Shown: positions 1-64,000 of the stretch, in pieces
How positions within the stretch are numbered: position 1 is the stretch's first letter
Layout: each line of letters begins with the position of its first letter
From: Shigella phage SSP1
DNA: 64,000 nucleotides
Strand: one strand, 5' to 3'
Sequence record: KY963424
Program-made: the position numbers and the translations under genes
Notes under the pieces: generated by a model
The model's input: the letters and a program-made list of their open reading frames with translations, nothing else
What the model was told of the DNA's origin: nothing
Database searches by the model: none

Positions 1-2
1 TT

Positions 3-2051
3 TATGGTGTGCAGAAAATACCTGGAATACCTATTTTTGCGGATACGGAATTACATAATCCTAATATAGTTTACGTAGTATATGCTTTTGCTGAAGGAGA
101 GATAGACGGTTTTCTTGACTTTTCCTTTGGTGATAATCCTATGATTTGTATGGACTCTAATGATAGCTCTGCTAGAACCTGCTTCGGTGTTAAAAAAGTA
201 GCAGGAGACACCATGCAAAGAATAGCATCAGGAATATCTTCTAGTAGTCCTTCTGTGCATGGCCAGGAATATAAATATAACGATGGTAATGGTGATATAA
301 GGATTTGGACTTATCATGGAAAAGCCGATCAAACTGCTTCTGAAGTATTAGTAAATATAGCGAAGGAGCGTGGGTTCTATCTCCAAAGTATGAACGGTAA
401 TGGACCTGAGTACTGGGATGCTAGATATAAACTATTAGATACTGCATACGCGGTAGTACGCTTTACTATTAATGAAAATAGAACTGAGATCCCAGAAGTT
501 AGTGCTGAGATTCAGGGTAAGAAGATAAAAATCTACCATTCTGATGGTAGAGTAACTGCTAATAGTACTAGTTTAAATGGTATTTGGCAAACACTTGACT
601 ACTTAACTTCAGATAGGTATGGTGCAAACATTGCTATTGATCAGTTCCCTCTCCAACAATTGGTACAAGAAGCTGCTATCTTAGATATTATAGATGAATC
701 TTACCAGGTATCTTGGCAGCCATACTGGAGATATGTTGGGTGGACTGATCCATTAGCAGAAAATAGGCAAATAGTACAAATGAATACTATTCTAGATACA
801 TCTGAATCAGTATTTAAAAACGTGCAAGGTTTGCTAGAGTCCTACGGTGGGGCTATTAACAACTTATCTGGTCAATATAGGATTACTGTAGAAAAATATT
901 CTAATACTCCATTAGAGATTAATTTTCTGGATACTTATGGTGATTTAGAGCTATCAGATACTACTGGTAGAAATAAATTCAACTCAGTTCAAGCATCCAT
1001 CGTAGACCCAGCTCTTAGCTGGAAAACTAACTCTATTACCTTTTACAACTCTAAATATAAAGAGCAAGATAAAAATTTAGACAAAAAATTACAATTATCT
1101 TTTGCAAATATAACTAACTACTATACTGCTAGAAGTTTTGCAGACAGAGAGCTTAAAAAATCTAGGTATTCTAGAACCCTCTCATTTTCTTTACCATACC
1201 AATTCATTGGTATTGAGCCTAACGATGCTATTGCATTTACATACGACCGTTATGGATGGGATAAGAAATACTTTTTAGTAGATGAAGTCGAAAACTCTAG
1301 AGAAGGAAAGATAAATGTTACTCTACAAGAGTATGGGGAAGATGTATTTATCAACTCTGATCAAGTAGATAATAGTGGTAATGATATACCAGATATTAGT
1401 AACAATGTTCTTCCTCCTAGAGATTTTAAATATACCCCTACACCCGGTGGTTTAGTTGGTTCTATAGGAAAAAATGGTGAGCTATCTTGGCTTCCAAGTT
1501 TAACTAATAACGTAGTTTATTACTCTATCATGCATTCAGGTCATGCTGAACCCTATATCGTACAGCAACTAGAAACAAATCCCAATGAACGCATGATCCA
1601 AGAGATAATTGGAGAGCCTGCAGGTTTAGCAATATTTGAAATAAGGGCCGTGGATATAAACGGTAGAAGAAGTTCTCCAGTAACATTATCTATAGAACTT
1701 AACTCTGCTAAAAACCTAAGTGTAGTATCTAATTTTAGGGTAACTAATACGGCTTCTGGGGATGTAACTGAGTTTGTAGGCCCAGATGTAAAACTAGCTT
1801 GGGATAGGATACCAGAAGAAGATATAATAGAAAGTATATTCTATACTCTGGAGATCTATGATTCTCAGAATAGAATGCTAAGAAGTGTACGTATTGAAAA
1901 TCAGTATACTTATGACTATTTATTAATGTATAATAAGGCAGATTTTGCTCTTCATAACAGCGATGCTCTAGGAATCAATAGAAAACTATATTTTCGTATT
2001 AGAGCAGAAGGAGATGATGGAGAACAGTCTGTGGAGTGGGCATCCATTTAA
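3..2051 (+). CDS. Tail tip/baseplate protein, pb3-like, 5'-partial (reading frame is open to the window edge)
   Basis: Long ORF with no in-frame stop upstream of position 9; sits directly upstream of pb4-like and tail-fibre genes; product assigned by gene order and size only. Confidence 0.55.
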   Translation, partial: YGVQKIPGIPIFADTELHNPNIVYVVYAFAEGEIDGFLDFSFGDNPMICMDSNDSSARTCFGVKKVAGDTMQRIASGISSSSPSVHGQEYKYNDGNGDIRIWTYHGKADQTASEVLVNIAKERGFYLQSMNGNGPEYWDARYKLLDTAYAVVRFTINENRTEIPEVSAEIQGKKIKIYHSDGRVTANSTSLNGIWQTLDYLTSDRYGANIAIDQFPLQQLVQEAAILDIIDESYQVSWQPYWRYVGWTDPLAENRQIVQMNTILDTSESVFKNVQGLLESYGGAINNLSGQYRITVEKYSNTPLEINFLDTYGDLELSDTTGRNKFNSVQASIVDPALSWKTNSITFYNSKYKEQDKNLDKKLQLSFANITNYYTARSFADRELKKSRYSRTLSFSLPYQFIGIEPNDAIAFTYDRYGWDKKYFLVDEVENSREGKINVTLQEYGEDVFINSDQVDNSGNDIPDISNNVLPPRDFKYTPTPGGLVGSIGKNGELSWLPSLTNNVVYYSIMHSGHAEPYIVQQLETNPNERMIQEIIGEPAGLAIFEIRAVDINGRRSSPVTLSIELNSAKNLSVVSNFRVTNTASGDVTEFVGPDVKLAWDRIPEEDIIESIFYTLEIYDSQNRMLRSVRIENQYTYDYLLMYNKADFALHNSDALGINRKLYFRIRAEGDDGEQSVEWASI

Positions 2052-4108
2052 TGATTTCGAATAATGCACCAGCCAAAATGGTCTTAAATAGTATAATGAC
2101 TGGATATACAATGGCATATGTCCAGCACTCTATATATACTGACTATGACGTTATTGGCAGATCTTTTTGGTTAAAGACAGGAGAAAGTGTAGATAGACGT
2201 GATTATACTGGTATAGATACTTTCTTCGTAATGATTAATAATCTGACCCCTTCAACCTCTTATGAGATTCAAGGGGCTTTCTACGACTCTATTATTGATT
2301 CTGAACTGTTAGAGGCTAAGATTGGTATCAATCTCTCTAATGAGACTAACTTTAGGACAAAAGAGAAGCCAACAATTGTTGCAGCAAGATCTGAATCAGA
2401 ACCTGTGGATGTTGGGGTAGGTGCACCGATAGTTATCGTAGAAACAACTGGTGAAGCAAGCTACTGTACTATTGAGTTAAAAAGTACAGCTACTGAAGAC
2501 AGTCCTTGGACTAAGTATTACATTGGTGCTTTAGGTTCTACTATTAAATTTGGTGGAGTTCCTATCGGAGATTACAAGATCAGAATATCTGGTCAAGTAA
2601 CTATGCCTGATGGTGTTACAGTTGATTCTTCTGGGTATTATGAATTCCCTAATATTTTAACTGTAGCGTATAATTTTGTTCCTCCTACTGCACCTATCAA
2701 TATTGTTTTTAAAGCTGCACGAATTGCTGATGGTAAAGAACGCTATGATGTTAGAATTGAGTGGGATTGGGAACGCGGTGGCGGTGCTAATGTTCGTGAG
2801 TTCTTGGTTACTTATATAAACTCTGAAGAATACGGTAAGACTGGCTGGGCTAAAGCCCAAAAGATAAACGTTGGTGCTGCTAGAGCTGCAACAATTATAT
2901 CCTTTCCATGGAAAGTTGAGCATACTTTTAAGGTATCATCAATTGCCTGGGGACCAAATAAGCAGGATATAACAGAATCAGCTCCTGTAACATTTATATT
3001 GAATGAAGATACTCCTCTAGACAACAGCTTTGTCAATGAGACGGGTATTGATGTTAACTATGCCTTTATTAAAGGCAGCATGAAAGATGGAGAAATCTGG
3101 AGACAGACATTCTTAATCGATGCAGCTACTGGTGCTATTAACATCGGTCTGCTAGATGAAGAGGGAAAAGCACCTATTTCTTTTGATCCTATAAACCGTG
3201 TTGTTAACGTTGATGGTAAAGTAATTACTAGAGATATTAATGCTGCGAATTTTATCATGACTAACTTATCCGGTAAGGATAATCCAGCAATTTATACTCA
3301 AGGTAAATCTTGGGGAGATAATAACTCCGGTATTTGGATGGGCATGGATAATACCTCTGCCAAAGCTAAGTTAGACATTGGTAATGCCACACAGTGGATT
3401 CGTTATGATGGTGATGTGCTACGTATCTCTAGTGGTGTAGTAATTGGGACACCAAATGGCGATGTAGATATTGGTACTGGGATGCAGGGTAAACAAACAG
3501 TATTTGTTTATAAGTTAGCAACATCTCTACCCGCTAAACCACTAGAACAAGATTACCCGCCTCCTGGTTGGTCAAAAACTCCACCTAACCGTACAGATAT
3601 GACACAAAATATCTATGCAACTACGGGTACACTTGATCCGGTTACTAACAAACTTCTTGAAGGTACTAGCTGGTCTGATGTAGTTCAGTGGAGTGGTACT
3701 GAAGGTACTATTGGTGCAGATGGTCAAAGGGGGCCTGGCATGTATTCCTTAGGTATTCCAGGTCTTGGAGGCTGGGATGATGGACAAGCTAATGCCTTCT
3801 TCCAGAATAACTTTGGTAGTCCACCAGTTAGATATGATGTATTGACTGAGTTTAATAGTAATGCTCCGCAATCTGCATTTACTCGTCAATGGAATGGTTC
3901 CGGTTGGATTAACCCTGCAATGGTTCTTCATGGCAACATGATTGTTAATGGAACTGTGACTGCTGATAAGATTGTGGCAGGAAATGCCTTCTTATCACAA
4001 ATCGGTGTTAATATAATCTATGATAGAAATGCTGCGTTATCAGGGAACCCTGAAGCATACTATAAGATGAAGATAGACCTAAATAGTGGGTATATCCATA
4101 TAAGGTAA
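2051..4108 (+). CDS. Tail straight-fibre/baseplate protein, pb4-like (about 686 aa)
   Basis: ATG overlaps upstream stop (TAATG); size and position match T5 pb4 as recalled; a GTG/ATG at 2036 is an alternative start. Confidence 0.55.
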
Positions 4109-4112
4109 AATA

Positions 4113-4535
4113 ATGAGTACAGAAAATAGAGTAATTGATATTGTTGTTGATGAGAAAGTACCTTATGGTCTTGTCATGCAGTTTATGGATGTTGATGATA
4201 GTGTCTACCCTCCCTCTGAAATACCTGTTAACCTAACAGGTTACTCACTTCGTGGAACTATTAAAGCAAGTCTTGATGAAGATGCAGAAACTTTAGCTAC
4301 TTTTAAAACTCGTATAATCGATGCGGCTCAAGGAGCTGCTGCTATTAGCCTTAGTGTTGGAGATGTTAATAATATTGGTATTAAGGCATCCAAAGAGCGT
4401 GATAAATATAACCCAAGACAACGTTTTGCAGGCTATTACGATATTCTAATGACCCGCGATGTTATTGGTTCAGAAGTCAGTTCTTTCCGTATTATGGAAG
4501 GAAAGGTTTATGTGAGTGATGGGGTAACTCAATAA
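4113..4535 (+). CDS. Small tail protein, 140 aa, possibly collar (p132-like)
   Basis: Compact ORF between pb4-like and tail-fibre genes; same length as T5 p132 as recalled. Confidence 0.45.
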
Positions 4536-7500
4536 TGGCACTTAAAACTAAAATTATTGTACAGCAGATTCTGAACATAGATGACACTACAACTACTGCT
4601 AGTAAGTACCCTAAATATACAGTAGTTTTAGGAAATTCTATTAGCTCTATTACTGCTGGTGAATTAACTTCTGCTGTAGAAGCCTCCGCTGCTTCTGCGG
4701 CAGCAGCAAAAGGTTCTGAAATTGCTGCTAAAGATTCTGAGAATAAAGCAAAAGACTCCGAAATTATGGCGGGTATCTATGCAGATTCTTCCCAAACATC
4801 AGCTACTCAATCCGCAGCTTCAGCAGCAGAATCTGAGAAACAAGCTAGATTATCTCAGAAGAGTGCAGATGCTTCTGCTACATCAGCGGAAGAGTCTAAA
4901 GGATTTAGAGATTCTGCTGAACTAGCTGCTCAGAATGCTGAGAACAGTCGTAGACTTGCTGAACAAGCTAAGTCTGCTGCGCAAGCTGCTCAAACAGCGG
5001 CTGAAACTGCTAAGACTGGTGCTGAAACAGCAAAAGCTGGAGCAGATGCTGCTGCTACAACTGCTGGAGAACACGCTGCTGCTGCGAAACAATCAGAATT
5101 AAATGCTAAAACTTCTGAGACTAATGCTGCTAGCTCTGCTACAGAAGCGGGGGACAAAGCTATTGATGCTACTACTGAAGCAGATCGTGCTAAAGCTGAA
5201 GCAGATCGTGCAACTCAGATTGTTGATAGTAAACTTGATAAGGTAGATATTTCTGGTTTCATCAAAGTTTATAAGACTAAAGCAGAAGCCGATGCGGATG
5301 TTGGAAGTCGTGTACTAGGGGAGAAGATCCTAGTATGGAATCAAACTGATTCAAAATATGGGTGGTATAAGGTCACTGGTACTGCCGAAGCTCCTGTTCT
5401 AGAATTAGCAGAAATAGAGCAAAAGCTAGTTTCTATTAATAACGTTCGTGCAGATGACGCGGGTAACGTACAGATTACTCTTCCTGGTGGTAACCCCTCT
5501 TTATGGCTAGGTGAAGTTACTTGGTTCCCTTATGATAAAGATTCAGGTGTTGGCTATCCCGGTGTTCTGCCTGCCGATGGCCGTGAAGTCCTTCGTGTAG
5601 ACTACCCAGACACTTGGGAAGCCATCGAAGCTGGTCTAATTCCTTCTGTATCAGAAGCTGAATGGCAGGCTGGTGCAATACTCTACTTCTCCACTGGTGA
5701 TGGTTCTACAACCTTCCGTTTACCAGATATGATGCAAGGGCAGGCTTTCCGTGCACCAACTAAAGGTGAAGAAAATGCTGGTGCTATCAAAGAACAAATT
5801 CCTTATATCACCACTGTGAATGGAATTAGTCCTGCTGACGATACTGGAGCTATTAAGCTCCCTTACGTGGCGATGGTTAATGGAACTATTATACCAGATG
5901 AGAATGGAAACCTAGCACTAGGTAACGTTGTTACTAAGAATGTTTGGAATGGTACTGATGGAGAAGTTCTACTTCGTGGTGCTTTTGGTTTAGGTGGTGC
6001 TGGTATTGCGTTAAATGAACCTGATATAGTATCATTTTTTAAGGCTATGAGAGCTTTTGGCTCTGGGTATTATCGCAATGATACGGGATTTGATGGCTTG
6101 CCTGCATACGCTGCAGGTTTCTACTCCAGGGTAGCAGATACTAACTCGTTTATCTGCCCATCGTATGGTAGTGCTTCAGTATTTGTAGCTGCAATCAATG
6201 ATGCTGGTTTAGATAGTGAAAACCCTATTGTTCATACTAATATTCTTTATGGTACTGTTAATAAGCCAGATCTAAATGGTGATACTAATGGAGTTCTTAG
6301 TGTTGGTAAAGGCGGTACTGGAGCTACCACAGTTAGTGCTGCTAAGAAAGCTTTAGAAGTTGGTGGAGTTTTCTGTAATGATAGCCCAGCTGATGCTGCT
6401 TTCAACTCTCTCCAGAGCCCTGCTGGTATTCATGAGTTTAGACTAACTAATGAGGGGTTATGGGGTGTATGGAAGAAGGGGGAAGAAACGGTAGCTGCGT
6501 TGCCTATAGGCTCTGGTGGTACAGGAGCTACTGATAAAGTTGCTGCACGTGATAACTTTGAATTGGGGTATCATAATACTCCTAGATTTACTGGGGTAGA
6601 TCTATCTAATCCCGAAAGCATACCCTATAGTGGTATCCTTAATCTAAACAGGCTAAAGGAATCTGATCAAAATGTTATTACTCAGGGTAGAATCTATCAT
6701 GAGATGCAATCAGATTTGGCTAAAATTACCCTTCATATTAACAATACTTTAAATGGTGCAAACCGTTATATACAGTTTGTAGAAAATGGTGATTTAACTG
6801 GGCTACAGAATGTACATGCAGTTAACTACCTTGCAAGTGGTTATGTTACAGCCCAGGGATGGATCAAAGGCGGGGAAAAAATCTATATACAGCAAACAGG
6901 TGGGGGCAACAGGGAAATTAGTATGGCTGTACCTACTCCTAATAATGACCCTGGTGCTGGTTCTTGGGTTAACTTACTACAGGGTAACTGGTATAACGGT
7001 TACTGGCAAGTAGGTGGTATCCGTGGTAGTGGACCGGACTTAGACTGCCTCCGTATTGGAGTTAACAACTCTGGTACAGATTGGAAGGAATTCAATTTCT
7101 ACAACTCCTATGGTGGCCATATAACTGCTCCAAAAGGTTTTCGTGGTCAGTGTACTCAAGGATATTGGGGCTTAGAGTGGGATTACATGGGCGCCCCATT
7201 TCATGCAGAGTCTGTAGCAAATAATGATGGTGGTTGGTCTCCTATAGTATCGGGAGGTTCTTTATCCGCTGGTGGATATCATTTAAGAATAGGCCTTGGC
7301 TGTATCTCTAATGGTAACGCTGCATGGCCTGACGCTGCTCTTAAGTTAAATGGGGATGGCCAGTTCCACCGTTCATTCAACTTTAGAACAAACGGTAGCG
7401 TGTATACTTGGGGTAATGATCCTTGGGGAGGTAACTATGACTTTGCTATGAACCCTTCTTCAGATAGAGATATCAAAAGAGATATTAATTATGATGATGG

Positions 7501-7885
7501 GTTAGCCTCCTATGAGAATATAAAGCAATTTAAACCTACCACATTTATCTATAAACTAGATAAGTATAATCGTGTACGCCGTGGTGTTATTGCTCAAGAT
7601 CTTTATAAAATTGACCCTGAGTACGTAAAACTGGTTCCTGGTTCCCCTATCATAGAAACTCCAGAACATCATTGCTGTGACGAAAAAACTGAGAACGTAG
7701 AAAGTAAGATCATTGACTATGAGGATGATACTTTAGCTCTGGATATTAACCCGATCGCTATTGATACGGCATTAGCAGTTCGTTACTTGTCTCTAAAGTT
7801 CGAAGAGTCCCAGGAAGAACTGAAGTCCGTTAAGGCAGAACTGGCAGAGTTAAAAGCTCTAGTAGCCACTCTGGTAAATAAGTAA
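4535..7885 (+). CDS. L-shaped tail fibre protein (LtfA/pb1-like) with C-terminal intramolecular chaperone (peptidase S74) domain
   Basis: 1116 aa; Ala/Ser/Glu-rich N-terminal coiled region; repeated GGTGAT..AKKAL motifs; C-terminal DIKRDINYDD...VIAQDLYKIDPEYVKL resembles the self-cleaving chaperone domain of phage fibres and endosialidases. Confidence 0.8.
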   Translation: MALKTKIIVQQILNIDDTTTTASKYPKYTVVLGNSISSITAGELTSAVEASAASAAAAKGSEIAAKDSENKAKDSEIMAGIYADSSQTSATQSAASAAESEKQARLSQKSADASATSAEESKGFRDSAELAAQNAENSRRLAEQAKSAAQAAQTAAETAKTGAETAKAGADAAATTAGEHAAAAKQSELNAKTSETNAASSATEAGDKAIDATTEADRAKAEADRATQIVDSKLDKVDISGFIKVYKTKAEADADVGSRVLGEKILVWNQTDSKYGWYKVTGTAEAPVLELAEIEQKLVSINNVRADDAGNVQITLPGGNPSLWLGEVTWFPYDKDSGVGYPGVLPADGREVLRVDYPDTWEAIEAGLIPSVSEAEWQAGAILYFSTGDGSTTFRLPDMMQGQAFRAPTKGEENAGAIKEQIPYITTVNGISPADDTGAIKLPYVAMVNGTIIPDENGNLALGNVVTKNVWNGTDGEVLLRGAFGLGGAGIALNEPDIVSFFKAMRAFGSGYYRNDTGFDGLPAYAAGFYSRVADTNSFICPSYGSASVFVAAINDAGLDSENPIVHTNILYGTVNKPDLNGDTNGVLSVGKGGTGATTVSAAKKALEVGGVFCNDSPADAAFNSLQSPAGIHEFRLTNEGLWGVWKKGEETVAALPIGSGGTGATDKVAARDNFELGYHNTPRFTGVDLSNPESIPYSGILNLNRLKESDQNVITQGRIYHEMQSDLAKITLHINNTLNGANRYIQFVENGDLTGLQNVHAVNYLASGYVTAQGWIKGGEKIYIQQTGGGNREISMAVPTPNNDPGAGSWVNLLQGNWYNGYWQVGGIRGSGPDLDCLRIGVNNSGTDWKEFNFYNSYGGHITAPKGFRGQCTQGYWGLEWDYMGAPFHAESVANNDGGWSPIVSGGSLSAGGYHLRIGLGCISNGNAAWPDAALKLNGDGQFHRSFNFRTNGSVYTWGNDPWGGNYDFAMNPSSDRDIKRDINYDDGLASYENIKQFKPTTFIYKLDKYNRVRRGVIAQDLYKIDPEYVKLVPGSPIIETPEHHCCDEKTENVESKIIDYEDDTLALDINPIAIDTALAVRYLSLKFEESQEELKSVKAELAELKALVATLVNK

Positions 7886-7891
7886 GAGTAT

Positions 7892-7912
7892 AGGGGAGTA
7901 ATTCTCCCCTAT
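7892..7912 (+). terminator. Hairpin after first tail-fibre gene
   Basis: AGGGGAG-TAATT-CTCCCCT inverted repeat followed by ATTTACT. Confidence 0.45.
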
Positions 7913-7928
7913 TTACTAAGGAAATACT

Positions 7929-10016
7929 ATGTCACGTAATTTAATGCCTAAATCTGGCGCAATGGCGCCTTACGTAGTAGTTAACAGAGACGCTGCAGTT
8001 GCTGGTGTTTTCTCTGTCGATGGAGAGGCTGGTGCTGTTGTACTAACTTCCAAATATCTACAAATTACAAAATATACTACTGATAAAGCTGCTACTGATG
8101 CATCTATTAATAGTATTAATGAATCAATTGGTAATATTAATACTGCATTAGGTGGTATTAATACTACTTTAGGTACTAAAGCTGCTAAAGGTGCTAATAA
8201 CGATATTACAGAATTAAATGCACTGACTAAAGCTATTACTATTGCTCAGGGTGGTACTGGTGCTACTACGTTAGAGGGTGCTAAGAAGGCCTTACAAGTT
8301 GAGCGCCTTCGCCAACAGAGTAATGGAACTTTTATTGTATCTCCTAATGAGAAATATTCTTTATTTATATATGATAGTGGAGATTTTGGTCTACTTGATA
8401 ATTCTACCGCAGCAGTACAAGCATTAAAAGTTGCATTTGGTGGTACTGGAGGAACTACTCCAAAAGCAGCAAGAAAAAATCTTAATGTTCCGGTTGGCGC
8501 CTCGGCTGAAAAAATTGCTGATGGGGAAGATGTTCTAAACTATATTGCGGTTGCAGGTCAAAGTGGATACTATTCATCTGGTGAATTAATAGTTAATGGG
8601 CCTCCTAAGCAAGAAGGTTGGTGGGCCTATAACTTCCACTGTCATGGTGTGGATATTAACGGAGCTGCTCAGTATGGTACACTAAAAGCTACAGGAGCAC
8701 TTGGAAGTACTTGGATCAATATTCTAGATGGTACAGACAACTGGAGAGGATGGAAAGAGCAATTTAATACCCAGTCTATCATACAGTTTTCAAATGGGGG
8801 TACTGGTGCTACTTCTAAAGATGGTGCAAGAACTAACCTGGATATTGACAGATTCAAACAAAGTGCTACTGAGACTATGGTATATGCTCCCGGAAGTGGA
8901 TTTAGAATCACTGCTAGGCCTAATGGGGAATGGGGTACATGGAGAGATGATACCGGTACTTGGGTTCCTTTGGCTATTACAGCCGGGGGTACAGGAGCTA
9001 ATTCTGCCGACCAAGCTAGAAAAAATCTAGAGTTAACAGAGTGGAACCTCTTATCCTCTATGGATGGTAAATACCCTAATGGGTTTAATTTTGACACTCT
9101 TGCTGTAAATAGTAAGTTTACTGTTCCACCTACTGGAGGAAATATTGTTGGTACCCGACCATACCAACAAATAAACGGGTTGGAAGACGCTTGGTTTTTC
9201 CTAGAGACTCTAGTACACCCAGATCCTAACTATAGAATGCAAAGAGCCACCACGTTTACAGGAACTTGGAAAGGTTCAGTAAGCGTACGTATTATGGAGA
9301 ATGGTACTTGGGGTGTATGGCAACAAGCTCATGGGGCTTTGGGGCAATTAGTTAATGCAATCTCTAACCGAGGTGCCATTAGAGTACAGGGGGCTGCAAG
9401 TGGGGAATCTGGGTCACTAATAAGTGGTGCTATTACTGGTGGTTCATTTACTGATTGGAGATCAAGACCTACAGGAGTACTAGTAGAACATACTGGATTG
9501 GATTCTGCATCTTCTGTATTTAAAAGCGTAATGTGGGGTGTAGACTGGTTAGCCGGTATGGATGTAGTAGGCTGGAGTGCCGGCGGTGCACAGTTAAACA
9601 TGTATTGCAGGGGGGCTGAGTTTCGTTTTGATAGCGCTGGTAATGCTGTTGGTGGTAACTGGGTAAGCAGTTCTGATATTCGCATGAAAGCCAATCTTAA
9701 GGAAATTGAGAATGCTCGTGATAAGGTTAAGTCTCTAGTAGGCTATACATACTACAAGAGAAATACTCTAGCAGAAGAAAGAGATACCGTGTACAGTACT
9801 GAGGCTGGTGTTATCGCTCAAGATGTGCAATCTGTTCTCCCAGAAGCAGTGTACAAGATTGAGCCACAAAAAGAAGACAGTATGCTTGGTGTCTCCCATG
9901 CAGGTGTCAATGCTCTTCTAGTTAATGCTTTTAATGAACTTAACGAAGTTGTTGAAAAGCAGCAACAAGAGATTGATGAGCTTAAGAAACTGGTAAAACA
10001 GTTACTTGATAAATAA
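7929..10016 (+). CDS. Second tail fibre protein (LtfB-like) with C-terminal intramolecular chaperone (S74) domain
   Basis: 695 aa; four GGTGAT(T)..A(K/R)KAL/NL repeat units; C-terminal SSSDIRMKANL...VIAQDVQSVLPEAVYKI chaperone-like domain; RBS AAGGAAA upstream. Confidence 0.8.
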   Translation: MSRNLMPKSGAMAPYVVVNRDAAVAGVFSVDGEAGAVVLTSKYLQITKYTTDKAATDASINSINESIGNINTALGGINTTLGTKAAKGANNDITELNALTKAITIAQGGTGATTLEGAKKALQVERLRQQSNGTFIVSPNEKYSLFIYDSGDFGLLDNSTAAVQALKVAFGGTGGTTPKAARKNLNVPVGASAEKIADGEDVLNYIAVAGQSGYYSSGELIVNGPPKQEGWWAYNFHCHGVDINGAAQYGTLKATGALGSTWINILDGTDNWRGWKEQFNTQSIIQFSNGGTGATSKDGARTNLDIDRFKQSATETMVYAPGSGFRITARPNGEWGTWRDDTGTWVPLAITAGGTGANSADQARKNLELTEWNLLSSMDGKYPNGFNFDTLAVNSKFTVPPTGGNIVGTRPYQQINGLEDAWFFLETLVHPDPNYRMQRATTFTGTWKGSVSVRIMENGTWGVWQQAHGALGQLVNAISNRGAIRVQGAASGESGSLISGAITGGSFTDWRSRPTGVLVEHTGLDSASSVFKSVMWGVDWLAGMDVVGWSAGGAQLNMYCRGAEFRFDSAGNAVGGNWVSSSDIRMKANLKEIENARDKVKSLVGYTYYKRNTLAEERDTVYSTEAGVIAQDVQSVLPEAVYKIEPQKEDSMLGVSHAGVNALLVNAFNELNEVVEKQQQEIDELKKLVKQLLDK

Positions 10017-10020
10017 AAGA

Positions 10021-10050
10021 AAACCCCAGTGGATTGCCCACTGGGGTTTA
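10021..10050. terminator. Bidirectional intrinsic terminator between convergent late (+) and early (-) blocks
   Basis: CCCCAGTGG-ATTGC-CCACTGGGG perfect hairpin flanked by A-run upstream and T-run downstream. Confidence 0.7.
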
Positions 10051-10053
10051 TTA

Positions 10054-10320
10054 TTACCTGCTACCAGCAATAATACCTAAATTAAACACTGCTAACATAG
10101 CTCGAAGAGTAGGATCTTCTGAATTACTACATAGTTCGATAAAAGCCTCCTCATCCCAATGGATTACATTGCCTTCACGATCTACTTTGAGAACTACGTT
10201 ATTCATGTCTGGTTCTGCTACCATAACATGATGATATGTAGCGGGATGTTCAAATGATCCTACCATATTAGGATCAACAAAATTATTTACTTCCTGAACT
10301 TCCAAATCCACCTTCTCCAC
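10054..10320 (-). CDS. Hypothetical protein (88 aa)
   Basis: ORF at 3' end of the minus-strand early block; no recognisable motif. Confidence 0.4.
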   Translation of the reverse strand: MEKVDLEVQEVNNFVDPNMVGSFEHPATYHHVMVAEPDMNNVVLKVDREGNVIHWDEEAFIELCSNSEDPTLRAMLAVFNLGIIAGSR

Positions 10321-10729
10321 GATTAGTCTCCTCTAGTTCGTCAACGATTTTAAAATTATGGGTTGAGTAGTGTGGTACTATCACCAACTGACAAAGTCTT
10401 TCGAAATTTTCTAATGTTTGTATTTCAGAACCGTAGTTAAATAGATTCATCTTAATAGTTCCACGATAGTCTGAGTCAATCACTCCTGCGGTGTTTGCGA
10501 TCATCAGATGACGCTTACCTAAAGAGCTGCGAGGAACTACCAAACCGAACCAACCTCGCGGAATTTCCACCGCGACACCGGTGTCAATCATTAAGGATTT
10601 GCCTGGTGCAATAGCACGTAAATCTGCGGCAGGGTTAGTACCAAAGAACGCTCGTAAATCCATACCTGCGGCATCTTCGGAACCAATCTTAGGCATACAA
10701 TCTGGATGAGTTAATTTAATTTTAATCAT
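10283..10729 (-). CDS. dut: dUTP pyrophosphatase
   Basis: 148 aa; motifs AGMDLRA, RSSLGKRHLMIANTAGVIDSDYRG typical of trimeric dUTPases. Confidence 0.85.
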   Translation of the reverse strand: MIKIKLTHPDCMPKIGSEDAAGMDLRAFFGTNPAADLRAIAPGKSLMIDTGVAVEIPRGWFGLVVPRSSLGKRHLMIANTAGVIDSDYRGTIKMNLFNYGSEIQTLENFERLCQLVIVPHYSTHNFKIVDELEETNRGEGGFGSSGSK

Positions 10730-11601
10730 TGTTCTGCAATCTCCAAAATATCTTTTGTAAACTTATCTAATACATCTTGACCTACAGCAGCAATAGCATC
10801 TACACAGTAGGTAGGTAAATCAACCAGAATTAAGTTTCGGTAAAGCAATTCTTCCGAAGCATTTAAATTCTGTATATATTTCTGTTTTCCAGGTAGTGGA
10901 AGCTGATCAATAATATCCAGAACGTTACCAAATTCACGAATAATATTATACCCGCGTTTTGCCCCAATACCTTCAACACCACGGATATTATCCCCTAAAT
11001 CACCCATAATTGCTTTCAGAGAGATAAACTGCTCTACATCGTCAACATTATGATGCTCATACATATCACGAAGATGGTATTCGCGACGTGTTGTAAAAGA
11101 GAAGCGAGAAACTTTATCAGTTAATAAAGTATCCCAGTCACCATCAGTAGAAATCAACCAAACGTGATCATACAGATGTCCAATGAGTTTAACGATATAA
11201 GCCGCCATATCATCTGCTTCTACACCACGAATAGTGAATGTTGGGAATGTAGTTTCACATAGTTCGAAAGCATCTTTCAAATACTCGAAGAACTGCTCAT
11301 CTAACGCTTTCTCCTCTTCCGTACGCTGCGAGTATTTCTCATCTCGATTCCCTTTATACTCAGGGAGATGCTCTAAGCGGAATGCAGACTTCCCTTTATC
11401 TCCTAAAACTATTGTAGTTCTAGCGGAATAAGATTTTGCTAGAGACTGAATAGTGGAAACATAACTTGAGGCAAATGGTTTTTTACTGTTATTATGCTTG
11501 AAGCGAAAGCCTAAGTTAGTTCCATCAACAATCATTAGGTTACGACGGGAAGCCATTTCAGCTTCCTCTTCTTCAATAAATTTTCCCCAGGATTTACTCA
11601 T
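10726..11601 (-). CDS. Flap endonuclease / 5'-3' exonuclease (T5 D15-like)
   Basis: 291 aa; N-terminal MSKSWGKFIEEEE...NLMIVDGTNLGFRF and acidic metal-binding residues characteristic of FEN/5' nuclease family. Confidence 0.8.
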   Translation of the reverse strand: MSKSWGKFIEEEEAEMASRRNLMIVDGTNLGFRFKHNNSKKPFASSYVSTIQSLAKSYSARTTIVLGDKGKSAFRLEHLPEYKGNRDEKYSQRTEEEKALDEQFFEYLKDAFELCETTFPTFTIRGVEADDMAAYIVKLIGHLYDHVWLISTDGDWDTLLTDKVSRFSFTTRREYHLRDMYEHHNVDDVEQFISLKAIMGDLGDNIRGVEGIGAKRGYNIIREFGNVLDIIDQLPLPGKQKYIQNLNASEELLYRNLILVDLPTYCVDAIAAVGQDVLDKFTKDILEIAEQ

Positions 11602-12083
11602 TATTTAATTAAGTCCTCAACAGATGCATGATGTAGCCACGGCTCAAATAAACCAATTACGATTTCCATGTCTTTCTTATTTAACACCATATGGGTACGA
11701 CTCATTAAGTTGTCAACCATCGGGTCTGAGCTATCCAAAGCTATTAACCACTGTCCTCTGTCTTTCTTGAATATTAATGCAGGTTTGGAGTTCATCTGCT
11801 CACCTTCACGTGAGCACTGCTGCCACCACTTCTCTAGAGTGGATTCACCAACATTAAATAAATTACTTGATATATTATCATCTTTATACCACTTAACTTC
11901 GAAGCAGTATTTACTAATGTGTCCGCTTTGTGGTGGAAGGTAGATGTCACCCTTCAATCCGTGGCTCTGGCCAAAAGCACCAGAACCAGGAACACGTTCC
12001 CACTCAAGACCTGTACGTTCACGTAAAATATCTCTTACCTGATATTCACCACGTTTACCCTTCTCTCTACTATCTACAGCCAT
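11601..12083 (-). CDS. Hypothetical protein (160 aa, D14-like position)
   Basis: Conserved position between flap endonuclease and SbcC-like gene. Confidence 0.5.
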   Translation of the reverse strand: MAVDSREKGKRGEYQVRDILRERTGLEWERVPGSGAFGQSHGLKGDIYLPPQSGHISKYCFEVKWYKDDNISSNLFNVGESTLEKWWQQCSREGEQMNSKPALIFKKDRGQWLIALDSSDPMVDNLMSRTHMVLNKKDMEIVIGLFEPWLHHASVEDLIK

Positions 12084-12086
12084 GTT

Positions 12087-13925
12087 TTATTCTAAGTAGG
12101 AAAATCCTTCTGCATCTTTTTTGACAGTAATCTTATGGGCCAATGGATGCGTATGCCCATGAGAAACAATGATAGAATTTAGACTTTCTTCCTCATTTAA
12201 TAATTCAACAAGGGTGTCAAGTCCTTTAGTATCAATAAAGCTAATTACTTCATCAAGGAATAGAAGATTAATATTAACTTTACTAATAGATGTTAGTAGC
12301 ATTCGAATAGCTAACAGAGTTGCTAGGTTGATTCTACTTTGCTGACCAGTAGAGCAGTTCTCCATACTGGTACGGTTTCCATCATTGAAGATTACTACTT
12401 GTAATTTCGTTTCATCAAGCTCAAATCCAAGTGCGAACTTACCGCCAGTCATAATAGAAAGGTATTTATTGATAAGCTCTTCAAATACTTTCACACTATG
12501 CTCTAGTTTATACCCTACCAGATTTTTCAATGCGGCGATCAGAATATCGAGATCAGCAACAGCTTCTGATACTCCATCTAGTTTGGAAGTAATCTCAGAC
12601 ATTTCTGCCTCAGCTTTCTCAATCTGTTCTAGTTTCGCTCTATATTTTGCATTGGCTAATTCAACATTTGCATTATGCTCTTTGGCAATTGCAACCTTAG
12701 AACGTCCGTCAGCGATTTCCTGTTCTAGTTGTCGGATTTGCACCTGTAGGTTTTGCACATTGAGTTCTTCAAAAGAGGCATCACTCATTGAATTTTTGAA
12801 CTCGTCTCTAGCTGCTACTGCTTTATCCAAAGCATCCTTTGCTCTGATATACGTAGTGTACTCAAGTTGTTCTTTCTTCAGCTGTTCTAGCTTGGTTTCA
12901 AGAGATTGCTTCTCTTTGAACAGAGGATCATATTCTGTTCTAGCCATATCCATTGCTTTTTGAGCAGCAGTTATATCCAGATGAGTACCACAAGTAGGAC
13001 ATTCAGTATTTGAAGCCTCTTGCTTGAACTTCTGATAACGTTTCTTGACTTCGCCCGCACGTGAGGTCACAATTGTTAGGTCACGCGTAACACTCGAGAT
13101 CTCTTCATTTTGGTCGGTGGGCGCAGGTAAATTTTTGAAAGGCTCGAAAGATTGTTCGGCAACTTGTACAGCTTTGTCCAAATTACGCAATTTAGTAATA
13201 TTAGCCTCTTGAGACTTGGCTAATGCCGCCTTAATTTTCGATTCAGTAAGTTCTTGTGCTAAGGGTTCTTCGTCAAACTCAGGCACTTCGACTGGTTCCT
13301 GCAAAGTTCCCAGATTATTCTTTCCATTAAGGATTTTCGTAATTACAGCCATTTGGCCCTGCAAATTATTCAAGGTATTTGCTATTTCTTTACGGTCGGC
13401 CTTAATAGTTTCTGACATTTCTTTGTACTGTTCTTGATTGAACAAGTTAACAAGAAAAGCCTTACGTGTTGCATCTGTTGCTTTTAGAAAATCTAGGTTG
13501 GAACCCACTGATTGATAAATTAGTTTGGTGAATGTTTGGAAGTCACCACCCATAATCTCTTCAATCATCTTGTATGTTTGAGTTGCCGTGTGGCCACTAA
13601 TATCTTCTCCATTCTTAATAAGAGTTACTTTAGCAGTTGATTTAACTACTTTATGCAATTCATACTCATCTTCATCTTTTGAGAAGTAAGCGTGCATATC
13701 ATACTCTTTTTTCGGAGAAGACCAGGAGAACAGAGCATCCTTCTTAATACCACGTGAGTTCTTATTATAAAATAGTTCTTCAATAACAGTAGCAATAGTG
13801 GATTTTCCTAACCCATTGCCACCAATTAGTTGGGTAACTGGATTCTTATCGAAATGAATTACGATGTCCTTACCGTAAGACATAACGTTACTAAATTTTA
13901 GTGTCTTAATTGTAATCTTTGACAT
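12087..13925 (-). CDS. SbcC/Rad50-like recombination ATPase
   Basis: Walker A GGNGLGKST near N-terminus, long coiled-coil middle, C-terminal LLFLDEV signature/D-loop; start chosen at MSKITIK (ORF extends to 14006). Confidence 0.8.
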   Translation of the reverse strand: MSKITIKTLKFSNVMSYGKDIVIHFDKNPVTQLIGGNGLGKSTIATVIEELFYNKNSRGIKKDALFSWSSPKKEYDMHAYFSKDEDEYELHKVVKSTAKVTLIKNGEDISGHTATQTYKMIEEIMGGDFQTFTKLIYQSVGSNLDFLKATDATRKAFLVNLFNQEQYKEMSETIKADRKEIANTLNNLQGQMAVITKILNGKNNLGTLQEPVEVPEFDEEPLAQELTESKIKAALAKSQEANITKLRNLDKAVQVAEQSFEPFKNLPAPTDQNEEISSVTRDLTIVTSRAGEVKKRYQKFKQEASNTECPTCGTHLDITAAQKAMDMARTEYDPLFKEKQSLETKLEQLKKEQLEYTTYIRAKDALDKAVAARDEFKNSMSDASFEELNVQNLQVQIRQLEQEIADGRSKVAIAKEHNANVELANAKYRAKLEQIEKAEAEMSEITSKLDGVSEAVADLDILIAALKNLVGYKLEHSVKVFEELINKYLSIMTGGKFALGFELDETKLQVVIFNDGNRTSMENCSTGQQSRINLATLLAIRMLLTSISKVNINLLFLDEVISFIDTKGLDTLVELLNEEESLNSIIVSHGHTHPLAHKITVKKDAEGFSYLE

Positions 13926-14883
13926 ATTTCGCAGCTCTAGCCAAGATTCTATCAATGTCACCTTGAGATAGCTTCTCAACTTCACGGAAGTAAAGTTCAA
14001 GTTCACCTAACATATCAAGATCAACAAGATTTAACTTAGCGTCTTTAGTAACTCGATGATTAATCTTCTTATCTAATAAATCAGAGTCTTTGATAGACTT
14101 TAATTGAACAACGTCACCAGTAACTTCATAGACTACACGATCATAATCACTAGGTTCCATCTCTTCACCAGCTCCGATTGTTTTACGAATCAGTTGTGGT
14201 AAATCACCGAGTTCAATCCATTCTACTTTTAATGTATCGGTATCAATGATAAAGCAACCATTTGTACCTTTTGTGCGTTCTCTATGGAACGATGTAGTTA
14301 ATGGAGACCCTGGGTAGAGGAGTCTAGTAGATCCGATAGTCTGGCTATTAGTATAAGAATGTAAATCGCCAGCAATTACAGTATCATAACAGTTGTACTT
14401 AGTTAGATCAATTTCTGGTTTTACATGTGGAGGGATTTCACCACGAACATGCGTGAAACATAGTTTTGATTCAGATGGTTTCCACTTAGACTTATGGATC
14501 TCATCATACGGAACAATATCAAATTCAGGGGAACGATATGGTTTGGTAATTACTTCCCACTTCCCACTCGTTACTTTATTAATAACTCCCGCATAATGAT
14601 ATAGGCATGAAATAGTTTTAGTTAACATTTCATGATTTCCAGTAAAGATTTTGCCCGGATGGTCAAGTCTTGACATGAACTGTTCAAGCAGTTCTATTTC
14701 TTCTGACGACGGGTCGGCAACATCAAGTATATCACCACCAGCAATATGAAGATCACAGTTATGATTATGGAATATATCATTTAACCGTTCTCCTAGCATC
14801 AGGAAGCGACGCTTCTGCCATTCCTTTGGAACTTTATCTTGTCCTAGTTTGATATGATGATCAGCACTAAATAATATTCTCAT
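13906..14883 (-). CDS. SbcD/Mre11-like nuclease
   Basis: MRILFSADHH, GDILD, GNHE calcineurin-like phosphoesterase motifs. Confidence 0.8.
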   Translation of the reverse strand: MRILFSADHHIKLGQDKVPKEWQKRRFLMLGERLNDIFHNHNCDLHIAGGDILDVADPSSEEIELLEQFMSRLDHPGKIFTGNHEMLTKTISCLYHYAGVINKVTSGKWEVITKPYRSPEFDIVPYDEIHKSKWKPSESKLCFTHVRGEIPPHVKPEIDLTKYNCYDTVIAGDLHSYTNSQTIGSTRLLYPGSPLTTSFHRERTKGTNGCFIIDTDTLKVEWIELGDLPQLIRKTIGAGEEMEPSDYDRVVYEVTGDVVQLKSIKDSDLLDKKINHRVTKDAKLNLVDLDMLGELELYFREVEKLSQGDIDRILARAAKYVKDYN

Positions 14884-14888
14884 TGGTT

Positions 14889-14912
14889 AAAAAGAAAGGG
14901 GCCGAAGCCCCT
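14889..14912 (-). terminator. Intrinsic terminator (minus strand)
   Basis: AGGGGC-CGAA-GCCCCT hairpin with T-run on minus strand. Confidence 0.55.
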
Positions 14913-14919
14913 CTATTTA

Positions 14920-15693
14920 TTAGTCGTCCAGATCGCTTGCAGCTTCTGTGTCAATACCTTTCTGGGAGCCTGCATTGCTATTACCAGATTTGGCATCATC
15001 ATCTTTATTCTCACGACCCTCCATGAAGGCTTGAATTGCTTCTTTCTGCTCTTCATAGGTAGGAACCGGATAGGTTTGTTCCAGAGAAGGAACTTTTTCG
15101 AACTTAATGATGTCGCCATCTTCATCACACATAGCTTCACCGATCAGATCTACGTCTGCAGCATATTGCTTAGATTCTGCACTGTTAGGATCTTGCAGCT
15201 TAATCTGGAACTGCATAGCAGCAATCTGCTGTACATCATACTCAGTATCGAAACCTTTACCTTTTTTCTCGATAGAAATATCAATATCAAACGGAGTTGC
15301 CAGATTCAACTGCTTCATGATAGACTGGATGCCTTTCAGAATCGTAGCCTTGACTTCCATTACTTTCAGTTTGTTATCAGAACGGTCGATAACAAAAGCG
15401 ATATAGTTTTTCTTCGGTTTCAGCGGAACACGATTACCATCTTTATCCAGCTCTTTCTCGAAGAAGCCCATCTCATGAACCGGATCAGCTTTACCACGAA
15501 CAAAGCTCTCTTTGTCACGGTTAAAACGGAGGCATTCGAAAGGAGCTACGTTACCCTCTTTATTAGTCAGCCAATAGACATAACGTGGAAGAACACCAGA
15601 AACGATACGAACACGAGTGATACCGTTGTTGAACTTCAGGAATTCGATTTTATCGTTAGAACCGCCAGTAGTTTCGCCCCAAGACTTAGCCAT
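14920..15693 (-). CDS. Putative ssDNA-binding protein (acidic C-terminal tail)
   Basis: 257 aa; C-terminus DTEAASDLDD acidic tail typical of SSBs; location within replication module; assignment tentative. Confidence 0.45.
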   Translation of the reverse strand: MAKSWGETTGGSNDKIEFLKFNNGITRVRIVSGVLPRYVYWLTNKEGNVAPFECLRFNRDKESFVRGKADPVHEMGFFEKELDKDGNRVPLKPKKNYIAFVIDRSDNKLKVMEVKATILKGIQSIMKQLNLATPFDIDISIEKKGKGFDTEYDVQQIAAMQFQIKLQDPNSAESKQYAADVDLIGEAMCDEDGDIIKFEKVPSLEQTYPVPTYEEQKEAIQAFMEGRENKDDDAKSGNSNAGSQKGIDTEAASDLDD

Positions 15694-15970
15694 ATTTTAT
15701 TTCCTCTTTAAAGATTAATTTCGATTTGTTAATTGCGATTAGTGGGTTAGTGTCGATTACTAAACGTGGTATCCATACTGGAACATATTGTATGTCCAAA
15801 CTAGGATCGTTTGTAAACTTGTATTCGGCATAATTTCGTAGACTTAAAATCCCTAGATATTCTGCCAGTTGTCTATTAGACAATTTATTTGGATTATCAA
15901 CTATTGTTGATTCATTCAAAATGAATGAGGAACCGACCAATAATTGGTGAGCATCAGGCTCTGTAAGCAT
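15686..15970 (-). CDS. Hypothetical protein (94 aa)
   Basis: ORF downstream of tandem early promoters. Confidence 0.45.
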   Translation of the reverse strand: MLTEPDAHQLLVGSSFILNESTIVDNPNKLSNRQLAEYLGILSLRNYAEYKFTNDPSLDIQYVPVWIPRLVIDTNPLIAINKSKLIFKEEIKYG

Positions 15971-16077
15971 TCTTTTGAATAGCTTAATAATTAGGTCGGA
16001 ATTTCCTCTAGCTAGTAAGTATAGCTTTTCATAATCGAAGAATTTAATTTTTGTTTTCTCCTCGAATTTATGTATAT

Positions 16078-16107
16078 ATTATACTAGATTTCGAGAGAAT
16101 TTAGCAA
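16078..16107 (-). promoter_or_regulatory. T5-type early promoter (TTGCTA-18-TATAAT)
   Basis: Reverse complement reads AAAATTTTAGTTGCTAAATTCTCTCGAAATCTAGTATAAT with A-rich upstream region. Confidence 0.6.
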
Positions 16108-16178
16108 CTAAAATTTTTATTTTTCTGCTTCGGACTTTCTTATCAAACCGAAACTTTCTCTCTCAAATTTATGTATAT

Positions 16179-16207
16179 ATTATACATCATTTATGAGCTA
16201 TTGCCAA
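16179..16207 (-). promoter_or_regulatory. Second tandem early promoter (TTGGCA-17-TATAAT)
   Basis: Reverse complement TTGGCAATAGCTCATAAATGATGTATAAT followed by conserved ATACATAAATTTGAGAGAG box; overlaps stop of helicase gene. Confidence 0.5.
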
Positions 16208-17543
16208 ATGCAATTTTAGCTAATTGAACTGCTTTCTCCGGAGTCATAGTAATAGTTTTCCACCCGTTATTACGATATACTGCCATACGTCCAGAAGCCT
16301 GTCTTAGTCCAGTACCACCTTTCATAATTAGATCTACAACAATAGGATCGAGTTTACCCTTGACAATACGTTGAACACGGCCTGCAAGCTGTTCAATGAG
16401 AGATTCATTATTAATAAGACTTCCCATTATTAAACAAGACAGCTCATTAAGGGAAATACCTTCAGAGAAGATACTTTGAGCGGCTGCGAGTACACAAGGT
16501 CCACCTTTTGCTATATCTTCCTGAATTTTTAATCGATCATCTAAGTGGGTTGCCCCTATAATTTCATATGTTGTAACACCACGCTGTGCAAGAGCTTCTA
16601 GTACTGTTTGGATTAACTCTGTTCTGTCACTTACAATGAGTACTTTATGCCCCATATTCACATATAAATGTGCTAGATTTATAATAGTCTCTCGATATTC
16701 AGGATGGTTGTACACATCATTAGCACGTAATGCCCATGGCACATTCTGATTTCCTGATAACTCAACAGGCACGGAGTACCTATGGATTGTAGGTGCAATA
16801 GTATTATTAACCGGCGGGCTAAAGATCTTATATCCAAAGAAATCTTTGAACATAACTTGTAGACCATCTTTTCTTTTTAATGTTCCAGATAGCCCGATTT
16901 TATAGCGAGCACATGATATTTCTAGGAAGTTAGTGAAAGTTGTAGCCACACAATGGTGAACTTCATCAACTATAACAGTACCGAATACTTTAGAAAGATT
17001 ATTCGCATGTTTATTCACTGTTTGAATATTACTGACCACAATTGGTGGGTCAATATTGTATTTCCCGGAACCTATGATGCCTGGTTCAAACCCAAACCAT
17101 TTACGAACTTCTGCCGCCCACATTTCACGAATAGATGTGTTGGTACAAATTACCAAAGTTTTCTGGCCAAATTTATACGCAAGCGCAAGGGCTAGGATAG
17201 TTTTACCAAATCCAGGCTTACCATTAATAATACAGGTATCATCGCATTCTTCGTATATTGGAAGCTGGTCTTCTTCACGCAGCTTGAACTTAGGTTTTGG
17301 TATATCTACCGGAGCTAATGTGCGTTTATCAACTAATTCGTATTTTACTCCTTTAGCATCTAGTAAGTCTAGACGTGTAATAGGAATCCACTTAATCTCT
17401 TTGGCAACAACACCACTATTCTTATACATAATAGGGTATTTACTAGTCATTGTCTCAATGTGATAAGTGGTTTGCTTACTACAATAATCCCAAAGTTCAT
17501 CATCGGGCTTGAAATAGGCTTTATTAGATATAACAACCTTCAT
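16191..17543 (-). CDS. SF2 DNA helicase (DEAH box)
   Basis: Walker A GKPGFGKT, Walker B VIVDEVHH, C-terminal helicase domain. Confidence 0.8.
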   Translation of the reverse strand: MKVVISNKAYFKPDDELWDYCSKQTTYHIETMTSKYPIMYKNSGVVAKEIKWIPITRLDLLDAKGVKYELVDKRTLAPVDIPKPKFKLREEDQLPIYEECDDTCIINGKPGFGKTILALALAYKFGQKTLVICTNTSIREMWAAEVRKWFGFEPGIIGSGKYNIDPPIVVSNIQTVNKHANNLSKVFGTVIVDEVHHCVATTFTNFLEISCARYKIGLSGTLKRKDGLQVMFKDFFGYKIFSPPVNNTIAPTIHRYSVPVELSGNQNVPWALRANDVYNHPEYRETIINLAHLYVNMGHKVLIVSDRTELIQTVLEALAQRGVTTYEIIGATHLDDRLKIQEDIAKGGPCVLAAAQSIFSEGISLNELSCLIMGSLINNESLIEQLAGRVQRIVKGKLDPIVVDLIMKGGTGLRQASGRMAVYRNNGWKTITMTPEKAVQLAKIAFGNSS

Positions 17544-18037
17544 AATTTTATTCTAAGTCTAGGAATTTCAGGCTCCTCTTGATGGACTTGATAAATAACA
17601 GGGCTATTATTTACCAGAATATAGCTTATATAAGCTGGAACATAGGATAATACAAATGGATATGGAACCTTAGCTACATAGCATTGGTATTTTCCGTTAT
17701 AAATTCTAGCTGAATGCAAAACTTTAGAGGTGACAACATCATAGAACGTAGTTTTCTTCCAGTTAATAAGATTTCCATCAGAATCTATAAATTGGCTACG
17801 CTTTGACCCAACTAATTGAGACAACATTGATATTCTACCTCTAATAGGGTAGAGCTTGTATGGTAATTCTTTCCGTTTCTCAAATAGAATAAGCCTACGT
17901 TGAGAAAACGTGCCAGGCAACTTCCTGTTATCTAGCACATATTTATTATATCTTGTTGTAATTACGGAATAATCACCTTCTTGCTCAATTGATACAAATG
18001 CCCGTAAAGCATATACGGGCAATTTGAAATCAAGCAC
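17540..18037 (-). CDS. Hypothetical protein (165 aa)
   Basis: ORF translationally coupled between DNA polymerase and helicase. Confidence 0.5.
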   Translation of the reverse strand: MLDFKLPVYALRAFVSIEQEGDYSVITTRYNKYVLDNRKLPGTFSQRRLILFEKRKELPYKLYPIRGRISMLSQLVGSKRSQFIDSDGNLINWKKTTFYDVVTSKVLHSARIYNGKYQCYVAKVPYPFVLSYVPAYISYILVNNSPVIYQVHQEEPEIPRLRIKL

Positions 18038-20597
18038 CGAGAATCCTTCTCACGTTATCCAAATCTTTACATACAGCAATAAACTTATCATCCTTGTATT
18101 TGCTATGATCTGGATGCTCTTTATCCATTGCAGCTAGTTTCTTATACTCGAACTCTGCATCAAGTAATACACCCTTAACATAACGAGTATATTCATCATC
18201 ATCAATACAAGCGATTGATGGGTGCTGTTTCTTCATCTTACCACAAGAATAGTCACGAGAACCTCCAGCTTCAGAATCTGAATCAATACCAATCGGACAG
18301 CCAGGAATACTGATACCACGGTCTTTTTGAATATTACGAATCAGGATTTCATTGTATTGGTCGATCAAATCCTCACGAACAATAGCAACTACGGAGTCGT
18401 GAACCAGCATAACAATCTTCATCTCTTGTTCTAGGCCAAGAGAGATGATCTCATTATCTGCATCTACAGCCCCTAAAAGGAGACTATCAGAAGAAGCAGA
18501 CTGAATGATTGCGTTAAATCCAGAACGGATTTCTTCACCCTGAACACCACGGTCTTCGGAGTGGATATTATGCAGACGACGTTTACGACCAAAGTGACTA
18601 TAGATAAATCCATGATTCTTGATCTGATCGTGGCACTTATCAATCCAACGCTTAAGCTGTGGGAACTGACCGAAGTAAGTTTCAATGTACTCTTTAGCAT
18701 CTGCAACAGTACACTCTACAAACGGTTCACCTGTCTTAGCAGCCTGTTCCAGAAGAGCTTCGTTAACAGAATGAGCTACTTTAGCTGGGCCAGAACCATA
18801 CAGAATACCAAAGGTGATTGCTTTAGCTGCTTGACGCAGAGCTGGGAATAGCTTTTTAACATCACGAGGCTCGCATTGGAGTTTAAATACCATGTGTGCG
18901 ATGTTAGAGTGGAAGTCAGGGTATTTATCTGGTTCATTTCTCATGTTGATAAATACTTGTTGCATATTTCTATCGCCAGATAGAACAGCAGCATAATAAA
19001 CTTCCGCAGTTGTTAAGTCCCATGCAATTACACGGTATCCTACAGGGGCTACTACACAACCCTTGATAATGGATTCATCACGTGGTAACTGTTGCAGGTT
19101 CAGTTTACCAGAAGAACTCAGACGACCAGAAGTAGTCATATGTTCATGGAAGCCAGTACGAATGCAACCATCAGCATCAATACTCAGAAGAATTTTCTCA
19201 ACGTAAGTAGAGATCAGCTTAGTCAGCTTACGAATCTCTAGTAGAGTCTTAGCAATTGGATGCTGCGTAGACAATTCGTTCAGAGCTTCTGCATCTGTAG
19301 AGTCTGCTCCAGTATCCGTCAATTTACCTGTTGGAGTTAACCCAACATAATCAAACAGAAGAACACGGAGTTGTTTAACAGAGTTTGGGTTAAACGCTTC
19401 GTTCTGATCTTTCTCTAGCTGAACGACTTCTGGGTAAGTATACAGCTTCTCACGGGCTTTATTCAGATTATGAGTTAACTGATACTGAGCTTCTTTCAAG
19501 CGATCAATAGAAATTGGTACACCACGATCCTCAACACGCTGGAGAAATACACAACCAGGCATTAGGACATCATAATACAGGCTGCAAAGTTTTTCATTCT
19601 TCTCAATTTTTGGTAAGAAGAAGTTGTGCAAACGTAGTGTGGCATCAGTATCTTTTGCAGCGTAAGGCCACATAATATCAAACGGAATTAAATCATAGGT
19701 GAAATCTTCTTTCTTGATTTTATGTGCTTTGCAGTAATCCTCCTTGAACTTATCTAGTTCAAAGTCATAGTCACCCATATCGGTATACTTCATTGCTAGA
19801 GATTTCAAGCCATGAGTACCACGACGCTCATCTAGAACATAATGCTGCAACATTGTATCATGGAGCCTGCGTTCTTTATGTGCTTTATCAAAAGTAAGTC
19901 CCAGATGGTACTTATAAAAGTGCATATCAAACTTCAAGTTGTGAAAAACAATAGTGTGGTTTTCACTATCTAGAATTTTCTGGAGATAATATACTGCAAC
20001 CTCTGTGAGACAATCAGAATCGATATACACACCCTGATACTCTTGGTGAGACATAGAAACACCAAGCAGATAACCATCTCGACAGTATAGTGCTGAGGTT
20101 TCGGAGTCGAATGCGACAGGTCCGATAACCATATTATACACCATCTTGATATATTCTTCCGCCTCGTCAGGGTCAGTAATAGGACGGTAATCACCAGCTT
20201 TTGCAATCTTCTCACGACCATTGATAATATCGTGGATATTTTCTACTGTTGCATCGAAAACTGGTTTCATTTCAGGCTTAAAGTGTAACTGGGCTGGGCT
20301 GATACTCGCAATCCAGTTAGCATATCCATTATACTCTACACGTTTACCAGTATAGTCACCAATGCCTTTCTTACCTGCGAAATACAGGAAAGGTTCAGCA
20401 CCTACTAGTATAACAAAATCGTAATCATTCGGATCAAATGGGTTTTCTGGTGTTCCAATAGTAATGTGCTTTTTAAGCAAACGACCGGATAACTTTTCGT
20501 TACACATATGGAATACATCAACTTTCTCGCCGTATAGCTGGAAATGTTTATCGTAACGAGTGTTATTTAGAGCTTTATCAACTACTGCTATTTTCAA
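18030..20597 (-). CDS. DNA polymerase, family A, with 3'-5' exonuclease domain
   Basis: 855 aa; exo motif FDSETSALY; Pol A motif B RQAAKAITFGILYGSG; motif C VHDS. Confidence 0.9.
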   Translation of the reverse strand: MKIAVVDKALNNTRYDKHFQLYGEKVDVFHMCNEKLSGRLLKKHITIGTPENPFDPNDYDFVILVGAEPFLYFAGKKGIGDYTGKRVEYNGYANWIASISPAQLHFKPEMKPVFDATVENIHDIINGREKIAKAGDYRPITDPDEAEEYIKMVYNMVIGPVAFDSETSALYCRDGYLLGVSMSHQEYQGVYIDSDCLTEVAVYYLQKILDSENHTIVFHNLKFDMHFYKYHLGLTFDKAHKERRLHDTMLQHYVLDERRGTHGLKSLAMKYTDMGDYDFELDKFKEDYCKAHKIKKEDFTYDLIPFDIMWPYAAKDTDATLRLHNFFLPKIEKNEKLCSLYYDVLMPGCVFLQRVEDRGVPISIDRLKEAQYQLTHNLNKAREKLYTYPEVVQLEKDQNEAFNPNSVKQLRVLLFDYVGLTPTGKLTDTGADSTDAEALNELSTQHPIAKTLLEIRKLTKLISTYVEKILLSIDADGCIRTGFHEHMTTSGRLSSSGKLNLQQLPRDESIIKGCVVAPVGYRVIAWDLTTAEVYYAAVLSGDRNMQQVFINMRNEPDKYPDFHSNIAHMVFKLQCEPRDVKKLFPALRQAAKAITFGILYGSGPAKVAHSVNEALLEQAAKTGEPFVECTVADAKEYIETYFGQFPQLKRWIDKCHDQIKNHGFIYSHFGRKRRLHNIHSEDRGVQGEEIRSGFNAIIQSASSDSLLLGAVDADNEIISLGLEQEMKIVMLVHDSVVAIVREDLIDQYNEILIRNIQKDRGISIPGCPIGIDSDSEAGGSRDYSCGKMKKQHPSIACIDDDEYTRYVKGVLLDAEFEYKKLAAMDKEHPDHSKYKDDKFIAVCKDLDNVRRILGA

Positions 20598-20658
20598 ATT
20601 TAATCTCCTCTTGGTAAGTAAGTATAACTTCAGTGTTTCTTCTCTAACTTACCAATAT

Positions 20659-20688
20659 ATTATACCAAATCTTTAAGCGATTCAGCAA
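20659..20688 (-). promoter_or_regulatory. Putative early promoter inside 3' end of primase gene (TTGCTG-18-TATAAT)
   Basis: Reverse complement TTGCTGAATCGCTTAAAGATTTGGTATAAT upstream of polymerase start. Confidence 0.45.
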
Positions 20689-21550
20689 CTAAAATTTCAA
20701 TACGTTTTGCTAACATATCAATTTCATCTTTGTTTAAGTCACCTGGATCTTTGCCTTCTGGTAGAAGAAAGTTAGCAACTACAGGTGTTAAACGCGTTTT
20801 TGTACGAATTAATTTGGCCAATGCTTGTGCAGCTTTATTACCAGAAGCATCATTATCTAGTAAGATAACAACAACTTTAACACCAGCAATAATATAAGGA
20901 CTGAACTTATCTGCAATGTTATCTGGAGTGAACTGATGTGTACCAAAGCAGCAAGAAGCATAGTCTATACCATTATCCTCTAGGTTCAGCATATCAAAGA
21001 TACCTTCAACTAGGATAAGAACTGGAGTATTATATCGTACAGGGAAAATCGGTGGTGAAACTTGTTTTGGTTTTACTAAGTATTTAGGAGGGGCAGAACT
21101 GTTTATAGAACGACCCAAAAATAGGATATTGCGTCCAACAGCATCTGTGATTGGGAATACAATTCTGCCTTCCCAGTCTGCTTGGTGTTGGAAAGCAAAA
21201 TATTTCTTCAAGGTCTTAGAACTTATACCTCGGAAATCACCTTCGAAAAGGTAAGCAGATTCAGGAATTGCAAGATTCGTAGATCCATTCCTAATCTCTG
21301 AAATCTTTTTACGTACCTGCGATAGTCTTGGGGACTGTCGGTACTGAGTCTCATTAAAATAATGGTAAATGCTCGGTATACCTTTACCGAAGCCACAACT
21401 CAAGCAGTGCATAATACCTGTTTCAGGATCAATACGCAAACTTGGGTGTTTATCGTCATGATCTGGATTGAGACAACAGATGAGGATGTCCCCACCTGTG
21501 TCTTTATATTCAATGCCTTTCAGATCAAGTAGTTCTGTTATTCTACTCAT
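20660..21550 (-). CDS. DNA primase (DnaG-like zinc-binding + Toprim)
   Basis: CxxC...HCLSCGF zinc ribbon near N-terminus; Toprim-like acidic cluster VVILLDNDASG. Confidence 0.75.
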   Translation of the reverse strand: MSRITELLDLKGIEYKDTGGDILICCLNPDHDDKHPSLRIDPETGIMHCLSCGFGKGIPSIYHYFNETQYRQSPRLSQVRKKISEIRNGSTNLAIPESAYLFEGDFRGISSKTLKKYFAFQHQADWEGRIVFPITDAVGRNILFLGRSINSSAPPKYLVKPKQVSPPIFPVRYNTPVLILVEGIFDMLNLEDNGIDYASCCFGTHQFTPDNIADKFSPYIIAGVKVVVILLDNDASGNKAAQALAKLIRTKTRLTPVVANFLLPEGKDPGDLNKDEIDMLAKRIEILVAESLKDLV

Positions 21551-23019
21551 ATATCGCTGGCCTGTTCACCTGTTGAATTTTCAGCTTTGTCTTTCTTAGC
21601 ACGTTTAGGTTGAGCCGGCTTATCCTTCTCAATAGGGATAACGAACTCAGCTTCCATTTGAGATATATCTTCCATTGCTAGGTTGGTAGTGTTATCCATT
21701 CGCAGAGTTTCCCAGTTCATTTTAGGCATAAACTTCACGCTATCAGAAGAACGAGTCTTAACGAAGTCAAACATAATAGCACCTTGACCATTATCAGCTT
21801 TTGCAGCATTAAGATTAGCAGCCATGTCTGCGGAATCAAGAATCCCCTTTGACATACGTGTTCTACCATCTTGATCGATCTGGTAAGGAGCTACACCAGC
21901 CACGTTATGTTTCTGGCAGATAGATTTGAAAGACGAGCTGACAACCATCTGTTCTTTCCAGTCATACATATCAATGGTTTTAGAGTCTGGAAGTCGGGTT
22001 TGGTTAATATAGTCCAGTAAAGCTACTGTAACTTTATCACCATATCTAGCAACTAATTTATTTAGTTCTACGTCAACTGTTGTAATGGACAGTTCAGGAT
22101 CATAAACAATAATCATAGGAGTATGTAGCTCATACCCTTCTATTAGTTTACTCTCCATATCGTAGAAATCACTCATCTTAGCCATTGTGTACTGTTTAAC
22201 GAAGCTATCGAAAAGCTCTTCACCACCATTAAACATTCTAGCTCTAGTTCTGGCTAATCTCAACAGAGCTGCACCTTCTAGAGTATTATTACGCATTGCT
22301 AGTGCTGATACACCTGCTAACATGGCTAAATTACGCCTAAATACTTCATGTTCTTTCATCTCAATTGAGAAGTATGGAGCAATATCCCCATTCAAATATT
22401 GCTGAACCTGTATGTTTGAACAGATAATGGATTTACCAGTACCACGCCAACCACCAAGCAGTAACGTTTCTGTGCGAGCTAAACCAATTTGAGCGTCGAA
22501 CTCATTACAAATACCAAGAGCGATTAAGTTCAGTTTGGTATCTTCTTCTCTCTGGAAAATACGCATGTTATCTGCGTTGAATACTTTTCCAGTATTCGTT
22601 ACTTTCTCTTCTAATTTTAAGTGAAGGGAGGCAACTCGGTTGAGAATTTCTCCCTGATCCAGCATTGTTAAATCTTGAAGCACGTCTGTTTCTAGAAGCT
22701 TCAGGAATAAATCCTGTGTATATTCGGCTTCTAGGACTTCAAGTGCCTGTTCCATGCTCACTTCTGGAATTTGAGTGTTAGCTAAGACGACTAGAGCTTG
22801 AGAAAGGCGGGCGTTCCTATTAGCTTCAAGCATAAGTGCGTCAATGGACGGCATTGTGTTATATTTTTTATAATAATTCTGGACGGCTTGGTAAATTGAG
22901 GAGAAAGCGTCATTAAAATGATCTTTATGCAGTTTTGAGAATGTTTCCAATGCTATTTGCTTCTGTTCGGAAGCTAGAAGCATCTTCAACACTACAGCTT
23001 GCACGTTAAACAAGGTCAT
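21547..23019 (-). CDS. Replicative helicase, DnaB-like
   Basis: Walker A GGWRGTGKS; RecA-fold C-terminal half; start set at MTLFNV with AGGAGA RBS (ORF extends to 23070). Confidence 0.7.
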   Translation of the reverse strand: MTLFNVQAVVLKMLLASEQKQIALETFSKLHKDHFNDAFSSIYQAVQNYYKKYNTMPSIDALMLEANRNARLSQALVVLANTQIPEVSMEQALEVLEAEYTQDLFLKLLETDVLQDLTMLDQGEILNRVASLHLKLEEKVTNTGKVFNADNMRIFQREEDTKLNLIALGICNEFDAQIGLARTETLLLGGWRGTGKSIICSNIQVQQYLNGDIAPYFSIEMKEHEVFRRNLAMLAGVSALAMRNNTLEGAALLRLARTRARMFNGGEELFDSFVKQYTMAKMSDFYDMESKLIEGYELHTPMIIVYDPELSITTVDVELNKLVARYGDKVTVALLDYINQTRLPDSKTIDMYDWKEQMVVSSSFKSICQKHNVAGVAPYQIDQDGRTRMSKGILDSADMAANLNAAKADNGQGAIMFDFVKTRSSDSVKFMPKMNWETLRMDNTTNLAMEDISQMEAEFVIPIEKDKPAQPKRAKKDKAENSTGEQASDI

Positions 23020-23049
23020 TCTCCTTTGCACGCTTTCGTGCCTTCTAAA

Positions 23050-23095
23050 TGCAAAAAGGGGAAGGAGCATAGCCCCCTCCCCTTAGGTTTAATTT
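23050..23095 (-). terminator. Possible hairpin terminator
   Basis: GGGGAAGG...CCCCCTCCCC imperfect inverted repeat with T-run on minus strand. Confidence 0.35.
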
Positions 23096-23101
23096 ACCAG
23101 A

Positions 23102-23869
23102 TTATTCAGCAGCCGCAGCTTTTGCATCCAGTTTAGCACGCTTAGCGGCACCATCATAGTCCTTAGCAACCAGACCACGACGAGACAGCATAGATTTAAC
23201 ACCACGCTCAGACTTACCAGTTTTCTCAGCGATCTCAGCAACAGTCATGTTAACCAGATCCAGACCTTCTAACAGATCTTCACGAGTTTTAGCACTTGAA
23301 GTTTCCTGTACCGGCATAGCAGCGATACGACCTTCACGAAGCAGGCTCAGAGCTTTACCACGGATCTGCTTAATATTGCGGCCGAAGTGAGCAGCGATAG
23401 CTTCAATAGTAGCACCAGCAACAACCTGATTAACAAAATCAGTTTCTTCATCCGGAGTGAAGGAACGAACAGCAGCAGCTTTTTCAGTTGGCTTAACAGA
23501 AGCGGTCATTTCCAGGCTCAGAATCTTACCCTGTACCTGCTTAGCACCGAACTGACCACCAGCTACAGCAGCAGCGATTTCAGCATAGGTATACTGACCA
23601 GCATGAGCGTTCAGGAAATCAACCAGTTCAGCTTCCTGCTCAGGAGTCCACGGGGATTTCTGTACTTCGTTAGCTTTCTGTACTTCAAAACCTTCTTTAC
23701 GCAGTTTAGAGCCAACAGAGCGAGCAGTAACGTCTTTGCCAGTTTCAGCAGCCAGTTCAGTAGCGATAGCAGCTACTTGTTCTTGAGAGATTACAGCAAC
23801 ACCCAGAGCAGTGGCTTTTGCTTTCAGAGACTCGGTTACACCTTCTACGTTCCAGTTCAGTTTAGACAT
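23102..23869 (-). CDS. Ala-rich hypothetical protein with internal repeats and C-terminal HTH-like segment
   Basis: 255 aa; visibly higher GC and host-like codons (CTG, CGT, GCA) than neighbours; repeated ...EIAAAV/IEAIAAHF...; TVAEIAEKTGKSERGVKSMLSRRGL resembles an HTH. Confidence 0.6.
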   Translation of the reverse strand: MSKLNWNVEGVTESLKAKATALGVAVISQEQVAAIATELAAETGKDVTARSVGSKLRKEGFEVQKANEVQKSPWTPEQEAELVDFLNAHAGQYTYAEIAAAVAGGQFGAKQVQGKILSLEMTASVKPTEKAAAVRSFTPDEETDFVNQVVAGATIEAIAAHFGRNIKQIRGKALSLLREGRIAAMPVQETSSAKTREDLLEGLDLVNMTVAEIAEKTGKSERGVKSMLSRRGLVAKDYDGAAKRAKLDAKAAAAE

Positions 23870-24644
23870 TATTATTTTTCTCCAATAGTTCTTTAATCGA
23901 CAGGATTTCTATCCCATTCGTTTCGGCTTTCTTATAAGATGAGGAAGAACGTTTTGATTCATCCTCACAGATTAGGTATTTGACGTCTTTAGTAACGGAT
24001 TTCTTAACCGTATACCCTAGACTTTCTAAATAGTTTGTTGCATCCGTTCTATTTGCAAAATCTTGCAAAGATCCGGTAATACATACCGCGATTCCGTTTG
24101 GCTGGGCAACTAATTCATCTGTAATTATGATATTAGCTTTTGCACCTCTGATACCAGTTGAGAATTTCCACGGTAGTTCGATAACATCCTTGCCTTGTGG
24201 GGAATTTAGCCAGGCTCTATAGTTTTCTCCAGCCTTGCCGTCAGCCTTCACATCGTGGAAGCTAGTGCAATTTTGGGATAATTTCTTTGCTGCAACCTCT
24301 CCAATTAGAGGGATTCCTAAAGAACCGAGAACTGAATCAAAGTCAATGTCTCCGCGAACTTTAGTATTTAATTCGCTAATTAACTTAGCGGCAACCTTGC
24401 TACCCACGGCTCTAACCAAATCTTCTTCGGTTAGGTAAAACAGTTCTGAAATCTTCGTCAGCTCCAGCTTCTCAATAGTTTTTGGGCCAAAGCCCTTTAA
24501 CTTCATTTTTGTACAGAAGTTCTCAATTAACTTACTTGATTGCGCTGGACAGTTGGACTTATTCCGACAGAATAATTGTCCGTTGACAAGATCTAGCTTA
24601 GAACCACAAGAGGGACATTGTGTTGGAATTTCGATTTTCATCAA
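23862..24644 (-). CDS. NAD-dependent DNA ligase, C-terminal part (zinc finger/HhH/BRCT-like), subunit B
   Basis: CPSCGSKL...CRNKSNCPAQ Cys4 zinc finger, helix-hairpin-helix region, C-terminal BRCT-like fold. Confidence 0.65.
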   Translation of the reverse strand: MMKIEIPTQCPSCGSKLDLVNGQLFCRNKSNCPAQSSKLIENFCTKMKLKGFGPKTIEKLELTKISELFYLTEEDLVRAVGSKVAAKLISELNTKVRGDIDFDSVLGSLGIPLIGEVAAKKLSQNCTSFHDVKADGKAGENYRAWLNSPQGKDVIELPWKFSTGIRGAKANIIITDELVAQPNGIAVCITGSLQDFANRTDATNYLESLGYTVKKSVTKDVKYLICEDESKRSSSSYKKAETNGIEILSIKELLEKNNNV

Positions 24645-24671
24645 ATTTCTTCCTTATCAATTTATATAAAT

Positions 24672-24700
24672 ATTATAGCAAGTATTTAAGCATTTAGCAA
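24672..24700 (-). promoter_or_regulatory. T5-type early promoter in ligase inter-subunit gap (TTGCTA-17-TATAAT)
   Basis: Reverse complement AAAATTGTAGTTGCTAAATGCTTAAATACTTGCTATAAT. Confidence 0.6.
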
Positions 24701-24843
24701 CTACAATTTTAACTAACTTTGCTTACCCTCGCCATAACTTTCTATCCCTCAACTGAATGATAATAGTATATACCTAAGCGGCGAAAATGTCAATAACCAC
24801 TTTATAATTCCGATATGGTAGATGGGTAGCAAAGGGTTATGTA

Positions 24844-25815
24844 TTAATCGTATACTCGCTCTACTATGCACGGGATTACACCACCAGCACGAATTACTCG
24901 AATCTGGCAACCGATCTCTAGATCAAGAGAGTTAATATAATCAACGTTATTAAGAGTCGCTTTAACAATTGTAGCATCATCAATAATTACCGGTTCGAAA
25001 TAACCAACTGGAGTTACTTTACCAGAAGCCCCTACCTGCCACTCAACTTTAGTAAGAGTTGTAATCTCGCCTTCTTCATCCTCTTTAATAGCGAATGCTC
25101 CACGAGGGAATTTATTAGTCCAGCCTTCTCGGAAGAATTTGTTGTTGTCATTAATACGAACAACTTTACCGTCCGTCGGAATCCATTTAAAGAAGGAACG
25201 CACATTAACAACTGTTAAGAAATCTTCATTCTCTAGCCAGAGCATATCTTTTAAATATGATTCTGTAATACCTACAGATTCAGCAGAACACTGGATACCA
25301 TATGCAACGAAGATTAAACCACCTTCCCCGATACGTTGTACGAAATCATCGCTATCTTTGAGGTTAATAGCGCCAGAGGCAAAGTTACGTTTATTTTCTA
25401 CTTCTTTTGTAATTAGAACTTCACCAGTGATTTGAGTAGGTACTTTTTGGGAAATCTTTTGAGGGATATTTAGCAATCTTACGTTGCTTGTGACATCATT
25501 CCCTAGAATACCATTACCACGAGTTAGTGCTTGAACAAAATCTCCATTAATATATAACAGAGAAATCGCACAACCATCTAACTTATCAGTTTCTACCTGA
25601 CCTAATGGATTAAATGGAGGTTTATCTCCACGATTATAATAAACTTTCTGTAAAGAATACATACGATACAGATGTGGAATATCACCTTTAGGCCCGATCT
25701 CTTCTTCTAACGGAAATCTTTTAATCAGACGATCATATTCTTCGTCAGAGATTAAAGACATTCCCTGGTAATATGCTTCTTGACAACGTTTAATAAAGTC
25801 TTTTACATTAGTCAT
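24844..25815 (-). CDS. NAD-dependent DNA ligase, N-terminal adenylation/OB part, subunit A
   Basis: SDEEYDRL and KLDG (adenylation lysine motif) typical of LigA domain Ia/NTase. Confidence 0.75.
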   Translation of the reverse strand: MTNVKDFIKRCQEAYYQGMSLISDEEYDRLIKRFPLEEEIGPKGDIPHLYRMYSLQKVYYNRGDKPPFNPLGQVETDKLDGCAISLLYINGDFVQALTRGNGILGNDVTSNVRLLNIPQKISQKVPTQITGEVLITKEVENKRNFASGAINLKDSDDFVQRIGEGGLIFVAYGIQCSAESVGITESYLKDMLWLENEDFLTVVNVRSFFKWIPTDGKVVRINDNNKFFREGWTNKFPRGAFAIKEDEEGEITTLTKVEWQVGASGKVTPVGYFEPVIIDDATIVKATLNNVDYINSLDLEIGCQIRVIRAGGVIPCIVERVYD

Positions 25816-26014
25816 TCATTTCTACCTGTAGTTCTTTATTATACTGAGTAGTGAGATCGGCTAACTCTTGCGCTTCTTTCAACCACGCATCTTTGTACGC
25901 TTTATCGTTGATTCCACCAAAGTTATCTAGATAGTTATTTCTAGCAGTTGATACTAGGTTTAACTTTGCTTGAATTTTTGGAAGTGTTATGTTCATAATT
26001 GATCCTCTCATCAA
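25808..26014 (-). CDS. Hypothetical protein (68 aa)
   Basis: ORF directly downstream of an early promoter. Confidence 0.45.
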   Translation of the reverse strand: MMRGSIMNITLPKIQAKLNLVSTARNNYLDNFGGINDKAYKDAWLKEAQELADLTTQYNKELQVEMND

Positions 26015-26025
26015 TTTATATAAAT

Positions 26026-26054
26026 ATTATATAACAAAACTGAGTTGAAAGCAA
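26026..26054 (-). promoter_or_regulatory. T5-type early promoter (TTGCTT-17-TATAAT)
   Basis: Reverse complement ATTTGCTTTCAACTCAGTTTTGTTATATAAT. Confidence 0.6.
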
Positions 26055-26081
26055 ATACATTTATAAAGAAAAAGCCAAGAA

Positions 26082-26390
26082 CTAGGCATTCTTGGCTTTT
26101 AGTTCTTCAGCTCGTTTCTGTACTTCATGTAAAACCTCAGATTCGCTAAGAATCTGTGTAAACGCATAGAAAAGCTGTGATGTTGTTTCTAGGGTGTAAG
26201 GAAAAGAGAAGCCAGATTTCGTTGGAAACCATTCATCATTAATATCAAGAAGCCAGTAACGAATACCCATGTATAGATTCCCACGAAATTCAGATACTGT
26301 TAATCTTACTTGTTCTCCCTCCTTCTCCCAAAGTATGATGGACTGGTCATCAACGTGTCCTTCATAGTTTTGATTTACCTGTTCGCTCAT
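26082..26390 (-). CDS. Hypothetical protein (102 aa)
   Basis: ORF with upstream RBS. Confidence 0.5.
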   Translation of the reverse strand: MSEQVNQNYEGHVDDQSIILWEKEGEQVRLTVSEFRGNLYMGIRYWLLDINDEWFPTKSGFSFPYTLETTSQLFYAFTQILSESEVLHEVQKRAEELKAKNA

Positions 26391-26410
26391 TTACATATCC
26401 CAAATACACA

Positions 26411-26430
26411 AAAAGCCCCATATAGGGGCT
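26411..26430 (-). terminator. Intrinsic terminator (minus strand)
   Basis: AGCCCC-ATAT-AGGGGCT hairpin, T-run on minus strand. Confidence 0.6.
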
Positions 26431-26440
26431 AATTGGTTTC

Positions 26441-26737
26441 TTATCGGCCTACTGGAGAAGCACGATCTAACTCTGATTGGAGGCTAGTCACACGACGGAC
26501 TTTCTCGACAGGAATAAAACGGAAGCTATCATTAGTACGAGAGAAGACAAGGATCTCATCATCTTTCGCTTTACGAATACGTTCACGTTTAATACGCTCA
26601 GCCAGATATTTATCTTGGGCTGGATCAAATTCCATCGTACCCTGAAGGTACGTGGTTCCTTTCTGACGAAGTTTCTCGTAATGAAGATAAAACTCACCAA
26701 ATTTTTCACATTGTGCGATAATTTCAGCTTTGGTCAT
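26441..26737 (-). CDS. Hypothetical protein (98 aa)
   Basis: ORF; basic/acidic mixed small protein. Confidence 0.5.
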   Translation of the reverse strand: MTKAEIIAQCEKFGEFYLHYEKLRQKGTTYLQGTMEFDPAQDKYLAERIKRERIRKAKDDEILVFSRTNDSFRFIPVEKVRRVTSLQSELDRASPVGR

Positions 26738-26773
26738 AACTGTATTCCTTTTGTTGGTGGATTTATCTAAAAA

Positions 26774-27184
26774 TTACTTAGTGATAGCTCGGATTGCTTC
26801 TGCCAGATGAGCAGCTGCTTTACCGGTCAGTTTGTCGATAATTGCATCATCCAGAAAATCTGGTGCTAGGCCAGCATCAGAGAATGCTGAACGAAGATCG
26901 GCATGAGCTTGGGCTTTGGAAGTACGAGAACCACCAGAGGCTTTTTCTCCAGTAGATGCGCTAGATTTAGAAGCAGAGCCAGCAGCTTTCTTGATATACA
27001 AACCTGCTTTAGTCAGCTTCATACGAAAACCGTTCGGAGTTACACCATTTTCCTGGGCAATTTCGCTAACAATTTCCATGCTAACACCGGGACGTTCATC
27101 CTCTGGGAATTGCTCCATACGAGCAACGTATTCGGAAGACATTTTTTCGAACAGTTCATCAGTCCACTGAGTTGGAGTAGTCAT
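26774..27184 (-). CDS. Hypothetical protein (136 aa)
   Basis: ORF downstream of early promoter at 27242..27270. Confidence 0.5.
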   Translation of the reverse strand: MTTPTQWTDELFEKMSSEYVARMEQFPEDERPGVSMEIVSEIAQENGVTPNGFRMKLTKAGLYIKKAAGSASKSSASTGEKASGGSRTSKAQAHADLRSAFSDAGLAPDFLDDAIIDKLTGKAAAHLAEAIRAITK

Positions 27185-27241
27185 ATTTTATATTTCCTTA
27201 ATTAAGAATTAAACAGAATAGTTCTTTCAAACTATGAGAAT

Positions 27242-27270
27242 ATTATATCAAGAATTATAGAATTAAGCAA
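27242..27270 (-). promoter_or_regulatory. T5-type early promoter (TTGCTT-17-TATAAT)
   Basis: Reverse complement TTTCAGTTGCTTAATTCTATAATTCTTGATATAAT. Confidence 0.6.
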
Positions 27271-27290
27271 CTGAAATTTTTCGGTAATTG

Positions 27291-27545
27291 CTACACATCT
27301 AGTTCAACAATCTCCCAATCATCAGCCAGAGCCTCGTCTAGGGTAAGGTTTACTTGACGGATAAGCGGGGATTCCATACCGTTCTCCCACACATGTTCAG
27401 TCACTGTACCCTGCTCTACGTTAAATTCTAAAACCACTGTAAAGTGTTTATTGTTTTCCCAGCAATCTCGCTGGAGATATTTTACGTCCCCAGCTTTCAG
27501 CAAATCTGTTAGCTTACTCACGGCGTTTTCCTTTTTCTTTATCAA
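27291..27545 (-). CDS. Hypothetical protein (84 aa)
   Basis: ORF overlapping stop of upstream gene. Confidence 0.45.
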   Translation of the reverse strand: MIKKKENAVSKLTDLLKAGDVKYLQRDCWENNKHFTVVLEFNVEQGTVTEHVWENGMESPLIRQVNLTLDEALADDWEIVELDV

Positions 27546-28218
27546 GTTTCAGGGCAGCCTTAACAGCTTCGTTAATCAACGTAATAATTTCTTCACGAGT
27601 CCATTTATATCCCAGAGATTTTACGTCAACCCCTAGCTTTTCCAGGTGTTTAACAGAAGCCAGCTCGTAATTCATATAATGGACGTTCTGTTGTTTGCCT
27701 TCTGATAGAAGCCATACACGGTAGCAACCAACAGGATTATCCATTGCTTTTTTGATTTCACCGATACACTGGTATCCAGGAACCCAAACAAGCTCACCAA
27801 CTGCAAATTCTTCTGCTACAGCATCATCAGGAATAATTGGAGGATTCAATGGATCTACAATATCGTTCAAACGAAGTAAAGCACCATAGCGTTCCAAAAC
27901 TGATTTGACCATTGCTACAGAGCGATAATTACGATCAGCAATTTCTTCAAAAGAATCACCAGATAAATACTGCTCAATAACGTTAGCTAACTCAATGCCT
28001 TCAATGAGTGTGCCACGTTTCTTTTTCTTCATTTCGGCAACTTGGATCTGGCGGTCTTGCCATTCTTCAATCATCCTTTCCATAGTTGGATTGGATGATA
28101 CGCCGAGCATTTCACATGCTGCTTTCTTAGTACCACCGTTCTCCAGATGCTCTATAACTTTTTTAAAGACTTCATCCGGGATTTCATGGATATGTTTCTT
28201 TCTACGAGAACCAGCCAT
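27514..28218 (-). CDS. Putative DNA-binding protein (HTH), first gene behind PN25-like promoter
   Basis: 234 aa; GGTKKAACEMLGVSSNPTMERMIEEW helix-turn-helix-like N-terminus. Confidence 0.55.
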   Translation of the reverse strand: MAGSRRKKHIHEIPDEVFKKVIEHLENGGTKKAACEMLGVSSNPTMERMIEEWQDRQIQVAEMKKKKRGTLIEGIELANVIEQYLSGDSFEEIADRNYRSVAMVKSVLERYGALLRLNDIVDPLNPPIIPDDAVAEEFAVGELVWVPGYQCIGEIKKAMDNPVGCYRVWLLSEGKQQNVHYMNYELASVKHLEKLGVDVKSLGYKWTREEIITLINEAVKAALKLDKEKGKRRE

Positions 28219-28249
28219 ATTTAAACTCCTCTCTCAAATTTATGAATCT

Positions 28250-28278
28250 ATTATACAGAAAAATTTTCCTGAAAGCAA
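28250..28278 (-). promoter_or_regulatory. Early promoter matching T5 PN25 as recalled (TTGCTT-17-TATAAT + ATAAATTTGAGAGAGG box)
   Basis: Reverse complement reads AAAAATTTATTTGCTTTCAGGAAAATTTTTCTGTATAATAGATTCATAAATTTGAGAGAGGAG, which matches the PN25 sequence as I remember it. Confidence 0.8.
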
Positions 28279-28286
28279 ATAAATTT

Positions 28287-28529
28287 TTACGATTCCTTGA
28301 GCAAAGAAGCAAGTTCAGCATAGACTTTATCTAACTCAAAGCCGATGCGAAGAGACACGTTTGTTTTCCGTTGTTTAAGTAACCACTCGGATATGTTAGG
28401 GATGCCAGCTAATCTATGCGGTACCACCCTACATAGCTTTTCCGAAGTGTCGTAAACAGGAACTTTACGTTCTTTTACTGGGAACTTCCTTGTTTCCCAT
28501 TTTTTATTCTTCACTGTCATTTCTAGCAC
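28287..28529 (-). CDS. Hypothetical protein (80 aa)
   Basis: ORF overlapping end of 929-aa gene. Confidence 0.4.
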   Translation of the reverse strand: MLEMTVKNKKWETRKFPVKERKVPVYDTSEKLCRVVPHRLAGIPNISEWLLKQRKTNVSLRIGFELDKVYAELASLLKES

Positions 28530-31293
28530 CTAGCTCTGCCATTGCTTCATCATGCATATGTTTCTCCTCGTCAGTCATAAACTTATATGGGATTGGCATA
28601 CACTCGATTTTACAATAAGTTCTGTACCAGTCTACAATATTCTCCGTATTCATATCCTTACCAATACCCATCATACCAAGATACATTCTCGCATATTTTG
28701 GGTTAGCACTCTGACCTGTTTTAAGGAAGAAATCTTTCTTTTTACCTTTCAGAGCTTCTATGAATGGTTTGATAGTGACATTTGAACACTTCTTAATATC
28801 TTCCCAGAACATCTCGTGCATTTTATGGAAAAATGCCGCTCGATCATTCGGTTTATCCTTGATATATTGTTCAACATGCTCAACTGTTACATCTTTAATA
28901 GACTCAAGATGATAGTAGCGAACAAGAAGTAGTTTAGCTTCATACGCATCTGCATGGCGTGGAGCACAATAATCAGGAGTTGAATACAAAATAGCTTTGA
29001 TTCGCTCTTCCGTATATTCCTTCCCAGCACCTTCGATAGTTCCCCAGCTTTCACTGAAAATATCAATAGTTGCACCCTGATCAAGCAAGTAATAACGTAA
29101 AGTACTAGTATAGTTCCTAGATTCCAGCTCCCTACGACGTGCGTATAATTGCTGTGCTAACTCCAGCCAACCTTCATCAATGTTATATTGCTCAGAACCT
29201 GCGGAGAATCCACTCGTAGATTTATCAATAAAATAATAAATGTTCTGAGCGCCACGGTCGCGCCTGATTGCTTGAAAACGCATGTTTGGCGCTTGGTTGC
29301 TGGTTCTAGTAATAACGAATACGTTATCAAAATAGTTGAAGTCAACACCACTAGTTACTGATGGACTACATAATAAGCAATCAATTTGTTGGTCAATTAG
29401 CTCATTAGTTGTGTAATCCAGAATACGTCTAATATCTACATCAGACGTAGAGTTTGAGTGGATTTCCTTAACTAACGCACCCGTATTACGACGCAACGCC
29501 ATGCCCTTCTCATTCAGTTCATCTGGACCACAGTCAGATACTAGGATAGATTTCTCACCCATCTCTAGAGAAGTCTGAAGTGCAACCCAAATACTGGATT
29601 CATCAGGGAACTCATAAGCATGAGCTTTTGACAGCATTTTACGGTGGTGATTATAAAATGCAACCGGTTTATCAAAATCAATTAGAGAACCGTAGGCTTC
29701 AATAGTCTCAGCACTAATATCACCATCGGATAAGATTACAGTTTTAGCTGTCATGAGGATGTCACGTAGAACTTGAATACACTCGCGACGTTGTTTAACA
29801 ACTGGGGCGAATAATAGATCATTCATTACAGCGTCACATTCATCAATAAAGATGGTGTCTATTTGACCAATAAAACTTTTGAACTTATGCAAAGAGTGAA
29901 TAGTTGTGGACATACGATCAATAGCTCCACGTTTAAAGTTGAGCATATCTACAGACTTATCATATTGTCCTGCGCTAAATTTCTTAGCGTTTGAAGATAC
30001 CAGCGCTCTAGTATTTGTAACTGCTAAAAAGTTGCCAGGAAGAACCCCTGCGTCCAGCCATTTAGTTACTGCCGTAGTTTTACCAGTACCAAGACTTGCC
30101 TTAACAAATGTTATATGGCCCTTTGGGGGCACAATGTTAATCTTCAGGTATGGAACTTCTGGTGGAGAATCCACTTCTAATTTCTTGAGTGGAACACCCT
30201 TCAGATTTAATGGAATCTCACGTTTAGAATTATTAACAAACGCTTTGAGAGCCTGCTTACGACCGTTATTAAAGTAATCTTGAATATTACGACTGTTATC
30301 TTTAGTTGCAATATATTCAGATAAAGCGGGTTTAATCTCACGTTCTAGCCATGCGAAATCAACACCATCCTCTAATGCTCTATGGTATAGTTTGGGGATA
30401 ATACGCAAGTACACCCCATCATCAGCTTCTTCCAATTCGCTGATGGTTTCTTCTACTTTATCAGAAGCAATCTTTTTGCCTTTAATTTGATCAAGTAAAG
30501 AATAAAACTCTTCCTTAAACTCCCCTCTAGTTGTTTCATAGTCAACCAGATTATTAGGCAAATTTACCTTCGAACCTTTAACATACACCAGACGTGGCTT
30601 ACTCTCCGCTTTAAACGGATCAACAATACCATCGCTAAATAAAGGGTCGGCAAAATAGTGAAGCTGGACAGATGAATAATAAGCTAAGTCGGCAATATCA
30701 AAACCGAATTTTTGCTTACTACTATCATTGATAGACGTAAATAGGAACTTTAACTGACCTTGAGTTACCTTGACGTTAGATTCTAGCATTAAGTGCATTC
30801 GGATACCTGGTTTTAGGCCAGCCGAAGACGATGCATGAGCAATAAACCCTGCATCAAGAGGAAACATGTCCTCACTAATACTATTCAACATCTTAATAAT
30901 GTGGCGGGCCATACCTACAAGATTAAACTTGTCGTACCCACCGGTATCTATGATACCATCCACGTCCATAGCAATAATATTGCTAGGGTTGGATACATTA
31001 AAGTTACCTTTCTTACGTCGCACATTATTTTTAGGTGCAAGACATCGACCTCGTACCGCAACGATATGAGGGTCAGACGTTAAACGTCTCATAAGTGGTA
31101 ACATTTCGGCAAGGCTTTGCGGGTCATGCTCTTCTATTACATCAAATTTGAAGGGCATAGAAGCTGGTTTACCTTCTGGATGCTCTTTCGAGAATCGTTT
31201 GGCAAAGGTATAATCTTCCGCTTTGATTTCTCGCCAAATACCTGTTGCTAAATCACGAGAAAATCCGGCGTGACCTTGGAGGATAGAAAACAC
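28504..31293 (-). CDS. Putative replication-origin-binding protein / SF2 ATPase (UL9-like)
   Basis: 929 aa; Walker A VKASLGTGKTT, Walker B/DExD IFIDECD; large N-terminal domain. Confidence 0.65.
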   Translation of the reverse strand: MFSILQGHAGFSRDLATGIWREIKAEDYTFAKRFSKEHPEGKPASMPFKFDVIEEHDPQSLAEMLPLMRRLTSDPHIVAVRGRCLAPKNNVRRKKGNFNVSNPSNIIAMDVDGIIDTGGYDKFNLVGMARHIIKMLNSISEDMFPLDAGFIAHASSSAGLKPGIRMHLMLESNVKVTQGQLKFLFTSINDSSKQKFGFDIADLAYYSSVQLHYFADPLFSDGIVDPFKAESKPRLVYVKGSKVNLPNNLVDYETTRGEFKEEFYSLLDQIKGKKIASDKVEETISELEEADDGVYLRIIPKLYHRALEDGVDFAWLEREIKPALSEYIATKDNSRNIQDYFNNGRKQALKAFVNNSKREIPLNLKGVPLKKLEVDSPPEVPYLKINIVPPKGHITFVKASLGTGKTTAVTKWLDAGVLPGNFLAVTNTRALVSSNAKKFSAGQYDKSVDMLNFKRGAIDRMSTTIHSLHKFKSFIGQIDTIFIDECDAVMNDLLFAPVVKQRRECIQVLRDILMTAKTVILSDGDISAETIEAYGSLIDFDKPVAFYNHHRKMLSKAHAYEFPDESSIWVALQTSLEMGEKSILVSDCGPDELNEKGMALRRNTGALVKEIHSNSTSDVDIRRILDYTTNELIDQQIDCLLCSPSVTSGVDFNYFDNVFVITRTSNQAPNMRFQAIRRDRGAQNIYYFIDKSTSGFSAGSEQYNIDEGWLELAQQLYARRRELESRNYTSTLRYYLLDQGATIDIFSESWGTIEGAGKEYTEERIKAILYSTPDYCAPRHADAYEAKLLLVRYYHLESIKDVTVEHVEQYIKDKPNDRAAFFHKMHEMFWEDIKKCSNVTIKPFIEALKGKKKDFFLKTGQSANPKYARMYLGMMGIGKDMNTENIVDWYRTYCKIECMPIPYKFMTDEEKHMHDEAMAELGARNDSEE

Positions 31294-31790
31294 AACAATA
31301 CTCCTGTATTGATTAATCGAAATCTTTTCTTTAGGACTATTCAGAAAGAATAGAACAACTATTACTACTATTTACGTAAACATCAATTATCATCAAACAA
31401 TATGAATAAGTTATCATATCTCAGTGCTGTGCTCTCTTCGCTCATATACAGAATAGAACCTAGGTCATTGGCCGCTAAGCCGATTCTATTTGTCCTCACT
31501 ATCCTATTGGTAGGTGACTACTGTACGTGCCGCCATTCGCTGCTCTTTTCGTTCGCACCCCCATATAAAGCTCTGCCTATATAACGAGCTAAATATGCAC
31601 GGTTTGGATTTACCTTTCCGAATTCAGGGTACACAGATCACTTAATTGAAGATTAACTAATGCAATATAAACACTAGTAATAGTTAAAACAACCCTTAAT
31701 GGGGCAGCCTAACTGTTCCGTATCGCGGATTGTAAACAAGAAAAATTAGCAAAATCAATTTTTACTAATGTCTCTCAATTCAATATAAAT

Positions 31791-31819
31791 ATTATATCAA
31801 GATTTTGGGCATCCTGCAA
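31791..31819 (-). promoter_or_regulatory. Early promoter (TTGCAG-17-TATAAT)
   Basis: Reverse complement TTTTACTTGCAGGATGCCCAAAATCTTGATATAAT; followed by about 480 nt leader before the 929-aa gene. Confidence 0.5.
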
Positions 31820-31913
31820 GTAAAATTTTCCGGATGGTGCTATCATTGGTCTTGAGTACGGGTAAAACCGAGCCAAAATGACTCGGTAATCAGAGTTCAG
31901 CCAATAAAAATCA

Positions 31914-32303
31914 TTAGTCATTTAATCCCGGAACATAGATCCCAACACGGTTTAATTGTTCTTTAGCTTCTTTGAGAATATCTGGAGTGTACTCCCAAAT
32001 ATCATCTTCCACCTGTAAAAGATGGGGCGAACAACCGTCATCCGGCACACGGCATATGGCCAAACCACGTGGGTGGAACAAAGAGAAATTTAGGGCAACA
32101 ATTAAACCCATAGCAGACAATTCATTCCAATCCAATTCCCATTCCCCCGCGTAGCCGGATAGGAAAACACCAACACAGGGATCATCTATTTGCTGCTCCG
32201 GAAAAGTGAAGGAGGCTTGTCTTACCCCCAACCAACGTTGTAGCAGCTTCTCCGCACGTTTCACCAAACTAGGATCAATCTGACGCCAATATACTTGTTC
32301 CAT
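31914..32303 (-). CDS. Hypothetical protein, paralog A (129 aa)
   Basis: Shares ...GxxExxxxELxxMGLxxALNxxLF...VPGL(N/T) architecture with adjacent ORF. Confidence 0.55.
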   Translation of the reverse strand: MEQVYWRQIDPSLVKRAEKLLQRWLGVRQASFTFPEQQIDDPCVGVFLSGYAGEWELDWNELSAMGLIVALNFSLFHPRGLAICRVPDDGCSPHLLQVEDDIWEYTPDILKEAKEQLNRVGIYVPGLND

Positions 32304-32312
32304 TGTGCCCCC

Positions 32313-32741
32313 TTAGGCAGTTAAACCTGGGATCATATACCCGAAACGTCGAAGTTTCTGAATCCCCTCATTTACTTCTTCCGGTGAGTAAGACCAACCA
32401 TAACGTTCATTAACCTGAAAACCAGGAGATTCACTAGTTTTATAGTTAACAACGAGGCGATGCTTAGCAGGCATAAACAGCTTATAGTTTAACGCAAAAA
32501 CTAAGCCCATTTCATCTAACTCTTTCCAGCCGACAATCTCTTCAAGACCCTCCTCTACCTGAACAATTAAACCAATACAGGGAGCCTCATCAATATCATC
32601 TTTAAAAGCAAAGGAGATTTCGTTATTCTCACACCATATTTTCAAAGAGTTAATAGCCTCATTATACAGGCTAGCTGGGAGAGTACGCCAAAAGTTAACC
32701 AAAATTGGATTAGCTTCTTTAGAGAATACATTATTGAACAT
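32313..32741 (-). CDS. Hypothetical protein, paralog B (142 aa)
   Basis: Tandem paralog of 31914..32303. Confidence 0.55.
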   Translation of the reverse strand: MFNNVFSKEANPILVNFWRTLPASLYNEAINSLKIWCENNEISFAFKDDIDEAPCIGLIVQVEEGLEEIVGWKELDEMGLVFALNYKLFMPAKHRLVVNYKTSESPGFQVNERYGWSYSPEEVNEGIQKLRRFGYMIPGLTA

Positions 32742-32743
32742 AT

Positions 32744-33256
32744 TTACACCTTAAATTGTTGTAGGGCTTTACACATTTCAAGATCTGGACTAAATTCTAA
32801 CATATAGCTAACAGCTCTTAAATCTTGAAGATTTATCCCAGTTCTACCATTGACTATAACTGTTGGATACTGATACATCATAGCACCGGCATCATCCAGC
32901 ACACACCAATGTTTGAGCCTATGCTTTTCAACGAAGCGAAGAACAGAATTACCCCTAGATAATCCACCCCCAGTAAAATCCGTTGTACCAAGAAAACGAT
33001 CGATAAGGCCTAATCCGGTCATAATCTGAACGTTCTCCATCTCATTTCTGACAGAGAACCAAGATGATACTCCAACAATCATTATCGGAGAAGGACGAAT
33101 AAAGTCCTGAAAAGCCTTGAGAAGCGGTTTGAAAACCCAGTCACTTCCAAAGAAAATCTTTTCATCATCAGGTGCATGATGGTGGGAGATGCTCGAATTG
33201 AGCACCCCATCAATGTCTAGAAAAATAATTGGAATATTACTTATTTCCTGACACAT
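32744..33256 (-). CDS. HAD-superfamily hydrolase (putative nucleotidase/phosphatase)
   Basis: N-terminal IIFLDIDGVL HAD motif I (DxDGx). Confidence 0.6.
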   Translation of the reverse strand: MCQEISNIPIIFLDIDGVLNSSISHHHAPDDEKIFFGSDWVFKPLLKAFQDFIRPSPIMIVGVSSWFSVRNEMENVQIMTGLGLIDRFLGTTDFTGGGLSRGNSVLRFVEKHRLKHWCVLDDAGAMMYQYPTVIVNGRTGINLQDLRAVSYMLEFSPDLEMCKALQQFKV

Positions 33257-34052
33257 AAGGTCTACCCCCTAAATGAGCTTCTACACGAGCAATAAAATCA
33301 GTATCACTGAAAGCATCTACCGCACCTTTACTCCAGTAAGGGATACCGCGTTCTTCCAGCTGGTACATCTCACTACGAGTCATACCTTGATAGCTCGGTT
33401 CCGCCGCTAGTACACTATCATAGTAGTTAACAACCATAAGTTTCGCAGCAGTCAAATTAAGAACAGGAAATAATTCCCAATAGAAGTTAATTACTTGGTT
33501 AGAGCAACCAACCACAATGATCATATCTTGACTAGTAATACCATCAAAAACATTATACATTTCTGCATACGCTGGAGCATGCTCCCCAAAGAAGACTACA
33601 TTAGGTTTAACCCATTTATAATCATCTGGGTCAATAGAATTGTATCCTACATCAATAATCCGTTTATTGCTACTATTGTAGCTATCAGCTACAACAACCT
33701 CTTTTAAATATCCGTGAATGTGCAGAATGTCACTATGTGGAACGCCAGCACGCTCAATAAGGTCATCAACGTTGGTAGTCAAGTTTACTACTTGACCTGG
33801 GTATTGTTTATACCATTCACCAATACGCAAATGCGCAAGATTGGGTTCAACAGTTTTTAGCTCTTCACGACGCTTGTTGTAAAACATATGGGTTTTATGG
33901 TAAAAATTACCACGAAAGGCATGAATATTACACACTTCTTCTAGATCATAATCATCCCACAATGCTTTACCACTAGCAGTATCAGTACGAAAAGCTCGTA
34001 CACCACTTTCAACACTCAAACCTGCACCGCTAATAATAATTAACCTACGCAC
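33237..34052 (-). CDS. SIR2-family (sirtuin-like) NAD-dependent enzyme
   Basis: LIIISGAGLSVESGVRAFR Rossmann/NAD-binding sirtuin signature; 271 aa. Confidence 0.65.
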   Translation of the reverse strand: MRRLIIISGAGLSVESGVRAFRTDTASGKALWDDYDLEEVCNIHAFRGNFYHKTHMFYNKRREELKTVEPNLAHLRIGEWYKQYPGQVVNLTTNVDDLIERAGVPHSDILHIHGYLKEVVVADSYNSSNKRIIDVGYNSIDPDDYKWVKPNVVFFGEHAPAYAEMYNVFDGITSQDMIIVVGCSNQVINFYWELFPVLNLTAAKLMVVNYYDSVLAAEPSYQGMTRSEMYQLEERGIPYWSKGAVDAFSDTDFIARVEAHLGGRPYVSGNK

Positions 34053-34246
34053 TATACGATTCCTCGCTTAAATCCTTCGATAATATTTCGGAGTAAAATT
34101 GCTTCCTCCGGGCGTACCTTTTCTTGCTTAATAAGCATATCCAATCCAGCAATACAACTAGCTACACCAGCATTATAACCAGAGTTCCATTGCTCAATAA
34201 GCATGTTTTCTAGATTACTTTTTAGACTCTGATTCAAGAAGTCCAT
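34052..34246 (-). CDS. Hypothetical protein (64 aa)
   Basis: Small ORF. Confidence 0.35.
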   Translation of the reverse strand: MDFLNQSLKSNLENMLIEQWNSGYNAGVASCIAGLDMLIKQEKVRPEEAILLRNIIEGFKRGIV

Positions 34247-34418
34247 AAAGTTTCTCCTCTAGTTCCATAACACGATTTTCATAAGAAGCACGCAACTTTT
34301 CAATTGCCAGCGCACGCACTGTAACCTCATTAGAATTAATAGCTAACTGGGCCAGGTCTTCTGTTTCCATACGTCCGTTGTAAATTAAGCGATATTTAAG
34401 ATGTTTTACGTTTTTCAT
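34215..34418 (-). CDS. Hypothetical protein (67 aa)
   Basis: Small ORF. Confidence 0.35.
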   Translation of the reverse strand: MKNVKHLKYRLIYNGRMETEDLAQLAINSNEVTVRALAIEKLRASYENRVMELEEKLYGLLESESKK

Positions 34419-34427
34419 TCTTGTTCC

Positions 34428-34709
34428 TTAGTTCTGTACTGTAAACTCATTCTTATCACAGTGAGCATAATAATACCCATACATACGATAAATTTTCACA
34501 GCCTTAGTAGACCCCTTCGATTCTTCATAATCAATCCAGAGCCACTTGTCTTTACCTACATAATGTACCCGAAACTTCTTAACTTTCTTATCATTCCATG
34601 TTGCAACAACACGACGATAATCAAATCCACCCAACCAATCTAGAGCCTTACGTTCTTCACTAGGCTCTCCAAGATGGGAGACATCTACTTTAGGAAGCAA
34701 CTCGCTCAT
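34428..34709 (-). CDS. Hypothetical protein (93 aa)
   Basis: ORF downstream of early promoter at 34738..34766. Confidence 0.45.
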   Translation of the reverse strand: MSELLPKVDVSHLGEPSEERKALDWLGGFDYRRVVATWNDKKVKKFRVHYVGKDKWLWIDYEESKGSTKAVKIYRMYGYYYAHCDKNEFTVQN

Positions 34710-34737
34710 AGCTTTCTCCTCTCAAATTTATAAATCA

Positions 34738-34766
34738 ATTATACATAAATTTTTGGCTGAAAGCAA
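34738..34766 (-). promoter_or_regulatory. T5-type early promoter (TTGCTT-17-TATAAT + ATAAATTTGAGAGGAG box)
   Basis: Reverse complement TTTATTTGCTTTCAGCCAAAAATTTATGTATAATTGATTTATAAATTTGAGAGGAG. Confidence 0.65.
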
Positions 34767-34808
34767 ATAAAATAAAAGCCAGGTCGACTAGCAACCCGGC
34801 TGATTAGC

Positions 34809-36683
34809 TTATTTAGCTCGAATATCCTGATGTTTCACTCTGCCCATAACCTCGTGCTGTTTGCCGGGGTTAAATGGACGAGCACCCGGATTTCCAAGAT
34901 ACCCACAAACTCGACGAGTTACCTCAAGAGTTTCGGGGTCATGATTACCACAGATAGGGCACTTAAATCCATCTTCGGATGCTATTGTTTCACCTAAGAA
35001 TCCACATTTACCGCAAGAATCCACTGGAGTATTAATACCGAAGTAATGAACTTTACTAGCAGCATAATTAATAACCCATTCCAGTGCATCTGGGAATCGT
35101 TTCATATCTGGTAGTTCTACATAGGAAATGCACCCACCAGAAGCAATCGGAGTGAAATTAGATTCATAATCAAATTTCACGTTAGGAGCAACTTTACGTT
35201 CTACATCAAGGTGGTGAGAGTTAGTGTAGTATCCTTTGGACAGAATATCTTCATGCTCCGGGAAATATTCGCGGTCTAGACGACAAAAACGGTCACATAG
35301 GGATTCTGATGGTGTAGCATACAGGCTATAACCTAATTTAGTTTCTTCCTTCTTCTGATCGACTCTATCCCGCATGTACTGCAATACACGCTGAACAAAC
35401 TTGATGCAGGTCTCGGACATTGTGTCTACATCTTTGCCAAACATAAACTGTAGCATTTCATGGCAACCAATATACCCTAGAGATACAGAAGCACGGTTAT
35501 AGAAATGATCGAATACATACTCATCCGGCTCCAAGCGTAACCCAAAGGCTCCTGACATATAGAGGATGGGTGCAGCTTTAGCTTGAATGTATTTTAAGCG
35601 ATCAACTCTCCACTCCAATGCTTTTAACGCTGTATCCACACGTAGCTCAAGCAAATCAAAGAATAGATCAATATTTCCTTCAGCTTCGATAGCAATTCTA
35701 GGCAAGTTTACAGAAACAACACCTAAGTTATTACGACCGGCAGTTTCACCATCTTCTGTAGCAGCTAGGAATGAACGGCAGCCCATAGAAACTTTATAGT
35801 CACCAGTAACTTCCACAACCTTATCATAGCTGATATAATCTGGATACATACGTTCAGCAGTACATTTCATAGCTAACTTCTTGATGTCATAATTAACATC
35901 TCCTGGTTTCATATTTACGCCATCACGAAGTACAAATACCAGTTTCGGGAAGATAGCTGTACGTTTATTGATACCTAAACCATCCATGCGTACTTTCAGT
36001 ATTGCTTTCTGTACTAGACGTGCTTCCCAAGAAGTTCCTAGACCAAAACCAAAGGTAATAAATGGACTCTGCCCATTAGAGTTGAACATGGTATTGATTT
36101 CATATTCTAAACCCTGACAAGCGTCATAGACTTCTTTTTCAGTCATCTCCGTAGCCATTACGGATGCTTTGGCTTCATCCTTAGTCCAACGTTTTGCAAA
36201 CGCATGATTTTTGTCATAGGATTTACGAACATAAGGGGCTAATACTTCATCAAGGCGATCTACAGAAGTACCACCATACTGATGGGAGCTAACCTGAGTG
36301 ATAATCTGAGCAGTAATAGCCGCCGCAGTAGTGATAGAGTTTGGAGTGCTAATTTCAGCATTACCAACCTTCATGCCATTCTTCAACATATCTTCCAGGG
36401 CCACCAGACAACAGTTAGTCATGCCTAATGCAGCATAATCAGCATCATGGAAATGAATATCCCCAATCATATGAGCATTTCGAATCTGAATTGGCATTTC
36501 TTCTAGAATTAGATACTTACTCAACTCACCTGCAAGCATATCCCTTTGTGTAGGGAAACGTTCTGAGGGTTTATTGGCATTATTAAATAGCAGTTCTTCA
36601 TCTGCTGACCCTTCGATAATCTCTTTGCAGTTTCTAATTAACGCCTGCATTTCTTTATACTTTAGTTCTTCATTACGATTCAT
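34809..36683 (-). CDS. nrdD: Anaerobic ribonucleoside-triphosphate reductase (class III)
   Basis: 624 aa; C-terminal glycyl-radical motif RVCGYLG and Cys4 zinc site CGKCGF...CPICG. Confidence 0.9.
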   Translation of the reverse strand: MNRNEELKYKEMQALIRNCKEIIEGSADEELLFNNANKPSERFPTQRDMLAGELSKYLILEEMPIQIRNAHMIGDIHFHDADYAALGMTNCCLVALEDMLKNGMKVGNAEISTPNSITTAAAITAQIITQVSSHQYGGTSVDRLDEVLAPYVRKSYDKNHAFAKRWTKDEAKASVMATEMTEKEVYDACQGLEYEINTMFNSNGQSPFITFGFGLGTSWEARLVQKAILKVRMDGLGINKRTAIFPKLVFVLRDGVNMKPGDVNYDIKKLAMKCTAERMYPDYISYDKVVEVTGDYKVSMGCRSFLAATEDGETAGRNNLGVVSVNLPRIAIEAEGNIDLFFDLLELRVDTALKALEWRVDRLKYIQAKAAPILYMSGAFGLRLEPDEYVFDHFYNRASVSLGYIGCHEMLQFMFGKDVDTMSETCIKFVQRVLQYMRDRVDQKKEETKLGYSLYATPSESLCDRFCRLDREYFPEHEDILSKGYYTNSHHLDVERKVAPNVKFDYESNFTPIASGGCISYVELPDMKRFPDALEWVINYAASKVHYFGINTPVDSCGKCGFLGETIASEDGFKCPICGNHDPETLEVTRRVCGYLGNPGARPFNPGKQHEVMGRVKHQDIRAK

Positions 36684-36712
36684 TACACCCTCCTTCTCTA
36701 ACTAAGACTACT

Positions 36713-36741
36713 ATTATAACTCATTCGAGGGCGGATGTCAA
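36713..36741 (-). promoter_or_regulatory. Consensus sigma70-like promoter for nrdD (TTGACA-17-TATAAT)
   Basis: Reverse complement TTGACATCCGCCCTCGAATGAGTTATAAT. Confidence 0.6.
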
Positions 36742-36876
36742 TATAATTTTTCTCTTAGATATCGTATTTTGATCTGTGCTAAGAAACTTGATCAGAGTGT
36801 CAAAATTTTATTGACACCACCGTAACTTTTGTATAAGATATACACATAATTTAAGAAATTTGACAAGGAAATAAAA

Positions 36877-37368
36877 ATGAACACTGAAATAACACAAGAC
36901 CTACTAAGAACTTACTTTGACTATAAAGATGGAGAATTGTTTTACAAACCAACTTATAAAACCCCTGCAGGAAGAATATCCAAAAAAGCAGGTAAATCCG
37001 CCAGACTAACTCCGAGTAACGGGTACTATCGTATAAATGTACCAAGAATAGGTGTACAGAAAGAACATAGGATGATTTTCCTATATCATGAAGGATACCT
37101 ACCAGAAGTAGTAGATCATATTGATAGGGATAAGGAAAATAATAGGATAGAGAACCTTAGGGCATCTAATCTTCAGGACAACGCTATTAATCGCTCCATA
37201 AGTAAGAGTAACACCTCTGGCATTGTGGGTGTCCATTATGATGAATCGTATGGTAAGTGGGTTGTAACGTATAGGGGTAAGTACTTTGGAAGATTTGATA
37301 CCAAAGAAGAAGCTGCCGAAGTTAATGCTAATGTTCGTGCCCTTGATCAAACCCGTATAAATAGTTGA
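36877..37368 (+). CDS. HNH homing endonuclease with AP2 DNA-binding domain
   Basis: VDHIDRDKENNRIENLRASNLQDNAIN (HNH) followed by GVHYDESYGKWVVTYRGKYFGRFDTKEEAA (AP2-like). Confidence 0.75.
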   Translation: MNTEITQDLLRTYFDYKDGELFYKPTYKTPAGRISKKAGKSARLTPSNGYYRINVPRIGVQKEHRMIFLYHEGYLPEVVDHIDRDKENNRIENLRASNLQDNAINRSISKSNTSGIVGVHYDESYGKWVVTYRGKYFGRFDTKEEAAEVNANVRALDQTRINS

Positions 37369-37451
37369 TTATCTAGTATCACACATCTCCCGTTAAAAGC
37401 AAGCAAATTTTTTATTTAAATGCAATATCATAGGCTTATTTAAAATTGTAG

Positions 37452-37480
37452 TTGCTTTTTACTGTATATATTGGTATAAT
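37452..37480 (+). promoter_or_regulatory. T5-type early promoter (TTGCTT-17-TATAAT)
   Basis: AAAATTGTAGTTGCTTTTTACTGTATATATTGGTATAAT. Confidence 0.6.
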
Positions 37481-37553
37481 ATATTTGTAAGTTGATAAAC
37501 AAGATCTTTTTGTTGATCCTCTGTTAGCGAAGTACACTATAGGAGTGTTATTT

Positions 37554-38306
37554 ATGGGAAAAGCACGTCAAAAAAGAGAGAACCGCAATGGTTCAAGAAA
37601 GCGTGGCAACAAATATGAGAACAACGTAATTCAGGCTGATTTTTCTAATGATTACGCTAATCCAGTTGCTAAATCCCTAGTAGGTAAAAACCGCGAGCAA
37701 AAATCATATATCAATATGATCAAGAACAACACAGTGACTGTGGGTATCGGTGAGCCAGGTACTGGTAAAACCTTTATTCCGTCCGTTCTTGCAGCTCAGG
37801 AACTCGTAGACATTCACTCAGATATTGAGCAAGTGATCCTCGTACGTCCTAATGAACCTCTAGGTAAGTCTCTTGGTATGCTTCCTGGTGATCTAGCGGA
37901 AAAGCTAGAGCCTTGGTTAGAGCCAATAGCTGATGGTATGAAATGGGCCATCGGCGATCATGCGTATAAAGGATATGTCGAACGTCAGAAAATTAAATTT
38001 TTGGCTGTCGAACATGCTCGTGGCAGAACTTTCAACAACTCCTATGTAATTGTCGATGAAGCTCAGAATATTTCCGTTGAGGCAATGATTTGTCTCCTAA
38101 CTCGTGTAGGACAAGACTGCCGTTTAATTATCTGCGGAGATATAGCTCAGAAAGACATTAAAGGTGACTCAGGTCTAGCACTCCTTATGGAAGTCTATGA
38201 AAAATACGAAAATGCCCCATTCTCAATGATCGAATTGATTGATAACGTTCGTTCTGTTGAGTCTAAAGCATTCTATGATATTTTTAAAGACATGGGGAAG
38301 GTGTAA
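37554..38306 (+). CDS. phoH: PhoH-like ATPase
   Basis: Walker A GEPGTGKT, Walker B VIVDEAQN; ATG with AGGAG RBS (ORF track starts at GTG 37545). Confidence 0.8.
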   Translation: MGKARQKRENRNGSRKRGNKYENNVIQADFSNDYANPVAKSLVGKNREQKSYINMIKNNTVTVGIGEPGTGKTFIPSVLAAQELVDIHSDIEQVILVRPNEPLGKSLGMLPGDLAEKLEPWLEPIADGMKWAIGDHAYKGYVERQKIKFLAVEHARGRTFNNSYVIVDEAQNISVEAMICLLTRVGQDCRLIICGDIAQKDIKGDSGLALLMEVYEKYENAPFSMIELIDNVRSVESKAFYDIFKDMGKV

Positions 38307-38307
38307 T

Positions 38308-38550
38308 ATGGGAAACGTCGTTCATCTGAGCCGTAAAACTAAAATACATCGTACTTCACTGAGTGCTGCTAATATGATTACACGTAAGGAAGGGGAAGAA
38401 AGTCCTAAGACAACCCTAGCGTGGAAAATTGTAACCTCAAATCCAAATAAACCATTCAATTATAACGAGTTGAGCACCTCCATAGATATTCTATTAAAAG
38501 AGGCAGCTAGAGCTAAAGTAATTGAACAAGCTAAAAAGCTAGACTGGTAA
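38308..38550 (+). CDS. Hypothetical protein (80 aa)
   Basis: ATG with GGGGAAGG RBS immediately after phoH stop. Confidence 0.45.
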   Translation: MGNVVHLSRKTKIHRTSLSAANMITRKEGEESPKTTLAWKIVTSNPNKPFNYNELSTSIDILLKEAARAKVIEQAKKLDW

Positions 38551-38671
38551 TATACAGGGCCTGGGTATGAAAATACTCGGGCCTTTTCTATCAGAAAATT
38601 TTATTTGCCTAATGACCGATAATAAAGTAGAATATTCCTTAAATCCTGATAACTATAAAAAGGAAAGCCAA

Positions 38672-41002
38672 ATGAGTCATCGCATTGAAAAAGTAATTAA
38701 ACGTGACGGTACTGTAGAAGACTTTGCTCCTGAAAAAATCAATGGTTGGGCAGAGTATGGTTGCAAAACAGTTGATGTAAGTTGGTCAGCCATTACTATG
38801 GCTGCTCAAAAAACTCTGCCTAAAGGGGTTGTAGATTCCGACACTCTGATGGATGCATTAATTAAAGCTGCTGAAAGTCTTATTAAAGATAATCCAGCAT
38901 ATGATGTGCCAGCAAAGGAATTACGTCTTGCGCAAATGCGTAAACGCCTTTATGATTCTTTCGAACCACCTTCTCTACGCTTCTTCCATGATCACATGGT
39001 TAGCGTAGGTGCATGGGAAGACATGAGTGCATGGATTACCGATGAGCAATTTGAAGCTCTGAATCAGGTTATCGACCATGATCGTGACCGTCTTTTTACT
39101 AGTGGTGGGCTGAAGCAGTTCTTTGATAAGTATTCCCGTCGTAACATAGCCACTGGTGAAATCTATGAAACTCCGCAGTTTGCCTACATGGGTATGGCAA
39201 TGGCGATGTTATCTCAACCTAACTGGACAATTCTAGATGCAATCGACCTCTACAACGCAATGTCACTCCACAAAATCAACGTTCCTACGCCGCCACTGGT
39301 TGGTCTGCGCTCTAGTGACCGTGGATTTGCTAGTTGCTGCCTCGTGGATTCCACTGACACGTTGGATTCAATCGACACCGCCGAGCACATCGTCTTCAAA
39401 ATGGTCGCAGCCAGAGCGGGAATCGGGTATCATCTTGAAAGCCGATCAATTGCTGATCCGGTGCGAAATGGGGCATTCCCGCATTCCGGAAAACTGCCAT
39501 ATTATCGACACATTGACCGCTCAGTAAAGGCCAATACTCAGCAAACTCGTGGTGGTTCTGCTACAGTGTCTTATCCGTACTTCGACCCTGAAATCATTCA
39601 ATTGATGCAGGTTAAGCAGCAACGTGCTACAGATGAGAATAAAATCGATAAGATGGATTATTCTCTGAGCTTTAACAATCTTTTGTTAAAACGTTATCTT
39701 AAAAACGAAGATATTACGCTAATGTCATACTTCTATGCTCCAGAAGTTCATGAAGCGTTTTATAGTGATGACGAGGCTAAATTTGAAGAAATCTACGTGG
39801 CAGCGGAGAAACGTGTGGCATCTCTTACAAAGATCGACCACGAAGGAAAAACAGTTCCAGCAGCTCCTAAAGTCTCTGCAAAAGAAATCCTAGATACTTG
39901 GCTACGTATCCGAATGGAAACAGGACGTATGTATGCTCATCACATCGGGGAATCTAATCGTCACGGTAACTTCCTTGATCCGATCCGTATGACAAACCTT
40001 TGTGTTGAAATTACTCAGCCTACACGCCCATTCCATCATATCACGGAACTGTATAAAACAAAAGAACAACTTGATCAAATGAAGCCGGAGGATATTGGTG
40101 AAGTATCTCTGTGTAACTTAGGTGGTGTTGTACTTGGACGCATGGAATCTCTGGCCGAGTGGGAAAAAACTTGCTACATCCTCCTGAAATTCGTTGATAC
40201 AATTATTGAAATTCAGGATTATCCGTTCCCAACTATGGAATATACGGCTAAGAAACGTCGTAATGTTGGTATTGGCCTGATGAACGCAGCAGGTGCAATG
40301 GCAGCAGAAGGTCTGGCTTATGAAGGTATTGAAGCCCGTAACTGGATTCACCGTGAGGCTGAAAAACTGTCTTACTTCCTGCATAAAGCCTCTGTACGCC
40401 TAGCTAAAGAACAGGGCGCATGTGAGTGGTTTGATCGTACTAAACCATCTAAAGGAATTCTGGTAATCGACACGTACAAGAAAACTGTTGATGAACTGGT
40501 ATCCGTAGGTCTAGAAATGGATTGGGAGTCTCTACGTGCAGATATTCTGAAATATGGTATGCGTAACTCTGTTCTGACTGCTCAGATGCCGGGAGAAAGT
40601 TCTTCTGTTCTGTTAGGTGTTACTAACTCTATCGAACCACCTCGTAAGATTGTATCTATCAAGGGTAGTGCAGTTAATAAAGTAATTGCAATTGCTCCAG
40701 GTGCAACCGATTGGGAAACGTTAATGAGCTATAAACTGGCTTATGATGTAGATCGTATCGAGTGGATCAAGTGGGTAGCAACTATGCAGAAATTCTTCAG
40801 TCAGTCTATCAGTACGAATATGTACTATGACTACACCAAGTTTGAGAATGAAATCATTCCTGGCCCAGTAGTAGTTCGTGATTTCATGACTGCTGTTAAG
40901 TATGGGTGGAAAACTTGGTATTATGCTAACTTCAATACCGCAAATGGTGGAGGTGCTGGAGAAGAAGCAGCCGGTTGTGCATCCGGCGGTTGTACTATTT
41001 AA
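38672..41002 (+). CDS. nrdA: Ribonucleoside-diphosphate reductase, alpha subunit (class Ia)
   Basis: N-terminal ATP-cone (IKRDGTVEDF), catalytic core, C-terminal CxxxxC tail; start at MSHRIEK with AAAAGGAAAG RBS. Confidence 0.9.
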   Translation: MSHRIEKVIKRDGTVEDFAPEKINGWAEYGCKTVDVSWSAITMAAQKTLPKGVVDSDTLMDALIKAAESLIKDNPAYDVPAKELRLAQMRKRLYDSFEPPSLRFFHDHMVSVGAWEDMSAWITDEQFEALNQVIDHDRDRLFTSGGLKQFFDKYSRRNIATGEIYETPQFAYMGMAMAMLSQPNWTILDAIDLYNAMSLHKINVPTPPLVGLRSSDRGFASCCLVDSTDTLDSIDTAEHIVFKMVAARAGIGYHLESRSIADPVRNGAFPHSGKLPYYRHIDRSVKANTQQTRGGSATVSYPYFDPEIIQLMQVKQQRATDENKIDKMDYSLSFNNLLLKRYLKNEDITLMSYFYAPEVHEAFYSDDEAKFEEIYVAAEKRVASLTKIDHEGKTVPAAPKVSAKEILDTWLRIRMETGRMYAHHIGESNRHGNFLDPIRMTNLCVEITQPTRPFHHITELYKTKEQLDQMKPEDIGEVSLCNLGGVVLGRMESLAEWEKTCYILLKFVDTIIEIQDYPFPTMEYTAKKRRNVGIGLMNAAGAMAAEGLAYEGIEARNWIHREAEKLSYFLHKASVRLAKEQGACEWFDRTKPSKGILVIDTYKKTVDELVSVGLEMDWESLRADILKYGMRNSVLTAQMPGESSSVLLGVTNSIEPPRKIVSIKGSAVNKVIAIAPGATDWETLMSYKLAYDVDRIEWIKWVATMQKFFSQSISTNMYYDYTKFENEIIPGPVVVRDFMTAVKYGWKTWYYANFNTANGGGAGEEAAGCASGGCTI

Positions 41003-41010
41003 TAAAAACA

Positions 41011-41038
41011 AGGAGATCTTCGGGTCTCCTTTTTCTTT
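41011..41038 (+). terminator. Intrinsic terminator after nrdA
   Basis: GGAGATC-TTCG-GGTCTCC hairpin followed by TTTTTCTTT. Confidence 0.65.
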
Positions 41039-41048
41039 GAAATTTTAC

Positions 41049-41078
41049 TTGCTAATCGCTACCAGATTTGCTATAATA
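41049..41078 (+). promoter_or_regulatory. T5-type early promoter (TTGCTA-18-TATAAT)
   Basis: AAATTTTACTTGCTAATCGCTACCAGATTTGCTATAAT. Confidence 0.6.
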
Positions 41079-41108
41079 TTCCTGAAATAGTGAGAAAGAG
41101 GAAAATCA

Positions 41109-42254
41109 ATGACTACTTTACTAAACCTGAACTGGGATCATACTAACGCTGACCTTTTCCTGGGAGATTCTCTCGGTATCGCAGATTATGTACGTGTAGC
41201 ACATCCAGAACTAGAACGTCTGGCACTTCTGCAACGCTCTCAATTTTGGACTGAAACTGAAATCAGTCTGGAAGCAGATAAGAAACAATGGCCTAATCTC
41301 CCGCGTGAAATTCAGGAAATTACACTCCTGAACTTAGCATGGCAGACTCAAACAGATTCCTTTATCAGTCGTGCTCCTGAAGCAGCTATTATGCCGCTTG
41401 TAAGTCGTCCAGAATTGGAAGGTATGCTCAAGCAGTGGAGCTACTTCGAAGATCTACATAGTCGTGCTTATAGCAATATTATTCGTAATGTGCTAACTGA
41501 TCCAGCAGAATTTATTGATTCTGTAACCAAAAACCAAGAAGCATTCGCACGCATCGCTGATTCTGTTGAACTATTCGATGAACTGTACCAGTTAGGTCAG
41601 TATTTCATCGCAGTACGCGATCATCGTGGCGACAATACATATCCAGAAACTGAGTTCCCTGAAGTTAAACGTGAAACTCAGGCTAAACTATTAGACGCTT
41701 ACTTTGCGATCTATGGTCTGGAAGCAATGCAGTTTTACGCATCCTTTGCATGTACCTTTGCATTAGCAGAGAACGATATTCTGCAAGGTATTGCTAAAAA
41801 TCTGCAATTAATCGCTAAAGATGAAGCTCTGCACACTCAGATGTCCAAAGCAATCATCCAGATTATGTTCCAGCAGTTTGACAAAGACCTGGTGGATGAA
41901 GCAGTGGCTAAAGCACCAGCACAGCTCCTGAAAACTCTGAAAACTGAAATTGAATGGGGTCACTTCATTTTCAAAGGTCGTAGTCTGATTGGCTTGAATG
42001 CAGAACTTCTAGAAGAATATCTGTACTTTGTGGGGCGTAATGCATTTATGCACATCGGTGTAGAATGGCCAAGTAACCTGCCGGTAATCACCAAGAACCC
42101 TATTCCATGGATCATGAACTGGTTGGATACCACTTCTTTACAGCCTGCTCCACAAGAAATCCAGATTGGTGCAGCATATCGTGTAGGTCAGGTAACTGAG
42201 ACCTCTACTGATACTCTGAAAGATCTGGGCAATGAATTTGGAGATTTCTTATGA
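41109..42254 (+). CDS. nrdB: Ribonucleoside-diphosphate reductase, beta subunit
   Basis: 381 aa; di-iron/tyrosyl radical ferritin-like fold; follows nrdA. Confidence 0.9.
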   Translation: MTTLLNLNWDHTNADLFLGDSLGIADYVRVAHPELERLALLQRSQFWTETEISLEADKKQWPNLPREIQEITLLNLAWQTQTDSFISRAPEAAIMPLVSRPELEGMLKQWSYFEDLHSRAYSNIIRNVLTDPAEFIDSVTKNQEAFARIADSVELFDELYQLGQYFIAVRDHRGDNTYPETEFPEVKRETQAKLLDAYFAIYGLEAMQFYASFACTFALAENDILQGIAKNLQLIAKDEALHTQMSKAIIQIMFQQFDKDLVDEAVAKAPAQLLKTLKTEIEWGHFIFKGRSLIGLNAELLEEYLYFVGRNAFMHIGVEWPSNLPVITKNPIPWIMNWLDTTSLQPAPQEIQIGAAYRVGQVTETSTDTLKDLGNEFGDFL

Positions 42255-42784
42255 TAACGGCATTATATGCAGTTGGGCCGAATGGGGAGTTCGGCCTCCG
42301 AGGTAAACTCCCCTGGGGTTCCTTCAAAGAAGAACTAGATGCTTTCTACTCTCAACTGGACGTGTTGAACCCAGATAACATCATCATTGGTGCGGGCACT
42401 TATTTAGCACTTCCAGAAGTTGTTCGGCAACGTATGATTGGAGAATCTGACCTCTTTATTCGTGCGGATCGTCCTCTGCCTGATGATATTAAACATGGTA
42501 TTTACACTCCAATTTCTAAGATTGGGGATACATTACCTACGTTCTTAAAAGATCAACAGACAGTGGTTTTAGGTGGTGCAACATTACTGTACGAAATGTA
42601 TATTCATGGACATATTGAAAGTGCTTTTGTATCAACAATCTTTAGTAATCAAAAACTAGAGGCAGATGTACATCTGGATAATATGATTCTAGATTACAAC
42701 TATGAATCTACTCGTTTAGTTTACGCAACTGGCGCAAACAGTGATAACAGCCTGCGATTTGTACAGGAATTGGTTACTTATTAA
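42251..42784 (+). CDS. Dihydrofolate reductase
   Basis: MITALYAVGPNGEFG...LPW DHFR N-terminal signature; translationally coupled to nrdB and thyA. Confidence 0.85.
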   Translation: MITALYAVGPNGEFGLRGKLPWGSFKEELDAFYSQLDVLNPDNIIIGAGTYLALPEVVRQRMIGESDLFIRADRPLPDDIKHGIYTPISKIGDTLPTFLKDQQTVVLGGATLLYEMYIHGHIESAFVSTIFSNQKLEADVHLDNMILDYNYESTRLVYATGANSDNSLRFVQELVTY

Positions 42785-43623
42785 TGCAACAATATTTAAA
42801 AATTCTAACAGATGTAATTCTACTAGGTGAACCACGTAACGATCGTACAGGAACAGGCACAGTTTCAATTTTTGATTCCTATGCTAAGTTCGACCTACGT
42901 GAAGGATTCCCTGCCGTAACCACTAAACGTCTAGCTTGGAAATCGGTAGTTGGAGAACTCTTATGGTTTTTATCTGGATCTACAAATCTCCATGATCTGC
43001 GAGTATTCACATTTGGGCGTGACGAAGGACAGTGGACTATCTGGACTCCAAATTATGAAGACCAAGCCATAAGCATGGGTTATGACAGGGGTAATCTGGG
43101 GCCAGTATATGGTAAACAATGGCGCAACTTTGGTGGACGAGATCAGATCCTAGAACTCATTGAGGGTCTTAAGAATAATCCACATGGTCGTAGACACCTA
43201 GTATCTGCATGGAACGTTGCCGAACTAGATAAGATGGCACTACCACCATGTCACTATGGTTTCCAGTGTTACGTAAGTAATGATGGATACTTAGATCTTA
43301 AATGGACACAACGTTCTGTAGACTGTTTTCTAGGTCTGCCTTTTAATATTGCTAGCTATGCTTTATTAACACATATCCTGGCAAAACTGACTGGATTAAA
43401 ACCTCGTTATCTCATCTTTAGTGGTGGAGATACACATATTTACAGTGATCATATAGAGCAAGTAGAGGAGCAAATGAAACGTAAACCACGTCCTTTGCCA
43501 ACTCTAGTAATGCCAGAGTTTGTAGATCTCTATGATTTATTAGAGAATAATACTGCGGCTTGGTCCTTCCAACTTGAAGGATATGATCCACATCCCGCTC
43601 TTAAAGCTAAAATGTCCTCTTAA
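42784..43623 (+). CDS. thyA: Thymidylate synthase
   Basis: RNDRTGTGT, catalytic PPCH, and DxxxxxxNxxxY motifs. Confidence 0.9.
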   Translation: MQQYLKILTDVILLGEPRNDRTGTGTVSIFDSYAKFDLREGFPAVTTKRLAWKSVVGELLWFLSGSTNLHDLRVFTFGRDEGQWTIWTPNYEDQAISMGYDRGNLGPVYGKQWRNFGGRDQILELIEGLKNNPHGRRHLVSAWNVAELDKMALPPCHYGFQCYVSNDGYLDLKWTQRSVDCFLGLPFNIASYALLTHILAKLTGLKPRYLIFSGGDTHIYSDHIEQVEEQMKRKPRPLPTLVMPEFVDLYDLLENNTAAWSFQLEGYDPHPALKAKMSS

Positions 43624-43627
43624 CTTA

Positions 43628-43650
43628 AGTAGCCCTTCGGGGCTATTATA
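43628..43650 (+). terminator. Intrinsic terminator after thyA
   Basis: AGCCC-TTCG-GGGCT hairpin followed by ATTATATTT. Confidence 0.6.
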
Positions 43651-43693
43651 TTTGAAATTGTACTTGCTTATTAAGTACAATTTCAAATATAAT
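43651..43693 (+). promoter_or_regulatory. Early promoter embedded in a 15-17 bp perfect inverted repeat (TTGCTT-18-TATAAT)
   Basis: TTTGAAATTGTACTTGCTTATTAAGTACAATTTCAAATATAAT; the two arms are exact reverse complements flanking the -35. Confidence 0.55.
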
Positions 43694-43722
43694 ATACTCA
43701 ATAAGTACAAAAGGATAATAAA

Positions 43723-44106
43723 ATGAGTAAAGAAATTGAATTAGAACAAGCCCTTCTGAATTACTCCAATTACTTGCAGGGTGATAAAGAAACTATTACT
43801 AAGGAACAGGTATTATTAATACTAGACTCTATCACTTCTAAATTCAGGACTTTAGAAGACTACTACTCTGTAGGCAATGGAGATGAGAAGGTAGAGTTAT
43901 GTCTAAATCTCCTAGAAGATATGGGTTGGGATGAGGAAGATCAAGTAGGGTATTTAGGTATATCTACAGAAATTCTAGAAAATACAGAGCATGAAAATAT
44001 ACTTGAAGTAAAGAGCAGAAGTGCTATTCGATATAATACTTATGGTACAGGTATTACAGGAATAAAAGCATTACTTAGTATAGACATAGGATGGTTAGAT
44101 GAGTAA
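43723..44106 (+). CDS. Hypothetical protein (127 aa)
   Basis: ORF with GGATAA RBS-like sequence. Confidence 0.5.
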   Translation: MSKEIELEQALLNYSNYLQGDKETITKEQVLLILDSITSKFRTLEDYYSVGNGDEKVELCLNLLEDMGWDEEDQVGYLGISTEILENTEHENILEVKSRSAIRYNTYGTGITGIKALLSIDIGWLDE

Positions 44107-44647
44107 AAAGTTACCTAGCCAAGAAAGATTAAAAGAAATACTAATCTATGATCCAGATACTGGTATATTTACTAATAAGGTAAGTCGTGGTAGGGGAGGA
44201 AAAGCAGGTTCGCCAGCTGGATACCTAAGAAAAGATGGCTATATAACTATTAAGATAGATAAAATAGATTATTTAGCGCATAGGTTAGCCTTTCTATACA
44301 TGACAGGATCAATACCTGATTTAATAGACCACAAAAATAGAATTAGGTCAGATAATAGGTGGATAAATCTAAGAGAAGCTACAAGCCAGTCTAATAACAG
44401 AAATTGTACCGCATCGAGTAAATCTGGATATCTAGGTGTACACTGGAACAAACAACTACAGAAATGGCAAGTACAGGTGATTGATAATAATGGTAAAAAT
44501 ATTTACGGGGGTGTTTTTGATTACTTAGACCTAGAAAGTGCGGTCATAAAGGCTAATGAACTAAGAAAAACACTTCATGGTAGCGAAGCAGTTATAGAAG
44601 ATTTCTATACCAACTATTACCCACCAATAGAGGAACTTAATAAGTGA
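44099..44647 (+). CDS. HNH homing endonuclease with AP2 domain
   Basis: DHKNRIRSDNRWINLREATSQSNNRN (HNH) and GVHWNKQLQKWQVQVIDNNGKNIYGGVFD (AP2-like). Confidence 0.75.
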   Translation: MSKKLPSQERLKEILIYDPDTGIFTNKVSRGRGGKAGSPAGYLRKDGYITIKIDKIDYLAHRLAFLYMTGSIPDLIDHKNRIRSDNRWINLREATSQSNNRNCTASSKSGYLGVHWNKQLQKWQVQVIDNNGKNIYGGVFDYLDLESAVIKANELRKTLHGSEAVIEDFYTNYYPPIEELNK

Positions 44648-45120
44648 GCGTTTTCCACATTTACACAGATGGTGCTTGTAAGTCTAACCCAGGTCCAGGT
44701 GCTTGGGGTTTTATTGTTTATGATGATAACGACGATCGTTTAGGTTCTAAATCTGGTTATAATCCTAAAACTACAAATAATGAGATGGAACTCACAGCTA
44801 TTGTAGAAGCTTTACGTTGGTCTGTTAAAAAAGATAATAGACCAATTGCTATCTATACTGACTCTGCTTATTGCAAAAATGGCATGGAAAGTTGGATGTT
44901 TTCTTGGCAAAGGAAAGGCTGGAAGAAAGCAGATGGTGAAGTTCCTCTTAATCTAGAACTTTGGCAGGAAGCATTTAAATTAACACAGCAGTATATCAAC
45001 TTTCATAATACTAATCCTACCTTTATTAAGGTTAAAGGACATTCTGGTATTAGTGGTAATGAAGCTGTAGATGCATTGTGTAATACTGTTATTACTGAAG
45101 CTGAAATGGCTGAGATGTAA
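44644..45120 (+). CDS. Ribonuclease H
   Basis: IYTDGACKSNPGPGAWG...TNNEMEL...YTDS...H motifs of RNase HI. Confidence 0.8.
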   Translation: MSVFHIYTDGACKSNPGPGAWGFIVYDDNDDRLGSKSGYNPKTTNNEMELTAIVEALRWSVKKDNRPIAIYTDSAYCKNGMESWMFSWQRKGWKKADGEVPLNLELWQEAFKLTQQYINFHNTNPTFIKVKGHSGISGNEAVDALCNTVITEAEMAEM

Positions 45121-45140
45121 TAAATAAATTAAAAATTCAC

Positions 45141-45169
45141 TTGCTTAAAGCCCTCTAATTTAGTATAAT
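45141..45169 (+). promoter_or_regulatory. T5-type early promoter (TTGCTT-17-TATAAT)
   Basis: AAAAATTCACTTGCTTAAAGCCCTCTAATTTAGTATAAT. Confidence 0.65.
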
Positions 45170-45196
45170 ATTCGTATTGAAAGTGAGGAGGGCTTT

Positions 45197-45481
45197 ATGC
45201 GGATTTATAACTCAAATTCATTAGGATTTAAGCCATTGAGAAAACGTGCACAATCACCTCGTCAAATAAGAAAGGCTAATATTGGTGAGCCAGAAACACG
45301 TCTTCCACCTCCTCCAGAGCAACGTTTAGTTTATCTGGACGAAGAGTTAGCTGAACGCGAAAGAAAAGCTCAAGAAGAGATTGAGCGTAAGAAAATGTGT
45401 ACTGCTCCAGCCTACTCCAAAGGGGCTTATCAGTATATCTATACAGCCGAGGAGGCTAAAGATGCGGGGCGTAAAAAATGA
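45197..45481 (+). CDS. Hypothetical protein (94 aa)
   Basis: ORF with GAGGAGGG RBS. Confidence 0.5.
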   Translation: MRIYNSNSLGFKPLRKRAQSPRQIRKANIGEPETRLPPPPEQRLVYLDEELAERERKAQEEIERKKMCTAPAYSKGAYQYIYTAEEAKDAGRKK

Positions 45482-45927
45482 AGATTACCGAATTTAAAGG
45501 TACTTATAGTTTCTTATCTAACTTTTATTTATCACCAATTACTTTCGAATACCTAAACGAGATATGGCATGCTGATACTGTAGAACATGCTTTTCAGGCT
45601 ATGAAATCCGACCAAAAAGATGATGTAGCTCATGTACTGCGCTCCCTAAATGCAGGTGTTGCCAAACGTAGAGGACGTAAATTAACTCTGCGCTCTGACT
45701 GGGATAAGGTAAAAGATGATGTAATGCTAGAGCTTTTACGGTTAAAGTTTGCAATCCCTGATTTGAGAGACAAACTGTTAGCAACAAAAAATGCAACTTT
45801 GATCGAAGGAAATACCTGGGGAGATACATATTGGGGTGTTTGCCGAGGAATCGGGGATAATACTTTAGGAGTTCTTTTGATGCAGGTAAGGTCTGAAATT
45901 AAAAGAAGCTTACAGTTAATAAATTAA
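45478..45927 (+). CDS. NADAR-family (YbiA/DUF1768-like) protein
   Basis: 149 aa; FLSNFY...EHAFQA...KSDW...GxxxWG pattern typical of the NADAR domain. Confidence 0.6.
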   Translation: MKITEFKGTYSFLSNFYLSPITFEYLNEIWHADTVEHAFQAMKSDQKDDVAHVLRSLNAGVAKRRGRKLTLRSDWDKVKDDVMLELLRLKFAIPDLRDKLLATKNATLIEGNTWGDTYWGVCRGIGDNTLGVLLMQVRSEIKRSLQLIN

Positions 45928-45935
45928 AAATTCAT

Positions 45936-45964
45936 TTGCTAAACGCTTCAAATTCTCGTATAAT
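45936..45964 (+). promoter_or_regulatory. T5-type early promoter (TTGCTA-17-TATAAT)
   Basis: AAAAATTCATTTGCTAAACGCTTCAAATTCTCGTATAAT + CATAAATTGA box. Confidence 0.65.
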
Positions 45965-46002
45965 ATACTTCATAAATTGATAAACAAAAAGGAAAACAAA
46001 TA

Positions 46003-46518
46003 ATGGCTAAGCAGAAAAACGCAAAAACTCAAGCAGCTCCGGCAGTTAAAACTTTCCCGAAGACTGAGGCTAATCGCAAAGCTCGTCTGGAACGTCACCT
46101 GCGTAAGCATCCTACCGATGCTCAGGCTGCGCAAGCACTGAATAATCCGGCTCCGATTCGTCAGAAGCCTAAAGCTAAAAATGCCACCCGTAAATCCTAC
46201 AAAATGGTTATGTATGTAGAAAATTACGGCCACAAATCTGTCCCAGTTTCCCTGAGCTTCAACGCCGGGGCTGAATTGTTCTCTCGTAATGGCATGGCTA
46301 TGAAAGACTATGAGAAAGCAGTTAACCAAAAACGTAAACCAACGGCAGACGTACTACGTGATGCTCGTGGACAGTTTGGTTCTGTTAAGCCAAATATCTT
46401 TGGCGTAGAGTATAGTAAAGATAACGTTCGCGCTCTGTGTTACGGCGTAGGTATTAAGTTCACGGGTGATTCTGCTCGTAAATCTGCTAAACCAGCTCGT
46501 AAGCGTAAAGCGAAGTAA
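46003..46518 (+). CDS. Basic hypothetical protein (171 aa), Lys/Arg-rich termini
   Basis: Strong RBS AAAAGGAAAACAAATAATG; high-GC host-like codon usage. Confidence 0.55.
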   Translation: MAKQKNAKTQAAPAVKTFPKTEANRKARLERHLRKHPTDAQAAQALNNPAPIRQKPKAKNATRKSYKMVMYVENYGHKSVPVSLSFNAGAELFSRNGMAMKDYEKAVNQKRKPTADVLRDARGQFGSVKPNIFGVEYSKDNVRALCYGVGIKFTGDSARKSAKPARKRKAK

Positions 46519-46582
46519 TAGATAAATAGGGGCTTCTGCCCCTACAATCTACTAATTCTCTAACTAATCAAGGATATTTTTT

Positions 46583-46798
46583 ATGTTCTCTAAGAAACCA
46601 CGTTCCGTTACTGAAATCGTTGCTTCCTTTACCACTATCACTGATGAGCTTCAAGCCCGTATTGAAGCTGATCAAAAAATTGCTGCGGATATTCAGAAAC
46701 AGCAGGAAGAACTCGCTTTAAAGTTGGCTGAAACCAACAAGAGTGAAAAATCTGCCCAAACTATTATGGAAAATATCCTTAAACTGCTGGGTAAGTAA
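46583..46798 (+). CDS. Hypothetical protein (71 aa)
   Basis: ORF with AAGGA RBS. Confidence 0.45.
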   Translation: MFSKKPRSVTEIVASFTTITDELQARIEADQKIAADIQKQQEELALKLAETNKSEKSAQTIMENILKLLGK

Positions 46799-46799
46799 T

Positions 46800-47060
46800 A
46801 TGAAAGAAAATAACGCTCGTATTATGTCAGGTATGCTGCAACGCCTGTTCTACGATGGTGCAGTAAAAGCGTACAAAACTGAATTTCCAAATATCTGGAA
46901 ACTAGAGTTTCGGTCATCAGATGACCCAGATTTTTTGTACAACCAAACATTTACTTGGTATGAATATTCTGATGAGTGTGAACAGTTTAGCGAGGGCTAC
47001 TTCGTTACGCCTGGAGAGGCTCAGGCTGCTTTAGAGCATTACTGTCGAACTTGTCTTTGA
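46800..47060 (+). CDS. Hypothetical protein (86 aa)
   Basis: Start MKENNAR coupled to upstream stop. Confidence 0.45.
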   Translation: MKENNARIMSGMLQRLFYDGAVKAYKTEFPNIWKLEFRSSDDPDFLYNQTFTWYEYSDECEQFSEGYFVTPGEAQAALEHYCRTCL

Positions 47061-47065
47061 TAGGT

Positions 47066-47095
47066 AGGGGGCGAAAGCCCCTCTTATTTGGAGAA
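47066..47095 (+). terminator. Intrinsic terminator
   Basis: AGGGGGCG-AAA-GCCCCTCT hairpin followed by TATTT. Confidence 0.55.
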
Positions 47096-47098
47096 ACT

Positions 47099-47335
47099 AT
47101 GCGTAATTTTGTAGCAAAGAATGATTTTAACCGTGCTAGCACCCATAAGTCAGCTAGGGATTATACACGACTTTCTAGTCATGAGGTAATGGATACTTGT
47201 TATGAAGAGCTGGAAGGTAGCTGGAATGAGTGGCCCGACTTCTCTATGGAAGAGAACTGGGATGTCGGTGAGGATATGCTTCCTGGTTTTAAAGACCCCA
47301 AGAAGTGGGAGTCTATTAAAGAGACAGCTCTTTAA
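47099..47335 (+). CDS. Hypothetical acidic protein (78 aa)
   Basis: Start MRNFVAK after terminator. Confidence 0.4.
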   Translation: MRNFVAKNDFNRASTHKSARDYTRLSSHEVMDTCYEELEGSWNEWPDFSMEENWDVGEDMLPGFKDPKKWESIKETAL

Positions 47336-47363
47336 TAGTTTTCTACACAATAAAGGATAAGTT

Positions 47364-48065
47364 ATGAAAGTAAAACCATTTGGTATGCTAGATATTGAAT
47401 CTCTAGGAACTCCAGGAGATTGTGGTACTACTCATATCGCAATGCCTTCTTTCGCTTTTGTGGCTATGCATGGAATTGATAAAGATCCTGATCTAGTATT
47501 TGTTACTTTGGATGTACAAGATCAGCTTAATTCTGGTGCTAAAGTTACAGCATCTACTCTAGCATTCTGGATGGATCAAGCTAAAAATAGCCCGTCTGCT
47601 ATCCACATTATGGAAGCTATGAAGGAACGTAATCCAAAACTGATTGCCTTCCAAAATGGTAAACATCATTGCACTAATAAATTAGGCTCAAACTATGCTG
47701 CCTTCTCTATGGCTCAAAATATTATGGAGTTGGCTCTAGGCGAAAACGCTTTGTATTATGGCAATGGTCCAGAGTTTGATATGACTATCTACTCCGCAAA
47801 TACGTTCCATGCTGGAACCAATGGAGAGGTAGTTCCGTGGAAATTCTGGAATTTGGGCAATGTTCGATCTCTTCGTAATCTCTGGATGCAAACTGGCTAT
47901 AGTTATAAAGCTCTAGAAACCGAAGGTATTAGCTGGGCAATAGCTAAAATGGAGAAGATGGACACCATTCGTTATGGGATCTATCCGGTTAAGCACGACC
48001 CAGCATTCGATGCCCTAGTTGAGAGCTATTGTGTTGCAGCTATGATCGAAAAAATGAAAATTTGA
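47364..48065 (+). CDS. Putative DEDDh 3'-5' exonuclease
   Basis: MLDIESLG (Exo I-like D-x-E) and KHDPAFDA (Exo III H-x4-D) motifs; tentative. Confidence 0.45.
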   Translation: MKVKPFGMLDIESLGTPGDCGTTHIAMPSFAFVAMHGIDKDPDLVFVTLDVQDQLNSGAKVTASTLAFWMDQAKNSPSAIHIMEAMKERNPKLIAFQNGKHHCTNKLGSNYAAFSMAQNIMELALGENALYYGNGPEFDMTIYSANTFHAGTNGEVVPWKFWNLGNVRSLRNLWMQTGYSYKALETEGISWAIAKMEKMDTIRYGIYPVKHDPAFDALVESYCVAAMIEKMKI

Positions 48066-48066
48066 T

Positions 48067-48095
48067 TTGCTTCCGGCTCCAAAATTCTGTATAAT
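48067..48095 (+). promoter_or_regulatory. T5-type early promoter (TTGCTT-17-TATAAT)
   Basis: GATTTGCTTCCGGCTCCAAAATTCTGTATAAT + CATAAATTTGAGA box. Confidence 0.65.
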
Positions 48096-48135
48096 ATATT
48101 CATAAATTTGAGAAAACAATAAAAGGAAAACAAAT

Positions 48136-48318
48136 ATGCCAGTATCTAAAAATGTTCGTAAAAATGGTAAGAAAGCTACTCGTAATCTGGGTATCCGTCG
48201 TATGGCTGAACGTCAATCAGGTATCCAGAAAATCTTTGATCTGCTAAATCGTGCTAATCCTAAAATTGATAACAGTAACGATACTGTTCTGCGCACTCTG
48301 CTGGCAATTGGTCTGTAA
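48136..48318 (+). CDS. Hypothetical basic protein (60 aa)
   Basis: AAAGGAAAACAAATATG RBS. Confidence 0.45.
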   Translation: MPVSKNVRKNGKKATRNLGIRRMAERQSGIQKIFDLLNRANPKIDNSNDTVLRTLLAIGL

Positions 48319-48371
48319 TAGACCAACTTTAAACAAATTCAAATCTCAAACTTCATATAAGGAAACAAATA

Positions 48372-49010
48372 ATGACTACTCGTATTTCTAAAACTCGCGC
48401 TCTGGCAACTATTAAATCTCTGGAAGCTAAAATCCGTAAAGCTACTGAACAGCAGCTTCTGATCGCTGTTGGTGAAGGTAAGGATAAAAACCAGGTTGTA
48501 GTTGGCGCTGCAATCGAAGTAGCTGATCTGTCTACTCGTATTAAGGCAGATTTCCAATCTCTCCTGGATATGATGTCCCAGCGTGATCGTATCAAAGCCG
48601 CTCTGATTAAGAGCAATGCGGAAACAGTAGTTGAGATTGGTTCTCGTAAGATGACTGTTGCGGAAGCAATTGAAGCTAAGCGTTCTATGGAACTTAAAGC
48701 CCAACTGCTGGCTAATATGCGTAAGCAGTTCCATGCCGCTACGGTTAAGTTTAATACGCAGAAAGCACAGTTTGATGCTAAATATGAGCGTTTGCAGGAT
48801 AGCATGGCTACCCGCGATAAGAAAACTTCCGAAGATGAAGTTAAAATGCAGCTCAACCTGCTGGAACTCAAGAATACTCCATTCTTGATTGATCCGCTGG
48901 AACTGGAAAAGCTGATTAAGCAGCATGATGAGGAATATCAGGACTTTGCAACAAATGTTGACTTTGTTCTGTCCGAGTCTAACGCCTCTACCTTCATTGA
49001 AGTAGAGTAA
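48372..49010 (+). CDS. Hypothetical coiled-coil protein (212 aa)
   Basis: AAGGAAACAAATAATG RBS; heptad-like charged pattern. Confidence 0.55.
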   Translation: MTTRISKTRALATIKSLEAKIRKATEQQLLIAVGEGKDKNQVVVGAAIEVADLSTRIKADFQSLLDMMSQRDRIKAALIKSNAETVVEIGSRKMTVAEAIEAKRSMELKAQLLANMRKQFHAATVKFNTQKAQFDAKYERLQDSMATRDKKTSEDEVKMQLNLLELKNTPFLIDPLELEKLIKQHDEEYQDFATNVDFVLSESNASTFIEVE

Positions 49011-49393
49011 TAATTTAAAAGCTAGTAAATCGGTAGACGAAAGCCCAAGCATCTTACCTCGCAGCAGCGGTTGAAATACGAGGTTAAATAGGACCGCTGA
49101 CCATACTATAAAGTATAATCTATTGGAGATTATGTTTATTACACCAGCCTTTTAAGCTGACACGTAAGAACAAAGCGTCGTTGATATTACCGACACAACT
49201 TCAAAGATCAACATTTAAGTATGAAAGCTGAAAAGTTTAAAGAACTCAAACTTCTAAACTTCTAAAGCTAAAAGATGCAAAGTATTCGTTGATGATTCAA
49301 ACCCTAGATCAAAGGTACATGGCTCATAAGATATGGCCTGTGGCGCCTCTAGGCTGTTTATCGGTTTACTAGTTTCACAATTTAAAAATGTAT

Positions 49394-49422
49394 TTGCTAA
49401 TCTACTAAATTATATGTATAAT
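49394..49422 (+). promoter_or_regulatory. T5-type early promoter (TTGCTA-17-TATAAT)
   Basis: AAAAATGTATTTGCTAATCTACTAAATTATATGTATAAT. Confidence 0.65.
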
Positions 49423-49452
49423 ATATTTTTAAATTGATGAAACGAGGCTATT

Positions 49453-49770
49453 ATGACTTTTCATATTTTGATTGATGATGTGCGTAATCTTCACGGAATG
49501 GACATTATCATTCGAACCCCAGAAGCCGCTGTAGAGTTTCTGAATAAAACTGATACCACAGGCCATTTCGTTTATATGGATAATGACTTGGCTGTAGATG
49601 GTATGGAAGGTTATCAAATTCTTCGTTTACTCTTAGAATTTGGGCAGAGACCAAAGAAAGTGGTACTAGTAACCTCGAACCCAGTAGCTAAGCAAAATAT
49701 GCGTAATGATTTGCTTGACTTAGGGTATAAAGAAAATCCCAATCGTGTTGAATATGATTGGCAGGAGTAA
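49453..49770 (+). CDS. Small protein with receiver (CheY-like) domain-like pattern
   Basis: HILIDDV...FVYMDNDLAVDGMEGYQILRLL...VVLVTSNP resembles an orphan REC fold (acidic pocket, phospho-Asp position, T/S, hydrophobic beta strands); tentative. Confidence 0.4.
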   Translation: MTFHILIDDVRNLHGMDIIIRTPEAAVEFLNKTDTTGHFVYMDNDLAVDGMEGYQILRLLLEFGQRPKKVVLVTSNPVAKQNMRNDLLDLGYKENPNRVEYDWQE

Positions 49771-49775
49771 AAAGA

Positions 49776-50225
49776 ATGAAGGCAGCTTTGCTTTTAGTAG
49801 CTGCCCTTACCTTCAGCTTTAGTAGTCAGGCATCGCACGATGCAAAAGAAATAGATTGCATTGCTAAAAATATCTATTTCGAGAGTCGTGGTGAGGGCAT
49901 AAAGGGAATGACGGCGATTGCACATGTTACTAAAAACCGTGTAAACTCCGGTAAATTCCCAGATTCCTACTGTAAAGTAGTATATCAGTCTAACCAGTTC
50001 TCTTGGGTATCTAAGAGACCAAAAGTTGATAAAACTGATGAGGCTTGGCAAACCGCTAAGAATTTAGCTAGAGTGATATACTACGTTGATTTACCACAAG
50101 ATCCTACATATGGAGCACTATACTTCCATAGTGGTAAAGATAAACCTTACTGGACAAAGAAGTTTAAGAAAACAACTAAGATTAAGGGGCATACGTTTTA
50201 TAAACCTGTTGTCACTAAAACTTAA
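49776..50225 (+). CDS. Secreted cell-wall hydrolase, SleB-like (Hydrolase_2)
   Basis: N-terminal signal peptide MKAALLLVAALTFSFSSQA; IAKNIYFESRGEG...AIAHVTKNR core similar to SleB/CwlJ-type hydrolases. Confidence 0.55.
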   Translation: MKAALLLVAALTFSFSSQASHDAKEIDCIAKNIYFESRGEGIKGMTAIAHVTKNRVNSGKFPDSYCKVVYQSNQFSWVSKRPKVDKTDEAWQTAKNLARVIYYVDLPQDPTYGALYFHSGKDKPYWTKKFKKTTKIKGHTFYKPVVTKT

Positions 50226-50233
50226 AAATTTAC

Positions 50234-50262
50234 TTGCTTAAATACTTAAATTTCCGTATAAT
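50234..50262 (+). promoter_or_regulatory. T5-type early promoter (TTGCTT-17-TATAAT)
   Basis: AAAAATTTACTTGCTTAAATACTTAAATTTCCGTATAAT. Confidence 0.65.
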
Positions 50263-50293
50263 ACTTCCATAAATTAATGAGAGGAAGCGAAAT

Positions 50294-50464
50294 ATGAAAT
50301 CAGTTGTAATTATTGGTGTTAACACTCGCGGTATTCGTACTACGAAAACTGTTAAAACTTCTAACGTTGCTGAAATCACTACGAACCCTAAAAAGTTTGA
50401 TTTCGCCAAAGTCTCAGCAGTTATGACAGAACAATCTTTTAACCAAGCGTTAGGAATGAAATAA
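50294..50464 (+). CDS. Hypothetical small protein (56 aa)
   Basis: GAGGAAGCGAAATATG RBS; below 60-aa cut-off of ORF track; stop overlaps next start (TAATG). Confidence 0.35.
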   Translation: MKSVVIIGVNTRGIRTTKTVKTSNVAEITTNPKKFDFAKVSAVMTEQSFNQALGMK

Positions 50465-50907
50465 TGGAAGAGAATATTTTAGATGTTTTGCGTAGAGCTT
50501 TGCAGGATTCTAAGTTTAATGGTTCTGATAAAGAAGTCGCTAAAAGCTATCAGACCATAATTGGGGATCTTCAGCGTATTGATAAAGATTTCATCACTTC
50601 TGAACAATTTGTGTCTTATCTCAAAGCTCAACTAAAAAGCATTAACCAGATGAAAGCTAAACTTCATGGTCAAGATCTTGATAGTTATAGCTTGCAGTCT
50701 GCTCAGTATGAATACATTCTAAATAAGTGGTTGCAGGAGTATCTGCCCCCTCAGTTATCTGATACTGAGATTCGTAAATACTTTGCAGAATTAGTTAAGC
50801 TAAACCCTGGAATTACAAAAGGTATGCTGATGAAAGCGATTAAGGAAGAATTTCCTGGGCGTTATGATGGTGGTACTGCTGCTCAGATTGCTGGCGAATT
50901 TAATTAA
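50464..50907 (+). CDS. GatB/YqeY-domain protein
   Basis: 147 aa; LSDTEIRKYFAEL...GMLMKAIK pattern typical of YqeY/GatB C-terminal domain. Confidence 0.55.
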   Translation: MEENILDVLRRALQDSKFNGSDKEVAKSYQTIIGDLQRIDKDFITSEQFVSYLKAQLKSINQMKAKLHGQDLDSYSLQSAQYEYILNKWLQEYLPPQLSDTEIRKYFAELVKLNPGITKGMLMKAIKEEFPGRYDGGTAAQIAGEFN

Positions 50908-50915
50908 AAATTTAT

Positions 50916-50944
50916 TTGCTAAATGCCTTTAAATTCTGTATAAT
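50916..50944 (+). promoter_or_regulatory. T5-type early promoter (TTGCTA-17-TATAAT) preceding ORF-less region
   Basis: AAAAATTTATTTGCTAAATGCCTTTAAATTCTGTATAAT + CATAAATTAGGGAAC. Confidence 0.65.
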
Positions 50945-51182
50945 ATATTCATAAATTAGGGAACAGCGAGCCGATTACGCTGAACTTGTCTTAATGTAAG
51001 ATGCGTCGAGCACTAAGATTCGTTGAATAGAGTCGGTGGGTTAGTTGTAAAACTAGTACACATGGGGCGGCAATCCCGGTTAGTGGCTAGAACGTGTAAA
51101 ATGAGGCGTCTGAAACCTCTCCCCTAAACTCTTCTCTAATTTATAAATAGTGGGGTGTGGAAATCACTTATGTAGTAACACT

Positions 51183-51254
51183 GCCGTCCTAGTATAATTG
51201 GTATTATCAAGCCGTAACTGGTGGAAGATGTAGGTTCGAATCCTACGGTCGGTA
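51183..51254 (+). ncRNA. tRNA-like element (canonical T-arm, 6/7 acceptor pairs, no recognisable anticodon arm)
   Basis: GTAGG-TTCGAAT-CCTAC T-arm; 5' GCCGTCC pairs with 3' GGTCGGT except one U-U; D- and anticodon regions do not fold canonically. Confidence 0.35.
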
Positions 51255-51754
51255 AGAACTGGATAACTGATGCTTTTAACGTAAAAGCTTCCGAGGTTAG
51301 TTGCGCACTGCCTAAACCACGCGGTAGTTGGTTCCAGACTAACCAACCAGTCTGCTGAATAGTTTTATTACGATTTAACTATGTCCAGGCTAAAGAAGAA
51401 CTTTAGAAGGTATTCTAGGATAGTGAAGTTCTTCCTCCATATCGGAGTAGTTTTTCAAGCTATCCACAAAGTGGGAAATGCTGACATGAGAGATGTCACT
51501 AATGGTGCACAATAGCACAGGTAATTCGCGATAATTCCTGTTGAGTAGCAGCAAAAGGCGGGAAGTCATGACCCCAAGCCTAACCGAGTCCTCAATATAC
51601 CGCAGGACATAACCACTAAGTCACCCTGACTTAAACTGGAAAATAATAGACGTTACCGTATTTTGTCTTGAAATACTTAATGAGTGAGACTTATGACTCT
51701 CCCGGTATCGTCTGTATTTTTAAGAGTTTTTACGAGAGTTCTTAAAAATACTTA

Positions 51755-51827
51755 AACGGGGTGTAGTCTAAGGGAGAGGCAGGAGTCTTCTAAATTCCTT
51801 TATGCAGGTTCGAATCCTGTATGAGCA
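51755..51827 (+). ncRNA. tRNA-like 3' element (T-arm GCAGG-TTCGAAT-CCTGT) at end of ORF-less region
   Basis: Canonical T-loop; no complementary 5' acceptor strand found by eye. Confidence 0.3.
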
Positions 51828-52734
51828 AAAATTGATGCGTAATATCAAACGTTGGGGTATTGGTGCTGCAGTTGGTTTGGTAGGTTTAGTTCTGGCCCTT
51901 AACTCCTATACTGTTGTTCAAGACGGTACTGTTAAAACCCAGACTTTCCTGGGTAAAGTTGACCCTAGCCCAGTATTACCCGGCTTTCATATTGTAAATC
52001 CTTTTGCTTCTTTCGATACTTTTAGTACTAAAGATATTGCTCTAAAATTAGATAAACTTCAGGTTCCTAGTCAGGATAAGTTTAAATCCACTGTTGACCT
52101 GACTGTTATGTTGCAGTTTGATGGTTCTAAGGCACCGATTAACCGTATTAATGCAGGTACTCAGGATCAATCGTTAGACAAATATGTAACTGAAAAATTA
52201 CTGTCTACTATTCGTGAGTTTGGTAAATCTGTACCTAAAGCACAAGATTTGTTTGATGCTAAAATTCAGGCTCAATTGCAAACTGCAATTCAACAGGAAG
52301 TTGAAGAGTATGCACGCCCATATGGTTACACAGTTAAGCAGGTGTTCCTTCAGGATATTACTTTGCCACCGGTAATCATGGAACAGGTACAGAATACCAA
52401 AGTTCGTGAAGAGCAGGTTAATGCTGCTAAAGCTGAATTAGCTCGTGTTGAACAGGAAGCACAGCAAAAAGTTAAACAAGCAGAAGCAGATCGTGAAGCC
52501 CGCAACAACCAAGCTATTGCCAATGAACGTGACGCAGATGCTAAACTATACGCAGCTAAGAAAGAAGCTGAAGCTAACGCCGCATTACAACGTACCATTA
52601 CTCCTGAGATGATTCGCTGGAAGCAACTGGAAGTCGAAATGATTCGTGCTCAGAAATATCAAGGTGGTGTACCCCAGACTGTGGTAGGTACTGGCTACGA
52701 TGGTCAAATGATCATGGATATGCGTAATAAATAA
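51802..52734 (+). CDS. SPFH/band-7 domain membrane protein (prohibitin/HflC-like)
   Basis: N-terminal TM helix WGIGAAVGLVGLVLAL, SPFH-like core, C-terminal Ala/Glu/Gln-rich coiled coil; likely start at ATG 51835 (MRNIKRW); no clear SD. Confidence 0.65.
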   Translation: MQVRILYEQKLMRNIKRWGIGAAVGLVGLVLALNSYTVVQDGTVKTQTFLGKVDPSPVLPGFHIVNPFASFDTFSTKDIALKLDKLQVPSQDKFKSTVDLTVMLQFDGSKAPINRINAGTQDQSLDKYVTEKLLSTIREFGKSVPKAQDLFDAKIQAQLQTAIQQEVEEYARPYGYTVKQVFLQDITLPPVIMEQVQNTKVREEQVNAAKAELARVEQEAQQKVKQAEADREARNNQAIANERDADAKLYAAKKEAEANAALQRTITPEMIRWKQLEVEMIRAQKYQGGVPQTVVGTGYDGQMIMDMRNK

Positions 52735-52759
52735 TACCCGCATGTAACATCTGAAGTAA

Positions 52760-52796
52760 GCCCTGCGTTCCCTGGAGAGCGCAGGGTTTTTCTGTA
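52760..52796 (+). terminator. Intrinsic terminator after SPFH gene
   Basis: CCCTGCG...CGCAGGG hairpin followed by TTTTTCTG. Confidence 0.65.
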
Positions 52797-52812
52797 TTTA
52801 AGATAAAAGAAA

Positions 52813-52850
52813 AGCCCCTAAGTCTTTCGACTAGGGGCTTTATTGTTTGG
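52813..52850. terminator. Second hairpin, potentially bidirectional terminator
   Basis: AGCCCCTAG-TCTTTCGA-CTAGGGGCT flanked by A-run upstream and TTATTGTTT downstream. Confidence 0.55.
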
Positions 52851-53058
52851 TTCTTTAGAACCATATACTCTTATTACAGCAACCACCCATACGGGAGGCC
52901 AACCTTGACTGAAAATCTACTCTAGGGGGCAGGATAAGAGTAGGCTTAAAGGCAAACGGATTGAACGCCGGTATTTGCGTAAACATTGCTGGAGAGCAAC
53001 AACGTGCTACAGGCATTGGGCAGCACGAAACAGATTTTCTGCAACACATAATTCCTCC

Positions 53059-53475
53059 TTAGGAGTTATTACCACCATTTTGAGCTTTTGCAACTTGGCT
53101 TTGGCAGAAGCTATTAAACTTACCCATAAGTGATACAAGCTGTTTCCCATCCTCTGTCTTTGCGAAGTCTTCGAAAAGGGCTAGTACTGCCTGTCCTTCC
53201 GCAGAAACCTGCGGTTGTTGGGTTTGTTGCTGAACTTGCTGCTGCGGCACCTGTTGCTGCATTTGTTGAGGCATTTGCGACTGCCCGCTCATTTGCTGCA
53301 TCATTTGCATAGGACTCACACTTCCAGGGTTTTGCTGGAGTTGTTGCTGCATCTGTTGCGCTTCTGCTAAACGCTGTTGCAATTGTTGTAAGTAGGGGTT
53401 ATCCAGACCCGGAACGGGCTGCTGGGAGCCCATATTTTGATTAAGTCCGTTATTTACAAAACCATATTTACTCAT
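53059..53475 (-). CDS. Gln-rich low-complexity protein (138 aa)
   Basis: About 30% Gln (QQLQQRLAEAQQMQQQLQQ...QQMQQQVPQQQVQQQTQQPQ); RBS GGAGGAG upstream; second gene of minus-strand island. Confidence 0.6.
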   Translation of the reverse strand: MSKYGFVNNGLNQNMGSQQPVPGLDNPYLQQLQQRLAEAQQMQQQLQQNPGSVSPMQMMQQMSGQSQMPQQMQQQVPQQQVQQQTQQPQVSAEGQAVLALFEDFAKTEDGKQLVSLMGKFNSFCQSQVAKAQNGGNNS

Positions 53476-53496
53476 AATGGGCTCCTCCCCTTAATA

Positions 53497-54483
53497 TTAA
53501 GCCGGCAGTTTAGCCTGCAGACCAGCCAGAGTCTGAGTGATAGCACCAAGACTTAAAGCGATTTGATTAATTACCTGACCGTTAGCACCGCTACCCGCAG
53601 CGATTGCTTCACGTAGGCGACATGCGTCTAACTCATCCTGGATACGCGCAGTAGTTACACCAGCTATCGCAGTCTGAAGTTCACAGCAACATTCAGCGAT
53701 CTGACGTTCCAAAGAGTTCTGGTTAGCACACATCTGAGCCTGAACAGCGGCAAACTGGTTATTAGTTTGTAAAGTCTGCTGGAAAGCGATCTGTGCAGAA
53801 TCAAACTTATCTTGTGCACGAGCTATCTGATTAGCTGCGAAAGATTGATCAATCTGGCGAGAAAGATCGAACTGACCCTGAATAACGTTGCGAGTTTCCT
53901 GGCAGATTTGATTAGACAGATTAGCACCCGTACCATAGATCGTAGTTAGTACAGACTGAGTATCACGGCTCTGGTTTTGGGATGTCTGGCTAAAACCATT
54001 GTTAACTGCGCTTAAAACAGCTCCAGTACCCTGGTTAGCTTCTGTACGAGTAGTGTTAATAGCTGCTAGAATACTAGCGGTATCTTGGTTCTGAAGTACT
54101 GCATCAACTGCGGTACCTTCACCAACTACACCACGTCCACCGAATCCACCGAAACCACCGAATCCGCCTGTTAATAGAGCACCGATTAGGATAGCTCCGA
54201 ATAGCCCCATACCTTCACCACCGAAAGCACCTGCGTTTGCTGGGTAACCACCCAGTAGGCCAGGGAAGCCACTAGTGAATACGTTTACTGGTTCTTGCAT
54301 TTTATGTTTTCCATATTTATGACAATGTTCATCATCGTCATCTTCTTCATCGTCGTGTTCGCGATGTTTCTCTTCGTAGGCTCTGACCTTCTCCCACTTT
54401 TTCTTATCTGATTCCTCGTGACGGTGCAGTTCTGCTGCAACGCTAGCGACGGTCTCAGGACTCTTAGCTACTTCTTCTGTCAT
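53497..54483 (-). CDS. Membrane protein with acidic/His-rich N-terminus, glycine-zipper TM (GGFGGFGGFGG) and Gln/Asn/Thr-rich C-terminal domain
   Basis: Start MTEEVAK with AGGAGGTG RBS (ORF track extends to 54543); MGLFGAILIGALLTGGFGGFGGFGG hydrophobic Gly-zipper; long Q/N/A/T-rich tail. Confidence 0.6.
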   Translation of the reverse strand: MTEEVAKSPETVASVAAELHRHEESDKKKWEKVRAYEEKHREHDDEEDDDDEHCHKYGKHKMQEPVNVFTSGFPGLLGGYPANAGAFGGEGMGLFGAILIGALLTGGFGGFGGFGGRGVVGEGTAVDAVLQNQDTASILAAINTTRTEANQGTGAVLSAVNNGFSQTSQNQSRDTQSVLTTIYGTGANLSNQICQETRNVIQGQFDLSRQIDQSFAANQIARAQDKFDSAQIAFQQTLQTNNQFAAVQAQMCANQNSLERQIAECCCELQTAIAGVTTARIQDELDACRLREAIAAGSGANGQVINQIALSLGAITQTLAGLQAKLPA

Positions 54484-54545
54484 TTTTTGACACCTCCTAG
54501 TATATAGAAAATGTGTGTCTCTTTGATCACTCATCCATAACATAT

Positions 54546-54574
54546 ACTTTACACTACCCCAGCGAAAATGTCAA
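54546..54574 (-). promoter_or_regulatory. Host-like sigma70 promoter for minus-strand island (TTGACA-17-TAAAGT)
   Basis: Reverse complement CCCTTGACATTTTCGCTGGGGTAGTGTAAAGT; differs from the phage early-promoter family. Confidence 0.5.
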
Positions 54575-54690
54575 GGGGTCTTTAAAAATTGCCCCCGGAT
54601 TTTTAGTGGGGTCACAAATTTTGGTCCTCACCACTTATCTGCTACCCTTAAGTGCCCTATGATTTTCCTCTAAAAAGTTAAAAAATTTGA

Positions 54691-54719
54691 TTGCTTGAAT
54701 GCTAAATTCTCTGTATAAT
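54691..54719 (+). promoter_or_regulatory. T5-type early promoter (TTGCTT-17-TATAAT)
   Basis: AAAAAATTTGATTGCTTGAATGCTAAATTCTCTGTATAAT + CTATAAATTTGAGAGAGG. Confidence 0.65.
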
Positions 54720-54749
54720 ATATCTATAAATTTGAGAGAGGAACCAAAT

Positions 54750-55268
54750 ATGAATGTTGATGAGCTAACACAGCACCTCTTATCTAGAGGATTTGATACA
54801 GATAAATATCATTGCTGGTTAAGTCCGGAAGGGTGGCTAACTGTCCCGTTGTATGACTTCTCTGGGATGTTGAGAGGCTATCAGACGTATAATCCTTCTG
54901 CTCCAAAAGGTCATGGTAAGTGCCCCTTTGAAGCTAAATATTTTACTTATTCTACTACACAGTGTGTATGGGGACTAGAAACTCTCAATGGAGATGAAAA
55001 AGTAGTATTGATTGCTGAATCTGTATTTAAGGCAGTTGCATTACATAACGCTGGTTATCCAGCCCTGGCAATGTTGGGTTCTTCTCCAGGAAAAGCGTTA
55101 TTAAAGCAACTGAAATTATTACCTTTTAAATTGGTAGCTGTCGGGGACAACGATCCTGCTGGTGAAAAATTTGCTAGAAAATTGAACGGCTTTGTTTCTC
55201 CCGTAGATGTGGATGAGATGTCTACCGAAAACTTGAAAAATTTTCTTGCTATGAAGCTAAATTTCTAA
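54750..55268 (+). CDS. Toprim-domain protein (primase-like)
   Basis: VVLIAESVFKAVAL (Toprim Glu) and VAVGDNDPAGEKFARKL (DxD) motifs; start MNVDEL with GAGAGAGG RBS. Confidence 0.5.
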   Translation: MNVDELTQHLLSRGFDTDKYHCWLSPEGWLTVPLYDFSGMLRGYQTYNPSAPKGHGKCPFEAKYFTYSTTQCVWGLETLNGDEKVVLIAESVFKAVALHNAGYPALAMLGSSPGKALLKQLKLLPFKLVAVGDNDPAGEKFARKLNGFVSPVDVDEMSTENLKNFLAMKLNF

Positions 55269-55289
55269 TATAATATATCTTATAAATTC

Positions 55290-55378
55290 GGAAGAATAGC
55301 ATAACGGTATTGCAGCAGATTGCTAATCTGTCGGTTTGAAATATAGCCTTGTGGGTTCGATTCCCACTTCTTCCGCCA
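55290..55378 (+). tRNA. tRNA-Ser(GCT), type II
   Basis: Acceptor GGAAGAA/TTCTTCC, anticodon loop TTGCTAA, long variable arm, T-arm GTGGG-TTCGATT-CCCAC, encoded CCA. Confidence 0.8.
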
Positions 55379-55384
55379 GATTTT

Positions 55385-55462
55385 GGTTCTCAAGCTCATA
55401 TGGTATGAGCACCCGGCTCATAACCGGAAGGTACGTAGGTTCGAATCCTCGGGGAGCCACCA
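55385..55462 (+). tRNA. tRNA with CAT anticodon (Met or Ile2)
   Basis: Acceptor GGTTCTC/GGGAGCC (with G-U pairs), D-stem GCTC/GAGC, anticodon loop CTCATAA, T-loop TTCGAAT with imperfect stem, CCA encoded. Confidence 0.6.
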
Positions 55463-55480
55463 GTTAAATAGAGGTCACAA

Positions 55481-55669
55481 ATGGATCTATATATAGTTTA
55501 TGTTGTGTTTATTCAAGATAGAGAATACCCGGATGAATATAAAAAAGGATATAGGTTAGCCAGAGCTACCTCTGTAGCCCAAGCTATGGATAAAGTGGCA
55601 GATTATATGATTACGGTAGAAAACGTACACTATATCGACTACCTTGAAGCCTCAAAAGTAATTGACTAA
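55481..55669 (+). CDS. Hypothetical protein (62 aa)
   Basis: ORF immediately after tRNA; weak RBS. Confidence 0.4.
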   Translation: MDLYIVYVVFIQDREYPDEYKKGYRLARATSVAQAMDKVADYMITVENVHYIDYLEASKVID

Positions 55670-55678
55670 GGAGACTAT

Positions 55679-55864
55679 ATGTCTAAGTTTCAAGAACTCA
55701 AGCAAGAGCTAGAAGAATGTGCCTGCCCCGAATGTAGGGGAATTGGTGAAAGTTCTGATGCAGAAGCAGGAGATACTTTTTGCAATATCTGGGTTTGCTC
55801 AAATTGCAATGGTACAGGTATTAATCCTAACTGCGGTATTTCCCTAGATATTGAACGAGGATAA
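55679..55864 (+). CDS. Small Cys-rich (zinc-ribbon-like) protein (61 aa)
   Basis: CPECRG...CSNCNGTG two CxxC pairs; AGGAGACTATATG RBS. Confidence 0.45.
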   Translation: MSKFQELKQELEECACPECRGIGESSDAEAGDTFCNIWVCSNCNGTGINPNCGISLDIERG

Positions 55865-55965
55865 TACCTGTGAAACTAAAAGATTATTATATTGGTTGGT
55901 TTGTAGGATTAGTAGTAGGATTTTCACTAGGCTATAATATGTATCAACTAATAAACTGATTACAT

Positions 55966-56042
55966 GGGGGTGTAATCGAATTGGCATAGGTACTGGACTT
56001 AAAATTCAGGTTTTGTGGGTTCGAATCCCACCACCCCTACCA
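55966..56042 (+). tRNA. tRNA with anticodon TAA (Leu-type anticodon) but short variable arm
   Basis: Acceptor GGGGGTG/CACCCCT, anticodon arm CTGGA-CTTAAAA-TTCAG, T-arm GTGGG-TTCGAAT-CCCAC, CCA encoded; D-arm non-canonical. Confidence 0.55.
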
Positions 56043-56057
56043 AATTAAGGAAATAAG

Positions 56058-56225
56058 ATGTATAGACATCCACCTCCGCCAACACGTCGTTCTAGAGAAG
56101 TTATTCTCATGGAATTGACTAAAAACTTCAAGGCAACCCTTGAAGATAGAGATCTAGGCACGGATGAAGACATTGATTTTATTTGTAGACTATTAAAGAT
56201 GAAACTGGAGAAACAACATGGCTAA
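56058..56225 (+). CDS. Hypothetical small protein (55 aa)
   Basis: AAGGAAATAAGATG RBS right after tRNA; below ORF-track cut-off. Confidence 0.35.
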   Translation: MYRHPPPPTRRSREVILMELTKNFKATLEDRDLGTDEDIDFICRLLKMKLEKQHG

Positions 56226-56424
56226 TCCTGAAATTACCGCACAACGCTTCATGCTTAAAGGCATGATTGCTGAGGCAGGTATAACTCAAGAGGTTGCAGA
56301 TTTTCATAAGCAATTTCTTGATATTATAACTCTAGCTAAAGAGACTGGAGAAAAAGAGCACGGAGCAGCAATTATGGCTATATCTCTTATTAGTCTAGAC
56401 TTGGCTGAAGAATCTGGAGTTTAG
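56218..56424 (+). CDS. Hypothetical protein (68 aa)
   Basis: ORF overlapping previous stop. Confidence 0.4.
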   Translation: MANPEITAQRFMLKGMIAEAGITQEVADFHKQFLDIITLAKETGEKEHGAAIMAISLISLDLAEESGV

Positions 56425-56454
56425 CTCCTCCAAACAGAATTTTTAAAAATGTAC

Positions 56455-56484
56455 TTGCCTTTTGCTTTAAATTTCTGATATAAT
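56455..56484 (+). promoter_or_regulatory. T5-type early promoter (TTGCCT-18-TATAAT)
   Basis: AAAAATGTACTTGCCTTTTGCTTTAAATTTCTGATATAAT. Confidence 0.55.
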
Positions 56485-56514
56485 AGTTATATAAATTGAT
56501 GAAGGAGTTAACGA

Positions 56515-56790
56515 ATGCAAAATCGTGTTATAGCTGCTGGTATTGAAAGTGCAATCTGTAAATCCTGGGAAGGCTGGGAAGGTGAGATTGAATGGCTTTA
56601 TTTCTACGATGTAGAACTTCTGCCGGAAATTAAAGCTAAATGTGTTGAAGCTGGCATGGCTCCAGATGCAAAAGCTGATATTGATATTTCAATGTCTGAA
56701 CTTAAAGGTCGTGTAATCACTGTTAGTGATGAGGGTGAAGAAGTTTTTGAACTTCCGTTCTCCTTAACTGTCACTCCTAAGTTCGACTAG
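56515..56790 (+). CDS. Hypothetical acidic protein (91 aa)
   Basis: GAAGGAG RBS. Confidence 0.45.
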   Translation: MQNRVIAAGIESAICKSWEGWEGEIEWLYFYDVELLPEIKAKCVEAGMAPDAKADIDISMSELKGRVITVSDEGEEVFELPFSLTVTPKFD

Positions 56791-56826
56791 CTAATACAGC
56801 ATTGGGCAAGTTCTTTAAAATTTGAC

Positions 56827-56855
56827 TTGCTCAGTGCCTTAAAACTTGATATAAT
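56827..56855 (+). promoter_or_regulatory. T5-type early promoter (TTGCTC-17-TATAAT) upstream of tRNA-Tyr
   Basis: AAAATTTGACTTGCTCAGTGCCTTAAAACTTGATATAAT. Confidence 0.6.
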
Positions 56856-56979
56856 AGTTATCTAATTTGGAAACATATCTGAATGAGAAGTAATTAAGCG
56901 AGTTGCTTTGAGGGGTAAAGTCAGGAAATCCTGAAATATTCCACCTTGAGTTTAACCGACTTACTTTTCATTCAAATAT

Positions 56980-57060
56980 GAGGGATTGGCTCAGTGGCGA
57001 CGGCGCCTGGCTGTAGACCGGGTATATCACGCGGAGGTTCGAGTCCTCCATCCCTCACCA
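56980..57060 (+). tRNA. tRNA-Tyr(GTA)
   Basis: Acceptor GAGGGAT/ATCCCTC perfect, anticodon arm CCTGG-CTGTAGA-CCGGG, extended variable region, T-arm GGAGG-TTCGAGT-CCTCC, CCA encoded. Confidence 0.7.
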
Positions 57061-57078
57061 AATTACTAAGGAAGTAAT

Positions 57079-57624
57079 ATGCACAATAAGTTAATAAATG
57101 AGCTTCAAAAAAGACAAATAATAACAAAAACTAAGGAGTTTGATATAACTCCAGATTTAATAGTTGAATGTTCAAAAGTTTACTTAGAATTAAGTAACAC
57201 AAAAGCTAAGAAAGTCTCTTTAGGGGATCTTAGATATAACGTTAAACTATTGTGCTTATCATTAATTAAATTTAAACAGGAAAATAAACTTGCTATAAAA
57301 GAAGGCTTCATATATTTTATAGCAAATAAGGCCTGGCCCAATTATTTTAAGATTGGTATGTCAGCTAACCCAAAGAAACGCTTAGCGAACTATCAAACAT
57401 ATAGCCCCTTTAGGGATTATACAATGCTACACTGGTCTTTCTGGTTTGATAGAAAGGAAGGTGAAAAGTTTGTCCATAGTCTCTATCATGATAGAGATCA
57501 TGAATGGGTTAAGTTGCCTCAAAGAAAACTAAATAAAATATTTGAACAAATTAATAAACTTTCTGGTTTGGAACATTTAGTACAGAAAGTTAATAGAGAA
57601 ATAGTTAATGCACCTATCGTCTAA
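57079..57624 (+). CDS. T5orf172/GIY-YIG-like domain protein (mobile-element-type)
   Basis: GFIYFIANKAWPNYFKIGMSANPKKRLANYQTYSP resembles the T5orf172 (GIY-YIG-related) signature; AT-rich codon usage; stop overlaps tRNA-Glu 5' end. Confidence 0.55.
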   Translation: MHNKLINELQKRQIITKTKEFDITPDLIVECSKVYLELSNTKAKKVSLGDLRYNVKLLCLSLIKFKQENKLAIKEGFIYFIANKAWPNYFKIGMSANPKKRLANYQTYSPFRDYTMLHWSFWFDRKEGEKFVHSLYHDRDHEWVKLPQRKLNKIFEQINKLSGLEHLVQKVNREIVNAPIV

Positions 57625-57684
57625 TGGTTAGGACATCAGGATTTCAATCTGAGAATCGGAGTTCAATTCTCCGTGGGTGTACCA
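57610..57684 (+). tRNA. tRNA-Glu(TTC)
   Basis: Acceptor GCACCTA/TGGGTGT (two G-U), D-stem GTC/GAC, anticodon arm TCAGG-ATTTCAA-TCTGA, T-arm CGGAG-TTCAATT-CTCCG, CCA encoded. Confidence 0.75.
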
Positions 57685-57692
57685 GTTTCTGC

Positions 57693-57769
57693 ATTCCTAG
57701 AGTGTTACTGGACAGCATGTCGGTCTCCAAAACCGTACGGTCTAGGTTCGAGTCCTAGTAGGTTTGCCA
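57693..57769 (+). tRNA. tRNA-Trp(CCA)-like (acceptor stem with two U-U mismatches)
   Basis: Anticodon arm CGGT-CTCCAAA-ACCG, D-stem GTGT/GCAT, T-arm CTAGG-TTCGAGT-CCTAG, CCA encoded; acceptor ATTCCTA/TAGGTTT pairs only 5 of 7. Confidence 0.5.
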
Positions 57770-57775
57770 AAATTT

Positions 57776-57850
57776 GCACCTTTAGCTGAGATGGATTAGC
57801 GCTTGCCTGAAGAGCTTGAGAGGTTCGTTCGATACGAACAGGGTGCACCA
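57776..57850 (+). tRNA. tRNA-Phe(GAA)-like
   Basis: Acceptor GCACCTT/AGGGTGC, D-stem GCTG/TAGC, anticodon loop CTGAAGA (stem has two U-U), T-arm GTTCG-TTCGATA-CGAAC, CCA encoded. Confidence 0.6.
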
Positions 57851-57852
57851 AT

Positions 57853-58140
57853 TTGAATGAGCTGCTGATGCATCCTGAAAACTTCTTTATTTACTGCGCG
57901 GATAAGTCGCTGAAACGTAGAATTAACAAAGTCTATCATTATCGTGCTAGTCAACAGCCTTATGTATATGCTTTTGACGGTGATCACATTCCACTAGAAC
58001 AATTATCTTGTGATTACATGATATTGAAGAACTTTGACGAGACGAAGATCTCAAGCGTTCATAATCGACAGAATCCATTAACGTGGAAATATAAGAAGAA
58101 AAAGAAAGGCATCAAATTCTTAAAAAATGTAGTTGCTTAG
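57853..58140 (+). CDS. Hypothetical protein (95 aa)
   Basis: ORF following tRNA block; 3' end overlaps a promoter; weak evidence. Confidence 0.35.
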   Translation: MNELLMHPENFFIYCADKSLKRRINKVYHYRASQQPYVYAFDGDHIPLEQLSCDYMILKNFDETKISSVHNRQNPLTWKYKKKKKGIKFLKNVVA

Positions 58141-58161
58141 TTTCCAAAAGTTCTGTATAAT
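58133..58161 (+). promoter_or_regulatory. T5-type early promoter (TTGCTT-17-TATAAT)
   Basis: AAAAATGTAGTTGCTTAGTTTCCAAAAGTTCTGTATAAT + ACATAAATTGAACTGGAG. Confidence 0.6.
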
Positions 58162-58190
58162 AATTACATAAATTGAACTGGAGAAGCAAC

Positions 58191-58415
58191 ATGACAGAAC
58201 AAGAATTGAATGAACGTAAGCTGGTAATGCTTCGCTTACTAAATATTTTCTCTGGTATGGACGGTGGAATTGACTTTGTTCATCTACGTTCTTTCGTAGA
58301 AGAAGCCGAAGGCGAATCTATCACTAAAATCCTTAAACACATGGGATTACTTTTAGATGCTGCTAATGTGGCTACTGAATATAAACTAGAAGATCTACCG
58401 AAGCGTGTTAAATGA
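58191..58415 (+). CDS. Hypothetical protein (74 aa)
   Basis: Start MTEQEL with GGAGAAGCAACATG RBS. Confidence 0.45.
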   Translation: MTEQELNERKLVMLRLLNIFSGMDGGIDFVHLRSFVEEAEGESITKILKHMGLLLDAANVATEYKLEDLPKRVK

Positions 58416-58603
58416 GAAAGTTAGTTAAATTTAAGTGTTGTGGTTCTGAACATATTTTCACACATCTTCGTGAATTTAAAATGTGTGATTGTGGTAAATC
58501 AGGCTATGACTCAGGAGATGGGTTCTACACCCGTACTCTAGGGAACTTCAATGATCTAGAATTTGAAGATCTCGAAAAACAAGATAAATCGACCGTTGGC
58601 TGA
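58412..58603 (+). CDS. Small Cys-containing protein (63 aa)
   Basis: Translationally coupled; CCGSEH...CDCGKSG; stop overlaps tRNA-Cys 5' end. Confidence 0.4.
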   Translation: MRKLVKFKCCGSEHIFTHLREFKMCDCGKSGYDSGDGFYTRTLGNFNDLEFEDLEKQDKSTVG

Positions 58604-58665
58604 ATGGCTTAGGCGAAGGATTGCAAATCCTTTTTATGTGAGTTCAAATCTCATGCGGTCGTCCA
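58590..58665 (+). tRNA. tRNA-Cys(GCA)
   Basis: Acceptor CGACCGT/GCGGTCG, anticodon arm AAGGA-TTGCAAA-TCCTT, T-arm GTGAG-TTCAAAT-CTCAT, CCA encoded. Confidence 0.75.
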
Positions 58666-58667
58666 AT

Positions 58668-58808
58668 TTGCTGAAAGAATTGTTAAATCAATTCAGGCAC
58701 GCGTAGGAACACTGTCTCCGCAATTGAAAGATGAGGCACGGTTTGGAGAGGTATGCCGCTACACGCTACGGTGCTAACTCCGTCTAGGTGAAAATCCTAG
58801 TCAGCAAT
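58668..58808 (+). ncRNA. 141-nt tRNA-like structured RNA (perfect 7-bp terminal stem, T-arm-positioned hairpin, long insertion)
   Basis: 5' TTGCTGA pairs perfectly with 3' TCAGCAA; hairpin CTAGG-TGAAAAT-CCTAG immediately precedes the 3' strand; no ORF. Confidence 0.35.
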
Positions 58809-58817
58809 ATAAATTTA

Positions 58818-58900
58818 GGGTCGTTAGCCAAGCGGTTTGGCGGTGGACTGTTAATCCATGTCGAAAGACAACGTAGGTTCGAATCCTACACGGCCCGCCA
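58818..58900 (+). tRNA. tRNA with Asn-type anticodon arm (GTT) but extended 13-nt variable arm
   Basis: Acceptor GGGTCGT/ACGGCCC, D-stem GCC/GGC, anticodon arm GTGGA-CTGTTAA-TCCAT (close to the E. coli tRNA-Asn arm as recalled), variable GTCGAAAGACAAC, T-arm GTAGG-TTCGAAT-CCTAC, CCA encoded. Confidence 0.6.
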
Positions 58901-59002
58901 AATTCTGTGTAGAGTTAAGTAAACCGGTAGCCAACCAGCTATCATTGCTGATATCGAATTCAGCCACAGATACCATTTTCATTAATAACTGAGGAAACAA
59001 GC

Positions 59003-59188
59003 ATGTCCAAGAATGTAATTGCACAGTTAGAAGTTCATCGTGATAGCACTATCAACAATATTGAAGTTGAGAAGAAATACATAGAAGAACTTAAACACGA
59101 TATACTAGTAAGTCTCAATCGTCTTAATGTACGAAAAGAGTTTCTTAAAGAACTTAATGCAGCTATTGAAAAACTCAAAGCTGAGTAA
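59003..59188 (+). CDS. Hypothetical coiled-coil protein (61 aa)
   Basis: GAGGAAACAAGCATG RBS. Confidence 0.45.
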   Translation: MSKNVIAQLEVHRDSTINNIEVEKKYIEELKHDILVSLNRLNVRKEFLKELNAAIEKLKAE

Positions 59189-59195
59189 ATGAATT

Positions 59196-59777
59196 ATGCA
59201 CGGAATATTTTTACCTATTCCTATGTTTGATGAATATCTGGTAAGTCTAGATGGGTTAGTGTTCAGTATTAAATCAAATAAAATACTAACCCCAATAACT
59301 AGTAATTATGGATATGTATCTGTACGCCTACATCATAACGGTAGGCAAAGAAATACTGGTATACATAGAATCATAGCATGTGCCTTTAAAAGGTTACCTA
59401 GTTTAGACTCTGTACTAGAGGTTGATCATATTGATACAGATATCACCTATTGGGGATTAAATAATCTACAAGTCCTTACTAAAGAACAGCATTTAGAAAA
59501 AACCCTGAAAGATAAGGGCTATAATAAACTAATACATAATAAACAGTGTAGTATATGTGGTGAACCTATATCACTGAAAGCAGATAAGTGTCAAAAATGC
59601 TCATCACATAAACTGAAAGATCCATCTATTACTAAAGAAATAATAGAATCTACTGTAAAAGAGTTAGGATGGTCTGGTGCTGGAAGAAGATTATCTTATT
59701 CTGATAACGGGTTAAGAAAACGTTATAAAGCATTAGGTGGTGATCCAAAAGAATTAAAAAAGTTAAAGGTACTATAG
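59196..59777 (+). CDS. HNH homing endonuclease (NUMOD4-like N-terminus + HNH)
   Basis: IHRIIACAF...EVDHIDTDITYWGLNNLQVLTKEQHLEKT HNH core; paralog of 62914..63474 with shared C-terminal SGAGRRLSYSDNGLRKRYKALGG; stop overlaps tRNA-Asp. Confidence 0.7.
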   Translation: MHGIFLPIPMFDEYLVSLDGLVFSIKSNKILTPITSNYGYVSVRLHHNGRQRNTGIHRIIACAFKRLPSLDSVLEVDHIDTDITYWGLNNLQVLTKEQHLEKTLKDKGYNKLIHNKQCSICGEPISLKADKCQKCSSHKLKDPSITKEIIESTVKELGWSGAGRRLSYSDNGLRKRYKALGGDPKELKKLKVL

Positions 59778-59842
59778 TCTAACGGTTAGGATACTCCCCT
59801 GTCACGGGAGAGGTAGGGTTTCGATTACCCTTAGTACCGCCA
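59768..59842 (+). tRNA. tRNA-Asp(GTC)
   Basis: Acceptor GGTACTA/TAGTACC perfect, anticodon arm CTCCC-CTGTCAC-GGGAG, T-arm AGGGT-TTCGATT-ACCCT, CCA encoded. Confidence 0.8.
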
Positions 59843-59868
59843 AACTAAACTAGCACGAGAAATATGCT

Positions 59869-60216
59869 ATGATTAATGCTAAAGAAGAATTGTTACTTGC
59901 CCTAAAGAATATTAATTCTGAAGTTAAGTGTATTAAGATAGAATTCGGTTATTATGGGGACAAAGAAGTTTGGGTATTACCCATAGGTTATACAGAAAAA
60001 GATATTGAAGATTTTCTAAATAATCTAGACTTTAAATATGATTCTGGTTTCGGTGGACAATTGCTTTATGGTAACGTATGGTTTACTGATGGAACTTGGT
60101 TAGAACGTGGTGAATATGATGGTTCTGAATGGTGGGAATATAAGACTACACCGGCAATCCCAGAAGAATGCCGAACAATTAATGGTGAAGTAGATAATAC
60201 TTTACGGTTAAACTAA
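59869..60216 (+). CDS. Hypothetical protein (115 aa)
   Basis: ORF with Trp/Gly-rich C-terminus. Confidence 0.5.
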   Translation: MINAKEELLLALKNINSEVKCIKIEFGYYGDKEVWVLPIGYTEKDIEDFLNNLDFKYDSGFGGQLLYGNVWFTDGTWLERGEYDGSEWWEYKTTPAIPEECRTINGEVDNTLRLN

Positions 60217-60220
60217 TAAA

Positions 60221-60329
60221 ATTTCAGTGCAGAACACGGAGCTAGCAATTCGGAAGTGCTGACTCATGATAAGCTGCCTATGTACTTGCTAAGCGGTCGT
60301 GTCCAAGACTCGGACTCTTGCACTGAAAA
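60221..60329 (+). ncRNA. Structured RNA candidate closed by about 11-bp terminal stem
   Basis: TTTCAGTGCAG (60222-60232) is complementary to CTTGCACTGAAA (60317-60328); internal hairpin GTCC-AAGACTC-GGAC; no ORF. Confidence 0.35.
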
Positions 60330-60338
60330 CAATCAAAC

Positions 60339-60459
60339 ATTCTAGCGTGGTTGATGGAGAAACCAGCTTGGCGAGGGCAGAAGCTCGTTCGATTCGAGTG
60401 AAAGAATGGTTCTCGTAAGTCCGCACAAGTGATAACAGGTTCGAGTCCTGTCTAGAATG
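60339..60459 (+). ncRNA. 121-nt tRNA-like RNA (perfect acceptor stem + canonical T-arm, oversized body)
   Basis: 5' ATTCTAG pairs with 3' CTAGAAT; T-arm ACAGG-TTCGAGT-CCTGT; second internal T-arm-like hairpin GCTCG-TTCGATT-CGAGT; no CCA encoded. Confidence 0.4.
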
Positions 60460-60469
60460 ACACTATAAA

Positions 60470-60592
60470 GTTTACTTATTATGTAGGTTCCGATAGATCG
60501 GCGGGTCTATTCTGGCATTTAAGAGAGGTCTCGCAAACTTCTTTGTCAGCCGTGGGGTTCATAGCCTCCAGGTGGCCTACACAATAAGTAAA
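60470..60592 (+). ncRNA. Structured RNA candidate closed by 14-bp terminal stem
   Basis: ACTTATTATGTAGG (60474-60487) pairs with CCTACACAATAAGT (60576-60589) with one mismatch; internal palindromes; no ORF. Confidence 0.35.
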
Positions 60593-60608
60593 TTTATTAA
60601 AAATTCAT

Positions 60609-60638
60609 TTGCTATTCTGCTTTATTATCTGTATAATA
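60609..60638 (+). promoter_or_regulatory. T5-type early promoter (TTGCTA-18-TATAAT)
   Basis: AAAAATTCATTTGCTATTCTGCTTTATTATCTGTATAAT. Confidence 0.6.
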
Positions 60639-60669
60639 TATTTTATAAAGTGAAGAGAAGGAAAGCTAA

Positions 60670-60867
60670 ATGAAGAAAGTTTTATTACTATCTGTATTCC
60701 TACTTACTGGTTGTTTTAAATTTGACTCAACCATTAATAAAGAGTATGAATTTGCTAAAAATTTCTGTGGCGGAGAGAGTAATATAAAGAATTTCTACAT
60801 ATATAGTACAATTCCTAGTACCGTTTATTGTGTAGACGGACGAATTATTAATATTCCTCCACAATAA
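60670..60867 (+). CDS. Small lipoprotein (65 aa)
   Basis: MKKVLLLSVFLLTGC lipoprotein signal peptide with lipobox LTGC; GAGAAGGAAAGCTAAATG RBS. Confidence 0.55.
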   Translation: MKKVLLLSVFLLTGCFKFDSTINKEYEFAKNFCGGESNIKNFYIYSTIPSTVYCVDGRIINIPPQ

Positions 60868-60876
60868 AAGAATTAA

Positions 60877-60952
60877 CAGTGCGTAGCGCAGTTGGTAGCG
60901 TGGGAGCCTTGGATGCTTCGGGTCGCAGGTTCGAGTCCTGCCGCACTGACCA
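60877..60952 (+). tRNA. tRNA-Pro(TGG)
   Basis: Acceptor CAGTGCG/CGCACTG perfect, D-stem GCGC/GCGT, anticodon arm GGAGC-CTTGGAT-GCTTC, T-arm GCAGG-TTCGAGT-CCTGC, CCA encoded. Confidence 0.8.
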
Positions 60953-60958
60953 AACAAT

Positions 60959-61036
60959 TGCGGGTTAGATCTCTGGTAGAGATCACTAGTCTCATAAGCT
61001 AGAAAGAGGTAGGTTCGATTCCTGCACCCGCTTCCA
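60959..61036 (+). tRNA. tRNA with CAT anticodon (second Met/Ile2-type), unpaired 1-72
   Basis: D-stem GATC/GATC, anticodon arm CTAGT-CTCATAA-GCTAG, T-arm GTAGG-TTCGATT-CCTGC, CCA encoded; acceptor TGCGGGT/ACCCGCT with T-T at 1-72. Confidence 0.6.
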
Positions 61037-61056
61037 TTTTAATAGAGGATTTCGAA

Positions 61057-61224
61057 ATGAAAGTATTTCGATTAGTAGTAAGTGACAAACGTTCAGGTAA
61101 AAATACCTCAAAATCCTTACTCGCTCATTATGGTAAAAATTGGGATGAAGTAATGTCAGAGTTTAATACTAATCACCCTTACTTGAAAGTTCACTCTATT
61201 AAAGAAGTATATAATGGTTACTAA
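61057..61224 (+). CDS. Hypothetical small protein (55 aa)
   Basis: TAGAGGATTTCGAAATG RBS; below ORF-track cut-off. Confidence 0.35.
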   Translation: MKVFRLVVSDKRSGKNTSKSLLAHYGKNWDEVMSEFNTNHPYLKVHSIKEVYNGY

Positions 61225-61225
61225 T

Positions 61226-61304
61226 AGATCGCTAGCTCAATAGGTTTAGTAGCATCCGACTTTTAATCGGAAGGTTCTGGGTTCGAGTCCCAGGCGATCT
61301 ACCA
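61226..61304 (+). tRNA. tRNA-Lys(TTT)
   Basis: Acceptor AGATCGC/GCGATCT perfect, anticodon arm TCCGA-CTTTTAA-TCGGA, T-arm CTGGG-TTCGAGT-CCCAG, CCA encoded. Confidence 0.8.
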
Positions 61305-61323
61305 ATTTCAAGAAAAATGTACT

Positions 61324-61351
61324 TGCTTGATGCTTAATTTCTTGTTATAAT
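61324..61351 (+). promoter_or_regulatory. T5-type early promoter (TTGCTT-16-TATAAT)
   Basis: AAAAATGTACTTGCTTGATGCTTAATTTCTTGTTATAAT + ATATAAATTGATGGGGAG. Confidence 0.55.
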
Positions 61352-61589
61352 ATTTATATAAATTGATGGGGAGAAATCCTCATCATAGTTCACTAAGGTA
61401 TTAGCTCGACCTAGGACTGGCTGCCAAAAAGCACGATCCCTACGATTCGGGAGAAGTTCTAGATTAGTCCACTAGATTCAGTGGCAACTGAGTAGTGTAT
61501 CGGGTTTGCGAGATGACGCGGTTCCTTCCGCTTGAAGCGAAGGTGCTGTAGTTACGCCGAGCTAATAGCCTTAGTAAACTAAAGAATTT

Positions 61590-61663
61590 GGGGATATAGT
61601 TTAATGGTAGAACATCTGCTTTGCACGCAGAAGACGAGGGTTCAACTCCCTCTTTCTCCACCA
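61590..61663 (+). tRNA. tRNA-Ala(TGC)
   Basis: Acceptor GGGGATA/TTTCTCC (one mismatch), anticodon arm TCTGC-TTTGCAC-GCAGA, T-arm GAGGG-TTCAACT-CCCTC, CCA encoded. Confidence 0.7.
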
Positions 61664-61668
61664 AATTT

Positions 61669-61753
61669 GGGGCTATGCTGGAACTGGTAGACAATACGGC
61701 CTTAGATTCCGTAGCTTAAATGCGTGGGAGTTCGAGTCTCCCTAGCCCCACCA
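61669..61753 (+). tRNA. tRNA-Leu(TAG), type II
   Basis: Acceptor GGGGCTA/TAGCCCC perfect, D-loop with GGTAGAC, anticodon loop CTTAGAT, 13-nt variable arm, T-arm GGGAG-TTCGAGT-CTCCC, CCA encoded. Confidence 0.75.
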
Positions 61754-61865
61754 AATTTGATGGTCAGAGTAAAATAAACCTACTATCTCGGTTGAGCTGT
61801 TTTAATGGGTTCGAATCCCAGCGAGGCGTAACTGCCTGGTGTGATAGAGGCATCATCTTATTATT

Positions 61866-61956
61866 GGAAGAGCAAATCGAATTGGCGACGAAAACCGCTT
61901 GGAAAGTGGCTGACTGGTAAAACGGCTTGAGAGTTCAAATCTCTCCTCTTCCGCCA
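61866..61956 (+). tRNA. tRNA-Ser(GGA), type II
   Basis: Acceptor GGAAGAG/CTCTTCC perfect, anticodon loop TTGGAAA, long variable arm, T-arm GAGAG-TTCAAAT-CTCTC, CCA encoded; D region irregular. Confidence 0.6.
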
Positions 61957-61978
61957 AACAATTTATATGGTAGGTCAA

Positions 61979-62073
61979 TCCAACGGCTGGCGCTGGACTC
62001 CGACTTGAAATCGGTTGATCGTAGTGATACGGTGTAAGGGTTCGATCCCCTTACCTACCTCCAAATCTTGAAG
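61979..62073 (+). tRNA. tRNA-Ser(TGA), type II
   Basis: Acceptor GGTAGGT/ACCTACC perfect, anticodon arm CCGA-CTTGAAA-TCGG, long variable arm, T-arm AAGGG-TTCGATC-CCCTT, CCA encoded. Confidence 0.7.
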
Positions 62074-62439
62074 TATGCCGGAATCGGTAGACGGGGCTGC
62101 CTAAAAGGTTTATAGGGAACATCCACTCCCTGCAATATACCTCATAAAGCGGCTGAGATAAATGGTCTATCTCGTGAAGGTTCAAGTCCTTCTACTTCTT
62201 GATATATCAATGGCTCAAAGTGTAACGGTGCTATTTGATGCGCTTGGAAAGACTTCCCCGACATGCGTTCGGGAGTAAGCTACTAAGGCTAGAGTAGAAG
62301 AGTTTCGGAGAGCCGCCACAATTGAAAATTCGTACTCGTCTTGAGCTGCGTGCAATAGGAGATAACTTGATTAGTATTCTAGAACATGCTAATTGAGGAA
62401 GGTTTCGCTAACCCTGCGAGTTTTCAATTGTGGCTATAT
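62074..62439 (+). ncRNA. ORF-less segment with degenerate tRNA-like pieces and a 14-bp long-range stem
   Basis: T-arm GAAGG-TTCAAGT-CCTTC without matching acceptor; ...GAGAGCC-G-CCA 3'-end-like motif at 62308-62318; GCCACAATTGAAAA (62314-62327) is the exact reverse complement of TTTTCAATTGTGGC (62431-62444). Confidence 0.3.
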
Positions 62440-62516
62440 CATAATTGGTTAATGATCCTGATTGTGAATCAGGCCTATGTGGATTCGAATTCCACTAGCC
62501 ACCCCAAATTAACTTA
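62440..62516 (+). tRNA. tRNA-His(GTG)
   Basis: Acceptor GTGGCTA/TAGCCAC perfect, D-stem TCAT/ATGA, anticodon arm CCTGA-TTGTGAA-TCAGG, T-arm GTGGA-TTCGAAT-TCCAC, CCA encoded. Confidence 0.8.
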
Positions 62517-62531
62517 AATAGGAAATAAAAT

Positions 62532-62732
62532 ATGGCTGATTTCTGCAAACAATGCTCCATTGATATGTGGGGCAGAGATACTGGTGATCTTTCTGGTTTG
62601 ATTACAGAAGCTGAAGTTAAAGAAGGCTACGGTGCTGTTGTGATTTGCGAAGGATGCGGAGTTATTCGAGTAGATCATGAAGGCAAACGTTTAGAAGATC
62701 CAGAACCAATCGCCACGGTTCCTGTAGAATAA
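62532..62732 (+). CDS. Small zinc-ribbon-like protein (66 aa)
   Basis: CKQC...CEGC two CxxC pairs; AATAGGAAATAAAATATG RBS. Confidence 0.45.
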   Translation: MADFCKQCSIDMWGRDTGDLSGLITEAEVKEGYGAVVICEGCGVIRVDHEGKRLEDPEPIATVPVE

Positions 62733-62739
62733 AAATTAT

Positions 62740-62815
62740 TGGGATGTAGATCAATTGGCAGATCGTCGGCCTCTGACTCCGAAGGTTCCACGTTCGATCC
62801 GTGGCATCCCAGCCA
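62740..62815 (+). tRNA. tRNA-Gln(CTG)
   Basis: Acceptor TGGGATG/CATCCCA perfect, D-stem GATC/GATC, anticodon loop CTCTGAC, T-arm CCACG-TTCGATC-CGTGG, CCA encoded. Confidence 0.7.
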
Positions 62816-62821
62816 AATAAT

Positions 62822-62897
62822 TGGAGAGTAGTGTAACGGTTAGCACAACGGCCTTTGACTCCGTTAATGGTAGGTTCGATTCCTCCTTCTCCAGCCA
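62822..62897 (+). tRNA. tRNA-Gln(TTG)
   Basis: Acceptor TGGAGAG/TTCTCCA, D-stem GTG/CAC, anticodon loop CTTTGAC, T-loop TTCGATT, CCA encoded; near-duplicate of the CTG isoacceptor. Confidence 0.7.
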
Positions 62898-62913
62898 AAA
62901 TAAATAAAGTATT

Positions 62914-63474
62914 ATGAAAATAATTCCTGAATTTCCAAACTATAGTATAACTGAGGATGGTAAGGTATGGTCTAAAAATATTAATGCATTTTTATCTCCA
63001 TATGTTAATAACTCAGGATACCCATGCTATAAACTCCACAAGAATGGTATTCAGTACACACAGTCTATCCATAGATTACTTGCTAGAGTGTATAAGGGTT
63101 TACCTTCACTAGACTCTGAACTAGAGGTAGATCATAAAGATACCGATCCTTCTAATTATAGTTTAGATAATATACAAGTTCTAAGTAAAGAAGAACACTT
63201 GAAGAAAACCCTTCAAGATAGGAAACAGTTGCCTTATAATACTATTTGCCCACTTTGCTCAGGCTACAAAGATCCTGGTGCTTCTAAGTGTAAGAAATGT
63301 TCTTCTTTATCACAAGTAAAAGATAAATCTGTTACCGTAGAACAGATCGAATACTGGGTTAAAAACTATTCTTGGGTAAGAGCTGGAAAGGAATTAGGTT
63401 ATTCAGATAGTGGATTACGTAAACGTTATAAAGCTCTTACTGGTAAAGACCCTAAACAAATAAAATGCGGTTAG
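62914..63474 (+). CDS. HNH homing endonuclease (NUMOD4-like N-terminus + HNH)
   Basis: EFPNYSITEDGKVWS; IHRLLARVY...EVDHKDTDPSNYSLDNIQVLSKEEHLKKT; paralog of 59196..59777; stop overlaps tRNA-Gly. Confidence 0.7.
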   Translation: MKIIPEFPNYSITEDGKVWSKNINAFLSPYVNNSGYPCYKLHKNGIQYTQSIHRLLARVYKGLPSLDSELEVDHKDTDPSNYSLDNIQVLSKEEHLKKTLQDRKQLPYNTICPLCSGYKDPGASKCKKCSSLSQVKDKSVTVEQIEYWVKNYSWVRAGKELGYSDSGLRKRYKALTGKDPKQIKCG

Positions 63475-63538
63475 CCTCATGGTGGGGACTTAGTCTTCCA
63501 AACTAATGGAGAGGGTTCGATTCCCTCTAGCCGCTCCA
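63467..63538 (+). tRNA. tRNA-Gly(TCC)
   Basis: Acceptor GCGGTTA/TAGCCGC, anticodon arm TTAGT-CTTCCAA-ACTAA, T-arm GAGGG-TTCGATT-CCCTC, CCA encoded; short D-arm. Confidence 0.7.
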
Positions 63539-63554
63539 ACTTTAAGGAAACGTT

Positions 63555-63776
63555 ATGCACGTTTTTGAATTTCGTAATAAAAGTACCGATAAACGAGTTA
63601 TTGTTATTGGAGAAACATACCGAGCATACGAACAAACTGACGGCTCTGTTATCCTGAATGACGAGAAAGGAGGTTTTAGCTTTTATCCCAAAGAAACTTA
63701 CGAAGAATTTCGTACAAAGTTTCTTCTACCAGACTGGCTAGAAGTAGCGCAGCAACGAGAACCCGAAGATGGCTGA
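63555..63776 (+). CDS. Hypothetical protein (73 aa)
   Basis: AAGGAAACGTTATG RBS. Confidence 0.45.
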   Translation: MHVFEFRNKSTDKRVIVIGETYRAYEQTDGSVILNDEKGGFSFYPKETYEEFRTKFLLPDWLEVAQQREPEDG

Positions 63777-63933
63777 TAATCTGAAAGTCAAGATCGATAA
63801 ACAAAAGAAACGTGTAGAAGTAGAGATTGGTGAAGAACGTGTAGCCTTCACCTTTGAATTTCTACAACAAATGGCAATGACAGTCATGACTGACAAGTCC
63901 CCTGTTATTGAAAAAGAAATCCCGTTGAAATAA
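63769..63933 (+). CDS. Hypothetical small protein (54 aa)
   Basis: ATG overlapping previous stop; below ORF-track cut-off. Confidence 0.3.
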   Translation: MADNLKVKIDKQKKRVEVEIGEERVAFTFEFLQQMAMTVMTDKSPVIEKEIPLK

Positions 63934-63941
63934 CGGGTTCT

Positions 63942-64000
63942 GCTGGGTTGGCAGAATGGTTGAATGCACCTGATTTGTAATCAGGAGGAGTAATCCCGTT
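63942..64000 (+). tRNA. tRNA, 3'-truncated by window edge (anticodon loop TTTGTAA, Thr-type TGT)
   Basis: D-arm GCA-GAATGGTTGAA-TGC and anticodon arm CCTGA-TTTGTAA-TCAGG visible; T-arm lies beyond window. Confidence 0.4.

What the first reader, a model, noticed from the sequence alone, without database searches (positions are those of the whole stretch)
4535..10016. Two tandem tail-fibre genes, each with its own C-terminal self-cleaving chaperone domain and GGTGAT repeat units
Both the 1116-aa and 695-aa proteins end with an S74-type intramolecular chaperone domain (...IAQDLYKIDPEYV / ...IAQDVQSVLPEAVYKI). They share short repeats GGTGA(T/N)...(A/K)KKAL(E/Q) that occur twice in the first and four times in the second. 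This suggests a branched or dual L-shaped fibre system with separate receptor-binding specificities, as seen in some T5 relatives, rather than the single pb1 fibre. The repeats may be docking or trimerisation modules.
Basis: partly seen in the sequence, partly recalled or inferred. Interest (0 to 1): 0.45.

Follow-up and report, generated by a model that had tools for sequence, protein, structure and literature searches.

The report
Known two-protein branched phage tail fibre
These are the LtfA and LtfB genes of a T5-like Salmonella phage, which most likely build a branched side tail fibre with two separate receptor-binding tips; this arrangement was described in 2016 and the locus is 99% identical to a phage already in GenBank.

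Summary
ORFs 4535-7885 (1116 aa) and 7929-10016 (695 aa) both end in a Pfam Peptidase_S74 chaperone domain with a conserved Ser-Lys pair (S976/K981 and S582/K587). They carry 2 and 4 GGTG(A/G) peptide motifs, against about 0.02 expected by chance.

The locus is 99.0% identical in DNA to Salmonella phage vB_Sen-E22 and 96.4% to SPC35. Golomidova et al. 2016 name SPC35 as a T5 relative with two ltf genes.

- **ORF1 is LtfA.** Residues 1-442 are 87.6% identical to LtfA of phage DT57C. They cover the segment that inserts into the tail collar, a coiled coil and the phiEco32 gp14-like domain.
- **ORF2 is LtfB.** 43 of its first 45 residues match DT57C LtfB, and about 70% match the second fibre of Kuraviruses.
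- **The collar gene ltfC lies directly upstream.**
- **The distal domains of the two proteins are unrelated.**

The guess that the repeats are docking modules is not supported. The inferred docking elements lie elsewhere. The motifs are predicted strand-turn-helix junctions that bracket 40-aa beta mini-domains, and they coincide with borders where related fibres have swapped modules. The module is widespread and has no Pfam model. Interest is low.

The parts
4113..4535 (+). ltfC: collar protein that anchors the lateral fibre (140 aa)
   Evidence: Pfam PF23926 LtfC, E 1.7e-14. 92.9% identical to DT57C LtfC.
4535..7885 (+). ltfA: main lateral tail fibre protein (1116 aa)
   Evidence: ORF, translation. 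98.2% identical to the vB_Sen-E22 protein. phrog_5481 tail fiber matches full length.
4535..4669 (+). LtfA residues 1-45: N-terminal segment that threads into the LtfC/TTMP ring of the tail tip
   Evidence: Residues 1-45 are identical to chain d of DT57C cryo-EM entry 8hqz. The role is described in PMC10713586.
4658..5227 (+). LtfA residues 42-231: alanine-rich trimeric coiled-coil stalk
   Evidence: AlphaFold2 predicts one continuous helix over residues 42-231, at low confidence. Matches phrog_24369, a tail-fibre profile of 1396 positions, over residues 3-229. Whether that profile is T5 pb1 was not checked. DT57C LtfA starts a trimerising helix at T40.
5201..5860 (+). LtfA residues 223-442: phiEco32 gp14-like domain, the inferred docking site for LtfB
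   Evidence: BLASTP residues 223-677 against Kuravirus EK5 first fibre, 34.5% identity, E 5e-57. SU10 gp12 (7z47_D) residues 248-461, E 4e-41. Docking role proposed in PMC4728585. 240 phage records hold this domain and 234 hold the LtfB N-terminus.
6275..6574 (+). LtfA residues 581-680: one GGTGAT doublet (motifs at 593 and 661 around a beta mini-domain, residues 611-647)
   Evidence: Predicted short helices at 600-606 and 668-674 follow each motif.
6575..7459 (+). LtfA residues 681-975: beta-rich distal domain, the inferred receptor-binding region
   Evidence: No similarity to ORF2. Replaced in many relatives that keep residues 1-600. Residues 757-1093 are 35-38% identical to fibres of N15 and phage LLS.
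7460..7885 (+). LtfA residues 976-1116: S74 intramolecular chaperone, with predicted self-cleavage before S976 (S976/K981 pair)
   Evidence: Pfam PF13884. S976, D977 and K981 are at least 90% conserved in 52 sequences. Foldseek matches the MyRF ICA domain 7dc3, TM 0.62-0.66.
7890..7912 (+). Hairpin in the 43-nt ltfA-ltfB spacer, followed by the ribosome-binding site AAGGAAA and the ATG at 7929
7929..10016 (+). ltfB: second (branch) fibre protein (695 aa)
   Evidence: ORF, translation. 100% identical to the vB_Sen-E22 protein. phrog_12321 matches full length. A homologue is annotated 'L-shaped tail fiber protein B'.
7929..8063 (+). LtfB residues 1-45: conserved N-terminal peptide, inferred to dock on LtfA
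   Evidence: 43/45 identical to DT57C LtfB and 33/45 to the EK5 second fibre. 88-100% conserved in most homologues whose remaining sequence is unrelated to ORF2. Disordered in the monomer model.
8214..8498 (+). LtfB residues 96-190: GGTGAT doublet 1 (motifs at 108 and 171; mini-domain 127-164)
8499..8759 (+). LtfB residues 191-277: globular domain inserted between the two doublets
   Evidence: AlphaFold2 pLDDT 81-90, strands and one helix over residues 194-278.
8760..9044 (+). LtfB residues 278-372: GGTGAT doublet 2 (motifs at 290 and 353; mini-domain 309-346)
9045..9671 (+). LtfB residues 373-581: beta-rich distal domain, the inferred receptor-binding region, with a hypervariable stretch near residues 451-525
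   Evidence: Identity falls to 24-68% in residues 451-525 even in homologues that are 76-82% identical overall. Loops 468-501 are low-confidence. No similarity to ORF1.
9672..10016 (+). LtfB residues 582-695: S74 intramolecular chaperone, with predicted self-cleavage before S582 (S582/K587 pair)
   Evidence: Pfam PF13884. S582 and K587 are invariant in 57 sequences. S16 gp37 (6f45_A), E 7e-11. Predicted C-terminal helix over residues 657-694.
10021..10049 (.). 13-bp GC-rich hairpin flanked by A and T runs: a two-way terminator closing the fibre operon

Best explanation
This is the ltfC-ltfA-ltfB lateral tail fibre module of a T5-like (Tequintavirus) Salmonella phage.

**LtfA (ORF1).** It trimerises and threads its first ~45 residues into the LtfC collar at the tail tip. 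It then extends as a coiled coil of about 190 residues and presents a phiEco32 gp14-like domain (residues 223-442).

**LtfB (ORF2).** Its trimer attaches to that domain through its conserved N-terminal ~45 residues, which makes the fibre branched.

**Distal parts.** Each protein continues into its own shaft and its own unrelated distal beta domain. These domains most probably bind different O-antigen types reversibly and hold the virion in place while pb5 finds its outer-membrane receptor.

**Maturation.** Each fibre folds with help from its C-terminal S74 intramolecular chaperone. The chaperone then cuts itself off before S976 in LtfA and before S582 in LtfB.

**GGTGAT motifs.** They are not the docking elements. 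They are predicted strand-turn-short-helix junctions that bracket 40-residue beta mini-domains in the shaft, and they lie at the borders where relatives have exchanged modules.

**Shown here:** sequence homology, domain order, conserved catalytic residues and the mosaic pattern. **Inferred from DT57C work and from homology:** the physical branch, self-cleavage and O-antigen binding.
For: - **Near-identical published phages.** The locus is 99.0% identical in DNA to vB_Sen-E22 and 96.4% to SPC35 and Th1, where the genes are annotated 'tail fibers A' and 'tail fibers B'. PMC4728585 lists SPC35 among T5 relatives with two ltf genes.
- **ORF1 is LtfA.** Residues 1-442 are 87.6% identical to DT57C LtfA. 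Residues 1-45 are identical to the N-terminus of 8hqz chain d, which forms the LtfA ring inside the LtfC ring.
- **ltfC is present.** It lies directly upstream (Pfam PF23926) and is 93% identical to DT57C LtfC.
- **Docking domain.** ORF1 residues 223-677 match the first fibre of Kuravirus EK5 (E 5e-57) and SU10 gp12 (E 4e-41).
- **LtfB N-terminus.** Residues 1-45 of ORF2 are 43/45 identical to DT57C LtfB and 33/45 to the EK5 second fibre.
- **Co-occurrence.** The LtfB N-terminus is found in 234 phage records and the docking domain in 240. Both sets consist of T5-like phages and Kuraviruses, and both elements sit in phiEco32 itself.
- **Conserved anchor, variable tip.** The LtfB N-terminus stays 88-100% identical in most homologues whose remaining sequence is unrelated to ORF2, and the tip (residues 451-525) is the most variable part.
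- **Independent distal domains.** ORF1 and ORF2 share only the GGTGAT module and the S74 domain.
- **S74 chaperones.** Pfam hits on both proteins. S582 and K587 are invariant, and S976, D977 and K981 are at least 90% conserved. The fold matches the MyRF ICA domain.
- **GGTGAT junctions.** Each motif is followed by a predicted 7-8-residue helix and flanks a mini-domain with pLDDT 82-89. In LtfB, 108 of 136 switches between long similar and long dissimilar segments fall within -12 to +20 residues of a motif, a zone that covers 19% of the protein. In LtfA the figure is 30 of 130 in 5.9% of the protein.
Against: - No experiment exists on this phage.
- The LtfA-LtfB contact has never been resolved. 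In DT57C cryo-EM only the N-terminal part of LtfA was built, and LtfB was seen only as weak density. In SU10 only residues 1-90 of gp12 were built.
- The SU10 authors describe the homologous pair as proximal and distal parts of one elbowed fibre, not as a branch.
- The AlphaFold2 models are monomers with mean pLDDT 70 (LtfB) and 57 (LtfA). The docking domain itself is low-confidence.
- The breakpoint counts are not independent events. When nearby breakpoints are merged into clusters, the enrichment is weak (P about 0.05 and 0.10).
- The receptors are unknown.
Confidence: 0.85

Rival explanations
1. Serial rather than branched fibre. LtfB joins the far end of LtfA and forms the distal half of one elbowed fibre, as the SU10 authors describe for the homologous gp12 (proximal) and gp13 (distal). 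There would then be only one functional tip.
For: The SU10 long fibre is described as a gp12 trimer plus a gp13 trimer with one elbow. ORF1 and ORF2 share the relevant domains with the Kuravirus pair.
Against: The gp14-like domain ends at residue 442, but LtfA continues for more than 500 residues into its own distal beta domain and its own S74 chaperone. In DT57C and DT571/2, the LtfA C-terminal region by itself determines recognition of O22-like versus O87 hosts, and LtfB separately serves O81.
Confidence: 0.07
2. Two independent fibres. ORF2 attaches directly to the tail tip or collar, not through LtfA.
For: Weak map features near the DT57C tail tip were interpreted as LtfB folded back onto the tip.
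Against: The ORF2 N-terminus has no similarity to the collar-binding N-terminus of LtfA or pb1. No robust LtfB density was found on the DT57C tail core, whose proteins are close to those of T5, a phage that has no LtfB. The LtfB N-terminus and the gp14-like domain are found in the same two otherwise unrelated phage groups, in nearly equal numbers of records.
Confidence: 0.04
3. The GGTGAT repeats are the docking or trimerisation modules. LtfB would bind LtfA through matching GGTGAT units.
For: The units are shared by both proteins. In DT57C LtfA a GGTGAT motif sits at residue 455, directly after the gp14-like domain. A role in keeping the three chains in register cannot be excluded from monomer models.
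Against: The same module occurs in 2017 cluster representatives, often as long tandem arrays of up to 24 matched stretches in single proteins. This includes fibres with other kinds of C-terminus. That pattern fits a generic shaft repeat better than a specific partner interface. The Kuravirus EK5 second fibre, which has the docking N-terminus, has no GGTG[AG] motif. The number and position of motifs differ between DT57C and this phage, while the docking elements are conserved.
Confidence: 0.08

Closest known systems
LtfA/LtfB branched lateral tail fibres of T5-like coliphages DT57C and DT571/2 (Golomidova et al. 2016, PMC4728585; Ayala et al. 2023, PMC10713586)
   Same: Gene order ltfC-ltfA-ltfB. 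LtfA residues 1-442 are 87.6% identical and LtfB residues 1-45 are 43/45 identical. Both proteins end in S74 chaperones.
   Different: The distal parts are unrelated. LtfA beyond residue 442 matches only in the S74 region, and LtfB beyond about residue 174 matches only in one GGTG unit. DT57C LtfA has tandem 19-aa repeats after its single GGTGAT motif, whereas this LtfA has a different 150-aa segment and a GGTGAT doublet. The hosts are Salmonella rather than E. coli O22, O81 or O87.
Salmonella phages vB_Sen-E22, NR01, SPC35 and Th1 (GenBank MT311645, KR233164, HQ406778, MN026741)
   Same: Essentially the same locus, at 99.0%, 98.2%, 96.4% and 96.4% DNA identity over 6.2 kb. LtfB is 100% identical to the E22 protein. 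SPC35 is named as a two-ltf phage in PMC4728585.
   Different: A few percent of substitutions. Annotations in these records are generic ('chaperone of endosialidase', 'tail fibers protein').
Phage T5 pb1 (single L-shaped tail fibre with a C-terminal intramolecular chaperone)
   Same: Same attachment N-terminus and coiled coil (ORF1 residues 3-229 match phrog_24369, a tail-fibre profile of 1396 positions; whether that profile is T5 pb1 was not checked). Same collar protein and same S74 maturation principle.
   Different: T5 has one fibre gene and no LtfB. PMC4728585 relates only the N-terminal part of T5 Ltf to LtfA.
Kuravirus long tail fibre pair (phiEco32 gp14/gp15; SU10 gp12/gp13)
   Same: The first fibre carries the homologous domain (43-45% identity over 210 aa) and GGTGAT units. 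The second fibre starts with the same ~45-aa N-terminus at 70-75% identity.
   Different: These are podoviruses and their fibres attach to the head-tail adaptor, not to an LtfC collar. SU10 describes the pair as proximal and distal.
Peptidase S74 intramolecular chaperones (K1F endosialidase, GA-1 gp12, S16 gp37, eukaryotic MyRF ICA domain)
   Same: Pfam PF13884 match, a Ser and a Lys five residues apart, a trailing helix and a C-terminal position.
   Different: Cleavage has not been demonstrated for these two proteins.

Membership tests
LtfA/LtfB branched lateral tail fibre of T5-like phages | LtfA N-terminus homologous to the pb1/LtfA segment that inserts into the LtfC collar | tested here: met
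   Residues 1-45 are identical to 8hqz chain d, and residues 1-442 are 87.6% identical to DT57C LtfA.
LtfA/LtfB branched lateral tail fibre of T5-like phages | Collar gene ltfC directly upstream, within a T5-type tail-tip gene order (pb3, pb4, ltfC, ltfA, ltfB) | tested here: met
   Pfam LtfC hit at 4113-4535 and four PB4 domains at 2036-4108. Same gene order in DT57C and vB_Sen-E22.
LtfA/LtfB branched lateral tail fibre of T5-like phages | phiEco32 gp14-like domain in the middle of LtfA | tested here: met
   EK5 first fibre E 5e-57, SU10 gp12 E 4e-41, phiEco32 44% identity.
LtfA/LtfB branched lateral tail fibre of T5-like phages | LtfB N-terminal ~45 residues homologous to phiEco32 gp15 and DT57C LtfB | tested here: met
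   43/45 identical to DT57C LtfB and 70% to phiEco32.
LtfA/LtfB branched lateral tail fibre of T5-like phages | LtfB is physically carried on LtfA (the branch) | not testable with these tools
   Only monomer predictions are available. No solved structure covers the junction.
LtfA/LtfB branched lateral tail fibre of T5-like phages | The two proteins recognise different receptors | not testable with these tools
   Indirect support only: the distal domains are unrelated and vary independently among relatives.
Peptidase S74 intramolecular chaperone | Match to PF13884 above the curated cut-off, at the C-terminus | tested here: met
   39.2 and 50.9 bits against a cut-off of 22.
Peptidase S74 intramolecular chaperone | Catalytic Ser and Lys five residues apart at the start of the domain | tested here: met
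   S976/K981 and S582/K587. Invariant or at least 90% conserved in alignments of 57 and 52 sequences.
Peptidase S74 intramolecular chaperone | Fold of the chaperone domain with a trailing helix | tested here: met
   Foldseek matches MyRF ICA 7dc3, TM 0.62-0.66. Predicted C-terminal helices at residues 1071-1115 and 657-694.
Peptidase S74 intramolecular chaperone | Self-cleavage and release after trimer folding | not testable with these tools
   Needs protein chemistry or virion mass spectrometry.
B-lectin (bulb-type lectin) repeat, considered for the 40-aa mini-domain between GGTGAT motifs | Significant sequence or profile match to B-lectin domains | tested here: not met
   Only weak hits to pyocin L1/L2 (E 0.03-0.1). 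No Pfam B_lectin hit even at E 10. No lectin with good probability in the fold search.

The most novel reading that the evidence does not exclude
The GGTGAT-bracketed units may be a widespread, uncurated cassette-linker module of phage fibres. Their conserved strand-turn-helix junctions would keep the trimer in register. Their conserved coding sequence (exact runs up to 15 nt) would also serve as preferred crossover points, letting distal receptor-binding parts move between T5-like phages, Kuraviruses and other phages. The mini-domains might in addition bind sugars weakly along the shaft.
Probability: 0.25. Interest if true: 0.35.

Novelty: already known. Interest (0 to 1): 0.12.

Why it matters
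The finding has practical value only. It correctly labels two generically annotated genes ('chaperone of endosialidase', 'tail fibers protein') as LtfA and LtfB. It also marks which segments are safe to swap when engineering host range in T5-like Salmonella phages: keep LtfA residues 1-442 and LtfB residues 1-~100, and exchange what lies beyond a GGTGAT junction. It does not change what is known about phage biology. The side observation, that GGTGAT junctions coincide with mosaic borders and belong to a large fibre repeat family with no Pfam model, could help automated domain splitting of fibre proteins.

Tried and rejected
- **Pfam and NCBIfam on the GGTGAT module and both distal domains.** No family matched, even at E 10.
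- **PDB profile search with the module.** The only significant hits were SU10 gp12 and DT57C LtfA, and in those entries this part of the chain was not built. No experimental structure of the motif was therefore found.
- **B-lectin resemblance of the mini-domain.** The hits were too weak (E 0.03-0.1) and nothing else supported them, so the idea was rejected.
- **Fold search for the receptor-binding domains.** LtfB gave only generic fibre-shaft matches: R-pyocin fibres and T4 gp34, with TM scores of 0.31 or less. LtfA gave only the chaperone domain. No receptor could be inferred.
- **Literature search for the peptide motif.** All hits for 'GGTGA' or 'GGTGAT' were DNA strings.
- **Zhang et al. 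2022 (PMC9469705)** on altering long tail fibres of a T5-like Salmonella phage is not held in the library.
- **Promoter scan of the locus.** The number of sites was no greater than in shuffled sequence.
- **ORF2 as a duplicate of ORF1.** Rejected from the pairwise comparison.

Full report
**1. Observation**

Each ends in a Pfam Peptidase_S74 'chaperone of endosialidase' domain. The match covers residues 976-1032 in ORF1 and 582-642 in ORF2, both above the curated cut-off.

The peptide motif GGTG[A/G] occurs at ORF1 residues 593 and 661 and at ORF2 residues 108, 171, 290 and 353. Shuffled proteins give a mean of about 0.02 copies. The repeat is also detectable in the DNA, at 61-81% identity over 32-44 nt with exact runs up to 15 nt. 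The only correction is that the 'AKKAL' tail occurs once per protein. The general form is GGTG(A/G)x-x4-A(R/K)-x-(N/A)-L.

**2. What the locus is**

The 6.2-kb stretch 4113-10320 is 99.0% identical to Salmonella phage vB_Sen-E22. It is 98.2% identical to NR01 and 96.4% to SPC35 and Th1, where the genes are annotated 'tail fibers A' and 'tail fibers B'. All are T5-like phages (Demerecviridae, Tequintavirus).

The surroundings fit. pb3 and pb4 lie upstream, with four PB4 Pfam domains. The 140-aa LtfC collar protein is at 4113-4535. dUTPase, flap endonuclease and the D11-D14 genes converge from the other strand. The rest of the window carries T5-type nucleotide-metabolism and replication genes and a cluster of 18 tRNA genes.

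**3. Homology to the characterised system**

- ORF1 residues 1-442 are 87.6% identical to LtfA of coliphage DT57C.
- ORF1 residues 1-45 are identical to the N-terminus of chain d in cryo-EM entry 8hqz. In that structure nine LtfA N-termini form a lasso inside a ring of twelve LtfC subunits, and a trimerising helix begins at T40.
- ORF1 residues 223-442 match the first long-fibre protein of Kuraviruses: EK5 at E 5e-57, SU10 gp12 at E 4e-41, and phiEco32 at 44% identity.
- ORF2 begins with a 45-residue segment that is 43/45 identical to DT57C LtfB and 70-75% identical to the second Kuravirus fibre.

Golomidova et al. 2016 used exactly these two similarities, together with mutants, to propose that LtfB hangs on LtfA and that each protein carries its own receptor-binding region. 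In their phages LtfA recognises O22-like or O87 O-antigen and LtfB recognises O81. They list SPC35 among the phages with two ltf genes. Later papers treat LtfA/LtfB as a common variant in T5-like phages. Close homologues of both window proteins are annotated 'L-shaped tail fiber protein A' and 'B'.

**4. Tests of the interpretation**

That test fails. ORF1 and ORF2 share only the roughly 100-aa GGTGAT module (33-35% identity) and the S74 domain (24% identity). Their distal beta domains are unrelated.

Among 56 LtfB homologues, residues 1-50 stay 88-100% identical in most proteins whose remaining sequence is unrelated to ORF2. Residues 451-525 drop to 24-68% even in homologues that are 76-82% identical overall. 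That is the pattern expected for a conserved anchor and a variable tip.

LtfA shows the same modularity. Many relatives keep residues 1-442 or 1-600 and then diverge. Its distal part (residues 757-1093) has relatives in N15 and other unrelated siphophages.

The LtfB N-terminus is found in 234 phage records. The gp14-like domain is found at full length in 240. Both sets consist of T5-like phages and Kuraviruses. This count-level agreement fits a matched pair of docking elements, although I could not intersect the two record lists.

**5. Chaperone domains**

Both S74 domains begin with a Ser followed by a Lys five residues later: S976/K981 and S582/K587. S582 and K587 are invariant in 57 aligned sequences. 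S976, D977 and K981 are at least 90% conserved in 52.

The ORF1 model matches the MyRF ICA domain (TM 0.62-0.66). ORF2 matches the C-terminus of S16 gp37 by sequence (E 7e-11). Cleavage before S976 and before S582 is therefore predicted. It is not shown.

**6. The GGTGAT repeats**

In the AlphaFold2 monomer model of ORF2 (mean pLDDT 70), every motif sits between a strand and a 7-8-residue helix. Pairs of motifs enclose five-stranded mini-domains at residues 127-164 and 309-346, with pLDDT 82-89. An 85-residue globular domain is inserted between the two doublets. ORF1 has one such doublet.

The same units occur four times in the EK5 first fibre, twice in degenerate form in DT57C LtfB, and once in DT57C LtfA. 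A profile of the three window doublets finds 2017 representatives of 50%-identity clusters at E of 0.001 or better, and 431 at 1e-10 or better. Some have up to 24 matched stretches. The hits include fibres with S74, gp37_trimer or Phage_tail_C_2 ends. Pfam and NCBIfam have no model for the module.

A two-state change-point analysis of 120 and 118 homologues gave the following. In LtfB, 108 of 136 switches between long similar and long dissimilar segments lie within -12 to +20 residues of a motif, a zone that covers 19% of the protein. In LtfA the figure is 30 of 130 in 5.9% of the protein. LtfA has a further cluster at residues 427-451, the end of the docking domain.

These counts are not independent events. 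When nearby breakpoints are merged into clusters, the enrichment is only P about 0.05 and 0.10. I therefore treat 'junctions mark exchange borders' as a reasonable inference, not a result. The motifs look like generic shaft junctions rather than docking sites. The inferred docking elements are elsewhere, and the EK5 second fibre, which has the docking N-terminus, has no GGTG[AG] motif.

**7. Rivals**

- *One elbowed, serial fibre.* This is the SU10 authors' wording. It is unlikely because LtfA continues for more than 500 residues past the docking domain into its own tip and chaperone, and because DT57C genetics separate the two specificities.
- *Direct attachment of LtfB to the tail.* This is unlikely because LtfB lacks the collar-binding N-terminus and no robust LtfB density was seen on the DT57C tail core.

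**8. Verdict**

What it found is a known system in a phage that is nearly identical to several GenBank entries. Novelty: already known. Interest: low. The side observation on the GGTGAT module is modest and unproven.

Noticed in passing
window 7890-7912: A 9-bp GC-rich hairpin (ATAGGGGAG-TAATT-CTCCCCTAT) sits in the 43-nt spacer between ltfA and ltfB, just before the ltfB ribosome-binding site. It has no clear T run, so it may be a weak attenuator or an mRNA-stability element that sets the LtfA:LtfB ratio.
   Followed up: no
window 10021-10049: A strong 13-bp hairpin flanked by A and T runs lies where the + strand fibre operon meets the - strand early and replication genes. It is a likely two-way terminator.
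   Followed up: no
window 10054-10320 (-): A small ORF next to the dUTPase gene matches Pfam DUF7369 (E 9e-36). Its function is unknown.
   Followed up: partly
window 55290-63538: A cluster of 18 tRNA genes is interspersed with likely homing-endonuclease ORFs: 57079-57624 (T5orf172/MUG113), 59196-59777 (NUMOD4) and 62914-63474 (HNH_3). A Toprim-like ORF lies at 54699-55268.
   Followed up: partly
window 5504-5758 (LtfA residues ~324-408): A sub-segment of the LtfB-docking domain also matches fibres of Burkholderia, Yersinia, Achromobacter and Erwinia phages at 32-47% identity. It also matches a second site in DT57C LtfA (residues 609-665) and one in DT57C LtfB (residues 273-329). It looks like a tail-collar-type subdomain reused in many fibres.
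   Followed up: partly
window 6803-7813 (LtfA residues 757-1093): The distal part of LtfA is 35-38% identical to gp25 of phage N15 and to the fibre of the 43-kb phage LLS. Residues 672-1006 are 53% identical to a region of Salmonella phage PMBT35. The tip has been exchanged across unrelated phage groups.
   Followed up: partly
window 30000-52000 versus 4113-10320: The fibre locus is 99% identical to vB_Sen-E22, but the replication and nucleotide-metabolism block is only 95-96.6% identical to its best matches (phiLLS, Lindwurm, Kenya-K18). The genome is a mosaic of T5-like backbones.
   Followed up: no
window 2036-2051: The mechanical ORF list starts pb4 at a GTG at 2036. The vB_Sen-E22 annotation corresponds to a start at 2051, overlapping the pb3 stop codon. 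The true start is probably 2051.
   Followed up: no
window 8214-8498, 8760-9044, 6275-6574: The GGTGAT doublet module has no Pfam or NCBIfam model, yet it matches 2017 representatives of 50%-identity clusters in the 1.84-billion-protein library, some with up to 24 matched stretches. It is a candidate for a new curated fibre-repeat family.
   Followed up: partly

What the first reader, a model, noticed from the sequence alone, without database searches (positions are those of the whole stretch)
23102..23869. Compositionally atypical Ala-rich gene in the replication block
This 255-aa ORF has visibly higher GC and E. coli-like high-expression codons compared with its AT-rich neighbours, internal sequence repeats, and a possible C-terminal HTH. 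It lies between the DnaB-like helicase and the ligase. It is either a very highly expressed early protein or a horizontally acquired gene of host-like origin.
Basis: seen in the sequence. Interest (0 to 1): 0.4.

Follow-up and report, generated by a model that had tools for sequence, protein, structure and literature searches.

The report
Phage T5 gene D5, abundant DNA-binder
The flagged gene is the long-known D5 DNA-binding protein of a T5-like phage; its unusual composition is real and points to selection for very high expression, not to a gene taken from the host.

Summary
The window is a T5-like phage (Demerecviridae). ORF 23102-23869 (minus strand, 255 aa) is gene D5: 253/255 residues match T5 D5 (T5.118), with the same ligB-D5-helicase order.

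- Codon adaptation index (E. coli weights) is 0.723, rank 1 of 60 ORFs (mean 0.287). The same protein written with window-average codons gives 0.329 +/- 0.026.
- Effective number of codons is 33 against 45.7.
- Alanine is 17.3% against 7.3%.
- GC is 0.474 against 0.39, but GC3 is average (0.325 vs 0.314). The extra GC comes mostly from amino-acid composition.
- E. coli genes scored the same way have GC3 of 0.38-0.57.

The bias is an old family trait. D5 orthologues rank first to third for codon bias in six phage genera. No copy was found in 5,426 E. coli genomes. The only "cellular" hits are misbinned phage contigs. Host origin is therefore rejected and high expression is supported.

The protein is predicted to be four tandem three-helix HTH modules (pLDDT 93). 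Conservation is concentrated in each module's third helix.

Best explanation: a very abundant early protein that binds double-stranded DNA, as classical T5 work describes. The gene is already known and the finding is of low interest. Only the size and conservation of the codon bias seem unreported.

The parts
23102..23869 (-). Gene D5 coding sequence (255 aa plus stop; 27.1 kDa, pI 6.8)
   Evidence: ORF list. 253/255 residues identical to T5 D5, T5.118. PHROG 323 'transcriptional regulator, D5-like', E = 2.7e-71. MW and pI.
23660..23869 (-). HTH module R1 (aa 1-70): helices 11-22, 29-43, 49-58; third helix ARSVGSKLRK
   Evidence: AlphaFold2 model, pLDDT 93. Weak profile match to engrailed homeodomain, E = 0.004. 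R50, K55, L56 and R57 are invariant in 38 homologues.
23471..23659 (-). HTH module R2 (aa 71-133), Myb-like: helices 76-88, 95-101, 109-118; third helix AKQVQGKILS
   Evidence: Pfam Myb_DNA-binding is weak here (17.5 bits) and is matched at E <= 0.01 by 9 of 38 members (best E = 4.2e-6). Homologous to R3: hhalign probability 96%, E = 2.9e-9.
23294..23470 (-). HTH module R3 (aa 134-192): helices 139-150, 155-162, 166-178; third helix IKQIRGKALSLLR
   Evidence: Pfam HTH_23 at aa 151-184 (21.6 bits) is matched by 24 of 38 members. BLASTP R2 vs R3, E = 4e-6.
23105..23293 (-). HTH module R4 (aa 193-255): helices 210-217 and 221-231 (ERGVKSMLSRR), then a C-terminal Ala/Lys-rich helix 240-254
   Evidence: Pfam Sigma70_r4_2 at aa 204-230, 28.6 bits, above the 25.7-bit cut-off, and found in 35 of 38 members.
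23880..23883 (-). Shine-Dalgarno GGAG, followed by a 10-nt A/T-only spacer before the ATG; it lies inside the end of ligB
   Evidence: Read from the sequence GAACTATTGGAGAAAAATAATAATG. Its function is inferred.
23862..24644 (-). ligB (NAD-dependent DNA ligase subunit B), upstream cistron of the same transcription unit; its stop overlaps the D5 start by 8 nt (ATGTCTAA); CAI only 0.227
   Evidence: The same 8-nt overlap is annotated in T5, Vibrio phage phi 3 and Aeromonas phage TS3.
24765..24793 (-). Promoter-like site TTGACA-17-TATACT, at the position of T5 early promoter P-K28b
   Evidence: Consensus scan, 11 of 12 matches. Coordinates map onto the T5 'promoter P-K 28b' feature. Activity was not tested here.
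24672..24700 (-). Promoter-like site TTGCTA-17-(TG)TATAAT, at the position of T5 early promoter P-K28a
   Evidence: Consensus scan, 10 of 12 matches plus extended -10 TG. Maps onto the T5 'promoter P-K 28a' feature.
23056..23084 (-). Intrinsic terminator 18 nt after the D5 stop: 13-bp stem (8 G-C), 3-nt loop, then a T run
   Evidence: Terminator scan. RNA fold -25.6 kcal/mol, z = -2.8 against shuffles.
23342..23372 (-). DNA copy 1 of the 31-nt internal repeat (encodes the R3 third helix, KQIRGKALSL)
   Evidence: the repeat finder family D6.
23513..23543 (-). DNA copy 2 of the 31-nt internal repeat (encodes the R2 third helix, KQVQGKILSL); 77% identical, 171 nt from copy 1
   Evidence: the repeat finder family D6.

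Best explanation
This is gene D5 of a T5-like phage. It is an early gene transcribed with ligB from the two early promoters P-K28b and P-K28a, and the transcript ends at a strong hairpin terminator just after D5.

The product is a 27-kDa protein built from four tandem three-helix helix-turn-helix modules. Each module carries a conserved Lys/Arg-bearing third helix. The protein binds double-stranded DNA with little sequence specificity and is needed in near-stoichiometric amounts relative to the replicating phage DNA. Occupying that DNA modulates replication, allows late transcription and shuts off early genes.

Because so many copies are needed within minutes, selection has driven its codons to those read by the host's major tRNAs (GCT, GGT, CGT, CTG, ACT, TCT, ATC, AAC, CAG, CCG). 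They have moved away from the A-ending codons that the rest of the genome uses and that the phage's own tRNAs serve. The Ala/Gly/Val/Glu-rich composition, not host ancestry, raises the GC content.

Shown here: the identity, the codon bias and its conservation, the four-module model, and the operon signals as sequence matches. Taken from the literature and the T5 annotation: DNA binding and the roles in replication and late transcription. Inferred: non-specific coating and stoichiometric demand as the cause of the bias.
For: Identity:
- 99% identical to T5 D5, with the same neighbours.
- PHROG 323, E = 2.7e-71.
- About 900 phage records carry it, from Escherichia, Salmonella, Klebsiella, Proteus, Aeromonas and Vibrio phages.

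Expression:
- CAI 0.723, rank 1 of 60; z = 15 against recodings of the same protein; ENC 33.
- This equals E. coli rpsC/rplB/fusA scored with the same weights.
- It exceeds the T5 major head protein (0.630), the only late gene that comes near.
- The other top-ranking genes are also DNA-binding proteins: D11 single-strand binding protein (0.554) and D3 (0.524).
- D5 ranks first to third for CAI and first or second for lowest ENC in T5, Vibrio phi 3, Proteus M4H10_20, Klebsiella Kpn02, Aeromonas TS3 and Vibrio Thalassa.
- The D5 orthologue was among the most abundant proteins by mass spectrometry in a phiR2-01 preparation, although it is not a T5 virion protein (PMC8624392).

Signals:
- Promoter-like sites fall at the T5 P-K28b and P-K28a positions. 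There is a GGAG ribosome-binding site and a terminator of -25.6 kcal/mol.

Structure:
- AlphaFold2 pLDDT 93 with four three-helix modules.
- HTH Pfam families recur across 38 homologues.
- 15 of 22 invariant residues lie in the four third helices, which make up 17% of the chain (p = 2.7e-8).

Function:
- The T5 annotation reads 'DNA-binding protein; required for DNA replication and late transcription'.
- McCorquodale et al. 1979, J Virol 29:322, is cited in PMC12630848.
- Purified D5 binds retron msDNA and is toxic when expressed alone in E. coli (bioRxiv 10.64898/2026.07.11.737809).

Avoidance of phage-tRNA codons: TTA 5% vs 27%, CTA 0 vs 21%, GCA 5% vs 32%, GGA 0 vs 22%.
Against: - No expression measurement was made here. 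Codon adaptation is an indirect proxy for abundance.
- D5 shares its promoters with ligB, whose CAI is only 0.227. No separate D5 promoter was found inside ligB. A much higher D5 yield would therefore have to arise at translation, which is untested.
- The protein is nearly neutral (pI 6.8; only R4 is basic, pI 9.1), unlike typical basic DNA-coating proteins.
- The Sigma70_r4-like module would also fit a specific contact with RNA polymerase or a promoter.
- The retron preprint reports a plaque-forming T5 escaper with a W74* stop in D5. This sits badly with an indispensable stoichiometric role unless suppression or a mixed population is involved.
- The classical biochemistry papers could not be read here. 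Cooperative, non-specific binding and abundance figures rest on my recollection of them.
They behave as expected on E. coli genes, and ENC is independent of them.
Confidence: 0.75

Rival explanations
1. D5 is a sequence-specific transcription factor: an early-to-late switch protein that contacts RNA polymerase or late promoters through its sigma-region-4-like module. Under this reading it acts at few sites, and the codon bias reflects speed of appearance rather than bulk amount.
For: - Sigma70_r4_2 scores above the Pfam cut-off at aa 204-230 and is found in 35 of 38 members.
- Many records annotate the gene as 'late gene transcription factor' or 'transcription factor D5'.
- The T5 annotation says it is required for late transcription and involved in shutoff of expression.
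- The protein is near-neutral, pI 6.8.
Against: - Ordinary regulators do not carry the strongest codon bias in a genome, above the major head protein.
- The two genes next in codon adaptation are DNA-binding proteins too: the single-strand binding protein D11 and the protein D3.
- Four equally conserved third helices suggest a long DNA contact rather than one operator.
- No sigma region 2 was detected; region 3 gave only a below-cut-off hit (20.6 vs 25.3 bits) on the same residues as the region-4 match.
- The protein was recovered in bulk by mass spectrometry.
Confidence: 0.2
2. The gene was acquired horizontally from the enterobacterial host or another cellular genome, and its composition is a remnant of that origin.
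For: - GC is 0.474 against 0.39 for the phage, and the gene uses E. coli optimal codons.
- HTH modules are common in cellular proteins.
Against: - GC3 is 0.325, the phage average, while E. coli genes scored here have 0.38-0.57.
- The GC excess is reproduced by amino-acid composition alone (0.451).
- The gene, its place between ligB and the helicase, and its top-ranking bias are conserved in six genera with different hosts and down to about 50% identity.
- blastn finds nothing in 5,426 E. coli genomes.
- The five hits among 185,579 species genomes are phage contigs with ligA-ligB-D5-helicase-primase-pol order.
- Of 1.84 billion representative proteins, only 507 match at E <= 0.001.
Confidence: 0.02
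3. The codon pattern is a by-product of composition or mutation bias (Ala-rich protein, strand asymmetry), with no selection on translation.
For: - The protein is 17.3% Ala and rich in GNN codons.
- The gene lies in a long minus-strand block with negative GC skew.
Against: - Holding the amino-acid sequence fixed and drawing codons from the rest of the window gives CAI 0.329 +/- 0.026, maximum 0.439 in 10,000 trials, against 0.723 observed.
- Neighbours on the same strand and in the same operon are unbiased (ligB 0.227).
- The preferred codons include both T-ending (GCT, GGT, CGT, ACT, TCT) and G/C-ending ones (CTG, CAG, ATC, AAC, CCG). They track E. coli optimal codons rather than any one base.
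Confidence: 0.02

Closest known systems
Bacteriophage T5 gene D5 protein (T5.118, YP_006946.1; PHROG 323)
   Same: 253 of 255 residues are identical. The length is the same, as is the 8-nt overlap with ligB, and the helicase gene follows in both. The codon bias is also the same (T5 D5 CAI 0.695, ENC 31.2, rank 1 of 26).
   Different: Two substitutions (D25A, A37T relative to T5). The host phage is closer to Salmonella/Escherichia T5-like isolates (98.8% nt identity to SaI_NFG_5581) than to T5 itself.
Bacterial nucleoid-associated proteins and phage abundant DNA-binding proteins (HU, Fis, H-NS; SPO1 TF1)
   Same: A small, abundant protein thought to bind double-stranded DNA broadly and to influence replication and transcription. 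This functional analogy is inferred from codon bias plus the literature.
   Different: No sequence or fold relation: no Pfam hit to these families. D5 is a single-chain array of four HTH modules. HU, Fis and H-NS act as small oligomers (my own knowledge, not tested here), whereas D5 ran as a 26-kDa species in mass photometry. D5 is also near-neutral, pI 6.8.
Tandem Myb/homeodomain-like HTH arrays (Myb R2R3, Tc3/Mos1 bipartite HTH, Timeless DNA-binding domain)
   Same: Repeated three-helix modules joined by short linkers. There are weak sequence and fold hits to engrailed homeodomain (E = 0.004), Timeless (E = 0.11-0.13) and Tc3 transposase. The Myb Pfam model matches up to E = 4.2e-6 in family members.
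   Different: All matches are below family thresholds for this protein, and Foldseek against the PDB gives nothing better than E = 0.1. The four-module architecture of about 250 aa is confined to Demerecviridae-like phages.
T5 D3 protein (window 26774-27184)
   Same: Its N-terminal 69 residues align with D5 module R1 (hhalign probability 88%, E = 3.4e-6). It is also an early DNA-binding protein with high codon adaptation (0.524). It too was mutated in a retron-Kva2 escape phage, though it did not trigger the retron when expressed alone.
   Different: 136 aa with a single such module, followed by a low-complexity linker and an unrelated C-terminal helical region.

Membership tests
T5 D5 protein family (PHROG 323, 'transcriptional regulator, D5-like') | Full-length sequence similarity to T5 D5 | tested here: met
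   253/255 identical. PHROG 323 E = 2.7e-71 over aa 1-253.
T5 D5 protein family (PHROG 323, 'transcriptional regulator, D5-like') | Conserved position: ligB - D5 - replicative helicase - primase - polymerase | tested here: met
   Window; T5; Vibrio, Proteus, Klebsiella and Thalassa phages. In Aeromonas TS3 only ligase, a ligB-sized unnamed ORF, D5 and polymerase are annotated.
T5 D5 protein family (PHROG 323, 'transcriptional regulator, D5-like') | Binds double-stranded DNA; needed for normal replication and late gene expression | not testable with these tools
   Taken from the T5 annotation, from the title of McCorquodale 1979 as cited, and from msDNA binding in the retron preprint.
Sigma-70 family | Region 4 HTH | tested here: met
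   PF08281, 28.6 bits against a 25.7-bit cut-off. Only profile positions 23-49 of 54 are matched.
Sigma-70 family | Regions 2 and 3 (core binding, -10 recognition) | tested here: not met
   No region 2 hit. Region 3 scores 20.6 bits, below the 25.3-bit cut-off, and falls on the same residues as the region 4 hit. D5 is therefore not a sigma factor.
Myb/SANT DNA-binding domain (PF00249) | Domain score above the Pfam gathering threshold | tested here: inconclusive
   17.5 bits against a 24.4-bit cut-off in this protein. 9 of 38 homologues match at E <= 0.01, best E = 4.2e-6.
Host-derived (E. coli-like) gene | Detectable homologue in host chromosomes and host-like GC3 | tested here: not met
   No blastn match in 5,426 complete E. 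coli genomes. GC3 is 0.325 against 0.38-0.57 for E. coli genes. Hits in 'cellular' genome collections are phage contigs.
Highly expressed gene class (by codon adaptation) | CAI in the range of host ribosomal-protein and elongation-factor genes, and an outlier within its own genome | tested here: met
   0.723 against E. coli translation/RNA-polymerase genes at 0.44-0.82, mean 0.631. Rank 1 of 60, z = 4.2. Actual protein level was not measured.

The most novel reading that the evidence does not exclude
D5, together with its partial paralogue D3, may form a protein coat on replicating T5-like DNA, a kind of phage chromatin. Besides switching transcription, such a coat could physically exclude host enzymes. 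This could be the unidentified, non-specific factor behind the lack of Dam/Dcm/restriction-modification methylation on progeny DNA of T5-like phages. That trait is reported as unexplained and is shared by Tequintavirus and Epseptimavirus (PMC10644984), as D5 is. The extreme, family-wide codon optimisation would then reflect the need to cover tens of megabases of DNA per cell. Nothing here tests this. Restriction insensitivity at DNA entry cannot depend on D5, which is encoded on the second-step-transfer DNA.
Probability: 0.1. Interest if true: 0.6.

Novelty: already known. Interest (0 to 1): 0.15.

Why it matters
This finding mainly removes a false lead. A compositionally odd gene in a phage replication block looks like a host-derived insertion, but it is a core phage gene under strong translational selection.

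The quantitative result adds a little. D5 is more codon-adapted than the major head protein, and D5, the single-strand binding protein D11 and D3 are the top three in every genus examined. This says these phages need their DNA-binding proteins in bulk. It also identifies D5 as the prime candidate for any DNA-coating function in T5-like phages. D5 has recently gained interest as the trigger of a type IX retron, so its four-module architecture and conserved third helices may help that work.

Tried and rejected
- Host origin was rejected: no E. coli match, phage-like GC3 and family-wide conservation.
- Composition artefact was rejected: fixed-protein recoding simulation.
- Foldseek of the model against the PDB gave nothing below E = 0.1. 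The flexible multi-domain model (pTM 0.50) limits whole-chain matching.
- A PDB profile search gave only a marginal engrailed homeodomain hit.
- BFVD returned the Vibrio phage D5 and assorted low-TM multi-HTH phage proteins.
- The DRT4 paper on a 'phage-encoded DNA binding protein' concerns T5 ORF55, not D5.
- McCorquodale 1979 (PMC353123) and Davison 2015 (PMC4743489) are not held, so the classical biochemistry could not be checked.
- A search for published remarks on D5 codon usage found none.
- No separate promoter for D5 was found inside ligB.
- The long antisense ORF 23387-23896 (+) was dismissed as a by-product of codon bias.
- The long proteins with 3 to 7 matched stretches in the representative search (P0245, P0248, P0254, P0260, P0262) are generic Myb/HTH repeat arrays, not D5 orthologues.
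Full report
**What the window is.** The 64-kb window is 39.4% GC. Region 22000-25000 is 98.8% identical to Salmonella phage SaI_NFG_5581 and matches 515 phage records, about 430 of them near-identical T5-like Salmonella/Escherichia isolates. The block around the finding reads, on the minus strand: ligA, ligB, the flagged ORF, DnaB-like helicase, primase, an 855-aa DNA polymerase. The T5 reference has the same order.

**Identity of the ORF.** ORF 23102-23869 (minus strand, 255 aa) is 253/255 identical to T5 D5 (T5.118). It hits PHROG 323 'transcriptional regulator, D5-like' at E = 2.7e-71. The T5 record annotates D5 as 'DNA-binding protein; required for DNA replication and late transcription; also is involved in shutoff of expression of ...'. 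The founding paper is McCorquodale et al. [quoted passage not shown] I recall further biochemistry by Rice et al. 1979 (J Biol Chem) and Fujimura & Roop 1983 (J Virol). As I remember it, they described a roughly 29-kDa protein that binds duplex DNA cooperatively, is made in large amounts and inhibits T5 polymerase on nicked duplexes. I could not read these papers, so those points are recollection.

**Checking the observation: composition.**
- The gene's GC is 0.474, against 0.398 and 0.379 in the 1-kb flanks. Only 0.47% of equal-sized windows reach it.
- The rise is in codon positions 1 and 2 (0.659, 0.443). GC3 is 0.325 against a window mean of 0.314 +/- 0.060.
- Alanine is 17.3% of residues against 7.3% elsewhere.
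- Rewriting the same protein with average window codons still gives GC 0.451.
- 'Higher GC' is therefore real, but it comes mostly from amino-acid composition.

**Checking the observation: codons.**
- CAI with the Sharp & Li E. coli weights is 0.723. This is rank 1 of 60 ORFs (mean 0.287, sd 0.105).
- Ten thousand recodings of the same protein with window-average synonymous usage give 0.329 +/- 0.026, with a maximum of 0.439.
- ENC, which needs no reference set, is 33.1 against 45.7 +/- 4.2.
- Preferred codons: GCT 89%, GGT 84%, CGT 83%, CTG 89%, ACT 81%, CAG 83%, ATC 70%, AAC 71%.
tufA scores 0.817, fusA 0.744, sixteen translation/RNA-polymerase genes average 0.631 and twelve other genes average 0.277.
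- D5 therefore scores like an E. coli ribosomal-protein gene. Those E. coli genes have GC3 of 0.38-0.57, far above D5's 0.325.

**Checking the observation: repeats and HTH.**
- aa 71-133 and 134-192 are homologous (BLASTP E = 4e-6; profile comparison 96% probability, E = 2.9e-9).
- This shows in the DNA as a 31-nt repeat 171 nt apart. There is also an exact 12-mer duplicated 18 nt apart, encoding EVQK...EVQK.
- The C-terminal HTH is real: Sigma70_r4_2 above the Pfam cut-off, present in 35 of 38 homologues.

**Host origin or high expression?** If the bias were a relic of transfer, it should be lineage-specific and fading. It is neither. The D5 orthologue sits between ligB and the helicase in Vibrio phage phi 3, Proteus phage M4H10_20, Klebsiella phage Kpn02 and Vibrio phage Thalassa. 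In Aeromonas phage TS3, whose record names few genes, it follows the ligase and a ligB-sized unnamed ORF. These orthologues are 50-77% identical to the window protein. In each 30-40-kb early region it ranks first to third for CAI and first or second for lowest ENC.

In each phage where the neighbouring genes are named, the genes that share the top places with D5 are D11 (single-strand DNA-binding protein) and D3 (DNA-binding protein). In T5's late region only the major head protein comes near (0.630, against 0.695 for T5 D5). Other structural genes score 0.18-0.34.

No homologous DNA exists in 5,426 complete E. coli genomes. A scan of one genome per 185,579 species found five hits, all short MAG contigs from unrelated phyla that carry ligA-ligB-D5-helicase-primase-polymerase. 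These are misbinned phage contigs. An exhaustive profile search of 1.84 billion representative proteins found only 507 at E <= 0.001. The strong hits are almost all 235-260-aa proteins. Host origin is rejected, and selection for translation of an abundant protein is the reading that fits.

Independent support comes from a proteomic study of the T5-like Yersinia phage phiR2-01. There the D5 orthologue was in the most abundant class of proteins detected, although it is not a T5 virion component (PMC8624392).

**Relation to the phage's own tRNAs.** The window carries 18 tRNA genes. They include Leu-UAA, Leu-UAG, Ala-UGC, Gly-UCC, Pro-UGG and Gln-UUG. The rest of the genome uses the matching codons freely: TTA 27%, CTA 21%, GCA 32%, GGA 22%, CCA 41%, CAA 50%. 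D5 avoids them: 5%, 0%, 5%, 0%, 20%, 17%. D5 is tuned to the host's major tRNAs, not to the phage supplement. I infer that this suits a protein that must accumulate early.

**Expression signals.** D5 starts 8 nt before the ligB stop (ATGTCTAA). T5, phi 3 and TS3 have the same overlap. A GGAG lies 10 nt upstream of the ATG, followed by an A/T-only spacer.

The only promoter-like sites on this strand nearby are TTGACA-17-TATACT (24793-24765) and TTGCTA-17-TG-TATAAT (24700-24672). They map exactly onto the T5 features 'promoter P-K 28b' and 'P-K 28a' upstream of ligB. A 13-bp hairpin followed by a T run lies 18 nt after the stop (-25.6 kcal/mol).

The unit is therefore promoters - ligB - D5 - terminator. 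ligB in the same unit has CAI 0.227. Any large excess of D5 over LigB must arise at translation, which is an untested inference and a weak point.

**Architecture.** With a 38-sequence alignment, AlphaFold2 gives mean pLDDT 93 and pTM 0.50. This fits well-defined domains with loose mutual orientation. There are four modules:
- R1: helices 11-22, 29-43, 49-58.
- R2: helices 76-88, 95-101, 109-118.
- R3: helices 139-150, 155-162, 166-178.
- R4: helices 210-217, 221-231, followed by an Ala/Lys-rich C-terminal helix 240-254.

Pfam assigns HTH families to each module across the family: HTH_33/homeodomain-like, Myb, HTH_23 and Sigma70_r4_2. Fifteen of the 22 invariant residues fall in the four third helices (ARSVGSKLRK, AKQVQGKILS, IKQIRGKALSLLR, ERGVKSMLSRR). 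These helices are 17% of the chain (hypergeometric p = 2.7e-8). By position in the motif they are presumably the DNA-recognition helices, and all four look functional.

No solved structure is close. Foldseek against the PDB gives E >= 0.1, with weak hits to other multi-HTH proteins. The profile search gives engrailed homeodomain at E = 0.004. BFVD returns the Vibrio phage D5 at TM 0.77, then low-TM multi-HTH phage proteins. Natural variants with five modules exist (P0121). The protein is 27.1 kDa with pI 6.8, and only R4 is basic.

**Recent literature.** A 2026 preprint identifies T5 D5 as the trigger of the type IX retron-Kva2. It describes an HTH fold from AlphaFold3 and reports purified D5 as a 26-kDa species. 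It shows concentration-dependent remodelling of the retron complex, attributed to binding of its msDNA, and notes toxicity of D5 alone in E. coli. Its escape phages carried mutations in D5, D3 and D2, including a W74* stop in D5. That result is hard to square with an essential gene and deserves checking.

**Mechanism and confidence.** That this is D5 is effectively certain. That it is made in very large amounts is strongly supported but indirect. The proposed mode of action is that four HTH modules lay the protein along duplex DNA at high density, and that this occupancy affects replication and allows the early-to-late switch. This is the best-supported account, perhaps 60%. It combines the literature with the codon-bias and architecture evidence here. 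The main rival is a site-specific late-transcription factor using the sigma-region-4-like module (about 20%). The two are not exclusive. The overall confidence of 0.75 given for the best explanation weighs the near-certain identity and the well-supported high expression together with this less certain mode of action.

**Novelty.** The gene, its product and its general role are known, so the finding is filed as 'already known'. I found no published note on the extreme codon adaptation of D5, its conservation, or the shared pattern with D11 and D3. The library is incomplete, so this is a modest addition, not a discovery.

The most novel reading not excluded is that D5 coats phage DNA densely enough to exclude host methyltransferases. 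That would explain the unexplained methylation avoidance of T5-like phages (PMC10644984). I put this at about 10%.

Noticed in passing
window 26774-27184 (-): D3 (136 aa, PHROG 1725 'DNA binding protein') has the third-highest CAI in the window (0.524). Its N-terminal 69 residues align with D5 module R1 (hhalign probability 88%, E = 3.4e-6). It is probably a paralogous HTH module. D3 was also mutated in a retron-Kva2 escape phage.
   Followed up: partly
window 14920-15693 (-): D11 (single-strand DNA-binding protein, PHROG 1607) has the second-highest CAI (0.554). D5, D11 and D3 form the top three in the window and in each of the phage genera examined where the genes are named.
   Followed up: yes
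window 23019-23070 (-): The helicase ORF's first ATG (23070, the equivalent of the start used in the T5 annotation) lies inside the D5 terminator hairpin (23056-23084). The ATG at 23019, preceded by AAAGGAG, looks like the real start and would shorten the protein by 17 residues.
   Followed up: no
window 23387-23896 (+): A 169-aa Ser-rich ORF runs antisense to D5. It is almost certainly spurious. D5 nearly lacks the codons TTA, CTA and TCA (1, 0 and 1), which would create antisense stops, and GCT reads as AGC (Ser) on the other strand.
   Followed up: yes
window 52900-54550; gene 53497-54543 (-): This is the only other stretch as GC-rich as D5 (up to 0.482). It holds a 348-aa gene of unknown function (PHROG 8119) on the opposite strand to most ORFs around it, with moderate CAI (0.396).
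   Followed up: no
window 55290-63538 (+): A cluster of 18 tRNA genes. D5 avoids the codons cognate to the U34 tRNAs among them (TTA, CTA, GCA, GGA, CCA, CAA), while the rest of the window uses those codons heavily.
   Followed up: partly
L008-L012 (MAG contigs): Five metagenome-assembled 'genomes' labelled Cyanobacteriota, Methanosarcinales, Porticoccaceae, Aureispira and Alphaproteobacteria contain contigs with T5-like ligA-ligB-D5-helicase-primase-polymerase order. These are misbinned Demerecviridae-like phage DNA.
   Followed up: yes
P0121, P0196 (homologues): Natural D5 relatives with extra modules exist: P0121 (309 aa) has module R2 duplicated, and P0196 (284 aa) has five repeats. The module number is therefore not fixed.
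   Followed up: no
window 23862-25815 (-): The NAD-dependent DNA ligase is split into two genes, ligA (24844-25815) and ligB (23862-24644), with promoter-like sites between them, as annotated in T5.
   Followed up: no
P0019, P0038: Partial proteins 99-100% identical to this D5 are deposited as 'Enterococcus faecalis' hypothetical proteins on contigs of 531-669 nt. This is most likely phage contamination of those assemblies.
   Followed up: no

What the first reader, a model, noticed from the sequence alone, without database searches (positions are those of the whole stretch)
23862..25815. NAD-dependent DNA ligase encoded as two separate ORFs with a promoter in the gap
The adenylation/OB half (KLDG motif, 24844..25815) and the Zn-finger/HhH/BRCT half (23862..24644) are separate ORFs. 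They are split by about 200 bp that contains a complete T5-type promoter (24672..24700). Either this is a functional two-subunit ligase or the remnant of an excised or inserted element. The gap resembles the promoter-bearing intergenic regions elsewhere, not an intron or intein.
Basis: partly seen in the sequence, partly recalled or inferred. Interest (0 to 1): 0.4.

Follow-up and report, generated by a model that had tools for sequence, protein, structure and literature searches.

The report
Known split T5 ligase, ligA/ligB
This is the long-known two-gene (ligA/ligB) NAD-dependent DNA ligase of T5-like phages, with the classic T5 early promoters between the two genes. It is real and functional, but it is already annotated, and a relative's two-chain enzyme has been solved on nicked DNA.

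Summary
On the minus strand, 24844..25815 encodes the Ia/adenylation/OB half (323 aa). 23862..24641 encodes the Zn-finger/HhH/BRCT half (259 aa from the ATG). They are separated by 202 nt with stops in all frames.

The promoter at 24700..24672 is real, and a second one lies at 24793..24765. The gap is base-for-base identical to phage T5, where RefSeq annotates ligA (T5.116), promoters P-K 28b and P-K 28a, and ligB (T5.117).

The split was reported with the T5 genome (Wang 2005) and is routinely annotated as ligase subunits A and B.

It is shared by every Demerecviridae lineage sampled (hosts Escherichia, Salmonella, Klebsiella, Pectobacterium, Providencia, Proteus, Vibrio). No fused form appeared among relatives at or above about 46% identity. 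Both halves keep all catalytic and metal-binding residues and are under purifying selection (dN/dS 0.04-0.25).

PDB 9HU3/9I5I (2026) show the orthologous Providencia phage PR1 heterodimeric ligase bound to nicked DNA.

In relatives, the space between ligA and the fixed promoter module carries variable cargo, including a homing-endonuclease-like gene. This fits an old mobile-element origin for the split.

Verdict: already known, functional two-subunit ligase. Low interest.

The parts
26026..26054 (-). T5-consensus promoter (TTGCTT-17-TATAAT) that starts the transcription unit holding the small ORF and ligA. A terminator-like hairpin precedes it at 26100..26070.
   Evidence: Read directly from the sequence. 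The -10/leader part is 96% identical over 25 nt to the same part of the ligB promoter. A promoter is annotated at the equivalent place in AKFV33.
25808..25996 (-). Small accessory ORF (62 aa from the ATG; the ORF listing extends it to a TTG at 26014). Function unknown. Its end overlaps the ligA start.
   Evidence: It matches phrog_8267 at 2.7e-39 from residue 7 of the 68-aa ORF. It is absent from T5/AKFV33-type relatives, whose alignments begin at query position 174-181.
24844..25815 (-). ligA, the catalytic subunit (323 aa). It holds a short Ia (NMN-binding) domain, the nucleotidyltransferase/adenylation domain with K78 in the KLDG motif, and the OB fold.
   Evidence: Pfam PF01653 plus PF03120. 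It matches PDB 9hu3_A at 1.7e-103 over its full length. It aligns to E. coli LigA with K78=K115, E132=E173, D215=D285 and K244=K314, ending at residue 390. The AF2 model has pLDDT 87 and TM 0.81-0.84 to 9hu3_A/9i5i_A. dN/dS is 0.04-0.12.
24642..24843 (-). 202-nt intergenic gap. It has stops in all three frames and 31% GC, and it is identical to the T5 ligA-ligB spacer. No terminator-like site follows ligA.
   Evidence: No Rfam match.
24765..24793 (-). Upstream promoter of the tandem pair, equal to T5 'P-K 28b' (TTGACA-17-TATACT).
   Evidence: The T5 RefSeq annotation is and the identity to T5. A -35 hexamer lies at -150 to -155 from the ligB ATG in all 12 genomes examined.
24672..24700 (-). 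Downstream promoter, equal to T5 'P-K 28a' (TTGCTA-17-TATAAT with an extended-10 TG). This is the promoter named in the finding.
   Evidence: It is annotated as a T5-consensus promoter in AKFV33. It is conserved at about -59 from the ligB ATG in PR1, PM135 and Vibrio phage 70E34-3. The surrounding stretch 24645..24722 resembles seven other places in the window.
24649..24655 (-). Ribosome-binding site AAGGAAG, 7 nt upstream of the ligB ATG.
   Evidence: Read directly from the sequence. A ribosome-binding site is annotated at the equivalent position in phage Sealy.
23862..24641 (-). ligB, the DNA-binding subunit (259 aa). It holds a Cys4 zinc finger (C9, C12, C25, C31), HhH motifs and a BRCT domain.
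   Evidence: Pfam BRCT and HhH. It matches PDB 9hu3_B at 9.3e-81 over its full length. It aligns to E. coli LigA residues 402-529 and 585-666. The Cys and Gly residues are invariant. dN/dS is 0.07-0.25.
23102..23869 (-). D5 (DNA-binding protein) gene. Its ATG overlaps the ligB stop (ATGTCTAA). It follows ligB in every relative examined, and it is followed by a strong terminator-like hairpin at 23084..23056.

Best explanation
The window comes from a T5-like phage (Demerecviridae, Markadamsvirinae). The feature is its NAD+-dependent DNA ligase, encoded as two genes that make a heterodimeric enzyme.

LigA (323 aa) carries everything needed for chemistry: the NMN-binding Ia domain, the adenylation domain with its active-site lysine, and the OB fold. 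LigB (259 aa) carries the modules that in one-piece bacterial LigA complete the clamp around nicked duplex DNA: the zinc finger, the HhH domain and the BRCT domain. The break lies exactly in the flexible linker between OB fold and zinc finger, so each polypeptide is a set of whole domains. The two are inferred to reassemble non-covalently around a nick.

Transcription: ligA is the last gene of one early unit (promoter at 26054..26026). No terminator follows it. Two strong T5 early promoters, P-K 28b and P-K 28a, lie in the 202-nt spacer and add transcription of ligB and of D5. D5 is probably translationally coupled to ligB, since its start overlaps the ligB stop. A terminator follows at 23084..23056.

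The split dates back at least to the common ancestor of the lineages sampled. It most likely arose when a mobile cassette, such as a free-standing homing endonuclease gene and/or the promoter module, landed in the linker-coding region. The spot between the ligA stop and the promoter module is still a landing site for such cargo in relatives.

Shown here: the gene structure, domain content, conservation, selection, and identity with the annotated T5 features. Shown by others (PDB entry titles and chains): an orthologous pair forms a heterodimer on nicked DNA. Inferred: heterodimer formation and activity for this particular phage, read-through from ligA into ligB, and the mobile-element origin.
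For: Identity and annotation:
- The region is 99% identical to Salmonella phage HMD-P4, and it matches 469 T5-like records, many of which annotate ligase subunits A and B.
- T5 RefSeq annotates ligA, P-K 28b, P-K 28a and ligB, and the window's spacer is identical to T5's.
- The literature calls it the split NAD+-dependent DNA ligase of T5 (PMC1684257, citing Wang 2005). It lists ligA AAU05253 and ligB AAU05254 (PMC3632103). See also PMC4319617.

Domains and residues:
- Pfam domains.
- Residue-level mapping to E. coli LigA 2OWO, with the break between residues 390 and 402.
- The invariant residues are Y15, Y16, Y27, D28, K78, D80, G81, R99, E132, D215, G216 and K244 in LigA. In LigB they are C9, C12, C25 and C31.

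Function:
- dN/dS is 0.04-0.12 for ligA and 0.07-0.25 for ligB in unsaturated pairs. All ORFs are intact in 12 genomes, and the two halves diverge in parallel.
- PDB 9HU3 and 9I5I are titled 'PR1 phage heterodimeric DNA ligase in complex with 21-mer nicked DNA'. Over the aligned residues their chains are 100% identical to PR1_116 and PR1_117, and they match the window's halves at E 1.7e-103 and 9.3e-81.

Age of the split:
- In tblastn with a fused query, every sampled hit at or above 47% identity is in 2 or more pieces. Every one-piece hit is below 30% identity.
- The best 120 database homologues of each half are all half-length.

Promoter module: it sits at fixed distances from the ligB ATG across genera.

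Mobile cargo at the junction in relatives:
- A T5orf172/GIY-YIG-like endonuclease in Kpn24-P3, next to synonymous recoding of the last ligA codons.
- Small ORFs in smaug and PM135.
- Three ORFs, including a DprA-like gene, in Vibrio phage IW18.
Against: - No experiment on this phage's proteins is available here. No paper describing the PR1 structures was found in the searchable library, so activity data and the nature of the subunit interface were not seen.
- The window's halves are only 55-56% identical to PR1's.
- The residue equivalent to E. coli K290 is arginine (R220) throughout the family. This is a conservative difference from the bacterial motif IV.
- The mobile-element origin is an inference. 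The window's own gap holds no endonuclease gene or recognisable remnant, and neither half has added 'tails' at the junction.
- The general promoter scan is not enriched over shuffled sequence. Promoter function rests on T5 annotation and conservation, not on data from this window.
Confidence: 0.93

Rival explanations
1. The locus is a pseudogene or a sequencing/assembly artefact. A one-piece ligase gene was broken by a frameshift or nonsense error, and one or both pieces are dead.
For: Broken copies do occur. The record of phage VAH1 has ligA itself annotated in two pieces.
Against: - The two ORFs are separated by 202 nt of non-coding, promoter-bearing DNA with stops in all frames, not by a single frameshift.
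- The same architecture is present in hundreds of independently sequenced genomes across seven host genera.
- Both halves show dN/dS far below 1 and keep every catalytic and metal-binding residue.
- An orthologous pair has been crystallised as a heterodimer on DNA.
Confidence: 0.01
2. The two halves are joined after transcription or translation. Candidate routes are a group I intron in the gap, translational bypass, or a split intein that ligates the polypeptides.
For: Phage replication genes often carry introns and inteins, and T4 gene 60 shows ribosomal bypass (background knowledge).
Against: - There is no Rfam match in 23800..25900, even at E up to 1.
- The gap's length and content vary from 170 to 1374 nt among relatives and can hold whole genes.
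- The gap holds two promoters and a ribosome-binding site with an ATG for ligB.
- The two proteins together align to E. coli LigA with no extra residues at the junction. There are only 3 residues after the OB fold and 2 before the aligned Zn-finger region, which leaves no room for intein halves.
- The PDB entries hold two separate chains.
Confidence: 0.01
3. The two genes are functionally uncoupled. LigA alone is the working (minimal) ligase. LigB has been taken over for another job, for example as a DNA-binding partner of D5 or of the replisome, with which it is co-transcribed.
For: - ligB has its own tandem promoters, and its stop overlaps the D5 start. It is always followed by D5 (and the annotation calls).
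- A C-terminally truncated archaeal LigN, holding only Ia, adenylation and OB domains, still self-adenylates (PMC1684257).
Against: - LigB retains the complete Zn-finger, HhH and BRCT signature of LigA-family ligases and evolves at the same rate as LigA.
- The PR1 structures show the two chains together on nicked DNA.
- For one-piece LigA enzymes, nick sealing (as opposed to self-adenylation) needs the Zn/HhH modules. This is established knowledge from E. coli LigA domain studies and was not tested here.
- An additional role for LigB is not excluded.
Confidence: 0.05

Closest known systems
Phage T5 ligA/ligB (T5.116/T5.117; AAU05253/AAU05254) with promoters P-K 28b and P-K 28a
   Same: The gene order, lengths (323 and 259 aa) and split point are the same, and the 202-nt spacer with both promoters is identical. 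Protein identity to T5-group relatives is 96-99%.
   Different: The window has an extra 62-aa ORF just upstream of ligA that T5/AKFV33-type genomes lack. Otherwise nothing differs.
Providencia phage vB_PreS_PR1 heterodimeric DNA ligase (PDB 9HU3, 9I5I; released 2026)
   Same: It is the orthologous two-gene enzyme with the same split point, the same ligA-promoters-ligB-D5 order, and both promoters at the same distances. Full-length matches give E 1.7e-103 and 9.3e-81. The AF2 model of the window's LigA superposes at TM 0.81-0.84.
   Different: Amino-acid identity is 55-56%. PR1 LigA is 10 residues longer and PR1 LigB is 11 residues shorter. The PR1 record annotates a terminator after ligA. No terminator-like site is seen after ligA in the window.
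One-piece bacterial LigA (E. coli LigA, PDB 2OWO)
   Same: The domain series Ia-NTase-OB-Zn-HhH-BRCT is the same. The motif residues match: K115/K78, R136/R99, E173/E132, D285/D215, K314/K244, and Cys408/411/426/432 = C9/12/25/31.
   Different: E. coli LigA is a single 671-aa chain, against two chains of 323 and 259 aa here. The N-terminal part is about 37 residues shorter before the active-site lysine, and the adenylation domain is more compact. Arginine replaces K290. Identity is only about 25-28%.
'Genes in pieces' made by free-standing homing endonucleases: Aeromonas phage Aeh1 nrdA-a/mobE/nrdA-b (Crona et al. 2011, PMC3045599)
   Same: An essential DNA-metabolism enzyme is split into two separately translated polypeptides that reassemble without splicing. 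An endonuclease gene sits at the junction in at least one relative (Kpn24-P3), with recoded flanking codons.
   Different: In this window the endonuclease is absent. The split is family-wide and old rather than lineage-specific. It falls in an interdomain linker rather than inside a domain. No junction 'tails' of the kind essential in Aeh1 NrdA are present.

Membership tests
NAD+-dependent DNA ligase (LigA family) | Nucleotidyltransferase domain with the motif I lysine (KxDG) and motifs III, IV and V | tested here: met
   PF01653 at 4e-23. K78-L-D80-G81 aligns to E. coli K115, E132 to E173, D215-G216 to D285-G286, and K244 to K314. All are invariant in 31 homologues. R220 replaces K290.
NAD+-dependent DNA ligase (LigA family) | N-terminal Ia domain with the NMN-contacting Tyr/Asp residues that specify NAD+ rather than ATP | tested here: met
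   Residues 4-42 align to the Ia region of T. filiformis, D. radiodurans and E. coli LigA (the YY...ISDxEYDRL segment). Y15, Y27 and D28 are invariant and Y16 is nearly so. That these residues contact NMN is prior knowledge of E. coli LigA. NAD+ use itself was not tested.
NAD+-dependent DNA ligase (LigA family) | OB-fold domain following the NTase domain | tested here: met
   PF03120 at 3.6e-22 over residues 252-321. Residues 214-320 align to E. coli LigA 284-390. The AF2 model shows a beta-barrel segment.
NAD+-dependent DNA ligase (LigA family) | Cys4 zinc finger, HhH domain and BRCT domain | tested here: met
   These lie on the second polypeptide. C9, C12, C25 and C31 are invariant. HhH and BRCT are found by Pfam. 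The polypeptide aligns to E. coli LigA 402-529 and 585-666.
NAD+-dependent DNA ligase (LigA family) | All domains on a single polypeptide | tested here: not met
   There are two ORFs separated by 202 nt with stops in all frames. This is the one respect in which it departs from canonical LigA.
T5-type heterodimeric (LigA/LigB) phage ligase of Demerecviridae | Break between OB fold and zinc finger, and gene order ligA - spacer with promoters - ligB - D5 | tested here: met
   plus the annotations of nine relatives.
T5-type heterodimeric (LigA/LigB) phage ligase of Demerecviridae | The two polypeptides form a complex that binds and seals nicked DNA | not testable with these tools
   A complex on nicked DNA is shown only for the PR1 ortholog, by the PDB 9HU3/9I5I entry titles and chains. 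For this phage it is inferred from 55-56% identity and conserved residues.
Gene split by a resident free-standing homing endonuclease ('genes in pieces') | An endonuclease gene sits between the two halves | tested here: not met
   The window's gap has no ORF of 30 aa or more on the coding strand other than a spurious overlap. It consists of promoters. An endonuclease is present in the relative Kpn24-P3.
Intron- or intein-interrupted gene | A self-splicing RNA fold in the gap, or intein blocks at the junction | tested here: not met
   No Rfam match at E up to 1. The junction residues are fully accounted for by the E. coli LigA linker.

The most novel reading that the evidence does not exclude
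The split may be maintained by selection rather than being a neutral scar. The tandem promoter module sits at a fixed distance upstream of ligB in every lineage sampled, and the ligB stop overlaps the D5 start. This could give the DNA-binding subunit a dosage or timing different from the catalytic subunit. That might regulate when the programmed nicks of T5-like genomes are sealed or left open, or it might allow LigB a second role with D5 or the replisome.
Probability: 0.12. Interest if true: 0.45.

Novelty: already known. Interest (0 to 1): 0.1.

Why it matters
As a discovery it matters little. The split ligase has been in the T5 genome annotation since 2005, and the promoters in the gap carry classical T5 names in the RefSeq record. 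A heterodimeric ortholog bound to nicked DNA entered the PDB in 2026.

Its general interest is as a clean natural example of a multidomain enzyme cut at an interdomain linker and still working. It also shows a junction that stays a landing pad for mobile genes. For the scan, it shows that the first-stage reader recognised a real, functional gene architecture from sequence alone.

Tried and rejected
- Rfam search of the region for introns or other RNAs found nothing.
- Frameshift or read-through fusion is rejected. The gap length is 202 nt (not a multiple of 3) and there are several stops in each frame.
- An intein is rejected on protein lengths and junction alignment.
It was redone with database homologues.
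- Literature searches for the paper behind 9HU3/9I5I, and for P-K 28a/b under various spellings, found nothing usable. A search for T5 transcription-start mapping was also uninformative.
- A short ORF after the upstream promoter (MARVSKVS in the window) was considered as a leader peptide. It was dropped because its start codon and frame are not conserved in PM135 or Sealy.
- The small gap ORFs of smaug (64 aa) and PM135 (55 aa) have no Pfam or PHROG match. Whether they are endonuclease remnants could not be decided.
- dS is saturated for the distant pairs, so dN/dS is only quoted for pairs with dS below about 1.
Full report
**What is in the sequence**

On the minus strand, the ORF listing gives a 323-aa ORF at 24844..25815 and a 260-aa ORF at 23862..24644. 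The second ORF's TTG is directly followed by an ATG at 24641, which has an AAGGAAG ribosome-binding site 7 nt upstream. The ATG is the start used in the T5 record, so ligB is 23862..24641 (259 aa) and the spacer is 202 nt.

Pfam finds the NAD-ligase adenylation and OB domains in the first ORF, and BRCT and HhH in the second. The spacer has several stop codons in every frame and 31% GC. It has no Rfam match.

The promoter named in the finding is found exactly at 24700..24672 (TTGCTA-17-TATAAT with an upstream TG). A second and better match, TTGACA-17-TATACT, lies at 24793..24765.

**Where it comes from and what is already annotated**

The region is 99% identical to Salmonella phage HMD-P4, and 469 phage records match it. 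[quoted passage not shown]

In the T5 RefSeq record, the two genes are ligA (T5.116) and ligB (T5.117). The spacer carries two named promoters, P-K 28b and P-K 28a. The window's spacer is identical to T5's base for base. The AKFV33 record also annotates the downstream promoter.

The literature says the same:
- PMC3632103 lists ligA AAU05253 and ligB AAU05254.
- PMC4319617 describes A and B subunits in phage Stitch.

From my own knowledge, the P-K 28 promoters belong to the set of strong T5 early promoters characterised in the 1980s. I could not retrieve that paper here.

**Anatomy of the split**

Against E. coli LigA (PDB 2OWO), the first half aligns with K78 = K115 (KxDG), E132 = E173, D215-G216 = D285-G286 and K244 = K314, and it ends at residue 390. 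The second half begins at residue 402, with C9, C12, C25 and C31 on the four zinc-finger cysteines. It continues through HhH and BRCT.

The N-terminal 40 residues align to the Ia domain, including the YY and YD pairs. All these residues are invariant or nearly so in alignments of 9 and 31 family members.

The cut therefore lies in the OB-to-zinc-finger linker. No domain is truncated, and no extra residues are present at the junction. This excludes intein halves and argues against 'tails' of the kind seen in the split NrdA of phage Aeh1.

**Is it functional?**

Across 12 genomes from six named genera or subfamilies of Demerecviridae, both ORFs are intact. The two halves diverge in parallel: 72/72, 56/56, 59/56, 67/63, 51/54 and 52/46% identity for A/B. 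For pairs that are not saturated, dN/dS is 0.04-0.12 for ligA and 0.07-0.25 for ligB.

The PDB holds two entries whose chains A and B match the two halves over their full length, at E 1.7e-103 and 9.3e-81. Over the aligned residues these chains are 100% identical to PR1_116 and PR1_117 of Providencia phage vB_PreS_PR1.

Foldseek with an AlphaFold model of the window's LigA (pLDDT 87) returns these entries first, at TM 0.81-0.84. Their titles are:
- 'PR1 phage heterodimeric DNA ligase in complex with 21-mer nicked DNA containing phage nick sequence' (9HU3, released 2026-01-14).
- The same complex with a random sequence (9I5I, released 2026-02-18).

An orthologous pair has therefore been shown to form a heterodimer on nicked DNA. 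I found no paper for these entries in the library.

**How old and how general is the split?**

A tblastn search used the two halves joined into one query against 50,697 phage records. In an evenly spaced sample of 60 of the 1254 hits, all 43 hits at or above 47% identity were in two or more pieces. These were T5-like phages of Escherichia, Salmonella, Klebsiella, Pectobacterium and Vibrio. All 17 one-piece hits were below 30% identity; most were jumbo phages, alongside a few short or unannotated records.

In the 5.8-billion-protein collection, the best 120 homologues of LigA are 307-337 aa, apart from one 240-aa partial sequence. Those of LigB are 247-263 aa, partial sequences aside.

The split thus predates the common ancestor of the lineages sampled, and no close relative has a fused gene.

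**The spacer in relatives**

The two promoters keep their positions relative to the ligB start, with -35 hexamers near -152 and -59. This holds even in Providencia, Proteus and Vibrio phages, whose coding sequences are saturated at synonymous sites.

What varies is the stretch between the ligA stop and this promoter module:
- Nothing in the window, T5, Sealy and My1.
- A 64-aa ORF in smaug.
- A 55-aa ORF in PM135.
- Three ORFs in Vibrio phage IW18, one of them DprA-like.
- A 232-aa endonuclease in Klebsiella phage Kpn24-P3, with a T5orf172/GIY-YIG-like domain and zinc-ribbon modules (phrog_681).

Kpn24-P3 and its endonuclease-free relative Sealy are 95-99% identical on both sides. Next to the insertion, however, the last nine ligA codons are recoded synonymously. 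This is the pattern expected when a free-standing homing endonuclease brings in a cleavage-resistant flank.

This makes a mobile-element origin of the split plausible, by analogy with mobE in Aeh1 nrdA (PMC3045599). It remains an inference, because the window itself holds no endonuclease or remnant.

**Transcription context in the window**

- A terminator-like hairpin (26100..26070) is followed by a T5-consensus promoter (26054..26026).
- Next comes a 62-aa ORF of unknown function (phrog_8267), then ligA, whose start overlaps that ORF's end.
- No terminator-like site follows ligA.
- The tandem promoters then precede ligB.
- The ligB stop overlaps the D5 start (ATGTCTAA).
- A strong terminator-like hairpin follows D5 at 23084..23056.

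I infer that ligB and D5 receive read-through plus two extra promoters. They are therefore likely to be expressed more strongly than, or on a different schedule from, ligA. This has not been measured here.

**Verdict**

It is already known at every level: the genes, the promoters, and now a structure. Novelty is 'already known' and interest is low.

The one reading with some novelty left is that the split is kept by selection because it uncouples expression of the DNA-binding subunit (with D5) from the catalytic subunit. The fixed promoter module is compatible with this but does not demonstrate it.

Noticed in passing
window 24765..24793 and 24672..24700; loci L001-L012 upstream of ligB: The tandem promoter pair keeps nearly the same distances from the ligB ATG (-35 hexamers near -152 and -59) in T5-like phages of Escherichia, Salmonella, Providencia, Proteus and Vibrio. 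This holds even though synonymous sites in the flanking genes are saturated. Variable cargo always lies upstream of this module.
   Followed up: partly
L002 (Klebsiella phage vB_Kpn24-P3) 2427..3155, compared with L011 (Sealy) 1936..1980: A ~729-nt insertion carries a T5orf172/GIY-YIG-like endonuclease with zinc-ribbon modules (phrog_681). The last nine codons of ligA next to it are recoded synonymously relative to the endonuclease-free relative. This looks like the co-converted, cleavage-immune flank of a homing endonuclease.
   Followed up: partly
L004 (Vibrio phage IW18) 3450..4010; L009 (Pectobacterium phage My1) 993..1505: A DprA-like gene (phrog_768; the two copies are 29% identical) lies between ligA and ligB in the Vibrio phage but directly upstream of ligA in My1.
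   Followed up: partly
window 25808..25996 (-): A small ORF (62 aa from the ATG; phrog_8267, function unknown) overlaps the ligA start. It is absent from T5/AKFV33-type relatives, whose alignments begin just downstream of it, so it is an indel-variable accessory gene.
   Followed up: partly
L013 (Escherichia phage vB_EcoS_VAH1, MK373792) 1001..1826: In this record ligA itself is annotated as two overlapping pieces, and tblastn gives three pieces for the locus. This is a frameshift that is either a sequencing error or a real disruption.
   Followed up: no
window 24645..24722 versus 61313..61377, 37436..37504, 56443..56506, 50894..50957, 31775..31829, 16065..16117, 26007..26031: The P-K 28a promoter with its leader resembles seven other places in the window at 77-96% identity over 25-70 nt. 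These are presumably the family of T5 early promoters with a shared downstream region.
   Followed up: no
window 55290..63538 (+): A cluster of 18 tRNA genes lies on the plus strand, as is usual for T5-like genomes.
   Followed up: no
window LigA residue R220 (codon at about 25158..25156): The position equivalent to E. coli LigA motif IV K290 is arginine in every family member aligned.
   Followed up: no
L012 (Vibrio phage 70E34-3) 2286..2417: The annotated 43-aa ORF overlaps the stretch where both conserved promoters upstream of ligB lie, and it overlaps the ligB start. It is probably a spurious gene call.
   Followed up: no
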